Shown piece after piece: positions 1-64,000 of a stretch of DNA of 64,000 bases. Location of the stretch: assembly GCA_000934665.2 (NCBI GenBank), contig KZ538496.1, positions 1-64,000 on the forward strand. Reading direction: 5' to 3'. The number at the start of each line of letters is the position of its first letter. Within the stretch, counting starts at the first letter, position 1. The notes beneath the pieces were generated by a model. The model made no database searches, was not told the DNA's origin, and saw only the letters and a list, made by a program, of their open reading frames with translations. Both the position numbers and the translations under genes were made by a program. This DNA comes from Catajapyx aquilonaris (Eukaryota).

Positions 1-1876
1 GAAGTTACATAGCTCAGGTTTGTCGTCAGCACAATTGATTCCGTCCTCTGCTTCCTCATTCATTCTGGCCTGCTTGCTGCCACTTCCCGAGTCCTCTAGG
101 CTATCTGAACTCAAAGACCTCTTCCTGAAACGACATGTTATCAGTCATTCTTCCTTGCAAAACCCAAATCTTGATTCCCACAAAGACCTGGCCAGCTGAC
201 TGTTGTTGCCACTCATCCCATTCTCACTTGAGCTACTGCTTCCCGCATAAGTTTTCTTCAAACCATCACCAAGCTCATTGGTGCTCTCCATCAAAGCACC
301 ATTTGCAGCACCTAAAATAAGAGCCTAGTGATAAGACCTCACGGTTTCCACAGAAGGAACAGAGTTCTCCCATTTCATTAACTTTTCTGATAATGTTAGT
401 GAACATCATAACACATGATGTCCGTGAAGCTGGCCCGGCCCATTTATAATACAGGTTACAGGTTATATACATGAATCGTTTGTTTTCGTTTGTTTTGGTG
501 GTCCAGGCGTTTGTTTCGGAATGGATCATTTGTTTTCTTTAAAAACCTAGTGGGTGCTCCACGGGAACAAGTAGAAATCATTTGTGCTGTTGCCACGAAG
601 CCCTGTGGCCGTGCCAGAATGACAGCTTCAAACAAACTTCTTCCATCTACTCCCACAGTTGTGTCCCAATGAGAAGGATATAATATCAGGTTGGAGGATG
701 GCAAAGGCAGAAAAGGGTATGTTCAACGTAATTTCATCATCATTAGCTGTGTCCTATTGGTAAGCCCTTGCAAGAAACAGCTGCCATTAAAACCCTACAA
801 TGATACCTTCATGGTGTCCGTCTGTGGCATCATGCTTCATAAATCCATATCCATCCAAGTCATCCGTAGACGTTGTTTCATCAGCTGTCCCTTTCTAGAA
901 TGAATGAATGGATACATTGTTGTGACATAAACAGCCAGCCCCTGATTTACCTCTACTCTGGTCTTACATAGATTCAGACTTGTGCACACTCAGACATGAA
1001 CAAATAATAGTATTTACAGAATAAAATGGCTATGAAAAATGCAGCCAATTGCAAGAAACGTCGAACCTCGTTAAATTCCGGTGCATGGTAACTTGAAGCC
1101 GCCTGCCTAGCCTCATTCCTCTGAGACCCAGTTTACACGTGTATAAGCCTTTTTGGATTGGTGAAAATGTGCTGAAGCGTCCGAGCGTTCGAGTCTGTTA
1201 CAATCAAAAGTCTACTATACCCAAGGCTGTTATATCCGGAGTCAACCATAAAACGTTCGCGACCCACAGTTTGAGAAGCACTGCTTTACACTTGGCAACA
1301 ATGTCCCTGAAATGGTTAACTGCATTTAATTATAATTACCTCCACATTGGCTTGGCTCTCCTGCTCAATGCGAGAAGGGCCTGCTTGCCCATCCTCATTT
1401 CCCTGTGCCAATCCCAACTTCTGATTGTTTGTGGTTGGTGCTGGTGTGATGTCCCTTATGTTGCCATGGGAGTCCAGGAGGGCCACGCACAGGCGACGCT
1501 TCTCTGGCTGGAGTGTGGCGGGATCCTGCTGGAGCAGAGCAAGCCACTTGCTTCTCTCTTTCGAAAAATGGTCTGACTCTTTCTGTGCGCAGGCCAGTTC
1601 CTTAAGAAAGTCCGAGATCTCAACGGACAAGCATTCTGCCTCCTCCGGGGATGGACGGGGCACTCGAAACACCTTCTGGGAGAGGCAGTCACACGTTTGC
1701 TCGAGTCTCCTTCCATATTGATTTAATCGATGCCTCTCCTTCTTGGCGGAGAGCTGGATGTAGGTCAAGCGTCTGTCCTCCTGGCAGCGAATGTCGTTCT
1801 CTTCTTCCCGCAGCCATCGACTCAGCTGTTCGTTCCTCCGATCCTCCTCCTCCTGGCTCCCTCCCACCTGATCCAT
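1..1876 (-). CDS. Uncharacterised multi-exon protein-coding gene (runs off the window start)
   Basis: Open exon MDQVGGSQEEEDRRNEQLSRWLREEEND... (ATG 1876, donor GAG|gtaatt ~1340) with coiled-coil character; another open exon after a tttcag acceptor at ~124 (KRSLSSDSLEDSGSGSKQARMNEEAEDG). Intermediate exons unresolved; no family recognised. Confidence 0.45.
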
Positions 1877-2859
1877 GTCCAGCACACGACTGAGACGACC
1901 CACTGGAGCTGTGCTGGAATGAAACAAGTGTACAGCACACACAGGAATGGAAAAAGTGTGGCTTTTGAGTTGTGGTGGGGAGAAAGAAGCTGCAGCCCTC
2001 CCCGTCAGTCACTCTACTGCACGCATACTGTACCTGGTCTTGCCGCCGGTCTACCCCGAACAACGGACTTCCTTTTCCGGCACACTGCGGGCAGAACACG
2101 GGGCAGAACCAGGGGGGCAAACGAAGAGCACCTGTCACACGTTCATTGGAACGTCCAATGATGTCATAATAATATTCTAGTAGGCTGGACTACAGGCAGT
2201 AGAGTGTGAGGACATCTGGCGAGAAGAGGGTGAAAACTGCCGGTCTTTGCCGGGAAATTCGAATGAGTCTGAATGTGGTGGGATTGCTAATAAATAATAT
2301 ATAATAAATAATATATAATAAATAATAAATAATATGCCCTCATTTCAGGGGCGGTGCGCCAAAGGGACCAAACAAACTTCCTAAAACATACGTACCCCTA
2401 CCAGCACCCCCAACATACCAGGCAACACTGGGTAACCTGCTACTGCATATCATAGTAGAACTCTTTGTTCCAAACATTGTCATAAGGTCATAATAATATC
2501 GTTAGCTTCACTGCCGACATCACTGCAGCTGTTCTCTGGTTGAATCGAGACTAGCAGTAACCTTTATTGACGATGGGAGGTAAAGGGTGATTGAAAAAAG
2601 CAAGACAGAATTCTTGTAGATGAGAATGAAGTTGGGGATGATCAGCCCTTTATTTTGAGCCACATGTAAGAGAGGGCCACACTGGGAGGGGTCAGGACAA
2701 AGGTCAAGGGTTGGAGGGATGCAGGAGGGAAGGAGGAGGAGGGGAAATGACTTTATCCATCTTAACCATTGAACCACAATTCAGGGGGCATGTGTTTTGT
2801 GTGTGTACGTGTGGGGAAGGAGAAGGTGAGACAATCACTCGACAGAGACACAGCCCGTG

Positions 2860-5800
2860 TTAGTCGGACTGACCCAACATCCCCTGTGTCTTGGGAGTGT
2901 AAGCAGTCGCGTTGGGATCCAGCGCAGATGCGGCTGGGTCCCCCCCTCCGCCCACCATCCCTCCCGTCCCGACACCCGGTGGCGGAGAGGCAGGGTTGGA
3001 CCTCCTGCCCCCTCCCACCACCACCCCAACGCAAGGGGACTGCGAGTGAGAAGAGACGGAGGAGGAGGAAGAAGGGTGGTCCGCCCCCCCGCTTCCCCCT
3101 CCACCGCCTCCCCCCATAAGTAGCTTGTTTGGCGCATAAAGAAGGTCGTGGTGAGACGCAGACGGCATCACCGCCAGAACCTCCGCAATCTTCGCCTTCA
3201 GTTCCTCCACCTCGCGCTCTTTGGACAAGATCAGGCCTGGAAAATATTAAACCAGATGTTAACTCCATGACTGCAGATCAACAACACGCAATGTGTACTG
3301 ACTGTCTCTGATCTCAAGCTGCCTCTTGGCCTCCCCCAAGGCGGAAAAGAGATCCAGCTTCAGCCTGGTCTCGGCGGAGAGAGAGGTCTCCAGATGTGAG
3401 GTCTTGTCCTGCATGGCAGACAAGGCGTTCAGCAGGACCTCTGTGTCGCCCCCCTGGTTCTCCTTGAACTGCCGCAGGGCCATGGCCTCACGCTCCGACA
3501 TCAGGAGGGCCTCCTCTGAACGCCGCAGCTCACACCTCAACTGTTTGTTCTCACACTCCAGGTCCTTCCGGCGCAGGCGGCAATTATCAGAGCACTCCAA
3601 TCTGACAATAGACAAATGTGAGTACAAATTGTAGCGGCTGTGAGCAGAGACGACTCACTTGTTATTGGCAGCATTGGCTGCAGCTTGTGCCGCCTGCTGT
3701 GCTGCCTGCTGAGCTGCCTGGGCCTGGGCCTGTGCCGCAGTTGCCTGGTCCTCCTTCCTGTGCCGCCTCTCCTGCGCCAGCTGGGCCTCCACCTGCTGCC
3801 TCATCCTCCTCTCCTCCGCCAGCCTCCTCTCTGTTTGCTGAAGAGACTGCTTGTCCTGGCAGCGGCCAGACTGGAGGGAAGAGATCCGTGACTGGGCCGA
3901 CTCCAGCTCGTGCCTCAAGGACGACATCTCCGACCTCAGACCCTTCTCCACGCTCCCAGACTGACTCAACTGGGAACGCAGGTCAGACTCTGACGAACGG
4001 AGGGACTGCACGTCTGACCTCAGGCGGCGAAGCTCACCCTCAAGCCTGACAAATAAAAATCACATTACTAGACCCTTCAAAAAATGGACATGTGTCTCGA
4101 CTTGATAATACAAATGCAACTTCGGATATTTTGGTCCTTCATCATTTTCGGGTGAGCTAATATTGCATTTTTGACAGATTTCATTAATCGGTATGTAGTC
4201 TTGTAGTAGTGCATATTGCAGCCATATTGAAAGCAGAAATTTATGTTTACGTTGCGTGACGATTTGGCTATAACAGACCTCGGTTATAAACAAACTTTTT
4301 CCGCAGTCTCTTGAAGTTTGTTTTATCTGGATTCAAGTGTACCATTAACCCCTTCGCTACCTGCTATATCGCCATTGCCATCGCCAGGTATTACCAGCCA
4401 ACTCTTAAGCTGATTTAATTATTAAATTATGCTACAGTATATGCGGAATATCTACCTTGAGAAAGGTGCAAGACAAACTGATTTGCTGAAATCGTCGCAT
4501 GTCGCGAAAATTAAGGAAGTTTGGGAGTTTTCAGATGCGACGGACGGAGGCAATTAAATCAGACTAACCGTTGGCTGGTAGCACTCGACTTTCGTATTTT
4601 TGAAGACTATCTCTGCGAAAATCATTTCAGGGACTTCCCCGTGACGAAAATTGTCTCCAATACATTCATAGTGCAGACTGTAGTGTAGAGCATAAACATG
4701 TTAGTATAATATGATACATACAGTATATCACTGTAGCTGTTATTAGTTGTAAAACATCTTGTCCTTATCTTGAGAGTAATTGCAAGCGACAACCTAAGCG
4801 ATGGCGGTATAGCTGGTATTGCAAAGGGGTTTAAAAAAAGAACTGAAATAAGAGCAAAACCATTCCCTTCAGTGAAAAAAAAGGTTGCAGGACCTCCGTG
4901 GCGGAATGAAAGTACTGAAACGCGGCAGGCGCACGTAAGACCAATTGGTGAAGGTCTTACGTGCGCCTGCCTTGTTTATTCCGCCGCGGAGGTCTTACCA
5001 CCCTTTTTTTTCACTGAAGGGAATGTTTTTGCTCTTATCATGGCTACAATAGTCTTGCGAAAATGCTTACAAGGCCGATGCAAAAGATCCATAAAGCCTT
5101 GCATAACTTTTCACCGGCTTATTCCTCTGAACAATACCTCCCCTTTCAACTAGCAATCAATACTTGGAACACCTGAGTGTATTATGTAATAAGAGGGGGA
5201 GGTAATTTATCAAAAGGGCTCTAAACACCGCCAGAGTTACAACCGACCCATTTGCAACGATCCTAAACACCAAGGAAGCAAATGCATTCAATATTATGAC
5301 ATTTTCCGATTTCAAATAAAGCGAATCTACACTTGCGCAATTTGCCCAAAGTAAATTACTAGTACTTCCAACATTTAGATAATCCAACTGAACTTATTCA
5401 AAATCATACTTTTAATGCAACACCTGTTGCATTGTCTTTCCTAAACTGTAATGAAGTGGCCAGCTGCAATCCAACCCCATTGCGGGCCCCTCAAATCGAA
5501 GGCACTTGATCCACTCAGTCCGTCATTTGTGACAGGCACAGATGTCCCTAGCAAAGTAATTTCAGACTGCGAATCATTATGTCAGTCTCAATTAACGCCA
5601 ATTGTTAGGCCAAGTAAAATGAACCCCACAGCTGCCCTAAGGCCACCAAACCGCAGAACAAACAAGATTTTAATCAACACGTTCATTCCAGTGTTAGGAT
5701 GATTTCAATTAACTCATCAACTTGTTAGAAACTTTCGCAATTCAACAGTGACGGAACTAATATTTTCGTAATGCACTTCTCGCTGCTATACTTATCAATA

Positions 5801-8453
5801 GCTATTGTAACCTGAAAAACTAATTTAAAAAACTTCTGCTGCGTTAGTTGTAATATACAAATTAAACAAGACGGACCTCTGGCAGTACTCGTCCTTCTGT
5901 TGTTGCTGTTGTTGTTGTTGCTGCTGTTGCTGCTGTGAAGTACTACTGGCCGCCTCCTTCTTCCCGCCGCCCTTTCTCTCTTTAACTTGGGAAGAGTTGG
6001 AGCCAGAGACGGCAGCCTTCTTCCCTCCCCCGTCCTTCCCGCCGCCTCTTCTGCTTCCCTCCTCGTCGTCCCCTCCTCCTCCTCCTTTGCCCCCTTTCCC
6101 CTCCGTCTCGGCCGCCTCCGAATGGACCACCCCGTTCATATGGGCGCACTTATCCTTCCGATGCGACCTGGAGGAAGCGCCGATTAAGACTGGGCCGCCG
6201 TTAGGGACGTTGCTGGTGGAAGCAAGGTTGCCCACGCTGGAGCTGTTGCTGCTGCTGCTGCTGGCACTCCCCGAGCTACTGACTACGTGGTGGTTATGGC
6301 TGTGGCTATGGCTGTGGGAAGAGTGCGTCGTGTCCGGCGACCCCTCGTTATGGTGGTGGTGGTTGCCGGACGAAGACGCTCCGCCTAGGTTGCCGGACGT
6401 GGACCTCGACGTGCGGCGGTCAGAAGAGGAAGGATTACAGGAAGAGAGCTGCTGGGCAGACGTGGACGACGAGAGGGAAGAAGAAGATGGGGAAGCAGGG
6501 GCGGAGGAGGAGATTGAGGGCGGAAGAGGGGCAGAACCAGGGGCAGGGACAGAAGAACAAGTTTGCCCCAAGGGCTGGAGCTCCTCAGACGGAATCGCTT
6601 CCTGGAGGAGTTGAACATAAAATGCATTCTCCCGCGCCACTTCTCTTTGCTGCCGCTGGAAAAACATCAGAAAATTACAGACCGTACGGAGGAGAACCAT
6701 TCAATTAACTCGTATCAGAAAACTTACCAATCTCATGCGATAGCTCACGTAACTCTTGAAGCCGAAACCTAAAGTTACGACCGGATAGCCAATACTGCGA
6801 AAAGAGACACGTTTAGTTTATGTATCCCGCCATGTTGATGCGATTCTTACCAGTGGGCCGCAAATGGCCTGCAGAGGTCAAGATGGAAGGGCAGGTGTCT
6901 GAGATCTCTCAACCTGACTGCAACCTCAATGTAGACAAAGAGTAGCCAGAGGACCACTGTGGGCATGCAGACCCCCTTGTCCGTGTGCCACACGTATTGC
7001 ACCCAAACGTACGTGCTGGCTGCAAAGAACAGCCAGTGGACAGGGACAAACAGGAAGCAGATCATGTCCGACGTGAGGGCGATGCACACAAAGAACACCG
7101 AGAAGGCCTGGGGAAAACGAGAAACAAAAAAAAAAAATTATTGTCATACTAACCCAAATTAGCAACAAGTGTCAGCAACAACAAGTTCCTCACCAGACCC
7201 TGGTACTTGAAAGAGTCGTACACGCTGCGCAGGAGCAGCCAGAACGGCCACAGGTACTCAAAACGAAACTCCAGAATGAAATCTGCCAACAGGACCAGAG
7301 CCCATAACAGGAGGAACTTGAAGTACAGCAACGTACTGAAAAGCAGAAAAATCGCATTAGTACTGTTGCATTGTTGATAACGTTACATTAGAAAAATCGT
7401 TATTTTTTTTAAACCTGGCTTCCGTGACCTCATTTTACGCATACATTTACGGTAATCTCTCCTTAACACTCACAGAATCTAGCGCTTGTGACGACCTCTA
7501 ATGTCATCACTAAAAATAGCACAAGTGGAAGCCTTTAATTCACCTCAACATGACTCGAGTTGTATACAAAGTGTTCCCAAGCAGAACCGTGCACCTTGTG
7601 CCATGTGCTTGGTATCAATGACTCTCGAACACAATGGATGTACGCCGGTTATTAGCATTTTACAATGAGGCGGCTACATGTTGGCTGCCACCTGAAGCCA
7701 TGCTCCCTACAGCAACAATACCCAGATGTAAACAGTGTCTGATATTTTGAGTGGTAAGAATTGGCTCTCAATAATTATGCAAAAAAATTTGTGCACTATA
7801 TTTGCCTTCAAAAAGTTCATTGAACCAACTATTATGTACCATTCCTGCAATGCATCCTATTGGAAATCACCCCTTCTAATTAGAGGTAAATCCATTATTA
7901 CATTATTGAATAATTTACTTTAAAGGCCATTTCACAAAAAAAATATCGCGCGGCAAACGGTGCGCGTTGCGGCATATTTATTATTTATATTTATTATTGC
8001 CAATAATTAATAATAATTGGCGGGGCACGCGTTTGCTGCTGCCGCAAAATCGTTTTGTGTTTCGGCCTTAACATTTAATCAACCAATCGTGAACCTGAAA
8101 AACTGACATTGTACTGCACGCAAAAGAAAGTCATGCAATAATAATAAATTATTTCTTTCACAAAACGATTTATGAATTACATGACGCTGTGTTATCCATG
8201 TGTGATTACCTAACACGTGGTTTTCAGTAACGTGTCAACCTGCACATGTCAGATAATAAAACACAGATTACGTCACGCCTCTTAGACTCTTATTATAGTA
8301 GTTCCTCATGTAGTCAATAACAATTTGTATCGAACAAACGAACAGTTGGGACAAGACAACATTTGCGATGCACCTTCCGTAAATCCCGTCGGTGATCTTG
8401 CTCCTTTTCAGCGGCCTCCTGAATTTCCCACACTCGGCATTCCTCCTCTTCAT
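2860..8453 (-). CDS. MACO1: Macoilin (TMEM57), 8 coding exons: 8453-8374, 7335-7194, 7107-6851, 6794-6728, 6655-5877, 4045-3659, 3601-3303, 3236-2860
   Basis: MKRRNAECGKFRRPLKRSKITDGIYGSTLLYFKFLLLWALVLLADFILEFRFEYLWPFW, HLDLCRPFAAHCIGYPVVTLGFGFKSY and C-terminal coiled coil LSAETRLKLDLFSALGEAKRQLEI match macoilin; all splice phases are compatible. Confidence 0.97.
4349..4829. mobile_element. Non-autonomous piggyBac-type element in macoilin intron
   Basis: TTAA|CCCCTTCGCTACCTGCTATATCGCCAT at left; ATGGCGGTATAGCTGGTATTGCAAAGGGG|(T)TTAA at right: ~28 bp imperfect TIR with CCC/GGG ends and TTAA flanks; no ORF. Confidence 0.7.
4852..5034. mobile_element. Palindromic MITE (GAG...CTC termini, possibly Sola3-like)
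   Basis: Nearly the whole element is an inverted repeat: GAGCAAAACCATTCCCTTCAGTGAAAAAAAAGG...GGCAGGCGCACGTAAGACC / GGTCTTACGTGCGCCTGCC...CCCTTTTTTTTCACTGAAGGGAATGTTTTTGCTC. Confidence 0.7.
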
Positions 8454-9390
8454 AATTGACTTTTCCTCTGCCGAACACTCTCTGTACGACACACTGTCGT
8501 TCACTACTCTTCTGTCTTACTGTCAAGTGCTTGACTGTTCTATTTTATTCTTCCCCCCCTCCCTCCCCCCAGCCCCCCACCCCCGCCCCCGTGTCCCGCC
8601 CCCACCCCGGATTCGCCCCTGGTTTCTGCCCCCAGTGCCAACCAACCAACCACCAAATACGCCTCTCTACACCTCAGTCAGCGTACATCGCCGCATGTCC
8701 TGCTGTCCCGCTGTCCAGGTGAAAAAAGACCTGTCCCGAACTTCACTGGACACTATTTTATCGAAGTAGAGGCAAAGCGGATTTAGGGAGGGGAGGGAGG
8801 GGTGCAAGTGAAGGCGGGGAGCGGGAGGGGGCAAAGCCTGCAAGTGGTTCCAGAGTCACTCAACAGATGTCGCACGGGTTGCAAACTAAAGACTATAGGG
8901 GTATGAGAAAGAAATGGCGGTCAAAGTTAAGCAAAACCGGGATATATTTCTCATGATACGACCTGAATAAACTACAGTAATTGCGCAAATTGCGGCTGCA
9001 TTAACACATAGTATGTTCGGCACGTTAACCAGTACGAAAGTGAGCCGGATTATGACTTGCACGGTATGGTCCAGATGAAAGGGTTGACCGCGGGCGTGTA
9101 TCATACCGCCCGGTCGGTACGCTCACAATGTACAAATCCGCAATTAAATTATGGGAAAATCTACAATAAATCAACATCACATTTTTAATAGCCGTATACA
9201 CTGCTACTAGATACTTAAAATATGCTAATTTTATAAACACAGATGAAGAACACAGAACCAATTGGCGTCGACTTGTCTAGGAGATTTTTCCAAGATGGCG
9301 GCCGAATTGCAGCCCAAAAGTTCTTGAGCGTTTGGTTTAAATTCGAATAAACCGCAGCCATTTTTTAAATTATTAAAAAGAAGGACAGCC

Positions 9391-10085
9391 ATGCTGTTCC
9401 TGGTGACGGCCTGCAGCTTCATCAGCGCACTCATCCCGTACCTAGTCAAAATCGTAAGGAACTCTCTGGAAGGAATCCGATTTTTTTTGTTCCCCCTTTT
9501 TTTTTTCGGAATGAAGCAAACGTTGCAATTTTTTTCAGGTGGTCCAGTTCTGGTGCAGCGAGAGCGAGCAGGAGCGGCACCTCAGACGGCAAATAACTGA
9601 CCTGCAGGCAGAGATGGCCACAATTTCAATGGTGGATGAGTTTGCCAAGTACGCGAAGATCCAGCGGAAAGTCAACAAGATGCTGGAGGAGCTTGGAAAT
9701 CAAGGCATGTGTACACGACACTTACATTTGCTGACGTACCGACTATAACCGGTTTTTTCTCTCAAAATAGTGAACCAGCGCTTGACTTCCTTCACCAAGT
9801 TGAAGATCGGAATCACTTATGGTCTTCGTGCCCTTACGGTACGTACTCCTGACGGTTCTGAGTCGCTCAATTGTGACATACAAATCCCTGTTGCAGGGTG
9901 TGATATTGGTGATTCTGCTGTGGATGATAGGCGACCAGCCGGTTCTGATTCTGCCTCCGAATTGGCTGCAGCCTCTATCCACGTTCCTCTCCTGGCCCAC
10001 GGGCCAACCAGGGGCCGTCTCACTAGCCAGCTGGCTACTAATCGCCGGAACCGTCTCCCGGATCCTCACGTCAAACATAACTTAA
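9391..10085 (+). CDS. GET1: Guided entry of tail-anchored proteins factor 1 (WRB/CHD5-like), 4 exons
   Basis: N-terminal TM, coiled coil with ISMVDEFAKYAKIQRKVNKM, and C-terminal PVLILPPNWLQPLSTFLSWPTGQPGAVSLASWLLI match WRB. Exons 9391-9453, 9539-9704, 9771-9838, 9897-10085. Confidence 0.92.
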
Positions 10086-10352
10086 AAACATTCTTGGGTC
10101 GAATATCGACCCAACCTCTGTAAAACCAAACAATTTTGTAAATAAACAACAGGTTTGTGCAAGGTGACAAGTGTAATTAACCAATCACTGATACATCATG
10201 ATACAAAACGGAGGAAAAATAATGCCCACTCATTCAGACAACATGAAAACGAAATTGTCCATTGCATTGCGTACGTGTCCACAAAGAAAAAAAAAAAGGC
10301 AGCAGATGAGAATGTTATAAAAATCAGAAACAATTCTATCACTTGAAACACG

Positions 10353-11833
10353 TTAGTTGAACTTGCACTTGGAAAAGTCCATTTCCGGATGCTGCTCCAT
10401 GAACCTTTAAAAAGCGCAGGGAAATGATTAGTTACTCATGCGCACAATTTGGTGTGGTAACCTGTGCGAATTCCAATCGACATACTTTTTGAGCACATCC
10501 TGCTTCTTCTGCTCTTCGCTTGTGGGCAGCCCCAACTCCCGCTGCCTCTGGTCGTACATCATCTTCTCCACCAGTCCACGCGTCTCCCCATCGAGGTCGC
10601 TCAGCTTTGAAGGCTCGGGGTTGACCTTCCTGGTGTTGATCTCTGGATCTGTGGTCACCAGCTGACTCCACCACTCCATTTTGTTTACCTACATATGGAC
10701 AAGACCGTTAATTATTTGAAGCACTCACAAAATTGACCTAACTGACCTTGTCAATGGTAAGCAAGATTGAGGACTGATCCTCCAGCACCCAGGTGGAATC
10801 CTCAATCTTCACCTCGTGTGGGAAGTCCCCGTCTAAGATTGGAGGCTGCCCCTTGATCCCGATGTAGATCCGCTTCTTCTCAATCTGAACCTTGAGATCA
10901 CGCGACTTGACCTTGAAGCCCGCTTTAAGAGGGATCCTGACCTCCAACTCAGAGAGACTCTGAGTCCAGCGGTAGTTCGGGAGATCTCCACCGTTGCCTG
11001 CGTTTGGCTTCAGCTTATTCTTGTCCTCCTCGCTCTCTTCCTCCTCGGCTGCTGCGTCCCCATTTGTCGCCTTATCGCCAGAACCTTCTGCCGACGGCGG
11101 TTCATCACCACCATTCTTCTCCTATAATAAACAGATGTCATAACCGAACTTTGGTTGCTCAGAATTATACAAGAGCTTGCCTTTGCAAGTTCGGCCTCAA
11201 GTTGCAGAGCTTCTTCTTCGGTCAGCTCCTTAATCTTCGGCTGCTTATCACGTTCCATCATCTCCTGCTCCTTCCGCTTCCTCTCTTCCTCTGCTAACTT
11301 TTCCTCCTCTTCCTGCTTCTTCTGCTGCCTCTCCTTCTTCTTCCGCTCTGCCTCATCCCTCTCTGCCTTCTTCTTGGCCGCCGCCTCCTCCTTTACCTTA
11401 TCGTACTTCCGGAACTTCTCTAACACAAGCTAAAATTGCGCAGGGAATCAGACAGCCGTTCATGACCAAAAACTGAAAATATTGCCACACCTTCTCAGCC
11501 GTTCCCTCCGGCGCACCAGTGTAGAAGTCAGTCTTTCGCGACAGGAAATTAAACAGAATGTCCAGCAGCTGTAATAGAAAAATTGACAATTATTGTTCGA
11601 AATATTAATTAAATTCTAGCTACAAAATGTCACATGTTCTCGATCCTTCCAGAACATTCGACCATAATTTTTTTCGAAATTCCAACCCTGTACAACAGCC
11701 AAGCTTTCTTTTTTTCCCCAGCCATGGAATGTCCTGATACCCTGCTACGAACCTCCTGTACGCCTCCTTCCAGCTGCTGGGCCATCGCAAGAAGCATCGC
11801 GTCGAAACGTTCCATATCCTCAGAAGCCGCCAT
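10353..11833 (-). CDS. NUDC: Nuclear migration protein NudC
   Basis: [55 protein letters not shown] (CS/p23 domain), [43 protein letters not shown]. Confidence 0.97.
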
Positions 11834-12531
11834 CTTTGACCCCTTGTTCCAATTTTGCCGACAGTCATTTGTTTTCCCATCCCACCGCCGACTCCCAATG
11901 TTGCCACCAGTGTATATATATCACAATTAGTTTACAAATAAGTTATACGGTTTTTCAATGAAATCCGAATTAATTGAGCTTAACTACACACATTTAATTG
12001 GTTAACTAATATGATTTAATGTGACTGCACTGTTACCATTGATTGTCATGCTGTGGTGTGCTGTGGTCATGCTAAATATATGGATGGAACGTTCAGGCCG
12101 CTTTAGTCGTAAAAATGTGCATGATTTCATTAATAATTGATGTAGCCGACATTAGCTGGCCGATTTATTGCATAAAATTATGATTTCAATGCTGGCCATG
12201 CTTCCTAGGCCCGCCGGCCAGCTTGACCTCTTGCCAGTCGTTGCAAACGCAGGCACGCCACACGCCGTTTCGACGAGAGCGAGTCTATAACCGGATCGGG
12301 CTAGTCCGAATCCACCATTGCCACATATCCTCCATGCCAATAGCATACACCTGGTGACGTCATCAGCCCTGAACGTTGTATTCGGACGCGCTCTACCCTC
12401 CCACCCTCTCCCCCTCCCCCCCACAGAGAGAACAGCATCACTTTTTATTCTGTCGAACGTGAAGAAGACCACGCCGTTTTCTAGTCCGTTTGTTCGGAAG
12501 AAAAAATAGTCGCAGTTCCAGTTCGAAGAGA

Positions 12532-15500
12532 ATGGCTTCCGTTGGAGAGGACGTGGGCATACCCGCCCTGGTCTACAAGTATCTCAAAGAGCGATGCGGC
12601 GATCTGGCAGACACGTTCAGGAAGAAAACCAACGCGGTGAGTTTATTCTTAGGCCTAATCTGGCACGTGGCCCCCCACCCTGATTGTGGCCCCAGGGGCG
12701 GCCACGGGGGCGACGACCAAGCCTATTGGAAGGGTAGCAGACACTTCAATAGAGAGGCCTGCATTGTTGCAAGGAGCTAACAATGCGGGAAGGATATTAC
12801 AAATATGAACGATTTTGATGCTCAATTCCGCTGCAAAAGCCAGGAAAAATCGAGCATAAAGCCCACTGTAGTACATGGAGCAAACGATAGAAGCAATATA
12901 TTTTCATTTAGATATTTTAACCGCATAATCACGCTGACTTGGTTTGCCTTGTTCATGTTCAAACTTGCAAATGGATCTTTGGACCAGCGGTGCTTATCTC
13001 ATACAGCAACGGTTATCAGTGTTGCAAGTTTGTTTTACCACATTGTGTGTTTAATGTTTCAGACTGAATTAACCAATGGTTCGCCTAGTATACAGGATGT
13101 CTACAAGTTCTACCAGTCGTAAGTATTGGCTCCTTGGTGCTTGCGGCGGTGTTGTAACGACATGATGCTTTTGCAGGAACTCACCAAAGAAGCGCCGGTT
13201 GTCGCAGGAATATATCCAGAAGACCAAGAAGGCGAAGAAGGAAGAATCCAGCTCTGACTCAGATTCCAGCGATGAGGAGCCTAAAAAGAAGGCCATGAAC
13301 GGACCTGCAAAGGTTACACCGAAAGTAACGCCGAAAGCAAACGCCAAGAAGGCCGCTAAGAGCAGCAGCAGTTCAGACGAGGACGATGCACCGCCCAAGA
13401 AGGCTGCATCGCCGAAGAAAACTCCTGTCAAACCTGCCGCCACACCAAAGGCAGCAGCTAACTCTGCAAAGCGTCCATCTGCCAAGCAGGAAAGGTAGGG
13501 TTTTCGTGCGGTGGAGGAAAAGCAGGTTGCCAATGTGTGGAAAAAGTTGGCTTGCAATTATATGCAATTGAGTTTTAAGTGTTCTGAACTCAGTTTCTTT
13601 GACAGCAGTTCAGACGAGAGCGACTCGGAGGATGAGCCTCCAAAGAAGGTTCAGGCCAAGCCTGCACCACCGGTCGTGAAGACTCCGCAGAAGAAGCAGG
13701 CATCAGACTCCAGCGAAGAGGATTCAGACTCTGAAGACGACAAGCCCGCACCCAAGGCTACACCCAAGGCGGCACCTAAGGTGACTCCAAAGGCGTCGCC
13801 GAAGCCTGCACCAAAAGCCGCACCAAAAGAGTCGTCGGACGATTCATCTGACGATTCTTCAGATGAAGATGACAAGCCGGCTGCTAAGAAACCAGCCACG
13901 CCCGTTGCCAAGAAGCCTGTTGCCAAGAAGGAAGAATCGAGTAGCGATTCAGATGAAGATGACAAACCCAAGAAGGGTGTCGCCAAGGTGACTCCAAAGG
14001 CTGCAGTTGTAAAGGGAGCAACTCCTAAAGTGACACCAAAGGCTGCAGCCAAGAAGGGTAGTGACTCCAGCTCCGAGGAGTCGGACTCGGAAGATGACAA
14101 GCCTGCTGCGAAGGCCGCAGCCCCAAAGGTGACTCCAAAGGCCACCCCCAAGAAGGCGGAATCCAGCTCGGACGATAGCTCAGAGGAAGACGAGAAACCA
14201 GCGGCAAAGAAGGCGGCCACTCCTGCAAAGGCTCAGCCGAAGAAGGCAGCCGCAAAGGAGAGCAGCTCAGATTCTGATAGCTCGGATGAGCCACCACCGA
14301 AGAAGGCAGCCACTCCCAAGGCTGCAAAGAAGGCGGCTGCCAAGAAGGAATCGTCCTCGGAGGACTCTTCAGAGGAAGAGAAGCCCAAGGCTAAGAGTAA
14401 GTGTGCCGCGATTTTAACGTAGCATTGGTATCAGAGTAAGCTAATTGTCTTATTATTAGCTCCAGCCAAGAAGACGCCAGTAAAGAAGGAGAGTTCAGAC
14501 TCATCTGAAGATGAAGACGAGCCATCTGCAAAGAAGCCGAAGAAGGCCGCAATGAACGGATTCCAAGTAAAGAAGGTAATTGCAATATGGATTCCTTCAA
14601 TTTTTTTTTGGATGGGATGCCATGCTTTGTTATTGCTGCCCACAACCATTGTTCCGCTATTGACAATGGCTCGCACCCAATAGTCTGGAGGGAAACCTGA
14701 GCCATTCCGACGTGTGGTTGTCGAGGAGGTGGAGATCGACCCAAGGCTAGCCGACAACTCCTTTGACGCCAAGGTAACAATGTCGTAGCGTAGGTATGCC
14801 GATTAAACCCAGGCAAGAGTGGTGCAGCCTTCCTCATTGTTGGCCTCATCATTTCAGTCCGACACCACCCCCCCCTTTTTTGTTTTGTGGGCAGCAGCAG
14901 AGCATGGTTGTGTAACAATGTGCCATTTGGGATCAATAAATTAGTCCAAGCATGACAAGGGCTGCTTTTCTGTTTGTAGGATGAGGGCAACAATGAGGAG
15001 GAGGAAGAGGAAGGTGACGACAACCGCTCGCCCCGTGCTGGCTTCGGCTGGAAGGGAGGACGTGGTGGTGGCGGATTCAGGGGTGGACGAGGCGGAGGCG
15101 GCTTCAGGCGCGATTCTGATGGAGACGGCGGGTTCAGAGGAGGCCGCGGTGGTGGCGGATTCAGGGGCAACCGATTTGGTGGCGGAGACGATGAGGAAGG
15201 AGGTGGTGGCGGGTTCAGAGGGAGGGGAGGCGGCGGATTCAGGGGTGGACGAGGCGGTTTCGGAGATAGGAGAGGAGGAGGTGGTGGTTATGGAGACAGG
15301 CGTGGGGGCGGCGGTTTCAGAGGGAGGGGAGGAGGAGGCGGATTTGGTGACAGAAGGGGAGGTGGCGGTTTCGGAGGGAGAGGAGGCGGTGGTTTTGGTG
15401 GACGAGGCGGTGGTGGATTTGGCGGACGAGGAGGCGGATTCGGAGACAAGGGAGGCTTCAGTTCGGAAGGGACGGGTCAGAACAAAAAGACCACCTTCGA

Positions 15501-16001
15501 TGAATAGGTGAAAAATTATAGAAACTAAATTATGCCCGCTTTATGCCACCGGGCAGGTTTTAGCCGTGGACATGACAAAAAGAGTGGTTTTCACATTGAA
15601 ATGGTCCGTAATTTTACAACTAGACTTCTGGCCGACGTGTACGATGTCTGCGATGGCTCTTTTCCGCAAGCAGCGAATCGACCTGCGCTAAGATCTGCTC
15701 GGTGGCATTTACAAAGAGCACAACCTACATTATTTTTACATACACGTTAGACCTCTTGCCTGGGTTTCTTCAGCTGCGATTTTTACTGTGCTCACTTTTG
15801 ATTCATTGTTGCCATTTTTTGCTGTGTAAATATCATGAACAACAGAGAGGAGCCCGAGGTTCGTGGGGTGAGAAGGCGAACGAGTCCCTCCGGTTCGTCA
15901 AGGGGAAGAACTTCAGGCACGAGAAGACGAAGAAGAAGCGAGGAAGCTACAAGGGAGGGTACATTAGCACGGAGGTTAACTCAATCAAGTTTGACGACTG
16001 A
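12532..16001 (+). CDS. NOLC1: Nucleolar phosphoprotein Nopp140, SRP40-type ('True') C-terminus
   Basis: LisH-like N-terminus ([24 protein letters not shown]), alternating acidic-Ser and K/A/P repeats, SRP40_C split over exons 14684-14773 (PFRRV...[12 protein letters not shown]) and 15846-16001 ([11 protein letters not shown]...[20 protein letters not shown]...NSIKFDD*). Confidence 0.95.
14980..15507 (+). CDS. NOLC1: Alternative terminal exon of Nopp140 encoding an RGG/GAR tail
   Basis: tgtttgtag| phase-0 acceptor, then [39 protein letters not shown]...[10 protein letters not shown]; frame not shown in the supplied ORF track. Confidence 0.88.
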   Translation, partial: DEGNNEEEEEEGDDNRSPRAGFGWKGGRGGGGFRGGRGGGGFRRDSDGDGGFRGGRGGGGFRGNRFGGGDDEEGGGGGFRGRGGGGFRGGRGGFGDRRGGGGGYGDRRGGGGFRGRGGGGGFGDRRGGGGFGGRGGGGFGGRGGGGFGGRGGGFGDKGGFSSEGTGQNKKTTFDE

Positions 16002-16348
16002 AACACCATTATAATTTTATTTGTGCTCTTCATTATTTGGACTCCCATGTTTGTTTTTTTCTGTTCATTGACGGTTCCAGATCTACGAGGGACCACACGT
16101 TCACGTTTATTTTTATTTGACTCGAAAATGGCTGGTAGTTTTGATACTTGATAAGAACTGTTGCTTGTTTCTTGGGGGGTTTTGAGTGTTGTAAGGAATC
16201 ATGTAACGTTGGAAAACATTGTAAAAGGTTGCAATACACAACCTGTATGAAACATACCATGTGTTATTTAGGTTATGACCCTTCCCTAATCCAAAATCGT
16301 ATTCAGGTAAAAAAGCATTATAACATTTATTGACTAAAGGCCGTGACA

Positions 16349-18236
16349 CTAGTATGACCAGTCTGGCCCCATCCGCAGACAAAGCGGCGGAAACTGCACA
16401 ATGTCTTGAACCCACTGGGCGACCCTGAGCAATGTAAGGTCGTCCCCAAAGCGTCCGATGAGCTGGAGCCCTAAAGGTGTCCCTTCCTGGGACAGGCCTG
16501 TAGGCAGGGTGATGGCGGGAAGTCCAGCCATATTCACTGGCTGCGTACAGAAGTCTTCAACGGCAGTGTGCTGCCTCGAGTCCTTCTGCGAGAAGAGGGA
16601 GTGTCTGTGTGCCGAGCTTAAAGTGACGGGGGTCAACAGGACATCCGGAGCATCGTCGGCCTCAAACACACGCCGAAAGTCGTCCGAGATCAGCCTGCGA
16701 ACTCTCATTGCCTGAACGAAATACCTCCCGTAGTTGCTGTACCGGAAGGAAAAGATTATTGCTGGAGTACTTTTGCATAACATGCACGTGTGTTACCTTC
16801 TTAGAAGAAAGTAGTTTCCAGCGAGTATTCTTCCCCGCACAATATCGCCGAATCCCTGCGACCTAGTCGTGGCGTATAGAAGTTCAGTGGAGCCCCACAC
16901 ATCTTTGGCCCTGTGTCCGTACTTGAGCCCGTCGTACCTTGCCATGTTGCTTGCTACCTCGCACTGGTTCAGCACCGAGTAGCATGCAATGGAGTGTTCC
17001 GTGTGTGGCAGACTGACGCGCTTCAGCAGAGCTCCGTTGGATTCCAGGAGATCGGACACTCGGCTCCACTCTGAAACCACTTCGGGACTCAAGCCGTTGC
17101 AGTGGTACTCTTCGGGAATTCCCACATGGACCGGATCGGACGAATCTTTAGCGTCTACCACCGGTTCCCATGATGTGGAATCTAGTGTGTCTTGGCCTCT
17201 CAGGACATTGAAAATGGCTGCAACGTCCTCAACTGAGCGTCCGAATATTCCTGGTACGTCCAGCGAATTAACCAGTGGGATCAGGCCGTGTCTTGACAGG
17301 ATTCCGTACGTCGGCTTGTACCCAACCAGCCCACAGTACGATGCAGGGTTGCGTGTTGAACCGCCTGTGTCCGAACCCAAAGCCCTGTGGGTATCATTTC
17401 CCTTATTAGCAATTATTTTAATGAAATATTGATGACGACTGACCCAAAGCAAGATCCGGTCGCCACAGCAACAGCACTTCCTCCGGAGCTTCCACCAGCG
17501 ACAAACCAATCGCCATCTTCCAATCCACCAGTTTCTGCATTTAAAAAATTTGTGCCAATAATTGCACTTAACTTTCAAATGATATGCGCATTTACCAGCT
17601 TCTGAGTCTTTCAAGGCGTACGGAAGTCCGGAACGCCACACGTTTTTAGTAGGTCCGAATATGGAGTCCGTCGTCCCGTTTCTAGAGAGAAGAAAGTGGC
17701 TGTTAATGGACCAAGGATGCTGCTACGCTTCATCCTTACCCCATGGCAAACTCGTCCATGTTTGTCTTCCCGAGAATGACGGCCCCTGCGTCTTTCAGCT
17801 TTTGGACAACAGTCGCGTCGTAGGTCGGTACAAAGTTCTCCAGCATCCGTGATCCACACGTGGTGCGAACCCCCTTCGTGCAAAAGTTGTCCTTGATGGC
17901 CACCGGTACACCATCCAGAATACTTCTAGGTTTACCTGTAAGAAAGCTCCGTTACAAATATTGCTTTTTTTTATGTGCTTAATTATCACCATTTTGGTGC
18001 CTGATGTGGCTGTCCTCAGCCTGAGCCATGGCCGACTCTGAGTTGACGGTGACATATGCATTCAACGTCCTGGTGTCCTCGATCCTCCTGAAGCAAGAGG
18101 CCAACAACTCCACAGGAGACACGTGCCTCTTCTGCATCAGCCGCGATATCTACACAAGCAACAGGACAAGGGGTCATCAACCACTCAAAACGTGCCTATG
18201 GAAAGGCCCTACCTCCTTCAAAGTCATCACCAACAT
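16349..18236 (-). CDS. QRSL1: Glutamyl-tRNA(Gln) amidotransferase subunit A, mitochondrial (GatA)
   Basis: MLVMTLKE start, [21 protein letters not shown], amidase signature [12 protein letters not shown] and [41 protein letters not shown]. Confidence 0.96.
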
Positions 18237-18563
18237 TTTGTCCACACCATGTCACCAAAATGTCACTAAAATGTCTCAAAATTTGACCAATTTGTGATCA
18301 GCAAGCCGCCATGTTTGAAAATCGACCGTCATTTGTTCCTCATCAAAGTTACCAGACGAGTTATTAATTAAGCTAAATATTATAATTTTAAACTTTTAAT
18401 GTGCGAAGATGCTATATAAAAGTAAGTAAATTTCAGTAAAATTATGTTAATTAACTTTAATTATATGCATTCGCTAAGTGAAACGACCTGGCAACCCTGT
18501 TTCCCGAACAATAATGGCGGCCCCCAAGAAAGTGGCTGTGGAATGCTTTTCATAGCTTGGAAC

Positions 18564-20533
18564 ATGGCTTGGAAAATGAACAAGATCAGTAAGTTTTAGA
18601 CACATTAACGTGATTAATAATGTGTCATAATATGTTCTGTAATTGGCAGCATGTCGGGCCATCACCAGAGAGATTCCCCGACTGGTGCGTGCTCCGTACT
18701 CATCCGCTCCCGCTGGTCCGGTGGCTTCCGGACCTGCCCCGTCCGTCAAGGAGGCTCCTCTTCCTCCCCCTCCTCAGCGCATCCCGCATGGAAGGATCCC
18801 CCGTAAGATGCCAGCCTGGCAGATCCACGGGTACGGCACCTTCCAGCAGGAGCTGCAGCTGGCCTCAGAAGCAAGGGTGCCGGTCATCAGGAACCCAAAC
18901 GACGTGCTTGTAAAAATCCATGCCGCTTCGGTCAATCCAATTGACGTGAAGATGGTCGGTCAGTAGCATGCGTCAATTTATTTATAAAATACATCAGGCG
19001 CTTTACATTTCCCTTCTTGCAACAGGCGGATATGGTTCGAAGGCGCTGAACTTTCTTCGGCGGATTGACTCGGGTTTGGAGATGTCGGGTGTTCCGGAGT
19101 TCCCGCTGACATTGGGCCGTGACTTTTCTGGCGTCGTGGTGGGCAAAGGTCATGCGGTTGAGACTGTGGAAGTGGGTCAACCTGTCTGGGGCGTATCTGG
19201 ACCGCAGAGGCAGGGGACCCACGCAGGATACGTCCTCATCTCCTCTGACGGGGTCAGTTCCTATTAGAGCAGGAGGTCAAAAAATCATAAATGTGATTCG
19301 CTATGTACAACTTAATTGCGGACAGGTGACTCCAAGACCAACGAACCTGAGCGACATAGAGGCAGCGACCTTTCCCTATGCGGCACTCACAGCCTGGTCG
19401 GCGCTGCGACTGACCGGTGGGGTCAGCAAGGAAAGTGCTTCCAAGCAGCGGTTCCTTGTAATTGGTGCTTCTGGAGGGGTCGGCACCATTGTGGTCCAGA
19501 TCCTGCGGGCCTGGAAAGCACAGGTCATTAGTCCAACTCAATTAGTGGAAGCAGAAATAGAGTGTTACCTTGTTGATCCTTCCCAGGTGGTAGCAACATG
19601 CAGCTCGGATGCTGTGGAGCTGGTCTCATCCCTCGGTGCGGACAGAGTCGTGGACTACAAGCAGCCTGATGCCCAAGAGGCGCTCCTTGCAGACGGAAAG
19701 TGAGTCTTCAGCTGGGAAAGAAAATAGGAGAGTCGTTATCGTTTCTGCTTGCTGGAAGTGAAGGTTACGATTGTTAGAAGGGCTGGTTGGACAAATGAAA
19801 TGCGAGCAACGTAACACTCCCCTGATTTCTTGGCTGCTGCCATTCCCGTCAACTCTTATTGTGCTACAGTGTAACGGACACTGCTTCAGTTTAGGTTTAA
19901 TTCAACCTGCCTGTCGAGCCTTGCCATTGGGGAGTTTACCCAGAATTTTCTAGTGTATGACTGTCCTCGATGTTGTGTATCCTACCATTAGTTGTCCTCT
20001 GGTTGCCTTTTTCATCCTCCGCTCGTTTTAGATATGACCTGGTGCTTGACCTGAGCGGAAAGCTTGATCCCACCCGGCTTGACCTCCTGAAGGAAAAATC
20101 GATGGCAAAGTACGTCAGCCTGACCCACCCACTCCTTCACAACATGGATGGGTACGGGTTGGCCCTTGGACTATTCAAGAGCGCGTCTGAGGTGATCAAG
20201 CCCAACCTGTCCTACCTCACCAACGGAAAGAGCATGCGATGGGCCGTTTTCACTCCTAATCCCAAAGCGCTAAGGATTATCTGCAAGATGGTCTGCGAAA
20301 AGCAGGTGAGGAGCCAACTATCGAGTGAAACATCGCCATACATTCGTGATAGAAAAGTTCCTCTTGATGTGTAGCTCACACCAATGTTGTTGCCAGTATT
20401 TTGTTGACTGAAGTTTACTTTTCAGGTTAAGCCAGTGGTCGATAAGGTTTTCCCATTTGAAGAGACCCAAGCAGCTTACGAGAAGGTCAGCCAAGGTCAC
20501 GCTCGTGGGAAGACTGTCATTAACATGTCTTGA
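18564..20533 (+). CDS. RTN4IP1: Reticulon-4-interacting protein 1 (mitochondrial NAD(P)H oxidoreductase, MDR family)
   Basis: MPAWQIHGYG, VKIHAASVNPIDVKM, EFPLTLGRDFSGVVV, PYAALTAWSAL, GASGGVGT, GHARGKTVI; start ATG inferred from phase-compatible exon 1 (MAWKMNKIT). Confidence 0.93.
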
Positions 20534-22228
20534 ATAAAATAGTTCCTTTTCATATTTTGCCTACATATCGATTCCAGTTGATCTTTTTGGAGTGCTCCGT
20601 TGCCTACACTTCAACGTGTTAACGGGAGGGAGGAAAAAATTGATGGGGGGGGAAAGTAGGATTCAATCACTCACATGCTCACATGTTGGTTTTTTTTGTA
20701 GTCAAAAAATGGCAGCTAGTTGTAAGTTAAAATCGAGACCCATTTTTTAACAAATATTGGAACTGATGCGTAAGTACAGTCGCCAAGCGGCTAAAAATTT
20801 TGTGCCAAAAAAAAGGGCCTGAGATTTTCTGTGTTTTGCAACTACCTGCTGCATTCTTTTTCGCTTTCTGGTTTTATTGGCCTTCCATCAAGGCGAAAAA
20901 TCCAAACTACAAATTGGACACAATTCACTATGTAGTATCATAAAAATAATGATAATGATCACCAACTTTTTCACTACCATTGTTTACCAAAATTCCCTCT
21001 TTTGACAATTCATTGCGAGGGAAATGAAATATAGTAAAACGAGGACTATTAACCGAACAAACTGGATTTGGCTTGCCTGAATATGATCTAAACCAAGCGT
21101 TACACAGCTTCACGTGCAATTTAATACTCATAAATAAGCCCCGGTTGCCTTTTCAAGTTGACCGTACTTGCAAAAAGTGTGCTGGTTAAGATATGTTTTC
21201 TGGCAAACCCCAACCACCACAAAAAAAATAATATACAGCACAATGATAACATATAAATAATAATTAGGAAGTATTGCCCTCAAAACAAAAAGCATATTTT
21301 CAACACATACACACAGTACACGCACACACACAAGTGCCTTTAGGTCAACGGTTTTTTAGAAAATACTTTGATAATTATTTTTACGATTCAAGTGTGCTTC
21401 AACTGATGGCTTGCTGTAAACTGCAAGTAATTTCAGGCACTAATAAAAATATATGCTCACAGCAAATGTTACGTGAATTCCAGTGACTAACATTATTACC
21501 CACTGCTCACATAAATAAATTACTTTTCTAACAACTTTAAATTTGAACCACGATTCCTTGGTATTGCAAATTTGAAATTGGTGCCTCGCGACATGTAACT
21601 TCACATGATGATTAGATGCTCACCGGAGGAGTCAGAATGTACAAACAGGTGCAAATAAGATGTGCGATGCAAGTTGATGTACGGTAAGAACTTGCACGAT
21701 TCAGCTTATATGGTCATGTTTGCGAAGATCTGGCCGTAGTTACTTGTGCATGGATCTACAGTGAAAAACATTATTGGGCTTTAACACGGACCCAAATATT
21801 TGCCCCGAAACAATCTACCGAAAATCGCCACGAAAAGAAATCATCTTTCACGCATTTCACACATGCACACGTCACACATGAACAAAAAAAAAACCATTGT
21901 GGCCAACATCCACTCTAAAATAGCACTGGGTGTCCACAAAGTCATGCATCAAGTTTAAATTTTTTGCAATTTAAAATTACAGTGATTTTAAATAACTTTG
22001 CTAACACCCTTCAAAAGGTCAGGTTTAGCATTCAAATATTATATACGTAAATTGAAAGAAACAACTTGGTTAAATAAAAAATATAATAACAGAAAGGAAG
22101 GAGTCAGTAGACACTTACACACACGATTCCTGTCCTAACCAGAAAAATGTCTGTGTGAGGGAAGGATCTAAAGTCTCAAGTTTTGCGGAGGGGGAAGTTT
22201 GGGAAGTTCTTCGCTCAGGACTGACGTT

Positions 22229-28052
<5,824 letters not shown>

Positions 28053-29113
28053 CCTTCTGCGATGGAGGAGGGGAGTGCACGGCTCCAGGTCCTCTCACCA
28101 CGGAGGCAGCATCAGACGGCGGGTGGGCAGCCTACGGGCGGACCAGGGGCCGGGCACGGGGCAGAGCACCGAAGAGTGTGGGCGATGCCGACTGACCGAC
28201 CGGACCGATGGAACATGGAAGGAAAAGGAAGGAAGCCAAAAGGAGGAGGGAGGAGGAAGAGAGGTGGGGGGGGGGNGGGGAGGGAGGAGGGTGCAGGGAA
28301 GTACATCAAATGGCCGCCAGGTGGATCCACACATCACAATCGACGCCATGTTGGGACACATACGTCATTGCCTATCCGCGTTCCTATTGGTCGGGGGCTC
28401 CAACATGGCCGCGCCCTACATGCACTTCACTGTAATCAGAAAAGCTTATGGATATAATACGGTACGGTACTAGGAAAAAAGAATATGAAATATGACTTTC
28501 ATTCAATTTATATTTGACAAACTGTGGTGCTCACATTGTACGGAACACGTTCTCACATACGAAAAGTCGCAATCATAGCACCCTTACTTATTGAAATAAC
28601 AAAAACCATATTGCCTTGAATTTACGTACGTTGTCGCTTGAATGTTGCGATATCACAGCATGTCGTACAATATGTGAAACAACTTTTTGCCCCCAACGGC
28701 TTTCAACAATAAACAACATTACACACATGTCAATTGGCGCAGATAGGGACGCCACAAATTAACTCATTGTCACACTCGGGATGGTTAAAATGCCACCGAC
28801 ACTCATCCTTGACAGGTACAAAATAAAAAGACAATAAAACAAAAACACATGTGGAACTTAAAAGTTTGTCAAATCAACTCGAATTTTTCAAGACTAGAAG
28901 GATGTCGGTTCCACCAACAATCCTCAGAAGACTAGTGTTCGGGAAATATCCACATATTATGTGTATATTCCTTATGAAACACTTGTGGTGGAACATGGCA
29001 CTAAAACTGGTGACAATAAAACAGCATAAAATCAATAAATAAGTGAAACTGAAATCATGGATGGCCAACAACATACAAAATGTGACAATCCATAACGTAT
29101 GGTATACTGCACA

Positions 29114-30344
29114 TTAATGCCAATTAAATTTCTTGCTTCTCTTCCGTGACGAGAGTCGGGCTTCTGTCAGCAACTTCTGGATCTCCAATTGGACGATAAC
29201 AGACTTCTCCATGGCGAGGCTACCGAGCTGCACTGCCACCAACTGCCCAAACTTATCACATTCATGCTGCCGGTTGCTAGCAGAAGAGAAGCCATCATGC
29301 AAGACACGCTTCTTTGGATGGAAGCCACCACCATCACTGAAATCTGAAATGTTGCCGTGCGATCGCTTGATCCCTGACATTGGGCTTGATCCGTCAGACA
29401 CCACCTGAAATTATGACCAATAACTTATCTTACTCATTCTATTATAACCTGCTAAGCTGACTGTACTTCAAAAAATCATAATATTTGATTATTTTAATAG
29501 GGTGAATGCCCCTACCCTACCAACCCTGTAAGAGGTAGCAACTGCACTGTTATAAAAAATGAACTTACTGAATAAGTTCGACTGGGTGATGGCTTTGTGA
29601 CTTCAACAAGGCTCCAGCTAGTTTCTGGGGTGTCGGCATTCTCATCCTTAACCACAGCATGGTTCCTAAAACAGCAGCGCAATGTTAGGTACAATAGGCT
29701 TCAGACAACAATCAACAAGCTCACTCATTCAATGTTGATCGGCCTCTCCTGAGGACGAGGCTTGTACTGCTGGTTGCAGGTGCCGTGTAGTTGCCGCTGT
29801 CGATGGAAGTCCCTTCACTTTCTGTGGAACTTTCATCTCCTTTAAGAAAAAAGTAATATTAGTGCCCTGAATCCCAACGACAACAGCGGTATATCGTACC
29901 TTCAGTCTCATCGTCTGTTAAGTGATCACGCCCATGCACCTTATCCTTCAGAACTGCATCCAGCTGTTCCCAGTAGGTCCAAGTGGGTGCATCCGACCCT
30001 GCATTAAAATATAATTTCATCAGTTTTACGCAACAGGTCATTGACCGCTACGCTGGAATATTCCATAGAGGCAAATAGAGGTCAATGATAATGTAATAAA
30101 TACCTGGGTTGAGCCCCCTCTTGATCTTGGCATACTTTGACCTAAGGTTCTTGATCCTGTTCCTGCAGGACTGGTGGTCCCTGGAGACGAATCCTCTGGA
30201 GGACATCCTCATGGAGACCTTCCTCCAGACCATGTTGTGCTTCGTGGTCTTGAACCCCTCCTGGATCTCCACGGACGACCAGATGTTAATCAGTGCCCGG
30301 GTCTCGTCCTCCCCGAAAGACCTAACACCTCTGACCTTGCCCAT
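29114..30344 (-). CDS. Myb/SANT-like (trihelix, Myb_DNA-bind_4 type) DNA-binding protein
   Basis: FGEDETRALINIWSSVEIQ...VWRKVSMRMSSRGFVSRDHQSCRNRIKNLRSKYAKIK...WTYWEQLDAVL; C-terminal ECDKFGQLVAVQL...IVQLEIQKLL helix; multi-exon. Confidence 0.8.
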
Positions 30345-31018
30345 TTCGTCCCACAAAAGATAGAAAAATCAGGACGTCCAAAAAGGAACACTAGTCCGAC
30401 GCCATTTATCCTAGCCGCTAAAGGCAACCAGTGGCGCCATCAAATTGCAGTCATAATTAGTACTTCATAAAACGTAAAAATGATTAAAATTGTAAAATTA
30501 TAACGGGCAAATATTAAAATTGTAAAATTAGAATAATTTATGCCGACTGGCCAGTGCGCATGCGCGTTCCCGATCCAAGCCGGTAATTCAAAGATGGCGG
30601 ATTAACAGCGCTGCATTCAAGTCCGCCCCTGGTGTTCGCCCCTGGGTCCGCCCCTGGGTCCGCCCCGGTGTCCAAACAACGCTGCTTCTTTTTTACACCC
30701 TCCATTGTTGGCCCCGTGCAACCAGGGGCAACCGGCCGTTGCCTACGACTGGCTTGTTGACACGACTTGCAAACGTTCGACGAAAGCGACGGGGGTCATT
30801 GATCGGCGCCTCGTTCGAAATGTAAGGATAATAATAATTTCTCCCCCTGTTGTTCCATCCTCATCTAGTTGCAGATGAGGATCGTTTACCATGTTTAAAA
30901 AAACGAGTATGTGTGACCCGTTCTTGTCTCGCAACAGTCATAGGTTAGACTGGGCAGTGAGCGGAATTCCTTGGAACAAAACTCTCGCAAGACCCTTTCA
31001 AAATTCGATCTGGAACAT

Positions 31019-34000
31019 ATGGACCAAAAGCAGCCTACTCTTGTAGCAAGGACGACTGCGGAGGAATATCTTCTCCAAAGAGCAGCGGAACATTCCCAGA
31101 AACCAGGTTCAGGACATATGTTGTCATGACTTAATACTTATCGCATGTGTTTACATTTATTGTCGTGTGAGTTACAACGTTGCATTTTCAGGTGTGTCGT
31201 CAATTCTCTGCTCGGTGGCGGAGAGGCTTCATAACCTGGAGATGGATGACGCCAGCATGGGGTCACGGACACTGACTGACCTGGACACTTACCCGTCCGA
31301 GGAGCGGTTTCCCACCTGCCCTTCATCGACTCCGAAGCAACCAAGCCACAGCTTGTTGAAAAACCCTCTCTCTGGTATCAACGGTTCAAAAAGAATTGTC
31401 CCTCGCGTCGAGCGGGCAGCCATGCGTCAGGATGAAAGGAACCAGTTAATTGACGCGTGGCTGCCCGCTCGACGCGAGGGACAATTCTTTTTGGACTGAT
31501 GATACATGCATTTGACCGGATGGGGAATCTACCGCAATATGCTGACATCCTTGTTTTTCGTTGCAGAACTAGAGTCTGAGATGGCATTGGCTGAGGACCG
31601 TTGCAACATCCTCCAGCAGCAGCTGAATGACATCAATGCCGTAGCCGAGCTGGCCAAGATTGTGCCTGCCGTTGGCTTCCCAACCGACCTCTCCCTGTCT
31701 GAATCAGAGCCAGGGACAGCCCTCACACAATCCCACACTGCTTCTGCTCCTGAATCATGCATCGAAGCCAAGAGGAAAGGCAAGAAGGCAACACAATCCC
31801 CTGTTGGCCTCCAGAACAATATCGCTGGGAAAGGCGATGTGGAACAGGAGTCGTGGTGTAGCATGGGAGCAGGCCAAGGGCAGTTCTCATACTCTGTGTC
31901 AGTCAGGTCAACGCGGGGTGATAAGTCACTCAAAGGAGCACGAAGCTGGACTGAAATACTGCAGGATGCGGCTGCAGCTGCAAAGAGCAGTGCCAAGTCT
32001 CATCCTGAAGGTCAAAGTGTGGCATCGTCGGTGGCGGAGCAAGACTCACTGCCAGACACGACAATAGACATGCGAGGGACTAAAAACAGTAAGGCAGAGG
32101 GCAGGTCCACTCACAGCCAGGACCACTCGCGAAACAGGTCAGCTGGAGCCCAGGGGCACTTCAGCGAAGGGCCGGGGTCGGAACAGACAGGACTGGCAGC
32201 ACCATCCTTGAGTGCGGATGACCCCACCAAGACTGCTTCCACTTCTTACAAGACGACAAGGGGTGGCCCTGGCGGAGAAGGGGGGTATCCGCAGGCAGAA
32301 CCAAAGGTCGCCGAAGGTGACGACTCTCCTCACACCAGCACAGAAGTTGAGAGCATTCAGGAGAATGTGGATTCAGCCTATCGGATTGACTCAGCCGAGG
32401 CCTTTGGAATGAGTAAGTTATTTTCTGGTAACATGGGGAACTGAACTCACGAGGGAACACCGCGAGTTAGTTCATTGGAGAAATTACTAAGTAATGGCAG
32501 TTCCTTTTGTTTCATGTTTAACAGGGGAGCCAGAGATGTACCACCCAACCACAAGCATTCCCTCTGATGGACCAGGAGTGTCCCAGAGGACCCACCACTC
32601 CAGCGCCCTGTCCCAGAGGACCCACCACTCCAGCGCCCTGCACCGGCAGCCCTCTGCCCATACAGTCGAAGGCAATGTGGCAATGGTGGAGCCTTACAGC
32701 TTTGTAGGTGAATCCTCCGAGTCCAACATAATCTCCAGCGCTCCTCTGATCAGCGTTTCTGAGGTCAATAATGTGGACATGCCGTGTGATTGCCAAGGCC
32801 ACCACCGACCCTCTCCATCAGTCCTGGCCAGTGCCATGAAGTCGAGAGTGTACCAGAAGATTGCTCAGCATAGGCAAGGAGCTGCCACAAAGCACAGGGC
32901 CTGGAGGCCACCTGGACGCTCCTGCAGCATTTCCCAGCGCCCCTTGGACCCAATTGACCACCGCGGATTTGCCCTCCCAACAAAGGCCAGCCTCCTGAAG
33001 AGGAGTGCTGAGGGTGCGTCTGAGGCCAGGCGGAGGAGGGCAGCTACTCGCCACTACCGCCTGAGGCTGAGGGACTTGCCCTTTGTTCTGGGAAGTGCGA
33101 TTGGTCCAAGCCATCACGTTGGGACAAACGTGCAGCAGGTGCGCTCAAGAGGTCTGTGCGCTCCCCTTGCATGGCTAACCCATTGATACTTGCAGGTGCT
33201 GGCAATGATGAAGACCCACCAGCGTCCTCTGTGCCGAGCTGCTGGGACTGCTTGCTGCTACCCACCACAAGCCATGCCTGGGTACAATGTGGCTGCTCCT
33301 TTACCACCACCCATGGTGCCCTCCGGTGGCGCGCCTGCTTTCCCTGCCCTTCGTAACGTGCGTGGATTCAACAGCAGGCCCCACTTCAAGAAACCGGTCG
33401 CCACCCAGGTGTACCAGCCCTCTGCCATTCCCCCTAAGGTGAACAAATCAGAGAGGGTGGTGATGGATGACGAGTGGGAGGAGGCGGATGAGGAGGAGGA
33501 GGTGGTCCTTGGGGAGGTGATGCCTGAAAAGAATCATGCAGTACCTCAGGCCGCTGTGAAATCCCAGGCCTCTTCTGGCAGAGTCCGCAGCAGGCAGCCA
33601 AACGAGGCCAAGGATCAACAGGACCGCATAAAGGAGCAGGTGACCTACCAGTACGTGCGCAAGAGGAGGAGGGAGCTCAGGAACCTGCTGCAGGTTCTCA
33701 CCCAAGAGTTTGCACACCTCAATGGGTGAGTTTGGATTCTCGTTAAATGAATTCGTGCGCCGCCATGGCAAGAGACATGCATACCTACGGTTCTGCATGT
33801 GTTACAGGAACTACAAGGAGCTGCAGAAGGCAGTGGTAGAGAACCCAGATGTGGTGAATCGGAATGACACCCAGGAGAAGTACGGGAAGTTGATGGAGGA
33901 CATTGGGGGCAAGATGGCAGACAAGGAGGAGCAGATATCCACCCTGAACAAGCTGTATGGAGATGTAAGTGTTGCATTGCAGAAGGTCATAAATTATGCC

Positions 34001-34506
34001 TGCTGTACCAGCACGAGATTCAGGTTCTGAAGCTAAAGCTTGACCTTGTTGTTGGCAACGGTGAATCTCAGCAATAAACAAGGTCAAACCCATGCCTGAA
34101 CTTGAATCAACAGACTTCTATGAAGAGTTGGATAAGTCCAGTGCCGGGATTCAATTCCATGGAGTAAGGAAAGAGATTTTTATAACGTGTTGGAATATGT
34201 CTTTTGCAGATGAAACGCATGCACCGCCGTCTGCGTCAGAGGTGCCGTGAACACCAGGACGAAGCCAGCAAGGCTGCTGATGCTCAGAGTAGGCCCAAGG
34301 GCCAAGCCATGGTGCAACCCAGGGTGGTCCCTGCCACCAACCCTGCTGGCTATGAGGATGGCGAAGGTGACGAATCCTCCATGCAAGACACCCTGTTTTC
34401 CAACGGGGCCGCTCAGGATTACAGTCCCTTCCACGTCCTGAGGGACATGAAGAACATACAGGACAGGCTCACTGGAGAGCCGCAGCCTGGATGGGCAACT
34501 CATTAA
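31019..34506 (+). CDS. CEP57: Centrosomal protein CEP57/translokin-like
   Basis: SILCSVAERLHNLEM, AEDRCNILQQQL, HYRLRLRDLPFVLGSAIGPSHHVGTNVQQ|VLAMMKTH, and MT-binding domain ELRNLLQVLTQEFAHLNG|NYKELQKAV...IGGKMADKEEQISTL and VLRDMKNIQDRL match CEP57 motifs in order. Start codon uncertain. Confidence 0.85.
31384..31496. repeat. Near-perfect ~45 bp inverted repeat inside a CEP57 intron
   Basis: CAAAAAGAATTGTCCCTCGCGTCGAGCGGGCAGCCATGCGTCA, ~21 nt loop, TGACGCGTGGCTGCCCGCTCGACGCGAGGGACAATTCTTTTTG. Confidence 0.95.
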
Positions 34507-35892
34507 TGCAACGACATCGGGAAATCATGATGAAAGAGTTACGGGAATGGGAACTTTTGTGACATACTCCACGCCAAGGCCTTTTTTTAAAAAAAACATG
34601 GGCCATCACTCTTAAAATGTTTTGTGTAAATAAATTTACAATGTGCCTGTGATGATTGCATTTTTTGCACTGATCTTCGGCGTCTTCGGTGTATAAGAAT
34701 ATTTTGACTCTCTTGAAATGGGCACTGACTGTGAGTGGATATATTATTAAGTTTTGTTTCAGTTTTGATAGCTACAAGAATACATGACAAAGGGGTTGAT
34801 TTCAAATATGTTCCTTGCAAATTGTTTCATGGTGACTCAGCTTGATTTCTCGTGATCCAAGTAAGGATGTTCAGCCGCTGCGTAAATTGCACATACAGAA
34901 AGGAGCATAATTTGCATTTGTGAGAACGTGCACCAGCAGAAGGATATTTTGTGAATGCAATATTTTGTATGGGTTTCCGTAGTTACTTGTGCTCCGTTAG
35001 TGGGAGAAAAACATAATTTTGGGAAAATAAATTATTGCTGGTTTAAATTTGCTTTATTCAAGCCTACATGCCGCCTACATTATGACTTTTATTTAGAATT
35101 TTTATACTCAAGCTGGAATTTCAGCCACGAAGAGGCCTGCTGGAATTTCTGAGATTCAAATGAAAATCATTCGCAAAAAAAAAAAAAAAATCAAAATGGC
35201 GTCCGCAGCGTTGCCAGAACCACACATTTCCATTAAAAAATCATATTCCATAAGCTATTAACGTGCACTCATATTTCAAATTTACTTATTGCAAAAACAT
35301 GGCTGATGTAATACATTTTAAAACATTGCGACTAATGTAATTGCGCGCCTGAATCTGCAGCCCTGAGCGTTCCATGCATCCGCCATCTTGATTTTTTTAT
35401 TTTCGAAGGCTCAGGAAGGCTCAGGAATCAGGTAAGGAATTCGCAATAATTTAACCCCCCAATCAGCCTAATTGTGCGATTAATTATCATATGGCAAGAA
35501 CAGGCACGCATCCTGCAGTACGTGCATTGCATAGGGAGCTGTTAATTAGTCCCAAATTCCGTCCCTACAAGTGTTACGCCACAGCATGTAATTATTAATC
35601 GTTATGAGAACGTTCCAAGAATCCTCAGGGTCATGAGCAGTGTTGTTAAGACGCCTAAGCGTCACATGCAGAGAGGATCTGCATTGGGTTGCGTCATCAC
35701 CACAAAGGTGCGGGTTACGATCAGTCAAACTTGGTGGTGGCTTCCATGGCGACTTCGCCTTGACAACATGTCGTCAAACGTGGCGGCGACAAACTTGTTC
35801 TGAAATCTTATTAGAACGGCAATGCACGCATTTTCCGTTTGCTGATTGATTTCTCTCTCTCCGCAGCTTGAGTTTTCCCATGGTTGTGTGCA

Positions 35893-38800
35893 ATGTCTGT
35901 GCACTACAAGTTCAAGTCTTCGTTGGAGTACAACACGGTCATATTTGATGGAGTACACATCCGTGTCGGGGACCTGAAGAAGTCCATTGTCCAGCAGAAG
36001 AAGCTTGGACGCAACAATGACTTCGACCTGCAAATCACGAATGCCCAGACGAAAGAGCGTAAGTTACGTTCACGACTCGGCATGTTTCATGTTAGATGTC
36101 AGAAAGCTGCAGTGTCCATGTAGCTCGTCACAGGCAGTGGTGCTAATGGTTATCTTTTTGGTTTATAGTTTACCTGGACGACTCCGTGCTGATTCCCAAG
36201 AACACGTCGCTAGTGGTGGCCCGAATTCCACTGACGTTACAAGAGAAGAAAGCACGGTATGTCCTAATTTATGACAGTTAGTGTGTCCGTTTAAAATGCT
36301 GTGAAATGACGCCAACATCTATTCCATTTTTCAGGGAGCGCTTAGAATCAAACCATCATCATCAACCAGGTTCAATCAACAGGGCCGTATGTACAATAAA
36401 ATTATTAACTTTTTCATATGGTACTTGTGGTGTAACTTTGTTTTGTTGAAAGAGGTGTCATGCGCAGCATAAGAATATTGCTAATTTTTTTTCTCATTTT
36501 ACGTTAATACTGCCGATAGATACTGCTGTTACATGTGATATACATGTAATTTACAATACATCGTTTAGTCAGGCCATGAAAGCCATCCAGTGAGAACTTA
36601 CATTTCCGTTCAGTTTTGTCGGTCAGTGTAATCCAACAAACCTCTCAAGCGTATCGTTTATTGTTAGGTGATAGTGGGCATGGTGCAAATTGCATGAAAG
36701 GCTGGCATTTTAGTGTCATCTAGAGCAAATGCTGAGTTGAATTTGCATCAGTTGCTGAACGATTTACCGCTGTACAAGGTGTTTCCTGCATAAATGATTC
36801 TCTGGTGCTCTGGAATTACTAGTTTTTTCAGAATCTTCATGAAACACCTTGTACACCAACATTCTGTTTCATAATGAAACGTACAAGTCAGGATAGCTCA
36901 ATTAATGCAGTTGAATCTGGATATAAGAGCCTCGGCTATAACAGATGTTCGGTTATAATATTCTCGAAAGGCCGGTCCCGGCATACTTCCATAAATGGTT
37001 GTGTATTCGGCTGTAACAGACCTTGGTTGATTTCCATGGTCCCTTGAAGTCTGTTATATTCGGATTCAACTGTACCTTATTTGATGGAGCTTATGAAGTT
37101 GCTTTTTAGACTCAGAAATTTTCCAAGTTTTCATTTTGTCATACACTTTAAATTTGCGTTAATGTATGAGTTGGGGAAGTCTAAAAAGGGGATTTTCTAA
37201 TGAAATTGTTTTGGCGTTGTCAGTGAAAAGTAATGCTCGTAAGCATCTACTGAAGGGCTGGGAATGAAGATGTTGACCACTTTATGCTTAAGTGTTAAAA
37301 TAAAGAAAAATAACACCTAACGTAGATAAGGCAGCCATTGAAGTAACTTCCTATGATGCTGATTAATAAATTTTAAGACTTGAAAGATTCATAACGATAA
37401 TATTTTGAATGGTATTTACCTCTTCATGTGGTATCTGTTGCCTCTGTGACATGCCCGTTGAAATGCAAGTGAATATGCTATTTTTGTATTTTTGTACTTT
37501 TCTATCATTGTGGGTGTTACATATTTCTGAAAAATAAAGTAATGCCCAGATAACATTTCCATGCCAGTAGTGCACTTGACAGAGTTTGTCCTCTGATGGT
37601 GATTCTTTTTTAGGCAACGATGCAGACTTATTGTTCCATCCACAGTTGTTACCTACTTTTGAAGGATTCTTTAGCATCTTTTTTTTCTTCTTCTTCTTAC
37701 TATTGATTACCTAGATTACCAAATTGTGCCTTTTATTAATTTTAACCATCTGCAAACGTGAGGTACTTAGGTTCTCATAGTAGGGCGCATTCAGGTAAGG
37801 CCGTGAATGGGATCTGTCTTGGGCCACGAGAAGGGCTACGTCTGGCCTGTTACGGTAGTTTCAACCTTGGCACTGATGGGACAGTATGTTGTAGCTGCAT
37901 TTGAAGAGAAAAAAATCAAAACTATCTTTGATGATGATGAGGCAGATTACATTCACATGCGAGACCGAGGCTTTAAGCCAAAAGGTAATAATTAAGAAAG
38001 GTTAATAGTTGTATAAAATGTACATCAATCAGGTGTCCCCTGACTTTTTTTTTTTTCTCGATACTCTGATACTAAAAATACCGAATCAATTAAGTGAAAC
38101 CTCGAAATTCTTTGTTACACAGTAAGGAATTGAGAAGCCTGGTCTTACTAGATCATAGCAATAATTATTATTGTAGGCTAACCTGCTAGATCATTATGGA
38201 GAAAATAAGTCATTTTGTGATGGCAGAGTTAATTATAATTTGTTTTTCAGCTACATCACAAAAGAAGGAATTTAGTCAATAAGAGTTATTCACCTAAATT
38301 TCCAACATTAAAGTCAGCAATAAATACTCTGAAATGGAAAGAGTTCTGTTTTTTGCCCAGCAAATCATTTTGGATTTTGTCCTATTCACCTAAATGCGTA
38401 GGACTCTGCTTTCTTGTTGATTTAAAAGCAGTGTACGTAATAACAACCAATTTCGGGGGCTGACTATCGTCAACTCCTTCCGACGTCGAGCGCTACCATT
38501 CATGTGTAATTGCTGTACGCCGTGAACTATCAACAGCACCTTCACTTTGTGCATAAGCTGACAACTTGTTGTATGGAATGTTTCTGATTGTTCACAGTTC
38601 AGTGTTTCCCAAACCATTTGAGTGGCAACCCAGAATATGACACTTTTCCCAATTTGGCTACCCGTAGATTTAGTCATTTCTCATAAGTCGCAATAAATGA
38701 AGCTCCTTGTTTGCAATTATTTTGTCGCCCTGAAATTTTCCCCGAGACCTTCCTGCGACTCACAATCACCCAATATGCATTGGGGTTGCCAGGTTTGGGA

Positions 38801-41800
38801 ACCACTGTCACAGGTCGTCGTCTGCAACGTTCTCTGGGTGTATATTTTTACATGATTTAGTTCAGAGAGTTGCGTAAATACAATTTTGAGCTATGGGAAC
38901 TTCCGAAAATTTTATTTTCTTATACGAGTAATTTGGTTGTATTTTTTGCACCAGGCGTCATATTGTAATGCATAAATTGTGTTACTTTTTGTGTCCTGGC
39001 CTTGACTGCATGCATGTAATGTGACAGAAACCATGCTTTTTTCAGACCACTACCGATGAATTTTTTTTTCCCCCATTCCCCTTATGTTGCACCCTTCTTC
39101 CTCTTGCGTGCGAAACGTTGCTGGAGATGCTCTCACTGTGGCCGCAGTGTACTAGTGGGAGAAGGGGCAGTGGGTTATTAAAAAGCGTGCAGGAGGATGA
39201 GAGGTGGTTCCAGGTCGGCCCCCGCGATGACGGATAACAATGCACATGAAAATTTGTTGTCACATGCATGCCCACTCTGCACTTTGTAGATGTGCCTTTT
39301 AGTTTACAGGTTCTGCATTTTCATGTGACCATGAAATGTAACTTTGCTGGTTGTATGCGTGCCGTTGTAATTGTTCGCATTGTTTCCTTTAATTCTTTTC
39401 TGACGTTCCTCACATGTAAAGTCATGTAAACTGTGGTGCAAAATAAAGGTGACACACCCACTTTTCACCTGCAAGTCAGAACTAAATGAAGGGACAGAGA
39501 GAGAGAGAAAAAAAAAAGATTGAAGTAATCTCGTGTCTGTGGATTGTCCATCACTTGTTTCCTTTTCTATTGAACAGCGCGATGCAACAGGTGAAAGCCA
39601 AAGCCCTGGCCTTTACAAATTGTCACAGGTATGTCACTCTGCTTTCCTTCGCTTCCTTCATGATTATCGTAGTCATCACGCTTACCTTGCATCCTATGGT
39701 AAGACACCCCCGTTTGCTTCTCTAAGCGTAATGGTAGTTTTTTTTTTGTTGCATTGTGTTTTATGCGCACAACTGAATTGGGTTTTCGTCTTTAGAGGGA
39801 AATCTGCCTAACGATCAAGTGGGATCCATAGCAGCAACCCACTTTGGCAGGAAGACGTTATTACTTTTTGAAGATATAACTCCGGGTTTTATTGTAGGAT
39901 ACAAGTTATGCGGTGTCATAGTTTTGAATTTGGCATCCCACATGAACTTTTTAGATGAACAAATAGTATTGTTATGCTTATGCTTGTATGAACTTGACGA
40001 GTCTTATTGAGGCCGTCTTGCTCTGGAGCTAAGATGGTAGTAAAAGTAAATGGAAATGCAATATGTCATGTTTTTTTGGTACGGTGGCATGTTTACCCAG
40101 TGTGATTGCTCGAGACGTGTAGCCTGACATTTTGCTATCAATTGTAGGCGGTGGACTTGTCTAGCATGGACGCCAGTGAAGATGAGAAGATCAAGGCAAT
40201 GATGTCTCAGTCGACACAAGATTATGATCCTTCACGGTAAGAACTAACTCTTATTATAACGTAGGTGAATAAATGATCTCCGGTTTGTAAAAGTCACTGA
40301 CGCTTCTTAGCTCTGTATTGAACCGCTGGCAGATAAGGAAAGATATTTAATCGATTTAAACCTCCATTGCACATGAATAACAAGTTTTGTGGCCTTGTAA
40401 TCCTTTGATGTGTATATGGCCTCCTCTTTCTTCAGGTACCTGAGGATCCGTGGAGCCAGCCAGATCGGACAAGTTCCGACCAACTACCGATGCTACAAGT
40501 GCCACCAGCCTGGCCACTGGATCAGACAGTGTCCATTCAACCAGGTACGAAATTTAATGTTTGCCCAGTTACAGCAGTTGTATAACGTGGTATCATTAAC
40601 AAAAAAATAATAATTAATATTACTTGTGTGTTGCAAAACAAGCTGTGCGTCCTAGCATACAAGTGTAATTGGATGCTGGAGTGGACCATTTTCAGCATGT
40701 TATGCTCTAGGCAGACTTTGTTGTTAAGTACAGTACTTGTCAATTGTCATAGGGAGCCATACAATAATTAAAAAGGTTATTGATGAATGTTTGGGTTTCC
40801 TAGCGAGTGAATAACCTTGCATATTGCCAGCCTTTTTGTCACACTGCAACCTCCTCTTCTTTTTTTTTTGCGTGCAGGAATCCTTGGACATAAAGAAGGC
40901 CACAGGCATTCCAAGGAGCTTCATGGTTCCAGTGGAAGGCCCTGAGGTTCCCGGGGCTATGATTACTCCCACTGGTCACTTTGCAGTGCCCGCGGTGGAC
41001 CAGTAAGTAGCTTTGTACTTAGGCAGTGTAATCATAGGTGTACCGAGTAATGTAACTTCACATGATCTCTCTGCAGCGAGGCGTACAAAGAGCAGAAGAA
41101 GGAGAAACAGCCTGAAAAGCCGCCTCCAGAGGAGAAGCCGGAGATCCCTGAAGATCTGCGCTGCAATGTGTGCAGCGGTCTTCTTGACGATGCCGTCTTG
41201 ACTCCGTGCTGCGGTGAATCCTTCTGTGACGAATGTAAGTTGTCTGATTTCACCTCGGGGCAGGGAACTGACAATGGCTTGCACTTCTGTATGATCGACA
41301 GAGCTGGTCCGTGATGTAGCATCATAACTTTATGTTGCTTGTTGTGCATATGCCAGTACTGACTTAGGATTTTAAACAATTGAATTAAATTGTAATAGCA
41401 AGAAAACACGTCATTGATGTGAGCCTGAATGTTACAAGTGAAACTGTGCTAATTGGTCTCCTTATGGGCAGGTGTAAGGACAGTCCTGCTGGAATCGGAG
41501 GAGCACCAGTGCCCCAAGTGCAAGGAGAAGGACGTGTCGCCAGACACGCTGATCCCCAACAGGTTCCTCAGGAATGCCGTCAACAACTTCAAGAATGAGA
41601 CAGGCTACGGCAAGAAGGTCGAGCCGGTGGTAACTGAGCCACCGCCGGAGCCACCAGTGGAAGAGGAAGTTCCTGCGGTTGAAGACTCACATGCAATTGA
41701 AGACTCGCCTGCTCAAGTGAAGTTGGGTAAGGGTTGAAAATTACACTTGCTTTTAAGATGGTTGGCTTCAACATGAGCATGTGAATTGTAATCCACATTA

Positions 41801-44772
41801 ATGTTTGCCTTCATTTTCAGACGAATCAATTGATGAGGTGGATGTGGAGAGCACTCCGGACCAAGCCGGGATAGATGGCAGCTCCCCTGAACCGGGTCCT
41901 CCGCCTGTGATCATCCATTTGCCGGACATGTCAGTGCCTCCCCCAAATCTCGGCCGCTCGATCCCATCTTTGGCCAGTGACGTTCCAAAGCCAATCCCAC
42001 CCCTCATGCCCGAAAGGGTGGCAAGGGTGACTCCGGTTGGGGGTTACGACCGGCACCACTACCCGCCCAGCTACTTTTCACTGCCCAATTTTAGGCAGCC
42101 TCCACCTCCGGTGGCCGCAGCATACATGAGCGTAGAGAGAGGGAGGGAACATTCAGGTAGGTGTTGGCACTATTGTGGTCATTCTGCATAGCTAAGTGCT
42201 ATTTCCATCCGTCTTCTCTTATTCCAGGTATGCACCGCGGATCACCGTATTCCACGACGGACTACTATCCATTTGGTCGCCATTCAGGTAGTTTATTCAA
42301 GCATCTTTTTTGGAAGCAAGCTCAAGTTTCGATTGTGGATTTTTCAGGTTACGGCAACAGGACGTGGTACAACAAGAATCATCATCCAGGACATGAGTAT
42401 CGTGAGTGTCACTTATGCTGGAGTCGACCCCATGCTTGATTCGTAAAAGGACGTTTATTTACCCTTCCTTTTTTTATTTTCACAGGCTCGTACCGCACTC
42501 CACCACAGGGAGGAAGGACGTACAGCCACTCGTAAGGCGTTTAGTTGCTTTCCATTTTCAATTGCACAGCTGTACTATTGCCGCCTATTTTATTTTAGCA
42601 GCACCATCGATGATCCACTGGCGGCATTCCAACGCTTGATGCGCGAGAAGGATGCAAGAGATGGCAAGATGAAGGTCCACTACTCCAGGCACCGCCACCA
42701 CTCTAGGTCGTGGAGCCGCTCTCCGCGTCCAAGGTCCTTCTCACGGTCCCAGTCCAGGTCACCTCGATCACACGCGAGGAGGACACGGTCGAGATCTCGC
42801 AGTGCACGCAAAACCAGGTCTAGGACCAGGACCAGGTCGCCCTCACGGAGCAGGTCCAACACTCATTCCTTCAGCCCATCCGTCAGTCCCGATTCACCAA
42901 CACAGCACAAGAAGCAGCAACCGCTGAAGCCACCGTCAAAGTCACCACCTCCAGTCTCCAGGTAATAGCCGTCACAGTCCTTGAACCTTCAGTTCAAATC
43001 TTGATTGCAATCGTGTCGAGTGTTAGTCCAAGTTAACAACACGTGTCAATTTGGCACCGTTATTTCCAGGTACCTGAAGAAGTACGAATTCAGGCCTCCT
43101 GATTATGAGAAGTACTACTCGCACCAGTCGCCAGGAAGGGGACATTACAATGAACAAGCACGTGACTACTATACACCCGAGACCTACAGGTATGTTGTCA
43201 CATACATTGCATTGTTGGGGCAAAAGATTCCAGGCCCCGCTCTGAGCAAATTGTTGTTTGTCGGTAAAACATGAGTCAAGTTAATTGAAATATTTACACT
43301 GTTGCTCCATTTCCTCCTGCAGCAAGTACCACGACTCATACTATGGGCATGGAAGCGAGACAAGGCATAACGCCAGAGCCAGCACGAGGTACGACTCTGC
43401 GTACTTTAGCTACGAAGAGCAAGACATGCCTCCGGACGTGAGGGACCAGAAGCAGCACTATGACGCTTTTGGGGACCATCCCCGTGCCAGCTCGCACCAA
43501 AAGGAATACCTGCCTGACAGTACAATGGCCGATGAAGACAGGCAGGGTTCACCTCCCAAGCGTCAGTTGACCCCAGAAGCCAAAAAAGAGGTCCAAGAGG
43601 AGACGGGCGAAAAAGACGCAAAGAGAAAGAAACGGGCGCATAGTCAGGAGGAATTGGTTGCCTCCGTTCCAGAGAAGCAGCCCGTGCCTGTTGTTGAAAA
43701 GGTGGCGGAAGAAAAGAAACAAAAGGAGGAGGCGGAAGACGAGAAGGAGGAGGAAGAGGAGAAGCAGGCGAAGCCAAAGAAGAAAAAGAAGAACAAGCGG
43801 CACAAGTCAGGAGACTCGGGGAAGCACAAGAAGAAGAAGCGGAGCAAGAAGGTGGTGAAATCATCCCAGGAAGCAAACGTCACCACTGCTCTGAAAGCGG
43901 AGGTCAAAGAAACTAAACCACCGAGTCCCCAAGAGCAGGAAGTCGCTCCGCCAGCAAACGAGAACAAGCCCGAGCCCATCAAGAAACCTGCCCCAGTAAT
44001 GATGGTCGTGCCGTTGGTTCCGATTCCGGTAATGAAGGTCAATCCAGTGGTTCCGGTTCCAGAACTGTCGAAGTGGGAGCGGGAAGAAACCGTGCCACCA
44101 GCGAGGGACCAAGTGACCGCCAAAACACAGGTGTCCTCAAGAGTGGTCACTCCAGAGGTGCTGAAGATGGCCGAGAACGCCATTTTCCAGAAGAGGCATC
44201 TCCAGCCCAAGGCAGCGAGCGTGTCCACTGAGGCACCCAAGACGATCAAGATCACCGTTCCGTCAGACAGGGACGGCAGATCAGTTGCCATTTCCGGGTC
44301 CAGGAAGTCCGCTAAGGAACGGTTGGGCAAGGTAGTAACCGAAGACACTCCAAAGACGGAGGAGACCAAAGTGCAAGGCAGCGTCGAGAAGCCTACCTCA
44401 AAGGAGTTGCCAGAGAAGAAGAAGTCTCACGCCACGAACAAGTCCAAGGGCAAAAAGGAGAGCAAGCACGGGAAGAGGAAGCAAGCTCAGAAGGCTGAAG
44501 CTGGGAAGTCAAAGAGCAAGAAGGAATCGAAAGATGAGAAGTCGAGGAAACCTGCAAAGAAGAGCCTCGAGTCCAGCGAGTCTTCAGACGACTCGAAGAG
44601 CCACGTCGTGGAAAAGGCAAAGAAGAAGAAGAAGCGTAAGAAGAAGCACGTGTCCAGTTCGGATTCCAGTTCTGATAGCGATTCCAGCGATTCAGAGTAC
44701 GAGAAGCAGCGGAAGCGCAAGAAGAAGGCTGCCCACGGCACCAAGAAATCCAAGAAGTCTAAGCGCAAGTAA
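35893..44772 (+). CDS. RBBP6: E3 ubiquitin ligase RBBP6 (SNAMA/Mpe1 family)
   Basis: DWNN domain (MSVHYKFKSS...LIPKNTSLVVARIP), micro-exon 39578-39628, ASEDEKIKAMMSQS, CCHC knuckle CYKCHQPGHWIRQCP, IKKATGIPRSFM, RING IPEDLRCNVC...PCCGESFCDEC...CPKC, RS region, Lys-rich tail. Confidence 0.97.
36775..36851. mobile_element. Tiny Tc1/mariner-type MITE
   Basis: TA|CAAGGTGTTTC ... GAAACACCTTG|TA. Confidence 0.55.
36908..37072. mobile_element. pogo/Tigger-like MITE (related fragments at ~4265-4340 and ~27285-27425)
   Basis: CAGTTGAATCTGGATATAA ... TTATATTCGGATTCAACTG|TA, with internal GCTATAACAGA repeats shared with the other fragments. Confidence 0.7.
38600..38807. mobile_element. hAT-family MITE in RBBP6 intron 3
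   Basis: TIR CAGTGTTTCCCAAACC / GGTTTGGGAACCACTG; 8 bp flanks TCACAGTT and TCACAGGT (7/8 TSD). Confidence 0.8.
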
Positions 44773-44976
44773 ACTGCGAGTGTGCATAACCTTTGATTGT
44801 TGTTGTTCTGTTCCTTTCTTGTGTTAAACATTGATGTAATAGGATGAAAGTGTACAGTCATTTAGTTTTTTAAAGGAAATGATGAACGGTTGTCACACTG
44901 TCATTGAGAAAATATACGGCTGTGAACAGTTCGACACTCGTATTTAATTTCTTTTATACAATTTGTTTCCAGCATT

Positions 44977-47900
44977 CACTTGATCGGTGTGTTCTTGAGA
45001 GTCTGTGACGTTACGGGTCCCAGTTTGGTGAGCAATGAGTTGCCCTGCCACTGGGCTGCACCCGAGGCGTTGGTCTTCAGGTCAACCTACAAGAAAGGAA
45101 AAAAAGGCGTTCATTAGGACTTGGCATTCGTTAGGAATCGCAAGAATGCACGTTTAAATTCTCATTCAGAGTCTGGTTCATTACTTTTTTTATCAGTCAC
45201 TGTAACATCAGCGAGGGCAAGTTTTATCATCATCATGAGTTGCTTTGTGCGAATATCAAAACGATCAATTATGCGGACTTGCCTGCAGTTTTTCCCATAC
45301 TTTCTTCTTCGGGTTGAGAACCGCGTCTGGTGAGCCTGTTTCGTACCCATCGACGTACACTCGGTCCCCTGCGGTGCTGTCGCTTGGAGGGTCCAGTGGC
45401 TCCACGGCTCGAGGGGTGTCGGCTGATGCGCACAACACCATTCCTTTCGACTCGACCCCTTTGAGTTTGGCAGGTTTCAGGTTGCACAGGACCACAACCA
45501 GGCGATTCTGCATCTCCTCAAGCGGCACAAATGATGCAAGGCCGCTCACGATGGTACGAGGCTCTCCTTCACCTGGCCAAACAAAACATGTTCAATGCAA
45601 ATTATCAAGTTAAATTTTTGACAGGCATCAACTTGAATCGCAAAGTACAACTTCCGCTCAGAGTCTGGTTCAATAGACAATAGTTGAATCAATCACTTAA
45701 AATGTCAGCATAGTGTTATCATCATTAGGAAGTAATCATTATCATCAAAGGTTGCACTAGCTACATTACATATTTGACGAAAGCAACTATCAAGTTACCT
45801 AAATCAATCGATTCTATGTACAGGGAGTCCGCATCAGGATGTTTCTTCACGTCGACGACTTTCCCAATGCGGATGTCCAGTTTGTGTGGCGCAATCACAT
45901 CATCCTCCTCTGCAATGAAAATGATAGCAATCAAACAAGTTCATGCGAACAAATTCAAGTACACGAATTAGTGAATTTCCCTTCAGATAGTTATATCAGT
46001 CAGTAATATTCAGTGAGGGCAAGTGTGATCATCATCAAGGAATATCTATTCGCTTCATGTTCGAGAATCAAATTCAATGTAATTATGACTTACGCTTCTT
46101 TCCGGGCGGAGGGTAAGCCTTTTGGGCGAGGGCTTTAAGCTTGGGCGTCTCGAATTCTTTCCTAATTGGCTCAAGAAGCGAGTTCAGCATCCTTTCAACC
46201 GTTGCCTTCAGGTCGCCTGGATGAAGCTCCTGCTTTGCGTAGGCCTGCTCCAGCGCATCGTAGGAAGTGTAGTTCGCGGATCCTCCATTCGCCTCATCTC
46301 GTTCCACCTTAAAACCTTAAACATTTCACAAACTGCATCTGAGAGCCAAAAAATGTACGTTTCATCATAATTAGCGGAAATAATTTTACAAAGAATTGCA
46401 GTGTACGAACGGCTGTATAATTCTCACCTTCGTTAGGTTTCATCAGTGGAAACAGCACATGCTTGACGAAGGAAAGGACACCGTTGTCCTCCACGTTCCC
46501 TGGCTCGCAAAAGGCCTTCTTCAGCTTCTTCTTAACGGCTGCCGGAGTGTCCAGTAGGTCTATCTTGCTGTCTTCCTCAGACGAAGACATCTTCGCTCCA
46601 GTTAGCCCTGGAACTATGATCAAATGGTAAGTATTCTGCATACAAACGTGACGTAGCGTGCAACATACCCATCGGATTCATAAGATGTATCCGCTTCTTG
46701 TACCCAAGCTGCGGCAGATATTTCTCAGCGAATGTGAAAATCTTCCTCTGGTCCACCCCGCCAAACTGTGCGTCCACTTCCAGGTACTCCTCGTCCAAGG
46801 CCTGGAGTCCTGGATAAATAAGACCGGACAGCAGCGGATGCTCCACCTGCTTGACCACCTCGGCCCCAGCCTTTCTCGCATCATGCTCAGTCACCATGGA
46901 GGTCAGCCTGTACACGTCTAAAGTGTACTTCCTGTCCAGCTGGTAGTCCGTTCCCCGCACGAATCTTAGTTTCTCAAGAGGTACCCCGATGGAACTGAGC
47001 ATCGCACGGATAATCGCCTGGTAATACTCGACTCGTAACTCCAGCAGTTCCCACGGCGCTTTCATATTGTCCAAGTAAGCGTGCAAGTCCGCAAACAATA
47101 TGGTCACCTGGAAAGGAATCTCTGTTGCATCAGTTACATGCTGCTGCTTATTATCACTTCAAAACATATCGTTATGTCCCACTCAGTAAACTTAATCATC
47201 ACGCTCTAAATACAGAGAGGGCAAGTTTATCATCATTGTGGGCACATTTCAGAGCAAACAAATCCCTAACCTCACACCCCGCTCGCAACAGGTCGCCAAT
47301 CTTGGTCATGGGCACGAAGTACGCAATGTGCGGCTTCCCAGTCGTGGCCGTCCCCCAGTAGACCTTCAGGCTCCTCTCCTTCAGGATCTGGTCCAGCTGG
47401 TCCTCCCCCAAAATTTCCTGCAAGTTGCGTCTCACCAGCTGCTGCTTCTCCTCCCACGTCTGGCCGTCTGAGACCCCAACAAGATTCGCCGCCATGTTCA
47501 CAATCTGCAAATAAACTTGATGATGTACCACAAATTTTCAAAAGCAAGATCACGCATATTTTTAAAGTCGCAGTTCATGAGTGTCCCCTCAGAGTCTGGT
47601 TCATTATTTTTTACGTTTTCGCTTTCTTCACTTGATGTAAGTACAGACGATCATCACCGGGGTTGCGTTTACAAGCCTGAGCGTGCCATGCGGTTAGTAT
47701 GAAGCTTCCCGTCACCTGCGCTCCCATGCAAGACGACTGCAGCTTGACAAATGGAAGGTTGCTCCGTTCCCTGCAGTCCAGGCTGGAGATGTGCCTTCTC
47801 CAGCGTGTCGCATGCGGATAACTAGTGGCGTCCAGACTAATGTTCTGTACGGCCCTATGCACCTGGATGTCCACTTGGGTCAACCAGTGGTCCAGAATGT

Positions 47901-48083
47901 ATGTCCTGGAGGCCAGGTGGTCCTCCAGAACTTGCAAAAAGTCCATCTGAAACCCCAACAACTCCATTGTTCTCAATATACAGAGTCATTCAACATGGGG
48001 CTTCCTTTCGATTATTTTTAGTGATGCAAGAGTGGTTTTCAGGGCGAGCCTAAACCGACCGTGTCCCCAAGCCGAAGCGCCAT
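44977..48083 (-). CDS. YARS1: Cytosolic tyrosyl-tRNA synthetase with C-terminal EMAP II domain; conserved body starts at ATG 47495, predicted upstream exons 48083-48060 and 47946-47716
   Basis: [75 protein letters not shown]...[30 protein letters not shown]. The N-terminal extension is inferred from splice phase. Confidence 0.95.
45161..45239 (-). ncRNA. Intronic box C/D snoRNA, SNORD103/SNORD85-like, double guide (copy 1)
   Basis: ctcat-gATGATGA-taaaACTTGCCCTCg-CTGA...GTGACTGA...TGAACCAGACT-CTGA-atgag; terminal stem; D' guide complementary to 18S GAGGGCAAGU. Confidence 0.88.
45650..45733 (-). ncRNA. Intronic box C/D snoRNA (copy 2; D guide only)
   Basis: acttcc-ta-ATGATGA-taacactatg-CTGA...GTGATTGA...TGAACCAGACT-CTGA-gc-ggaagt. 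Confidence 0.82.
45977..46042 (-). ncRNA. Intronic box C/D snoRNA, SNORD103-like (copy 3; D' guide only)
   Basis: ttcc-ttg-ATGATGA-tcacACTTGCCCTCa-CTGA...CTGACTGA-tataactat-CTGA-ag-ggaa. Confidence 0.85.
47178..47242 (-). ncRNA. Intronic box C/D snoRNA, SNORD103-like (copy 4; D' guide only)
   Basis: cccac-a-ATGATGA-taaACTTGCCCTCt-CTGT...GTGATGA-ttaagttta-CTGA-gtggg. Confidence 0.85.
47585..47662 (-). ncRNA. Intronic box C/D snoRNA (copy 5; D guide only)
   Basis: cccc-g-GTGATGA...TGAACCAGACT-CTGA-gggg, in the intron between the GST-like exon and the TyrRS body. Confidence 0.82.
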
Positions 48084-48089
48084 GATTCC

Positions 48090-48340
48090 GGCCTCCCAAA
48101 TCCCCGAATAAAGAAGGGAAAACGAAACGAACCTGACCAGTTCGCCGACCACGCCATCAGAGAGAGAAAGGCCGGATGTGACGTCACTTCAACCGTTACT
48201 CCCCGTTTACATCTGCTAGGCCACCACTCACATTGGGCCAATCAGAAAGCAGGAAGCCACATGACGCATGCGTGTATAATTCACGCCAACTGGCGCGTGT
48301 AAACTATGCCGGAAGTGTCACCCGGCGTAATCTATTTACT
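48090..48340 (-). promoter_or_regulatory. TyrRS promoter (duplicated at ~51614-51890)
   Basis: Palindromic CRE TGACGTCA (48179-48186), CCAAT box, GCATGCG and CCGGAAG motifs; all retained in the duplicate (CRE 51704-51711). Confidence 0.55.
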
Positions 48341-49017
48341 CACAGTTTAATATGAAGCTTTTAATTTAGATGCAAATTAAATTTTAAAGTATTTTGCAAC
48401 CATCTTTGAAACTTATTAAAGAGAATCGCTATTATTGGCAGGATTGTGGCCAAAGATTGTGGCGCGAATTCAAATGTCTGCAAATGGGGTTGAAATTCCT
48501 CTAGTCACAAAATGGCTTCGTTCTGCACTACCCAATTATTATTATTAATTATTATTATTCGCAATACGCAGAAGCGGCGCCCACAGCATGTGCTGGTCAG
48601 GTATGAAACGCCTTCCAATATTGAAACCAATGTTTCAACTATTGAAATTGGAGAATTCAGAACGGACGTTGGTTGTCACTGGAATAAACGTGAAAGGTTT
48701 GGAACACAAGCACTCTCAGGTTCGGTTGTTTACTTTTTTAATGATCTCTCTCTCTCTCTCATCTCTCCCTCCCGCCTGGATACATGTTGATTTTTCAGAC
48801 GGAGGTTGAGGCAGCAGCGGCTGCTTTGGCAACAAGGCGCTGGTCCCTCTCCTCTGCGACGGTCAGCTTGATACCCTTGCCCTTTGGCAGGGATACGTAC
48901 GCCTTCGTGCCCTTTCCAATCATGAAAATGTAGTTTTACCTGGAATCGGAAAGGAAGACACGCATTATTAACCCAAGTGTAAACAATGCTAGTGTCCAAC
49001 ACTGAGTATGGCAAAAA

Positions 49018-49159
49018 GTATGTCCTCGCTGTGGGTAATGCTGATTCGACACTTAATAATCCAGACCAGCGACCTTTCAGAGAGAGTTACTATGCCCACC
49101 TTTTTGACCGCCCGTACACAGGAAATTTAACATAACAGGCGGCTTCGATCAGGGGCATG
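49018..49159 (-). ncRNA. H/ACA snoRNA, SNORA16-like (duplicate copy)
   Basis: Same pocket (ATCGAAG / TCAAAAAG), H box ATAGTA and ACA-nnn as 55831-55972. Confidence 0.75.
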
Positions 49160-49554
49160 CTTTCAGAATAACAGGTACAAACGTACCTGGTGGCAAACAC
49201 ATTTCCATTTGTGTCCTTGACGTGCACGATGTCAAAGGACCCCAGATGTCTCTCCCTGGACACGACTGTGCCCACTCGCCCCAAGTTGCGCCCTCCAGTG
49301 ATCATGCAGAGGTTCCCCGTCTCAAACTTGATGAAGTCCAGGATCTTCCCTGTGCCAATGTCCATCTGGATGGAGTCGTTGGCCTTGATCAGGGGATCGG
49401 GATAGCGGATGGTACGGCCATCATGGGTCACCAGGTACGGGACAGCCTTGGGGCCCAACTGCGCACGCAGGACACGACACAGCTTGTACTGCAACCAAAC
49501 AACGCGTTAAAAAATGGCCAAAAAATCCAATCGCAGATTTCACGGAGCTAAGAA

Positions 49555-49633
49555 ATCCTCTCAGCATCTGCCTCATTCTTTCGTCAATTAATAATCAGGT
49601 CAAGCGTCTATTACATTTTACATCCTTGAGGAT
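49555..49633 (-). ncRNA. Box C/D snoRNA, SNORD90-like (duplicate copy)
   Basis: GACGCTTGAC-CTGA and ATGAGGCAGATG-CTGA retained, atcctc/gaggat stem; degenerate C box. Confidence 0.6.
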
Positions 49634-49852
49634 TGCGCGACAAGATTTGTTAATAATTAAATTGTTATAATCACCTTGTCCTCTTCTGGCATGATCTGAT
49701 GTATGATGAACCTTGGTGTCGTAAATGAGCCGAAAGTCGCCGGTGTTGTCGATGGTGATTACATCCATGAATCCGGACAGATAGTTGGGATCCATTTGTG
49801 CCTTCCCATCCTCCATTATTAGAAGCTGCATCACTATCAAAATAATGATCCC

Positions 49853-52020
49853 TCCAAACAATATGGTCACCTGGAACGGAACCTCTGTTGCATCAGTTAC
49901 ATGCTGCCACTTGTTAACATTTCAAAATTTATCGGTATGTCCCACTCAGTAAACTTAATCATCACACTCTAAATGCAGAGAGGGCAAGTTTGTCATCATT
50001 GTGGGAACATTTCAAAGCAAATAAATCTCTAACCTCACACCCCGCTCTCAACAGGTCGCCAATTTTGGTCATGGGCACAAAGAACGCAATGTGCGCCTTC
50101 CCACACTTTCTTCTTTGGGTTGAGCACCGCGTCTGGTGAGCCTGTTTCGTACCCATCGACGTACACTCTGTCCCCTGCGATGCTCTCGCTTGGAAGGTCA
50201 AGTGGCGCCAGGGCTCAAGGGCTGCCGGCTGATGCGCACAACACCATTACTTTCGACTCGACCCCTTTGAGTTTCGCAGGGTTCAGGTTGCACAGGACCA
50301 CAACCAGGCGGTTCTGCATCTCCTCAAGCGGCACAAATGATGTTGTCACTGAATCATTAGGAACTCATCATTTTTATCAAATGTTGCACTAGCTACATTA
50401 CATATTTGACAAAAGCAACTATCAAGTTACCTAAATCAATAGATTCTATGTACAGGATGTTTCTTCACATCGACGACTTTCCCAATGCGGATGTCCAGTT
50501 TGTGTGGCGCAATCACGTCATCCTCCTCTGCAATGAAAATGATCGCAATCAGAACAAGTTTGTGCGAACTAAATTCATTACATGAATAAGCAAATTTCCA
50601 TTCAGATAGTTATATTAGTCATTAATATTCTGTGAGGGCAAGTTTGATCATCATTATCTCCACACTCAATCTCCAAGCGCTGTGCAGGACAGAGACAGAG
50701 GCAGACACCCAGTTGCAAGCATGACTACCGGTGTCAACCTATGCATTACTGTGCAAGAGATATTTGCCAAACTTGTAGTTCTGCACAGCACCCAGAGCCC
50801 GTGCATGACCTTCCAGACGTCGACTCCTCCCACCAATCTGCAAACATTCTCTAGCCCTTCCGAAAAATTCAATGGCACTGCCATTCCTCACAAACCCGTG
50901 AATATTCTACCCATTAATTAACCTGCGCCATTTACTCCTATCCATAGAAACAACCTTAGCCTCAGCCACGTCCATGGTCCTACTGACACATGAACGTTAA
51001 GTTCGATCATCATCAAGGAAAATCTCATCGCTTCATGTTCGAGAATCAAATTCAATGAAATTATGACTTACGTTTCTCCCAACTCCAGCAGTTCCCACGG
51101 CGCTTTCATATTGTCCAAGTAAGCGTGCAGGTCCGCAAACAATATGGTCACCTGGAACGGAACCTCTGTTGCATCAGTTACATGCTGCCACTTGTTAACA
51201 TTTCAAAATTTATCGGTATGCCCCACTCAGTAAACTTAATCATCACGCTCTAAATACAGAGAGGGCAAGTTTATCATCATTGTGGGCACATTTCAGAGCA
51301 AACAAATCCCTAACCTCACACCCCAAAATTTCCTGCAAGTTGCGTCTCACCAGCTGCTGCTTCTCCCAACTCGGGCCGTCGGGGACCCCAACAAGATTCG
51401 CCGCCATGTTCACAATCTGCAAATAAACATGCTGACGAATCACAAATTTTCAGAAGCAAGACCACGCATCTTGTTAAAGTCGCAGTTCAGTGTCCCCTCA
51501 GAGTCTGGTTCATTAATTATTTTTTACGTTTTCGCTTTCTTCACTTGATGTAAGTACAGACGATCATCACCGGGGTTGCGTTAGGCAGAAGCCCCATGAA
51601 GCAGCCTCTATATTCCGGCCCCCCAAATCCCCCGAAGAAAAGAAGGAAAAACGAAACAAACCTGACCACGCGGCCATCGAAAGAGAAAGAGACCGGGCGG
51701 ATGTGACGTCACTTCAAGTCTTCAACCGTTACTCCCCGTTTACATCTGCTAGGCCACCACTCACATTCGGCCAATCAGAACGCAGGATATTACATGACGC
51801 ATGCGTGTATGATTCAGGCCAACTGGTGCGTGTAAACCATGCCGGAAGCGTCATCTATTTACTGCAATTGCTTGTATTTACTGACAGTTTAAACGGTTTA
51901 AACCTTTACTTTGATATAAATTAATTTTTGGAAGTATTTTCAAACATTCTTTGGACTTATGGAACAGGATTGAACAGGTCGGCAGGGATGCGGCGCCAAT
52001 TCAAATATGAAATTCCTCAA
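49853..52020 (-). pseudogene. YARS1: Rearranged TyrRS pseudogene fragments with promoter and duplicated C/D snoRNAs (49941-50005, 50596-50656, 51222-51286, 51494-51575)
   Basis: Patchwork of segments similar to ~47095-47340, 45293-46100 and 47040-48470; large exonic deletions and frameshifts; GST-like exon deleted. Confidence 0.9.
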
Positions 52021-52278
52021 TTGATCGCTCATGAACTTGCAACATTTTCAACCATGGTTTTTGTAGGCTAGGCTCTGGCTATATAATATTCTTCCTCGAA
52101 TTATTATGCAACAATAACACACAATATAGCGATGGGGACCCCCCCCCCCCAAAGATATCTCCTAAAGGAAAAGTGAAGCCAGGTTCTACCGGCCGCCATC
52201 TTTGCTTTGGGCGACTCGGATCGATGGTGCCCCATCTGCACAGGGGCCGCCCCTAATTCTGCTGCCCACTGTTCCATC

Positions 52279-55200
52279 ATGCCGCAGCACTGCTCTGCAG
52301 ATGGGTGCAAATCGAGGGCCGACAAGGGCGGCTCGGGAATATCCTTTCACAGGTGAAGCAAAACGCAGCGCAGCGCCGTACACAGCACTTAACGACAATG
52401 AATTTTTAACATTGCAGTTACCCCTTGAAGAATCCAGAGTTGCTCGCCAAATGGATGAACAACCTGCGTCGGGTGAATTTCACGCCATCAATTCACAGCA
52501 AACTGTGCAGCCTGCACTTCACACACGACAGCTACCAGAAAAGACCAGGTGCTAATATACCACTCTTGAAGAAGGATGCTGTACCGACAGTATTCATCTC
52601 TCAGCAGCACCTGCGAGAGAAAGTGCCCTCACGGAAACCACCACCACCAAAGAGGAGATGCGCCAGTGACAGTTCTCAGCCTACAGCGAAGGTAACGCAT
52701 ATTGTGTGTACGACAATATGCCATTATGGGTAATCCACATGAAATGTGTGAGCATTGTCATGACAAATGTTACTACTCCATGTCACATTGGAATCCATTG
52801 TTCTTGCATGCATCTCTTTTTTTGCACAAAATGATGCCCACTGCCCACAGGAAATGTTACTGCCTACATAATAGCGTAGTGACCTGTGACTGGTCAACCA
52901 TCAAATGATGTCTCAAGTTGTTATTAAAGTTCATTGATTGATTATTTCTCAGAGGATGAAAAGCGATGGACTTGCCAAGAACACGCTGACAGCTGATACA
53001 TCTGGAAATAATAGTCGTCACATCCATGCAGCTGGAAACCCCACGGAACCCATTATTACTTCATCACCAACGAAGAAGAAATTGCCCCAGAAGATGCTTC
53101 AACAGAATCTGCGGCGCCGACCAACCAAGATCAACAAGATGAAGGATCTCCTCGAGTCATTAAGGAGAAAAAACTTGATTGGGGAGGTGGCAGAGAGTCT
53201 TCTGGCCGAGTCTTTTTCTGGATTGCAGCTGCTTAATAAGGATCCCATTAAGAACGACTCCGCCAGCAGCCCAAATGGGTACAGGTATTCAAAGGAAGTG
53301 AAAAGATTTTCCATGACTTTGTATTACCAGTCTCCGAAGGCATACAGGTTCGCGCGGTCTCACTTTAGGTTGCCACATGTCTCCCTGCTTCAGAAATGGT
53401 GCTCTAATGTAGAAGCAGAACCAGGGTTCTTAACTGATGCTTTCAACTACTTGCAAAAAAAAACCAGTGAGCAACCGTGGCTGGCTGACTGCGGTTTGGT
53501 GCTTGGCAGTATGTCAATTAGGAAATGCATGGAGTACAATTCAGCTACAAAAAGCTATGCTGGATATGTAGATTACGGTGGAGCTATAGCGGAAGCATGT
53601 GAAACTCTAGCTTCGGAAGTCTTGGTGTTTATGGTGGTATCACTTGTCGGCAAATTTAAATTTCCAGTTGCATACTTCCTTACGGACAAAGTTGCAGGAA
53701 ACGTGCAGTGTCAGCTTATCCGAGTTTGCCTGGAGAAACTGGATAATGTTGGAATTAGGGTATGGACACTTACATTAGATGGGTGTGCCTCTAGTGTTCG
53801 TACAGTCCAGGAACTAGGTGTGAATTTCACCGGTGACGTCCCCAAACTGACCACACACTTCTTGCATCCTACTAGACAGTATGAGGTCTACGTAATTTTC
53901 GATCCTTGCCACATGCTGAAACTGGCAAGGAACAGCCTCGCAGATTTAAAGGTATTGCAGTCGCTAAAGGGCACAATATCATGGAATTATGTTGCGAAAC
54001 TGCATGAATTGCAGGAAAAGGAAGTGGGCAATAAGCTGTCCCGAAATCATGTACAAAAATTGAAAGTGTGCGTGGCCGCTCAAACACTGAGTGGCTCAGT
54101 GGCCTCTGCGCTTCATTTTTTGAGAGATGGACTGAAGCTTAAGGAGTTCATGGGGTCAGAAGCAACATGTGAGTTCATGGAGATGCTGGACAAGATATTT
54201 GATTTGTGTAATTCAAAGAATCCATTTGCAAAGGGCTACAAGGCTGCTTTACGACTATCCAATCAACATGTTTGGCTGGCAACTGTCTCTCAAGCCGAAA
54301 AGTACCTCACGTCCTTGCAAATTGTCATGGAGTCGGGTCGAGCACACCCCATTATTCTTCATAGACGCAAGACTTTTGTGATTGGTTTTCTGCTTACCTT
54401 GAAATCATTGAAGTCCGTTGCAATGCACTTTCTCACTAGAGAGGTCAATCCACTGAATTACGTCATAACATATCGTTTCTCGCAAGATCACTTAGAAATG
54501 CATTTTGCAAAAATCCGAGGATGGAACAATAACCCTAGCTCTCTTCAGGTGAAACGGTTGCTTTGCCATGTACAAGCTTCTTCAACAGGCAATTGCAGGA
54601 TGCCTAATGATTTGCCTGACCCTGCAGACATATTTGAGTTTAGGTCATCAAAGAGATCGCTGAGGGACCTATCAAATGAAGAGGATACCTGCAGAGAGAG
54701 AGAATCTTGTGTGGCAGAATTACTAGATTCCTGTGCCCTGTCAGAGTTCACAGAAAACGTATTGTATTACATTGGTGGTTTCATAGTGCGCCGTTTAATG
54801 AAAACCATCACATGTCAACCTTGCATGGAGGGTCTTGTCGCCAGTCCAGTTGGAGACCATAATTATTCCTTCGCTGGGCCAATGAGCGTGTTTACAGACA
54901 TGGACAACAATGGGGGTTTAATAAAACCATCCGCAGCTGCGTTCACTGTTGTCAAAGCATGTGAACGTGCTTTCCGTGTGGTAATGTTTGGTGAGGATTT
55001 CTCGCAAATTAAAAAAAAAAGTTTTGCAAGTGTTCTTGTGCATAGTGTTTTCCGCCGAGTGTGCCATTTGCCACTGTTTCAAGGAGGTACTGCACATGAC
55101 TTATACGAGTGTGAAATTTTTGATGAGAGGCACTCTTTTCAAGTGATCAAGAAAATTGCAGAGTGCTACTTTTCGCTCAGACTGAAAACCTATGCAAAGA

Positions 55201-55283
55201 ATTTCACTACTGAGAACTTCCATATTGGTGTGCGCCAGAAGCTTATGAAACGTATTTTATTTTGCCACGAATCAACAAAGTGA
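52279..55283 (+). CDS. THAP-domain P-element-type transposase (THAP9-like), 3 exons: 52279-52351, 52418-52691, 52953-55283
   Basis: THAP C2CH: MPQHCSADGC...ISFHSYP...W...KLCSLHF...LKKDAVPTVF; P-transposase motifs YYQSPKAY, LTLDG, FDPCHMLKLARN, AAQTLS, FSQDHLE, NNNP, LYYIGGF, GGLIKPS. Confidence 0.92.
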
Positions 55284-55619
55284 CCTAACATGCAAAGGCT
55301 GAGGTGGCGTTTGTACAGTAGTGTCGGTATGGGTTGTAATGTTGACTTTCTTATTTTGTATATCTTGCACTATAATTCTTGTTTTACTTTCAACATGTAG
55401 CATTGTAATGTGTTATTATGAAGGTTTCCTTGAGAAAATACACTTGTATGGAAAGGGATAGCGAGTTATGCATCTTACGTGCTGTCATCAGTGCCCTGTG
55501 GCTGAATGCCACTGGAATAAATGGGAAAGGTTTGGAACGCAAGAACTCTCATGTTCGGTTGTTTACTTTTTTTAATGATCTCTCTCTCTCTCCCTCCCGC
55601 CTGGATACATGTTGATTTT

Positions 55620-57243
55620 TCAGACGGACGTTGAGGCAGCAGCGGCTGCTTTGGCAGCAAGGCGCTGGTCCCTTTCCTCTGCGATGGTCAGCTTGATACC
55701 CTTGCCCTTTGGCAGGGATACGTACGCCTTCGTGCCCTTTCCAATCATGAAAATGTAGTTTTGCCTGGAATCGGAAAAGAAGACACGCATTATTAACCCA
55801 AGTGTAAACAACGCTAGTGTCCAACACTGAGTATGTCCTCGCTGTGGGTAATGCTGATTCGACACTTAATAATCCAGACCAGCGACCTTTCAGAGAGAGT
55901 TACTATGCCCACCTTTTTGACCGCCCGTACGCAGGTAATTTAACATAACAGGCGGCTTCGATCAGGGGCATGCTTTCAGAATAACAGGTGCAAACGTACC
56001 TGGTGGCAAACACATTTCCATTTGTGTCCTTGACGTGCACGATGTCAAAGGACCCCGGATGTCTCTCCCTGGACACGACTGTGCCCACTCGCCCCAAGTT
56101 GCGCCCTCCAGTGATCATGCAGAGGTTCCCGGTCTCAAACTTGATGAAGTCCAGGATCTTCCCTGTGCCAATGTCCATCTGGATGGAGTCGTTGGCCTTG
56201 ATCAGGGGATCGGGGTAGCGGATGGTACGGCCATCATGGGTCACCAGGTACGGGACAGCCTTGGGGCCCAACTGCGCACGCAGGACACGACACAGCTTGT
56301 ACTGCAACCAAACAAGGTGTTAAAAAATGGCCAAAAAATCAAACCACAAATTTCACGGAGTTAAGAAATCCTCTCAGAATCTGCCTCATTCTTTCGTCAA
56401 TGAATAATCAGGTCAAGCGTCTATTACATTCTACATCCTTGAGGATCGCACGACAAGATTTGTTAATAATTAATTTCTTATAGTCACCTTCGCCTCTTCT
56501 GGAGTGATCCGATGCACGATGAACCTCCCCTTGGTGTCGTAAATGAGCCGAAAGTGCTCTCCGGTCTTGTCAATGGTGATCACATCCATGAATCCGGATG
56601 GATAGTTGGGATCCGTTCGCACCTTCCCGTCCACCTTTATTAGACGCTGCATCACTATTTTTTTAACCTCCGCCGCAGTCAGTGCGTACTTCAGCCGGTT
56701 CCGAAGAAAGATGATTAGCGGCAGGCATTCCCTCAGCTTGTGGGGGCCTGAGCTAGGCCGAGGTGCGAACACCCCGGCCAGCTTCCCCAACATCCAGTGC
56801 TTCGGCGCATGGATACGCTTCAAGTGTTTACGCGGTCCGCGAACCTGTAAAAATTAATAACACATAAGTAAACATGTCCCACTTGCTGCAACGGACTGTG
56901 TCCGCCCCAGAAAATTCCTCTCAGAATCTGCCTCATGCTATCTTCACTTGTAAAAATCAGGTCAAGCGTCATGATCATTCATCACTGAGGATCTGTACAC
57001 ACAATTAATTGCACTAATTGGCCCCCCCTAAAATTTGGAACATATCGGGAATAATTCGAACACTTTTTTTCCCCCACATTGATTTTCAGGCTGCTCTCAA
57101 CCAACACCGGTTCGACCAGTACCGTTTTTCATCCGGAATTTTTCCCGGGACAATCCGGACACCTGGATGAACCGGGGATGGCCGATCCGGTGGCGGATAA
57201 GCCCGGATTTTATGTTGAAAAGGGAAGAAAAAGGACTCACCAT
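55620..57243 (-). CDS. RPS4: 40S ribosomal protein S4 (eS4), 4 exons (exon 1 = ATG only)
   Basis: [20 protein letters not shown]...[11 protein letters not shown]...[18 protein letters not shown]...YKLCRV...[12 protein letters not shown]...[16 protein letters not shown]. Confidence 0.97.
55831..55972 (-). ncRNA. Intronic H/ACA snoRNA, SNORA16/snR46-like
   Basis: Hairpin atgccc-ctgATCGAAG-ccgcctgt...acgggcgg-TCAAAAAG-gtgggc, H box ATAGTA, second hairpin (tcgctg...cagcga), ACA 3 nt from the end; pocket pairs LSU CUUUUUGA-UC-CUUCGAU. Confidence 0.85.
56368..56446 (-). ncRNA. Intronic box C/D snoRNA, SNORD90-like (RpS4 intron 2)
   Basis: atcctc-a-AGGATGT (degenerate C)...GACGCTTGAC-CTGA...TTGACGA...ATGAGGCAGATT-CTGA-gaggat. 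Confidence 0.7.
56916..56991 (-). ncRNA. Intronic box C/D snoRNA, SNORD90-like (RpS4 intron 1)
   Basis: tcctc-a-GTGATGA...GACGCTTGAC-CTGA...GTGAAGA...ATGAGGCAGATT-CTGA-gagga; D guide complementary to 18S UCUGCCYUAU. Confidence 0.85.
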
Positions 57244-57272
57244 CTTGGCTACACACACGCCACACGCCGAAC

Positions 57273-57283
57273 CGGAAAAGGAT
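57273..57283 (-). promoter_or_regulatory. TCT/5'TOP polypyrimidine initiator of RpS4
   Basis: TCCTTTTCCG ~30-40 nt upstream of the RpS4 ATG, typical of ribosomal protein genes. Confidence 0.65.
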
Positions 57284-57961
57284 TGAAGCAGGGGTGCCAG
57301 GTGAAGGACAGGGTTGCCAGATGGTGAGAAAGAGGGAGATGAACGACGTGCCCTGATTGGCTGGGGGTCACACTGGACAGCCAATCGATGCTTCTGTGCG
57401 CTCTGTATGCGGCGTAGGATTAATGCTGGCTGTCATTTAAACAGCATTAAATTCTAAATTCAGTGCGCCAGAAGTTAATTAAATATTACTTAATAATTTA
57501 AAAAAATATTAGTGTGTTAAATAAATATGATTAGCGCATACTAGCCGTGTGATACCGGCGCAACAGCGCGTCTGAATTCAACGAACATTATCATTTTTGT
57601 TCGATTGTTTTTAAAAAATGAAAGGGCTGCTGCACATTAAATTTTATATTCCGCGAAAATCAAAATAATTGCAACATTTAATCTGGTTTAAACATGCGAT
57701 TTGTTTAATACATTTGGACACGGTCTACCGGTTCGGATGCGAATCGGTTTTGTGCAAAAAGTTTCGCCAATCGTTTTATATTCGCATCTCCGGACGACCG
57801 ACCTGAAGTTCGGTAAGGAAACTGGGGCCTTTCATAGAATGCGATTCGAACCCGAAATCCGCCGAAAACCAACATTGAGTATTTTGCACCAATATCAGCA
57901 CAGTTAATTAGCAAGTAATATACATACAAATTTTCAGCACAATTATTTATGCAATGAGCAG

Positions 57962-60400
57962 ATGAGCTCAATGGCAGATCCGCCTTCTCCGTGGAAGCAT
58001 CCGGAAGAGGTGAACCGACTGAGGCAGCTGCGGAAGAAGAAGCTTGCATTGCAGGCCAGGCTCACAGGCCTCCTCCGCTCATCATCGTCACCATCGGAGC
58101 CCAGCTCCTCCCCGGCACCGCAGAAAAAATTTATTATCAAGAAGAGGAGTCGAAATCCATTCAGGTGATACCCACCAAAAAGTACCCGCCCATGACATGT
58201 TACCAATTTCATACGTTCCTTTCCAGTGCGCCGGATGCCAACGACGCAAAGAAGCCATGTCTGGAGCCTCCCCCGGAGTTGGATCCCTCGGCAGACGTGA
58301 CCCTTTTCCAGCTGCTGACTTCCAGCTACGGGAGTCCTAGCACCAGTGGAGAGTTGGTCACCTCATTTTCAGATGTTTTTGCAAAAGAGTCCAGCTGTCA
58401 TGTAAGCTACGGGAATCGTGTCGTTTCTGGAACAGTGCAACTAATGTTGTCTTATTAGTCAGATGCATCGAAGGATGACGATGCAGGTTGGGAAGAGGAG
58501 CTTCCGATAGACTGGAGTCTTAAGACCAGCCTCCGATTCACGTCTTCGCTTCCGTTTCCATGGGATCCCAAGCTGAAGGTGAGCTTGATATGCTCGGAAG
58601 AAACAGGCAAGCTGAAAATCGAAGCGGTTGCGAAGGTGCAATTTGCACTCCAAAATTGCTCTCTGCACTCCAGTTGGGCCTGATAACATGGCTAAATCCA
58701 GTAATTAAATATTACGCACTCCGAGTAAGTAATGTAATAATTGTGGTGCGTTCCAGGCTTGTGAGGAGGCCTCAGGAGTGAGCATGTTTACCCGCTGCCT
58801 GCCTTCAAACGACTGCTCCTCTGCTTCGTTGGACACAAGCCCAGCCGCACATCTCCGCCGCTGCAGCTTCTATTGGCAGCACCCTGCAAAATCTGGGGTC
58901 AACCTCTTCCCACGCTACAGGACCAGGGGACTCAAGGGCGCGGACTCCAGTGGAGGAGGGTCGAAGGCCGCTCCTTCCCAGTCAGACCAGGAGGCCATGC
59001 ACAAGGACTGGTCAGTTCTGTTAGCCTTCGCATCTGTCATTTTGCTCTGATCTCATCCGCTGAATTGTTCCCTCCAAGGAAAGAGAGCCTGACTTCTCTG
59101 TACCAGCTGCTTCGGACACGCCAATGCCCCTTCTTCTACCTGTGCGCGCCGGCATTCACATGTCTGTTTAGGGCAGCAGGAATGTCGTCTGCTCTAGAAA
59201 TTAACGCCATCCTCACCCCGAGTACGTCAGGACTCAGGAACTCCATGAAGCGGGAAGGTCAGTTCCATCCGGAAATTACGACTCCTTCAAACGAAATTGG
59301 CAGTACCTGAAGCATATGTCAATGTAAAGAGCAGTTCATCAAGGCTCGCAGCAAACAAAGTGACAATCTGTAATTTGATGCTTATTTAGTAATTATAATC
59401 GCATGCACGGCCTGCATATTAATTTCACCTTCTTAATTTATCCTCCAGGTATTGAGTTTTCCATGCCGTTGAAGAAAGAATCTCCAACCAAGTGAGTGTT
59501 GATGCTTCGATAATATTGCCGTACATAAATCTACACATGTGACTTTAACGTGACATTTGCTGAAACACAGACCCTCTGCTCATGTTGTGACTCTGTTGCA
59601 GGCGGAACTCAGACGAGGAGCCAGCAGTTGACGACAGTCCCAAAAAGGGCGGGACAGAAGACGAGGAGACCTTGGATTTGCTGGCCAGCATGGGTGCCAA
59701 TCAGACTTCATTGGTTGGACTGAGCATCAGGGACAGAATGTAATTATTTTATTTTAGTTTAATTACCCCAGCGCCAGGAAAACTCCTTTTATTTTAAAGA
59801 CGACGTGAAGGTGGCATCAAGGATGACTTCAGACCTGAGTCAGCAGTTCAAGTGAATGGCGTGGAGACACAGTCACTGCTTGACTTCTTGCTGTCGAGCA
59901 GGAGTTGCATTGCCGCTTCTGGCCACACCGCGGGGATCCCACCTACGTTGTTGGCACCTGTGGCGTTCCAGGGGGCAACACTCATGAAGCTTCAGGTGAG
60001 GAGAGAGCTTAAATGCGTACTTGACATGCGTTTGACATGCTTGTCGTTGCAGGTTCATTACAGCACCATCCAGGCGGGAACAGGTTCGTCTTATGTGGTT
60101 GAGCTTCGTGGCCCCATCTTACCACATGTGGTTCACGAAATGATGGATTCCACCCTGCGTAATGTAACTCTCTCGACAATAACCAGCGTAACCTGCCAGG
60201 GTAGTGAAGCCTTTGCTCGTCTCCCTGACCGACCGTCCTCGAGCGAATCTGGAGCTGAGTCGGATGCGTTTGGATTGGTGAATCTCAGTGACTGTGGACT
60301 TGGAGATTTGCTTCTCCAGAGGTTCTGCGGAAGGGACACCAAGTGTCAGAAAGAAGTCGTCGAGATTCAGTGCAAGGACAAGGTGTTCAGGTGGAAGTAA
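57962..60400 (+). CDS. DONSON: Protein downstream neighbor of Son (humpty dumpty)
   Basis: WKHPEEV, RNPF, LPIDWSLKTSLRFTSSLPFPW, YWQHP, SLYQLLRTRQCPFFYLC, TPSTSGLR, GIPPTLLAPVAFQGAT, ELRGPILPH. Confidence 0.95.
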
Positions 60401-62412
60401 CTGTTTACTCTGCATATCTATTTATGCTGGTTTTTTATTATTATTTATGACACTGAGGAATGCTCAAGAGCTCAATTTTATGTAAGAACTGTTTTATAAA
60501 ATGAAGTTAAAACATCGAGAGTTGTCCATTCTTTAAATCTGTTTATGTACGGCAACATTTTTAATGTAAATTCTGAACCTCTGCATGCGGTTAATTAGAT
60601 GTCGACCTTTATTGTCACTGTTTGCGTTGGAATAATTTGCATGTTCTGGCGGACAAGCTGCGAATCCCTGATGCCCGCTGTCCAGTGATCCTTTCCTCCC
60701 CCAACCCCTGCTTCATGTCATCCCCTTTTCTCCCCCTCCCACTGCCCCTCCCATCCCCTCCAATCTCCTTCTTTCCGCAGTATCCCTTTGGCCAGCTCCG
60801 GACCATCTCATTAAGCAAGTCAGAAGTGCTCTGTGGCTTTATGGCTGCCTGCCACTTGACGTAATTGGGCTTCAGGCTTTTCCTGCTTCCACTCGGCTGC
60901 TTTCTGCTGCTGAGGCTGCTTCTCACAGAATATTCCAATCCGCAGGCACTCCCTGCGGATCTACAGGCCTGCTCCTATATAACGCATGTCTGGACTAGTT
61001 TATTACACGATCGGCCGATCGAACACAACATGGGAAATAGTTCGCAATCTCTTTCACATGGTTACGCTAATTAGGAATCCTGTCCAGCTTTATTGTTTTG
61101 GAAAGCATGTTAAACAAACGTACAACGTCGCAAGATGTTATGTTGCTTTTTGTGCAATTGTTTTACGTTCCGAGCTGCTTAAAATAACACTGCATGTAAT
61201 TATGAAACCAGCAGTGCATGTGATGCAAAATATGCGGCTGCATATGAGTGCGCATGCAAAAATATCATCACTTGACTGCAACCGATGTCATGTTGAAACA
61301 TTGTATTCTGTCCAAACATTTTAAAAACGTGTACTTATACTCTCAGCCATGGTCGCGAGGGAATTTTAAAACAGCCCAAAAATTACGGAGCGAAGTTATC
61401 AATATGACAAGTGTACTGATTGTGTGAGCAATGTCGTAATTAGACCAATTACATGTCCGACAATTCGCGCAATTAATTCGTCATTTTTTTAAAACATGCA
61501 CATTTTTAGCCTCCCAAGAAAGATTCCCACCCATGAAATATTAAACACGTTTCAAAATTTACAACTATTTATTAAAATATGATGACGTAACAGCAGGCGG
61601 AAAAGCGGGGGCGGGGTTTTTTTTTTTTGTGTGGTTTGGTACCAAGTTCTAACATGTCGCAATAAGTGTGTGCTGGATCGCAGATTCGGGTTAGTGCTGC
61701 AGCTGGAGCCAACTTTTGCGAACACAGGGGCCGCCCACGGGCCGGGTGCCGCTCAACCACGAAGGTAAGACGACAAACCAGAGGGGGGAAATAATCACCC
61801 TGGCCACAATATGGCGATTATTTCTCCAAGAAATCAACTCAATTCCGGGGTCATGCATCGGTGGGCAGCAGAGAAACCCTCCAGAGTAAACTAACTTTGA
61901 TGTGTTCCTCTGGAGCCTACAAAATCCAGCACACTTGTTGCGTTTTCCCCCCCTCATCCCCATCATGCATAATAGGAGGCTGTTGCGTTGTCCAGTGAGT
62001 CTTTGCAAGCATCTATTCCAGCACCAGTGCTGCTGCGCCCCCTATTTCCTCTCTCTCTGCTGGACTCTTTTTCTTCCTTTTTTCCTCTCCTGCCAGTTGA
62101 TTCTATCCGCTTCCCAGCCTCCCTGGACCTGGCCTGTGGGCTCATCCATATTCCAACTCTGGGTTTGTCCAGGAGAAGGGACAACACGGATGCTGCTGCT
62201 GCAGCCCGCGCTTCTCTCCCGCTGGAAAAACATGCAAGGAAAATACAGGAGTAGAGGTTGGGGGGGTCAGTGAGTCTGACTGCTGCTGGAGAAACAGGAC
62301 TATAGGTAGCCTCTCTAGCTGTTTTATTGCACTTCAGGAGGAACAAAAGGTTGTTCAAATTCACAGTTTATTTCCACATCCTCAGTGTCACAAGATATAG
62401 GTTGGCTGATTT

Positions 62413-63584
62413 CACTCGTAAAAAAAAACTTTGAGCGAAAATGTCACTCGAAAATATATTCTAAAAACTTTTGAGTCGAAATCTCACTCTAAAAATGTTG
62501 ATTGAAAATCTCACTAAATTTTTATTGTCGCTCTCGAAAATATTTTGAGTGAAAATCTCGCTCTAAAATGTTGAGTGATAATCTCGCTCTAAACATTTTT
62601 GAGTGAAAATCTCTCTCTAAATATTTTGAGGGAAAATATCGCTCTAAAATGTTGATTGAAAATCTCACTAAATTTTTTATTATCTCTCTCGAAAATATTT
62701 TGAGTGAAAATCTCGCTCTAAAAATGTTGAGTGAAAATCTCGCTCTAAACATTTTTGAGTGAAAATCTCGCTCTAAATATTTTGAGTTAAAAATCTCTCG
62801 AAACATTTTAAGTGAATAATCTCACTCTAAAATGTTGAGTTAAAAATCACTCGAAACATTGGTTTTAAGTGAATAATCTCACTCTAAAAATGTTGAGTGA
62901 AAATCTTGCTCTGAAATATTTTGAGTGAAAATCTCGCTCTAAACATTTTTGAGTGAAAATATCACTCGAAACATTTTTAAGTGAATAATCTCACTCTAAA
63001 AATGAGAACTTACGCAAAATGTTACTTTTTGAGTGAATTTCACTCCGCAAAGAGCTACTTGAACTCAAATCGAGTGAAAAAAATAGTCGAAAGAAGAGTG
63101 AAATTGAGTGGGGGGAGGAAACTGTTCTTTCAGTGAGTGATACCGGTTTCACTCATTTTGAGTTGTTTTTTTTTCGCTCGAATGTGAAATGATCACTCAA
63201 TTTTAGTGGAAATATGTCACTCAAGTGATGATCGAGTGATTTTCCACTCAATTTGAGCCGTAATCAATCCAGGTTAGAATCACACATTCAGTAAAAAAAT
63301 CACTCAAATTGAGTGAAAAATTACTCTAAAGAAGAGTGAAAATGAGCGGGGGGGGGGGGNNNNNNNNNNNNNNNNNNNNNNNNNNGCGATATGCCCATTT
63401 CACTCAATTTCAGTGGTTTTTTCGCTCGAATCTGAGTGAAATGATCGCTCAGTTTGAGTGGATATATTTCACTCACGTGATCGAGTGATTTCCACTTAAT
63501 TTGAGCCGCAATCAATCCGGGTAGAGGGTTGAGTGACAAAATCACTCAAATTGAGTGTAAATCCACACAAATTTGTGTAAGAGT
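62413..63584. repeat. AT-rich array of ~27-29 bp units (TTGAGTGAAAATCTCGCTCTAAA) with scattered GAGTGA/TCACTC motifs; probably a non-autonomous DNA transposon; spans an N gap
   Basis: About 20 degenerate units at ~62430-63000; motif continues in both orientations to ~63560; starts CACTCGTAAAAAAAAA, ends TTTGTGTAAGAGT; Ns at ~63360-63385. Confidence 0.75.
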
Positions 63585-64000
63585 TACAACCAGCAGCACT
63601 AATTGAAAGGTCATGTTCGTGATCCCACACTGGATGAAAGGGAATTTTGTTTTACACCATTTGGTTTCCCTCAGCCACAGCCAAAGACGTTAATAACACT
63701 TCTTCATACAAGGACATCGTTTCTAGACCACTGATAAGGGGGGGTAAAAAGAGATAAGACTTTCTTTTCCCCTCTCCAGTACAGTAGCCCCACGCGCCAT
63801 TGCATTTAATCGGGGCCCCCCTTTTCCTTCCCCTAGTCCAATGGTACTCCGATATCGTTTCCCCCTGTAAAGGTTCATAGAGGAAAAAGAAGAAGAAGAG
63901 TGGAGGCGAAAACCTGCCTCCGGTTCATCTTTTATGGATGAGATCGGCTGCCGTTTCATCGCCCCCCACCCTTCCACCCTTCCACCCCCCTCTCCCGCTT

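Follow-up and report, generated by a model that had tools for sequence, protein, structure and literature searches.

Box C/D snoRNA units with partitioned guides in the introns of a cytoplasmic TyrRS gene and of its decayed duplicate in Catajapyx aquilonaris

The window analysed here is the stretch of 64,000 nucleotides at positions 1 to 64,000 of contig KZ538496.1 of Catajapyx aquilonaris. On its minus strand it carries a gene for a cytoplasmic TyrRS (44976..47950), which was delimited by protein searches, six GT..AG joints and, for the last exon, a protein match. The gene is spliced and of the metazoan type, and protein searches revealed the catalytic and the EMAP-II-like domains. Its exons are located at 47950-47716, 47504-47271, 47107-46669, 46613-46428, 46315-46094, 45909-45799, 45572-45283 and 45086-44976. 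All six GT..AG joints are carried by one contig (1701 nt) of run X5, a run of unrecorded kind that consists of contigs only. X5 was treated as RNA because its contigs show GT..AG joints that are absent (0 joints) from the DNA runs X1-X3, which are possibly the assembly's own source. Four of the six confirmed introns house a snoRNA unit; the two that lack one are shorter (55 and 112 nt) than all other introns. The last exon corresponds to residues 497-531 of a 531-aa TyrRS, and the intron preceding it (45282-45087), located outside the X5 joints, was predicted as GC-AG from the reading frame and the last-exon match. The best protein identities were 88% (TyrRS exon) and 67% (QRSL1), with matches scattered across protostomes and deuterostomes.

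A preliminary description of this DNA had placed one C/D unit with its own terminal stem in each of five TyrRS introns, with two guides (A and B) divided between the copies. Both claims agree with the unit sequences, all of which lie on the minus strand. Unit c5 (47585..47662, 78 nt, stem CCCC/GGGG) bears guide B only and lies in the intron 47715-47505, which is located upstream of the canonical start codon and is confirmed by the X5 joint 47504|47716; no D' box is recognisable in this unit. Unit c4 (47178..47242, 65 nt, stem CCCAC/GUGGG; intron 47270-47108) bears guide A only, with CUGU as D' box, a canonical C' box (GUGAUGA) and a C'-to-D gap of only 9 nt. Guide A is also the sole guide of unit c3 (45977..46042, 66 nt, stem UUCCUU/AGGGAA; intron 46093-45910), which has CUGA as D' box and a C'-to-D gap of about 9 nt. 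Unit c2 (45650..45733, 84 nt, stem ACUUCC/GGAAGU; intron 45798-45573) bears guide B only and features an additional D' box, CUGA, with AUAACACUAUG directly before it. Both guides are found in unit c1 (45161..45239, 79 nt, stem CUCAU/AUGAG; predicted GC-AG intron 45282-45087), guide A before D' and guide B before D.

In all five units, a C box (RUGAUGA) lies close to the 5' end and a D box (CUGA) close to the 3' end. The terminal stems of 4-6 bp all differ in sequence from one another, each being self-complementary. Units end 80 nt (c5), 70 nt (c4), 67 nt (c3) and 77 nt (c2) before the 3' splice site of a joint-confirmed intron, and 74 nt before the predicted one in the case of c1. A distance of 67-80 nt to the 3' splice site is the optimal spacing for the processing of intronic C/D snoRNAs. 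Based on these features, the five units are very probably real box C/D snoRNA genes.

The window was scanned for a structural pattern consisting of a stem, a C box, 45-100 nt, a D box and the closing stem. Ten sites were obtained, whereas 100 first-order Markov simulations averaged 0.55 sites, with at most 3 in any one of them. Seven of them are units of the TyrRS snoRNA family, one lies in RPS4 and two are unrelated; c2 was missed by the scan because its stem is 2 nt away from the D box. The exact 10-mer of guide A occurs six times in the window, always on the minus strand. When up to one mismatch is allowed, 10 matches were found against 4.63 expected, a number reached by 1 of 100 shuffled windows. 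The 15-mer formed by guide B and the D box occurs four times (0.15 expected; 0/100 shuffles reached four). A chance origin of the units is thus excluded. An antisense-target search of the window for complements of guide B yielded none apart from the units themselves. A further C/D-like site at 686-740 gave no Rfam match at E ≤ 1. In viral contigs, 117 stretches matched the 15-mer, which is about the chance level for a sequence of this length, and this comparison was not used.

Guide A (ACUUGCCCUC) precedes the D' box in c1, c3 and c4 with equal spacing in all three. The preliminary description had assigned it to the SNORD103/SNORD85 type, which directs Gm601 of human 18S rRNA. Rfam comparison named SNORD103 (RF00188) as the best family for c1 (32.3 bits, E 4.7e-4), c4 (31.4 bits, E 8.4e-4) and c3 (21.1 bits), but all three scores are below the gathering score of 45 bits, and across the whole window no Rfam family scored at or above its gathering cut-off. 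In the cmscan alignment, guide A ACUUGCCCUC stands opposite CACUUGCCCUCACUGA of the SNORD103 model. As in SNORD103/SNORD85 (U103, HBII-251), the D' guide core CUUGCCCUC is followed by one spacer base and then the D' box.

Ribosomal DNA for target searches was taken from 46 contaminant loci of eukaryotes other than Catajapyx, which were found among the genome contigs with a degenerate 18S primer; the corresponding scan with a non-degenerate primer gave 0 matches. Guide A forms 10 contiguous pairs with 18S GGAGGGCAAGT, and the wider match is GGAGGGCAAGU. Of the 21 rDNA loci examined, 7 contain this 10-nt target without a mismatch; the 18S part in question is missing from most of the others. C/D snoRNAs direct methylation to the rRNA nucleotide opposite the fifth guide nucleotide upstream of the box. 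Position 5 of guide A lies opposite the middle G of GGG, so that the predicted target is the same as for SNORD103/SNORD85, 18S Gm601 in human numbering. The assignment of this modification to SNORD85 and SNORD103A/B is given in the table available from PMC11550049, in line with the type proposed for guide A.

The family is multi-copy and intronic, as is SNORD103/SNORD85, of which chicken has three copies in a single gene: a table of PMC2653536 lists U103 in introns 9, 12 and 21 of PUM1. The same source names PUM1 as SNORD103 host in human and chicken, in line with the hosting by PUM1 stated in the preliminary description. The units described here differ from SNORD103 in that their host is TyrRS and not an orthologue of PUM1, and in that c1 bears a conserved second guide. 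TyrRS had been described as unfamiliar as a snoRNA host, and our literature search indeed found no paper naming it. The sections seen of a Xenopus snoRNA paper (PMC6984369) contain no passage on SNORD103, PUM1 or G601, and literature searches with the guide strings matched only unrelated primers. The SNORD103-type guide occurs here in an animal that has no close relative among the vertebrates of the databases searched, and the guide serving the equivalent of 18S Gm601 may therefore predate what the vertebrate family suggests; the presence of one guide in TyrRS here and in PUM1 in human and chicken shows that its host genes move.

Guide B (UGAACCAGACU) precedes the D box in c1, c2 and c5. It matches no Rfam family: the best match of c5 scored 17.3 bits, and c2 gave a weak, generic match to snoR53Y (26 bits). 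A perfect target was absent from the rDNAs fetched, all of which are from contaminants and not from Catajapyx itself. Among conserved sites, 18S UGUCUGGUUAAUU matches best, pairing at 11 of the 12 positions 2-13 (8 pairs, a mismatch, 3 pairs); position 10 forms the G.A mismatch, to which c2 adds a further one. The segment UGUCUGGUUAAUU is present in 12 of 22 rDNA loci. Pairing of this quality was equalled by 7-19 of 1000 shuffled guides, while the corresponding number for guide A on its accepted site is 20-38 of 1000. The likeliest conserved target, as judged from complementarity, is the candidate U of 18S UGUCU*GGUUAAUU. By human numbering, both candidate U positions for guide B are presumably absent from the human 18S list, as far as the part available from PMC11550049 extends.

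Two other candidates were rejected. A guide of the SNORD33/snR55 type (18S Um1326) was dismissed on the grounds that no SNORD33 match was obtained at E ≤ 10 and that the guide B site presumably lies about 38 nt downstream of U1326 in human numbering. The variable 28S hairpin following GACTCTAGTC differs in each of five loci, none of which matches guide B. Searches of the rDNA loci gave no conserved target for the D-box guides of c3 and c4, nor for the D' guide of c2.

The five copies of the preliminary description turned out to be an incomplete list, since four additional copies (d5, d4, d3 and d4b) are located at 49941-51575. They belong to a rearranged and heavily deleted TyrRS duplicate (49855..51853, minus strand; promoter region and gene parts), which has kept the snoRNA-bearing introns. 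Copy d5 (51575-51494) bears guide B, while d4 (51286-51222), d3 (about 50654-50596) and d4b (50005-49941) bear guide A, all on the minus strand. The C box and the D box described above are also present in d5, d4 and d4b. In d3, the 5' end was severed by a repeat insertion and both the stem and the D' box (CAGA) are mutated. The duplicate is fused directly to a partial copy of RPS4 (3' part; 48674..49837, minus strand), which is 92.8% identical to 55507-56658. A promoter copy, several splice sites and intact snoRNA introns are retained in the duplicate, whereas the exons have been deleted or no longer keep the frame. Run X5 has no contig covering 48108-51715 and is therefore uninformative, either way, on transcription of the duplicate.

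The preliminary description had named conservation relative to the flanking intron as a check, and the duplicate allows such a comparison. Between c5 and d5, the unit has 0 substitutions at 79 positions, and the intron flank downstream of it has 9 at 76 positions (p = 0.0013); d5 contains a TAAT insertion. Copies c4 and d4 are identical at 65 of 65 positions, and a script including 1-nt margins counted 1/67 substitutions in the unit against 10/71 in the flank (p = 0.009). Pooled over both pairs, the values are 1/146 for the units and 19/172 for the flanks (p = 8e-5), in agreement with the expected conservation. Copy d4b is marked by three substitutions; its contrast with the flank (4/67 against 13/96) is not significant (p = 0.19). 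The identity of d5 and d4 to c5 and c4, set against a difference of 12-14% in the flanking intron, suggests that the units are under selection. Gene conversion could also account for the identity of the duplicates; the 25-nt stretch preceding c4 is unchanged in d4 as well (0/25).

In the mechanism that we propose, each snoRNA would be freed from the TyrRS pre-mRNA after splicing, and trimming of the freed intron would stop at the terminal stem, leaving a stable RNA of 65-84 nt that joins a methyltransferase particle; box C/D snoRNAs are typically bound by fibrillarin, Nop56, Nop58 and 15.5K/Snu13. Guide A (c1, c3, c4, d4, d4b and possibly d3) would pair with 18S GGAGGGCAAGU and direct 2'-O-methylation of the middle G of GGG, a site presumed to be that of human Gm601, served there by SNORD103/SNORD85. 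Guide B (c1, c2, c5 and d5) would direct a second methylation at a putative target. The family probably grew by intron-to-intron duplication inside the host gene and then again via the partial gene duplication.

With respect to the partition of the guides, the spacers had been described as diverged, which is reflected in a mean column identity of 57% over nine units. Significant extra similarity was found for the pair c1-c3 only, which has the D'-C' linker and the C' box in common (score equalled by 5/2000 shuffles). One reading, at somewhat less than an even chance, is that a double-guide ancestor resembling c1 was copied into the other introns and that each copy then lost one guide (reciprocal loss, or subfunctionalisation). 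It is consistent with the alignment of c3 to c1 over guide A, D', linker and C' box, after which c3 continues without the guide B stretch, and with the short C'-to-D distance in c3 and c4, as expected after loss of a guide. A published precedent, in the part available (PMC7668251), proposes the same trend. On the other hand, searches for a guide A remnant in the 5' halves of c2 and c5 (232 and 200 of 2000 shuffles) and for a guide B remnant in the 3' half of c4 (848/2000) gave no significant trace, and a single genome provides no outgroup for the direction of change. In 80 metagenome TyrRS loci, no unit with guide A or B was found, apart from two motif matches in unrelated sequence; as these loci are mostly about 2 kb with an uninterrupted exon, they do not constitute a test of conservation in related animals.

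A somewhat less likely alternative is that two single-guide families, one of A-type and one of B-type, were present in one gene and that c1 is a chimera of a c3-like and a c5-like unit produced by unequal recombination. Unit c1 is similar to c3 in its 5' and middle parts and appears similar to c5 in the A-rich tail and UAAUGAACCAGACU, and the A-only and B-only units have nothing significant in common beyond the boxes. However, the same similarities are expected with c1 as the ancestor, and the A-rich tail is of low complexity.

A mixed cluster of double- and single-guide copies in one host gene is a pattern already in print. According to the part seen of PMC7668251, the zebrafish host FP101887 (SNORD52/SNORD202 family) contains many paralogous C/D snoRNAs, mostly with double guides, in two of which D or D' is degenerate, and the authors propose that single guides derive from double guides. 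One host gene with paralogous double- and single-guide copies is common to both cases (PMC7668251, part available). The TyrRS family differs from FP101887 in its guides and targets, in the proportion of double guides (one of five units in the intact gene) and in its host, a protein-coding aminoacyl-tRNA synthetase gene. It is an ordinary type of gene family and a tidy example of duplicates that keep different guides, with several stages side by side: one double guide and four single guides in the intact gene, and in the decaying duplicate three intact copies plus a fourth disrupted by the repeat insertion. No new principle emerges; the locus is of value for annotation and as a natural experiment on how selection acts on RNAs within introns.

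Guide B may direct a methylation that neither the human nor the yeast map contains, at the universally conserved candidate U of 18S named above or at a lineage-specific perfect target in the animal's own rRNA; jointly, the deleted TyrRS duplicate may be a young non-coding snoRNA host gene that has lost its exons and is kept by selection on the intronic snoRNAs. We consider this combination unlikely, but should the second part be true, the locus would capture a GAS5-like host gene as it arises from a protein-coding one. GAS5 and UHG are non-coding snoRNA host genes. Like them, the duplicate keeps a promoter copy, splice sites and snoRNA introns while its exons have decayed; unlike them, it is a putative host and may be a plain pseudogene. 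A section on a gas5-like host gene is contained in the chicken paper (PMC2653536, part available).

Two further explanations are very improbable. The first holds that guide B directs no methylation and, in c1, aids guide A by pairing beside its target. Accessory base-pairing by snoRNAs is a mechanism from yeast work. In support, AGTCTGGT continues the guide A target in 7 of 7 loci and is complementary to guide B positions 1-8, overlapping the target of A by 3 nt; however, several kb of rRNA should contain an 8-nt match somewhere by chance, the pairings of A and B overlap and are therefore impossible together on one rRNA molecule, and guide B occurs without guide A in c2, c5 and d5 and was therefore kept on its own. 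The second, according to which some or all units are decaying relics that no longer give rise to stable snoRNAs, fits the clearly broken d3, the CUGU box of c4 and the missing D' box of c5, but hardly the five TyrRS units with both boxes, stem and splice-site spacing kept, the invariant guides across very diverged copies and the better conservation of units than of flanking intron.

Five introns of the cytoplasmic TyrRS gene (minus strand) each contain one unit with C and D boxes and a terminal stem of its own. All five units claimed in the preliminary description were found at their sites, with boxes and stems present. Unit c5 (47662-47585, 78 nt, stem CCCC/GGGG) carries guide B, the guide preceding the D box, and lies 80 nt from the 3' splice site. 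Units c4 (47242-47178, 65 nt, stem CCCAC/GUGGG, 70 nt from the 3' splice site) and c3 (46042-45977, 66 nt, stem UUCCUU/AGGGAA, 67 nt) carry guide A, which precedes D'. Guide B is found again in c2 (45733-45650, 84 nt, stem ACUUCC/GGAAGU, 77 nt), while c1 (45239-45161, 79 nt, stem CUCAU/AUGAG, 74 nt from the predicted 3' splice site) carries both guides. Distances of 67-80 nt to the 3' splice site are optimal when C/D snoRNAs are processed from introns. The introns free of units are the two shortest (55 and 112 nt). The 112-nt intron (46316-46427, minus) features UGAUGA and, 25 nt on, CAGA; it is stemless and too short for a unit, and the motif pair could be a relic or chance.

The guide A 10-mer occurs exactly six times in the window, on the minus strand only, and guide B plus D box occurs four times compared to 0.15 expected. 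A scan of the window for C and D boxes enclosed by a terminal stem, which skipped c2 (stem offset by 2 nt), yielded 10 sites, two of them unrelated, where 100 simulations averaged 0.55 and never exceeded 3. The pattern is not due to chance. The units in the TyrRS introns are very likely real box C/D snoRNA genes. The same scan returned a stem, C box (AUGAUGA), D box (CUGA) and 5-bp stem at 686-740 (minus), for which Rfam gave nothing at E ≤ 1; this arrangement may be chance.

A protein search with the largest exon of the host gene (47107-46672, minus) returned tyrosine--tRNA ligases (1536 proteins, E ≤ 0.001). Those of full length have PF00579 (catalytic) and PF01588 (EMAP-II-like) domains. 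The source animal appears to be without a close named relative in the protein collection searched, because identities peak at 88% for this exon (nemertean, fishes) and at 67% for an exon of QRSL1, outside the TyrRS gene (molluscs, insects, fishes). In a 1701-nt contig of sequencing run X5, six GT..AG introns are spliced out (47715-47505, 47270-47108, 46668-46614, 46427-46316, 46093-45910 and 45798-45573, minus, with shifts of the cut positions allowed for). Runs X1-X3, which are DNA, read through them, from which we infer that X5, a run of unrecorded kind, is RNA. The contig stops at 45299, so that the seventh intron is outside its span. This intron is predicted at 45282-45087 (minus), based on the reading frame and on the match of the last exon to residues 497-531 of a TyrRS of 531 aa (19/35 identical, E 9e-12). 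The predicted donor of this c1-bearing intron (45281-45282, minus) is GC (CAG/GCAAGT), which would make it a GC-AG intron.

Upstream of the c5 intron, exon 47716-47950 (minus) is open, shares its frame with the canonical start of TyrRS and weakly matches Arc1p_N_like (PF21972, 22.2 bits, cut-off 27); for these reasons, the c5 intron may interrupt the coding sequence of a TyrRS with an N-terminal extension rather than the 5'-UTR. An Arc1p_N_like domain is present in one TyrRS match from the protein search. The region preceding TyrRS exists in two copies (48085-48320 and 51612-51853, minus, 84% identical) and has a pyrimidine tract, CTTTCTCTCTCT, ahead of ATGGCG and a GT donor. It looks like a TOP-type first exon, which the X5 contigs do not reach, so the transcription start is not fixed by X5. 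Ribosomal protein genes and snoRNA hosts typically begin with such an exon.

Rfam gathering scores were reached by no family in the whole window. In a permissive search of 44800-48100, SNORD103 (cut-off 45 bits) was the top family for c1 (32.3 bits, E 4.7e-4), c4 (31.4 bits, E 8.4e-4) and c3 (21.1 bits, E 0.58), its alignment to the TyrRS units spanning CACUUGCCCUCACUGA. Targets were sought in eukaryotic rDNA contaminating prokaryote assemblies (46 loci, the animal's own rDNA not among them). Of the 21 loci of at least 1500 nt, 7 contain an exact complement of guide A; most others lack that part of the 18S. In all three copies (c1, c3, c4), position 5 of guide A is opposite the middle G of GGG. 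Excerpts of the literature assign human 18S Gm601 to SNORD85 and SNORD103A/B (PMC11550049) and describe three copies of chicken U103 in PUM1 introns 9, 12 and 21 (PMC2653536). The units with guide A are probably related to SNORD103 and appear to share its function, with guide A as the functional counterpart; they miss the curated score and their host is not PUM1. The earlier assignment of guide A to SNORD103/SNORD85, for which an Rfam check had been proposed, is borne out by the rDNA complement and by the ranking of SNORD103, but not by score or host gene.

For guide B, Rfam gave a weak generic match for c2 (snoR53Y, 26 bits) and at best 17.3 bits for c5. A perfect complement of the guide B 11-mer is absent from all contaminant rDNA loci fetched. 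The best conserved match is 18S TGTCTGGTTAATT. Guide B pairs with it at positions 2-9, is interrupted by a G.A mismatch at position 10 and, in c1 and c5, pairs again at positions 11-13; in c2 one more position is mismatched. The site is present in 12 of 22 loci of at least 1400 nt, the region being absent or different in the other 10. Its 11 of 12 pairs were reached by 7-19 of 1000 shuffled guides, compared to 20-38 of 1000 for guide A on its accepted site; guide B at TGTCTGGTTAATT is as good as guide A. A second match, AGTCTGGT (8 nt), lies directly 3' of the guide A target and overlaps it in 7/7 loci. In human numbering, the two 18S matches would correspond to U1364 and U609. Um1326 was rejected as the guide B site, a recount placing the site about 38 nt downstream. 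Um1326 is given as the SNORD33 site in an excerpt of PMC6466398, and U1364 and U609 are absent from the human 18S list of PMC11550049. A variable 28S hairpin after GACTCTAGTC is different in each of the five loci that have it and could match guide B in this animal.

The preliminary description was correct in its five TyrRS units, but its list was not complete: motif searches also match at 49980, 50634 and 51261 (guide A) and at 51498 (guide B), adding four units at 49.9-51.6 kb. Self-comparison shows that the TyrRS upstream region and gene pieces were copied there with rearrangements and extensive deletions (51853-49855, minus). This copy retains many splice sites along with the introns of c3, c5 and, in duplicate, c4. 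It adjoins a partial RPS4 copy (49837-48674, 92.8% identical to 55507-56658). The DNA runs covering this duplicate are not an independent check, because they may be the assembly's own source.

Unit d5 (51575-51494, minus, guide B) differs from its counterpart c5 by 0 substitutions in 79 positions and a 4-column insertion in the A/U-rich spacer, against 9 of 76 positions in the downstream intron flank (p = 0.0013); the comparison leaves out 38 non-homologous nt upstream of c5 (22/38 differ). Unit d4 (51286-51222, minus, guide A) is identical to c4 over 65/65 nt and over 25 nt upstream, while 10 of 71 positions differ in the downstream flank (p = 0.009). Pooled over the c5 and c4 introns, 1/146 positions differ in the units versus 19/172 in the flanks (p = 8e-5). 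The second copy of c4, d4b (50005-49941, minus, guide A), has three substitutions that leave boxes, guide and stem untouched; its flank contrast is not significant (p = 0.19), and it is not independent of d4 because flank differences are common to both. In the c3 copy, d3, a 350-bp insertion (51004-50655), bordered by the 9-bp direct repeat ATGATGATC, separates the unit from its original 5' end; the D' box has become CAGA and the stem is lost. The insertion, with a depth of 740-3000 versus about 40 elsewhere, is a high-copy repeat placed exactly in the C box. Conserved intact copies and a decaying d3 would fit selection on the RNAs; gene conversion could give the same pattern of copy identity.

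The nine units align through boxes and guides only (mean column identity 57%), consistent with the spacer divergence described earlier. The D'-C' linker and the UGACUGAUA C' region are common to c1 and c3 (score reached by 5/2000 shuffles). The 5' halves of c2 and c5 contain no significant guide A remnant (232 and 200 of 2000 shuffles), and the 3' half of c4 no guide B remnant (848/2000). Unit c1 could be the ancestor, with guides lost in its copies, or could equally be a chimera of c3-like and c5-like units. A single genome does not discriminate between the two. Guide loss and chimera formation have both been published. An excerpt of a zebrafish study (PMC7668251) describes nine SNORDs of one family in one host gene, seven of them double guides and two with a degenerate D or D' element, and suggests that single guides arose from double guides.

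Clusters of intronic C/D snoRNAs that have expanded inside one host gene are already known. New are TyrRS as host, the second guide with its unsettled target, and a decayed duplicate that keeps intact units. Among the papers listed in a literature search by topic, none was seen to name TyrRS as a snoRNA host gene: tyrosyl-tRNA synthetase gave one review, on translation components in the nucleus, and YARS gave nothing. The 80 metagenome TyrRS loci inspected, most of which look like transcripts or distant eukaryotes, contained no such units.

The RPS4 gene (55600-57300, minus) is intact and highly covered, and has two paralogous intronic C/D-like units (56990-56918 and 56440-56366, minus), the second with a degenerate C box; a third copy lies at about 49636-49560 (minus) within the partial RPS4 duplicate. 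Their common guides are GACGCUUGAC and AUGAGGCAGAUU, each before CUGA. Rfam matches are weak (27 bits or less), and the D' guide is complementary to GTCAAGCGTT in one rDNA locus. Between the TyrRS duplicate and RPS4, a 781-aa open frame (52938-55283, plus) features P-element/THAP9-type transposase domains (PF21787, 1.7e-39; PF21788, PF12017, PF22824, PF21789), with X5 GT..AG joints just upstream (52349/52415 and 52689/52951). Exons of a QRSL1-like mitochondrial Glu-tRNA(Gln) amidotransferase subunit A were found at 16796-17386 (minus) and 19110-19703 (plus), beside an open frame with a weak zinc-binding dehydrogenase match. Open frames with many acidic-serine and GGR repeats lie at 13.5-15.5 kb and might encode nucleolar proteins.
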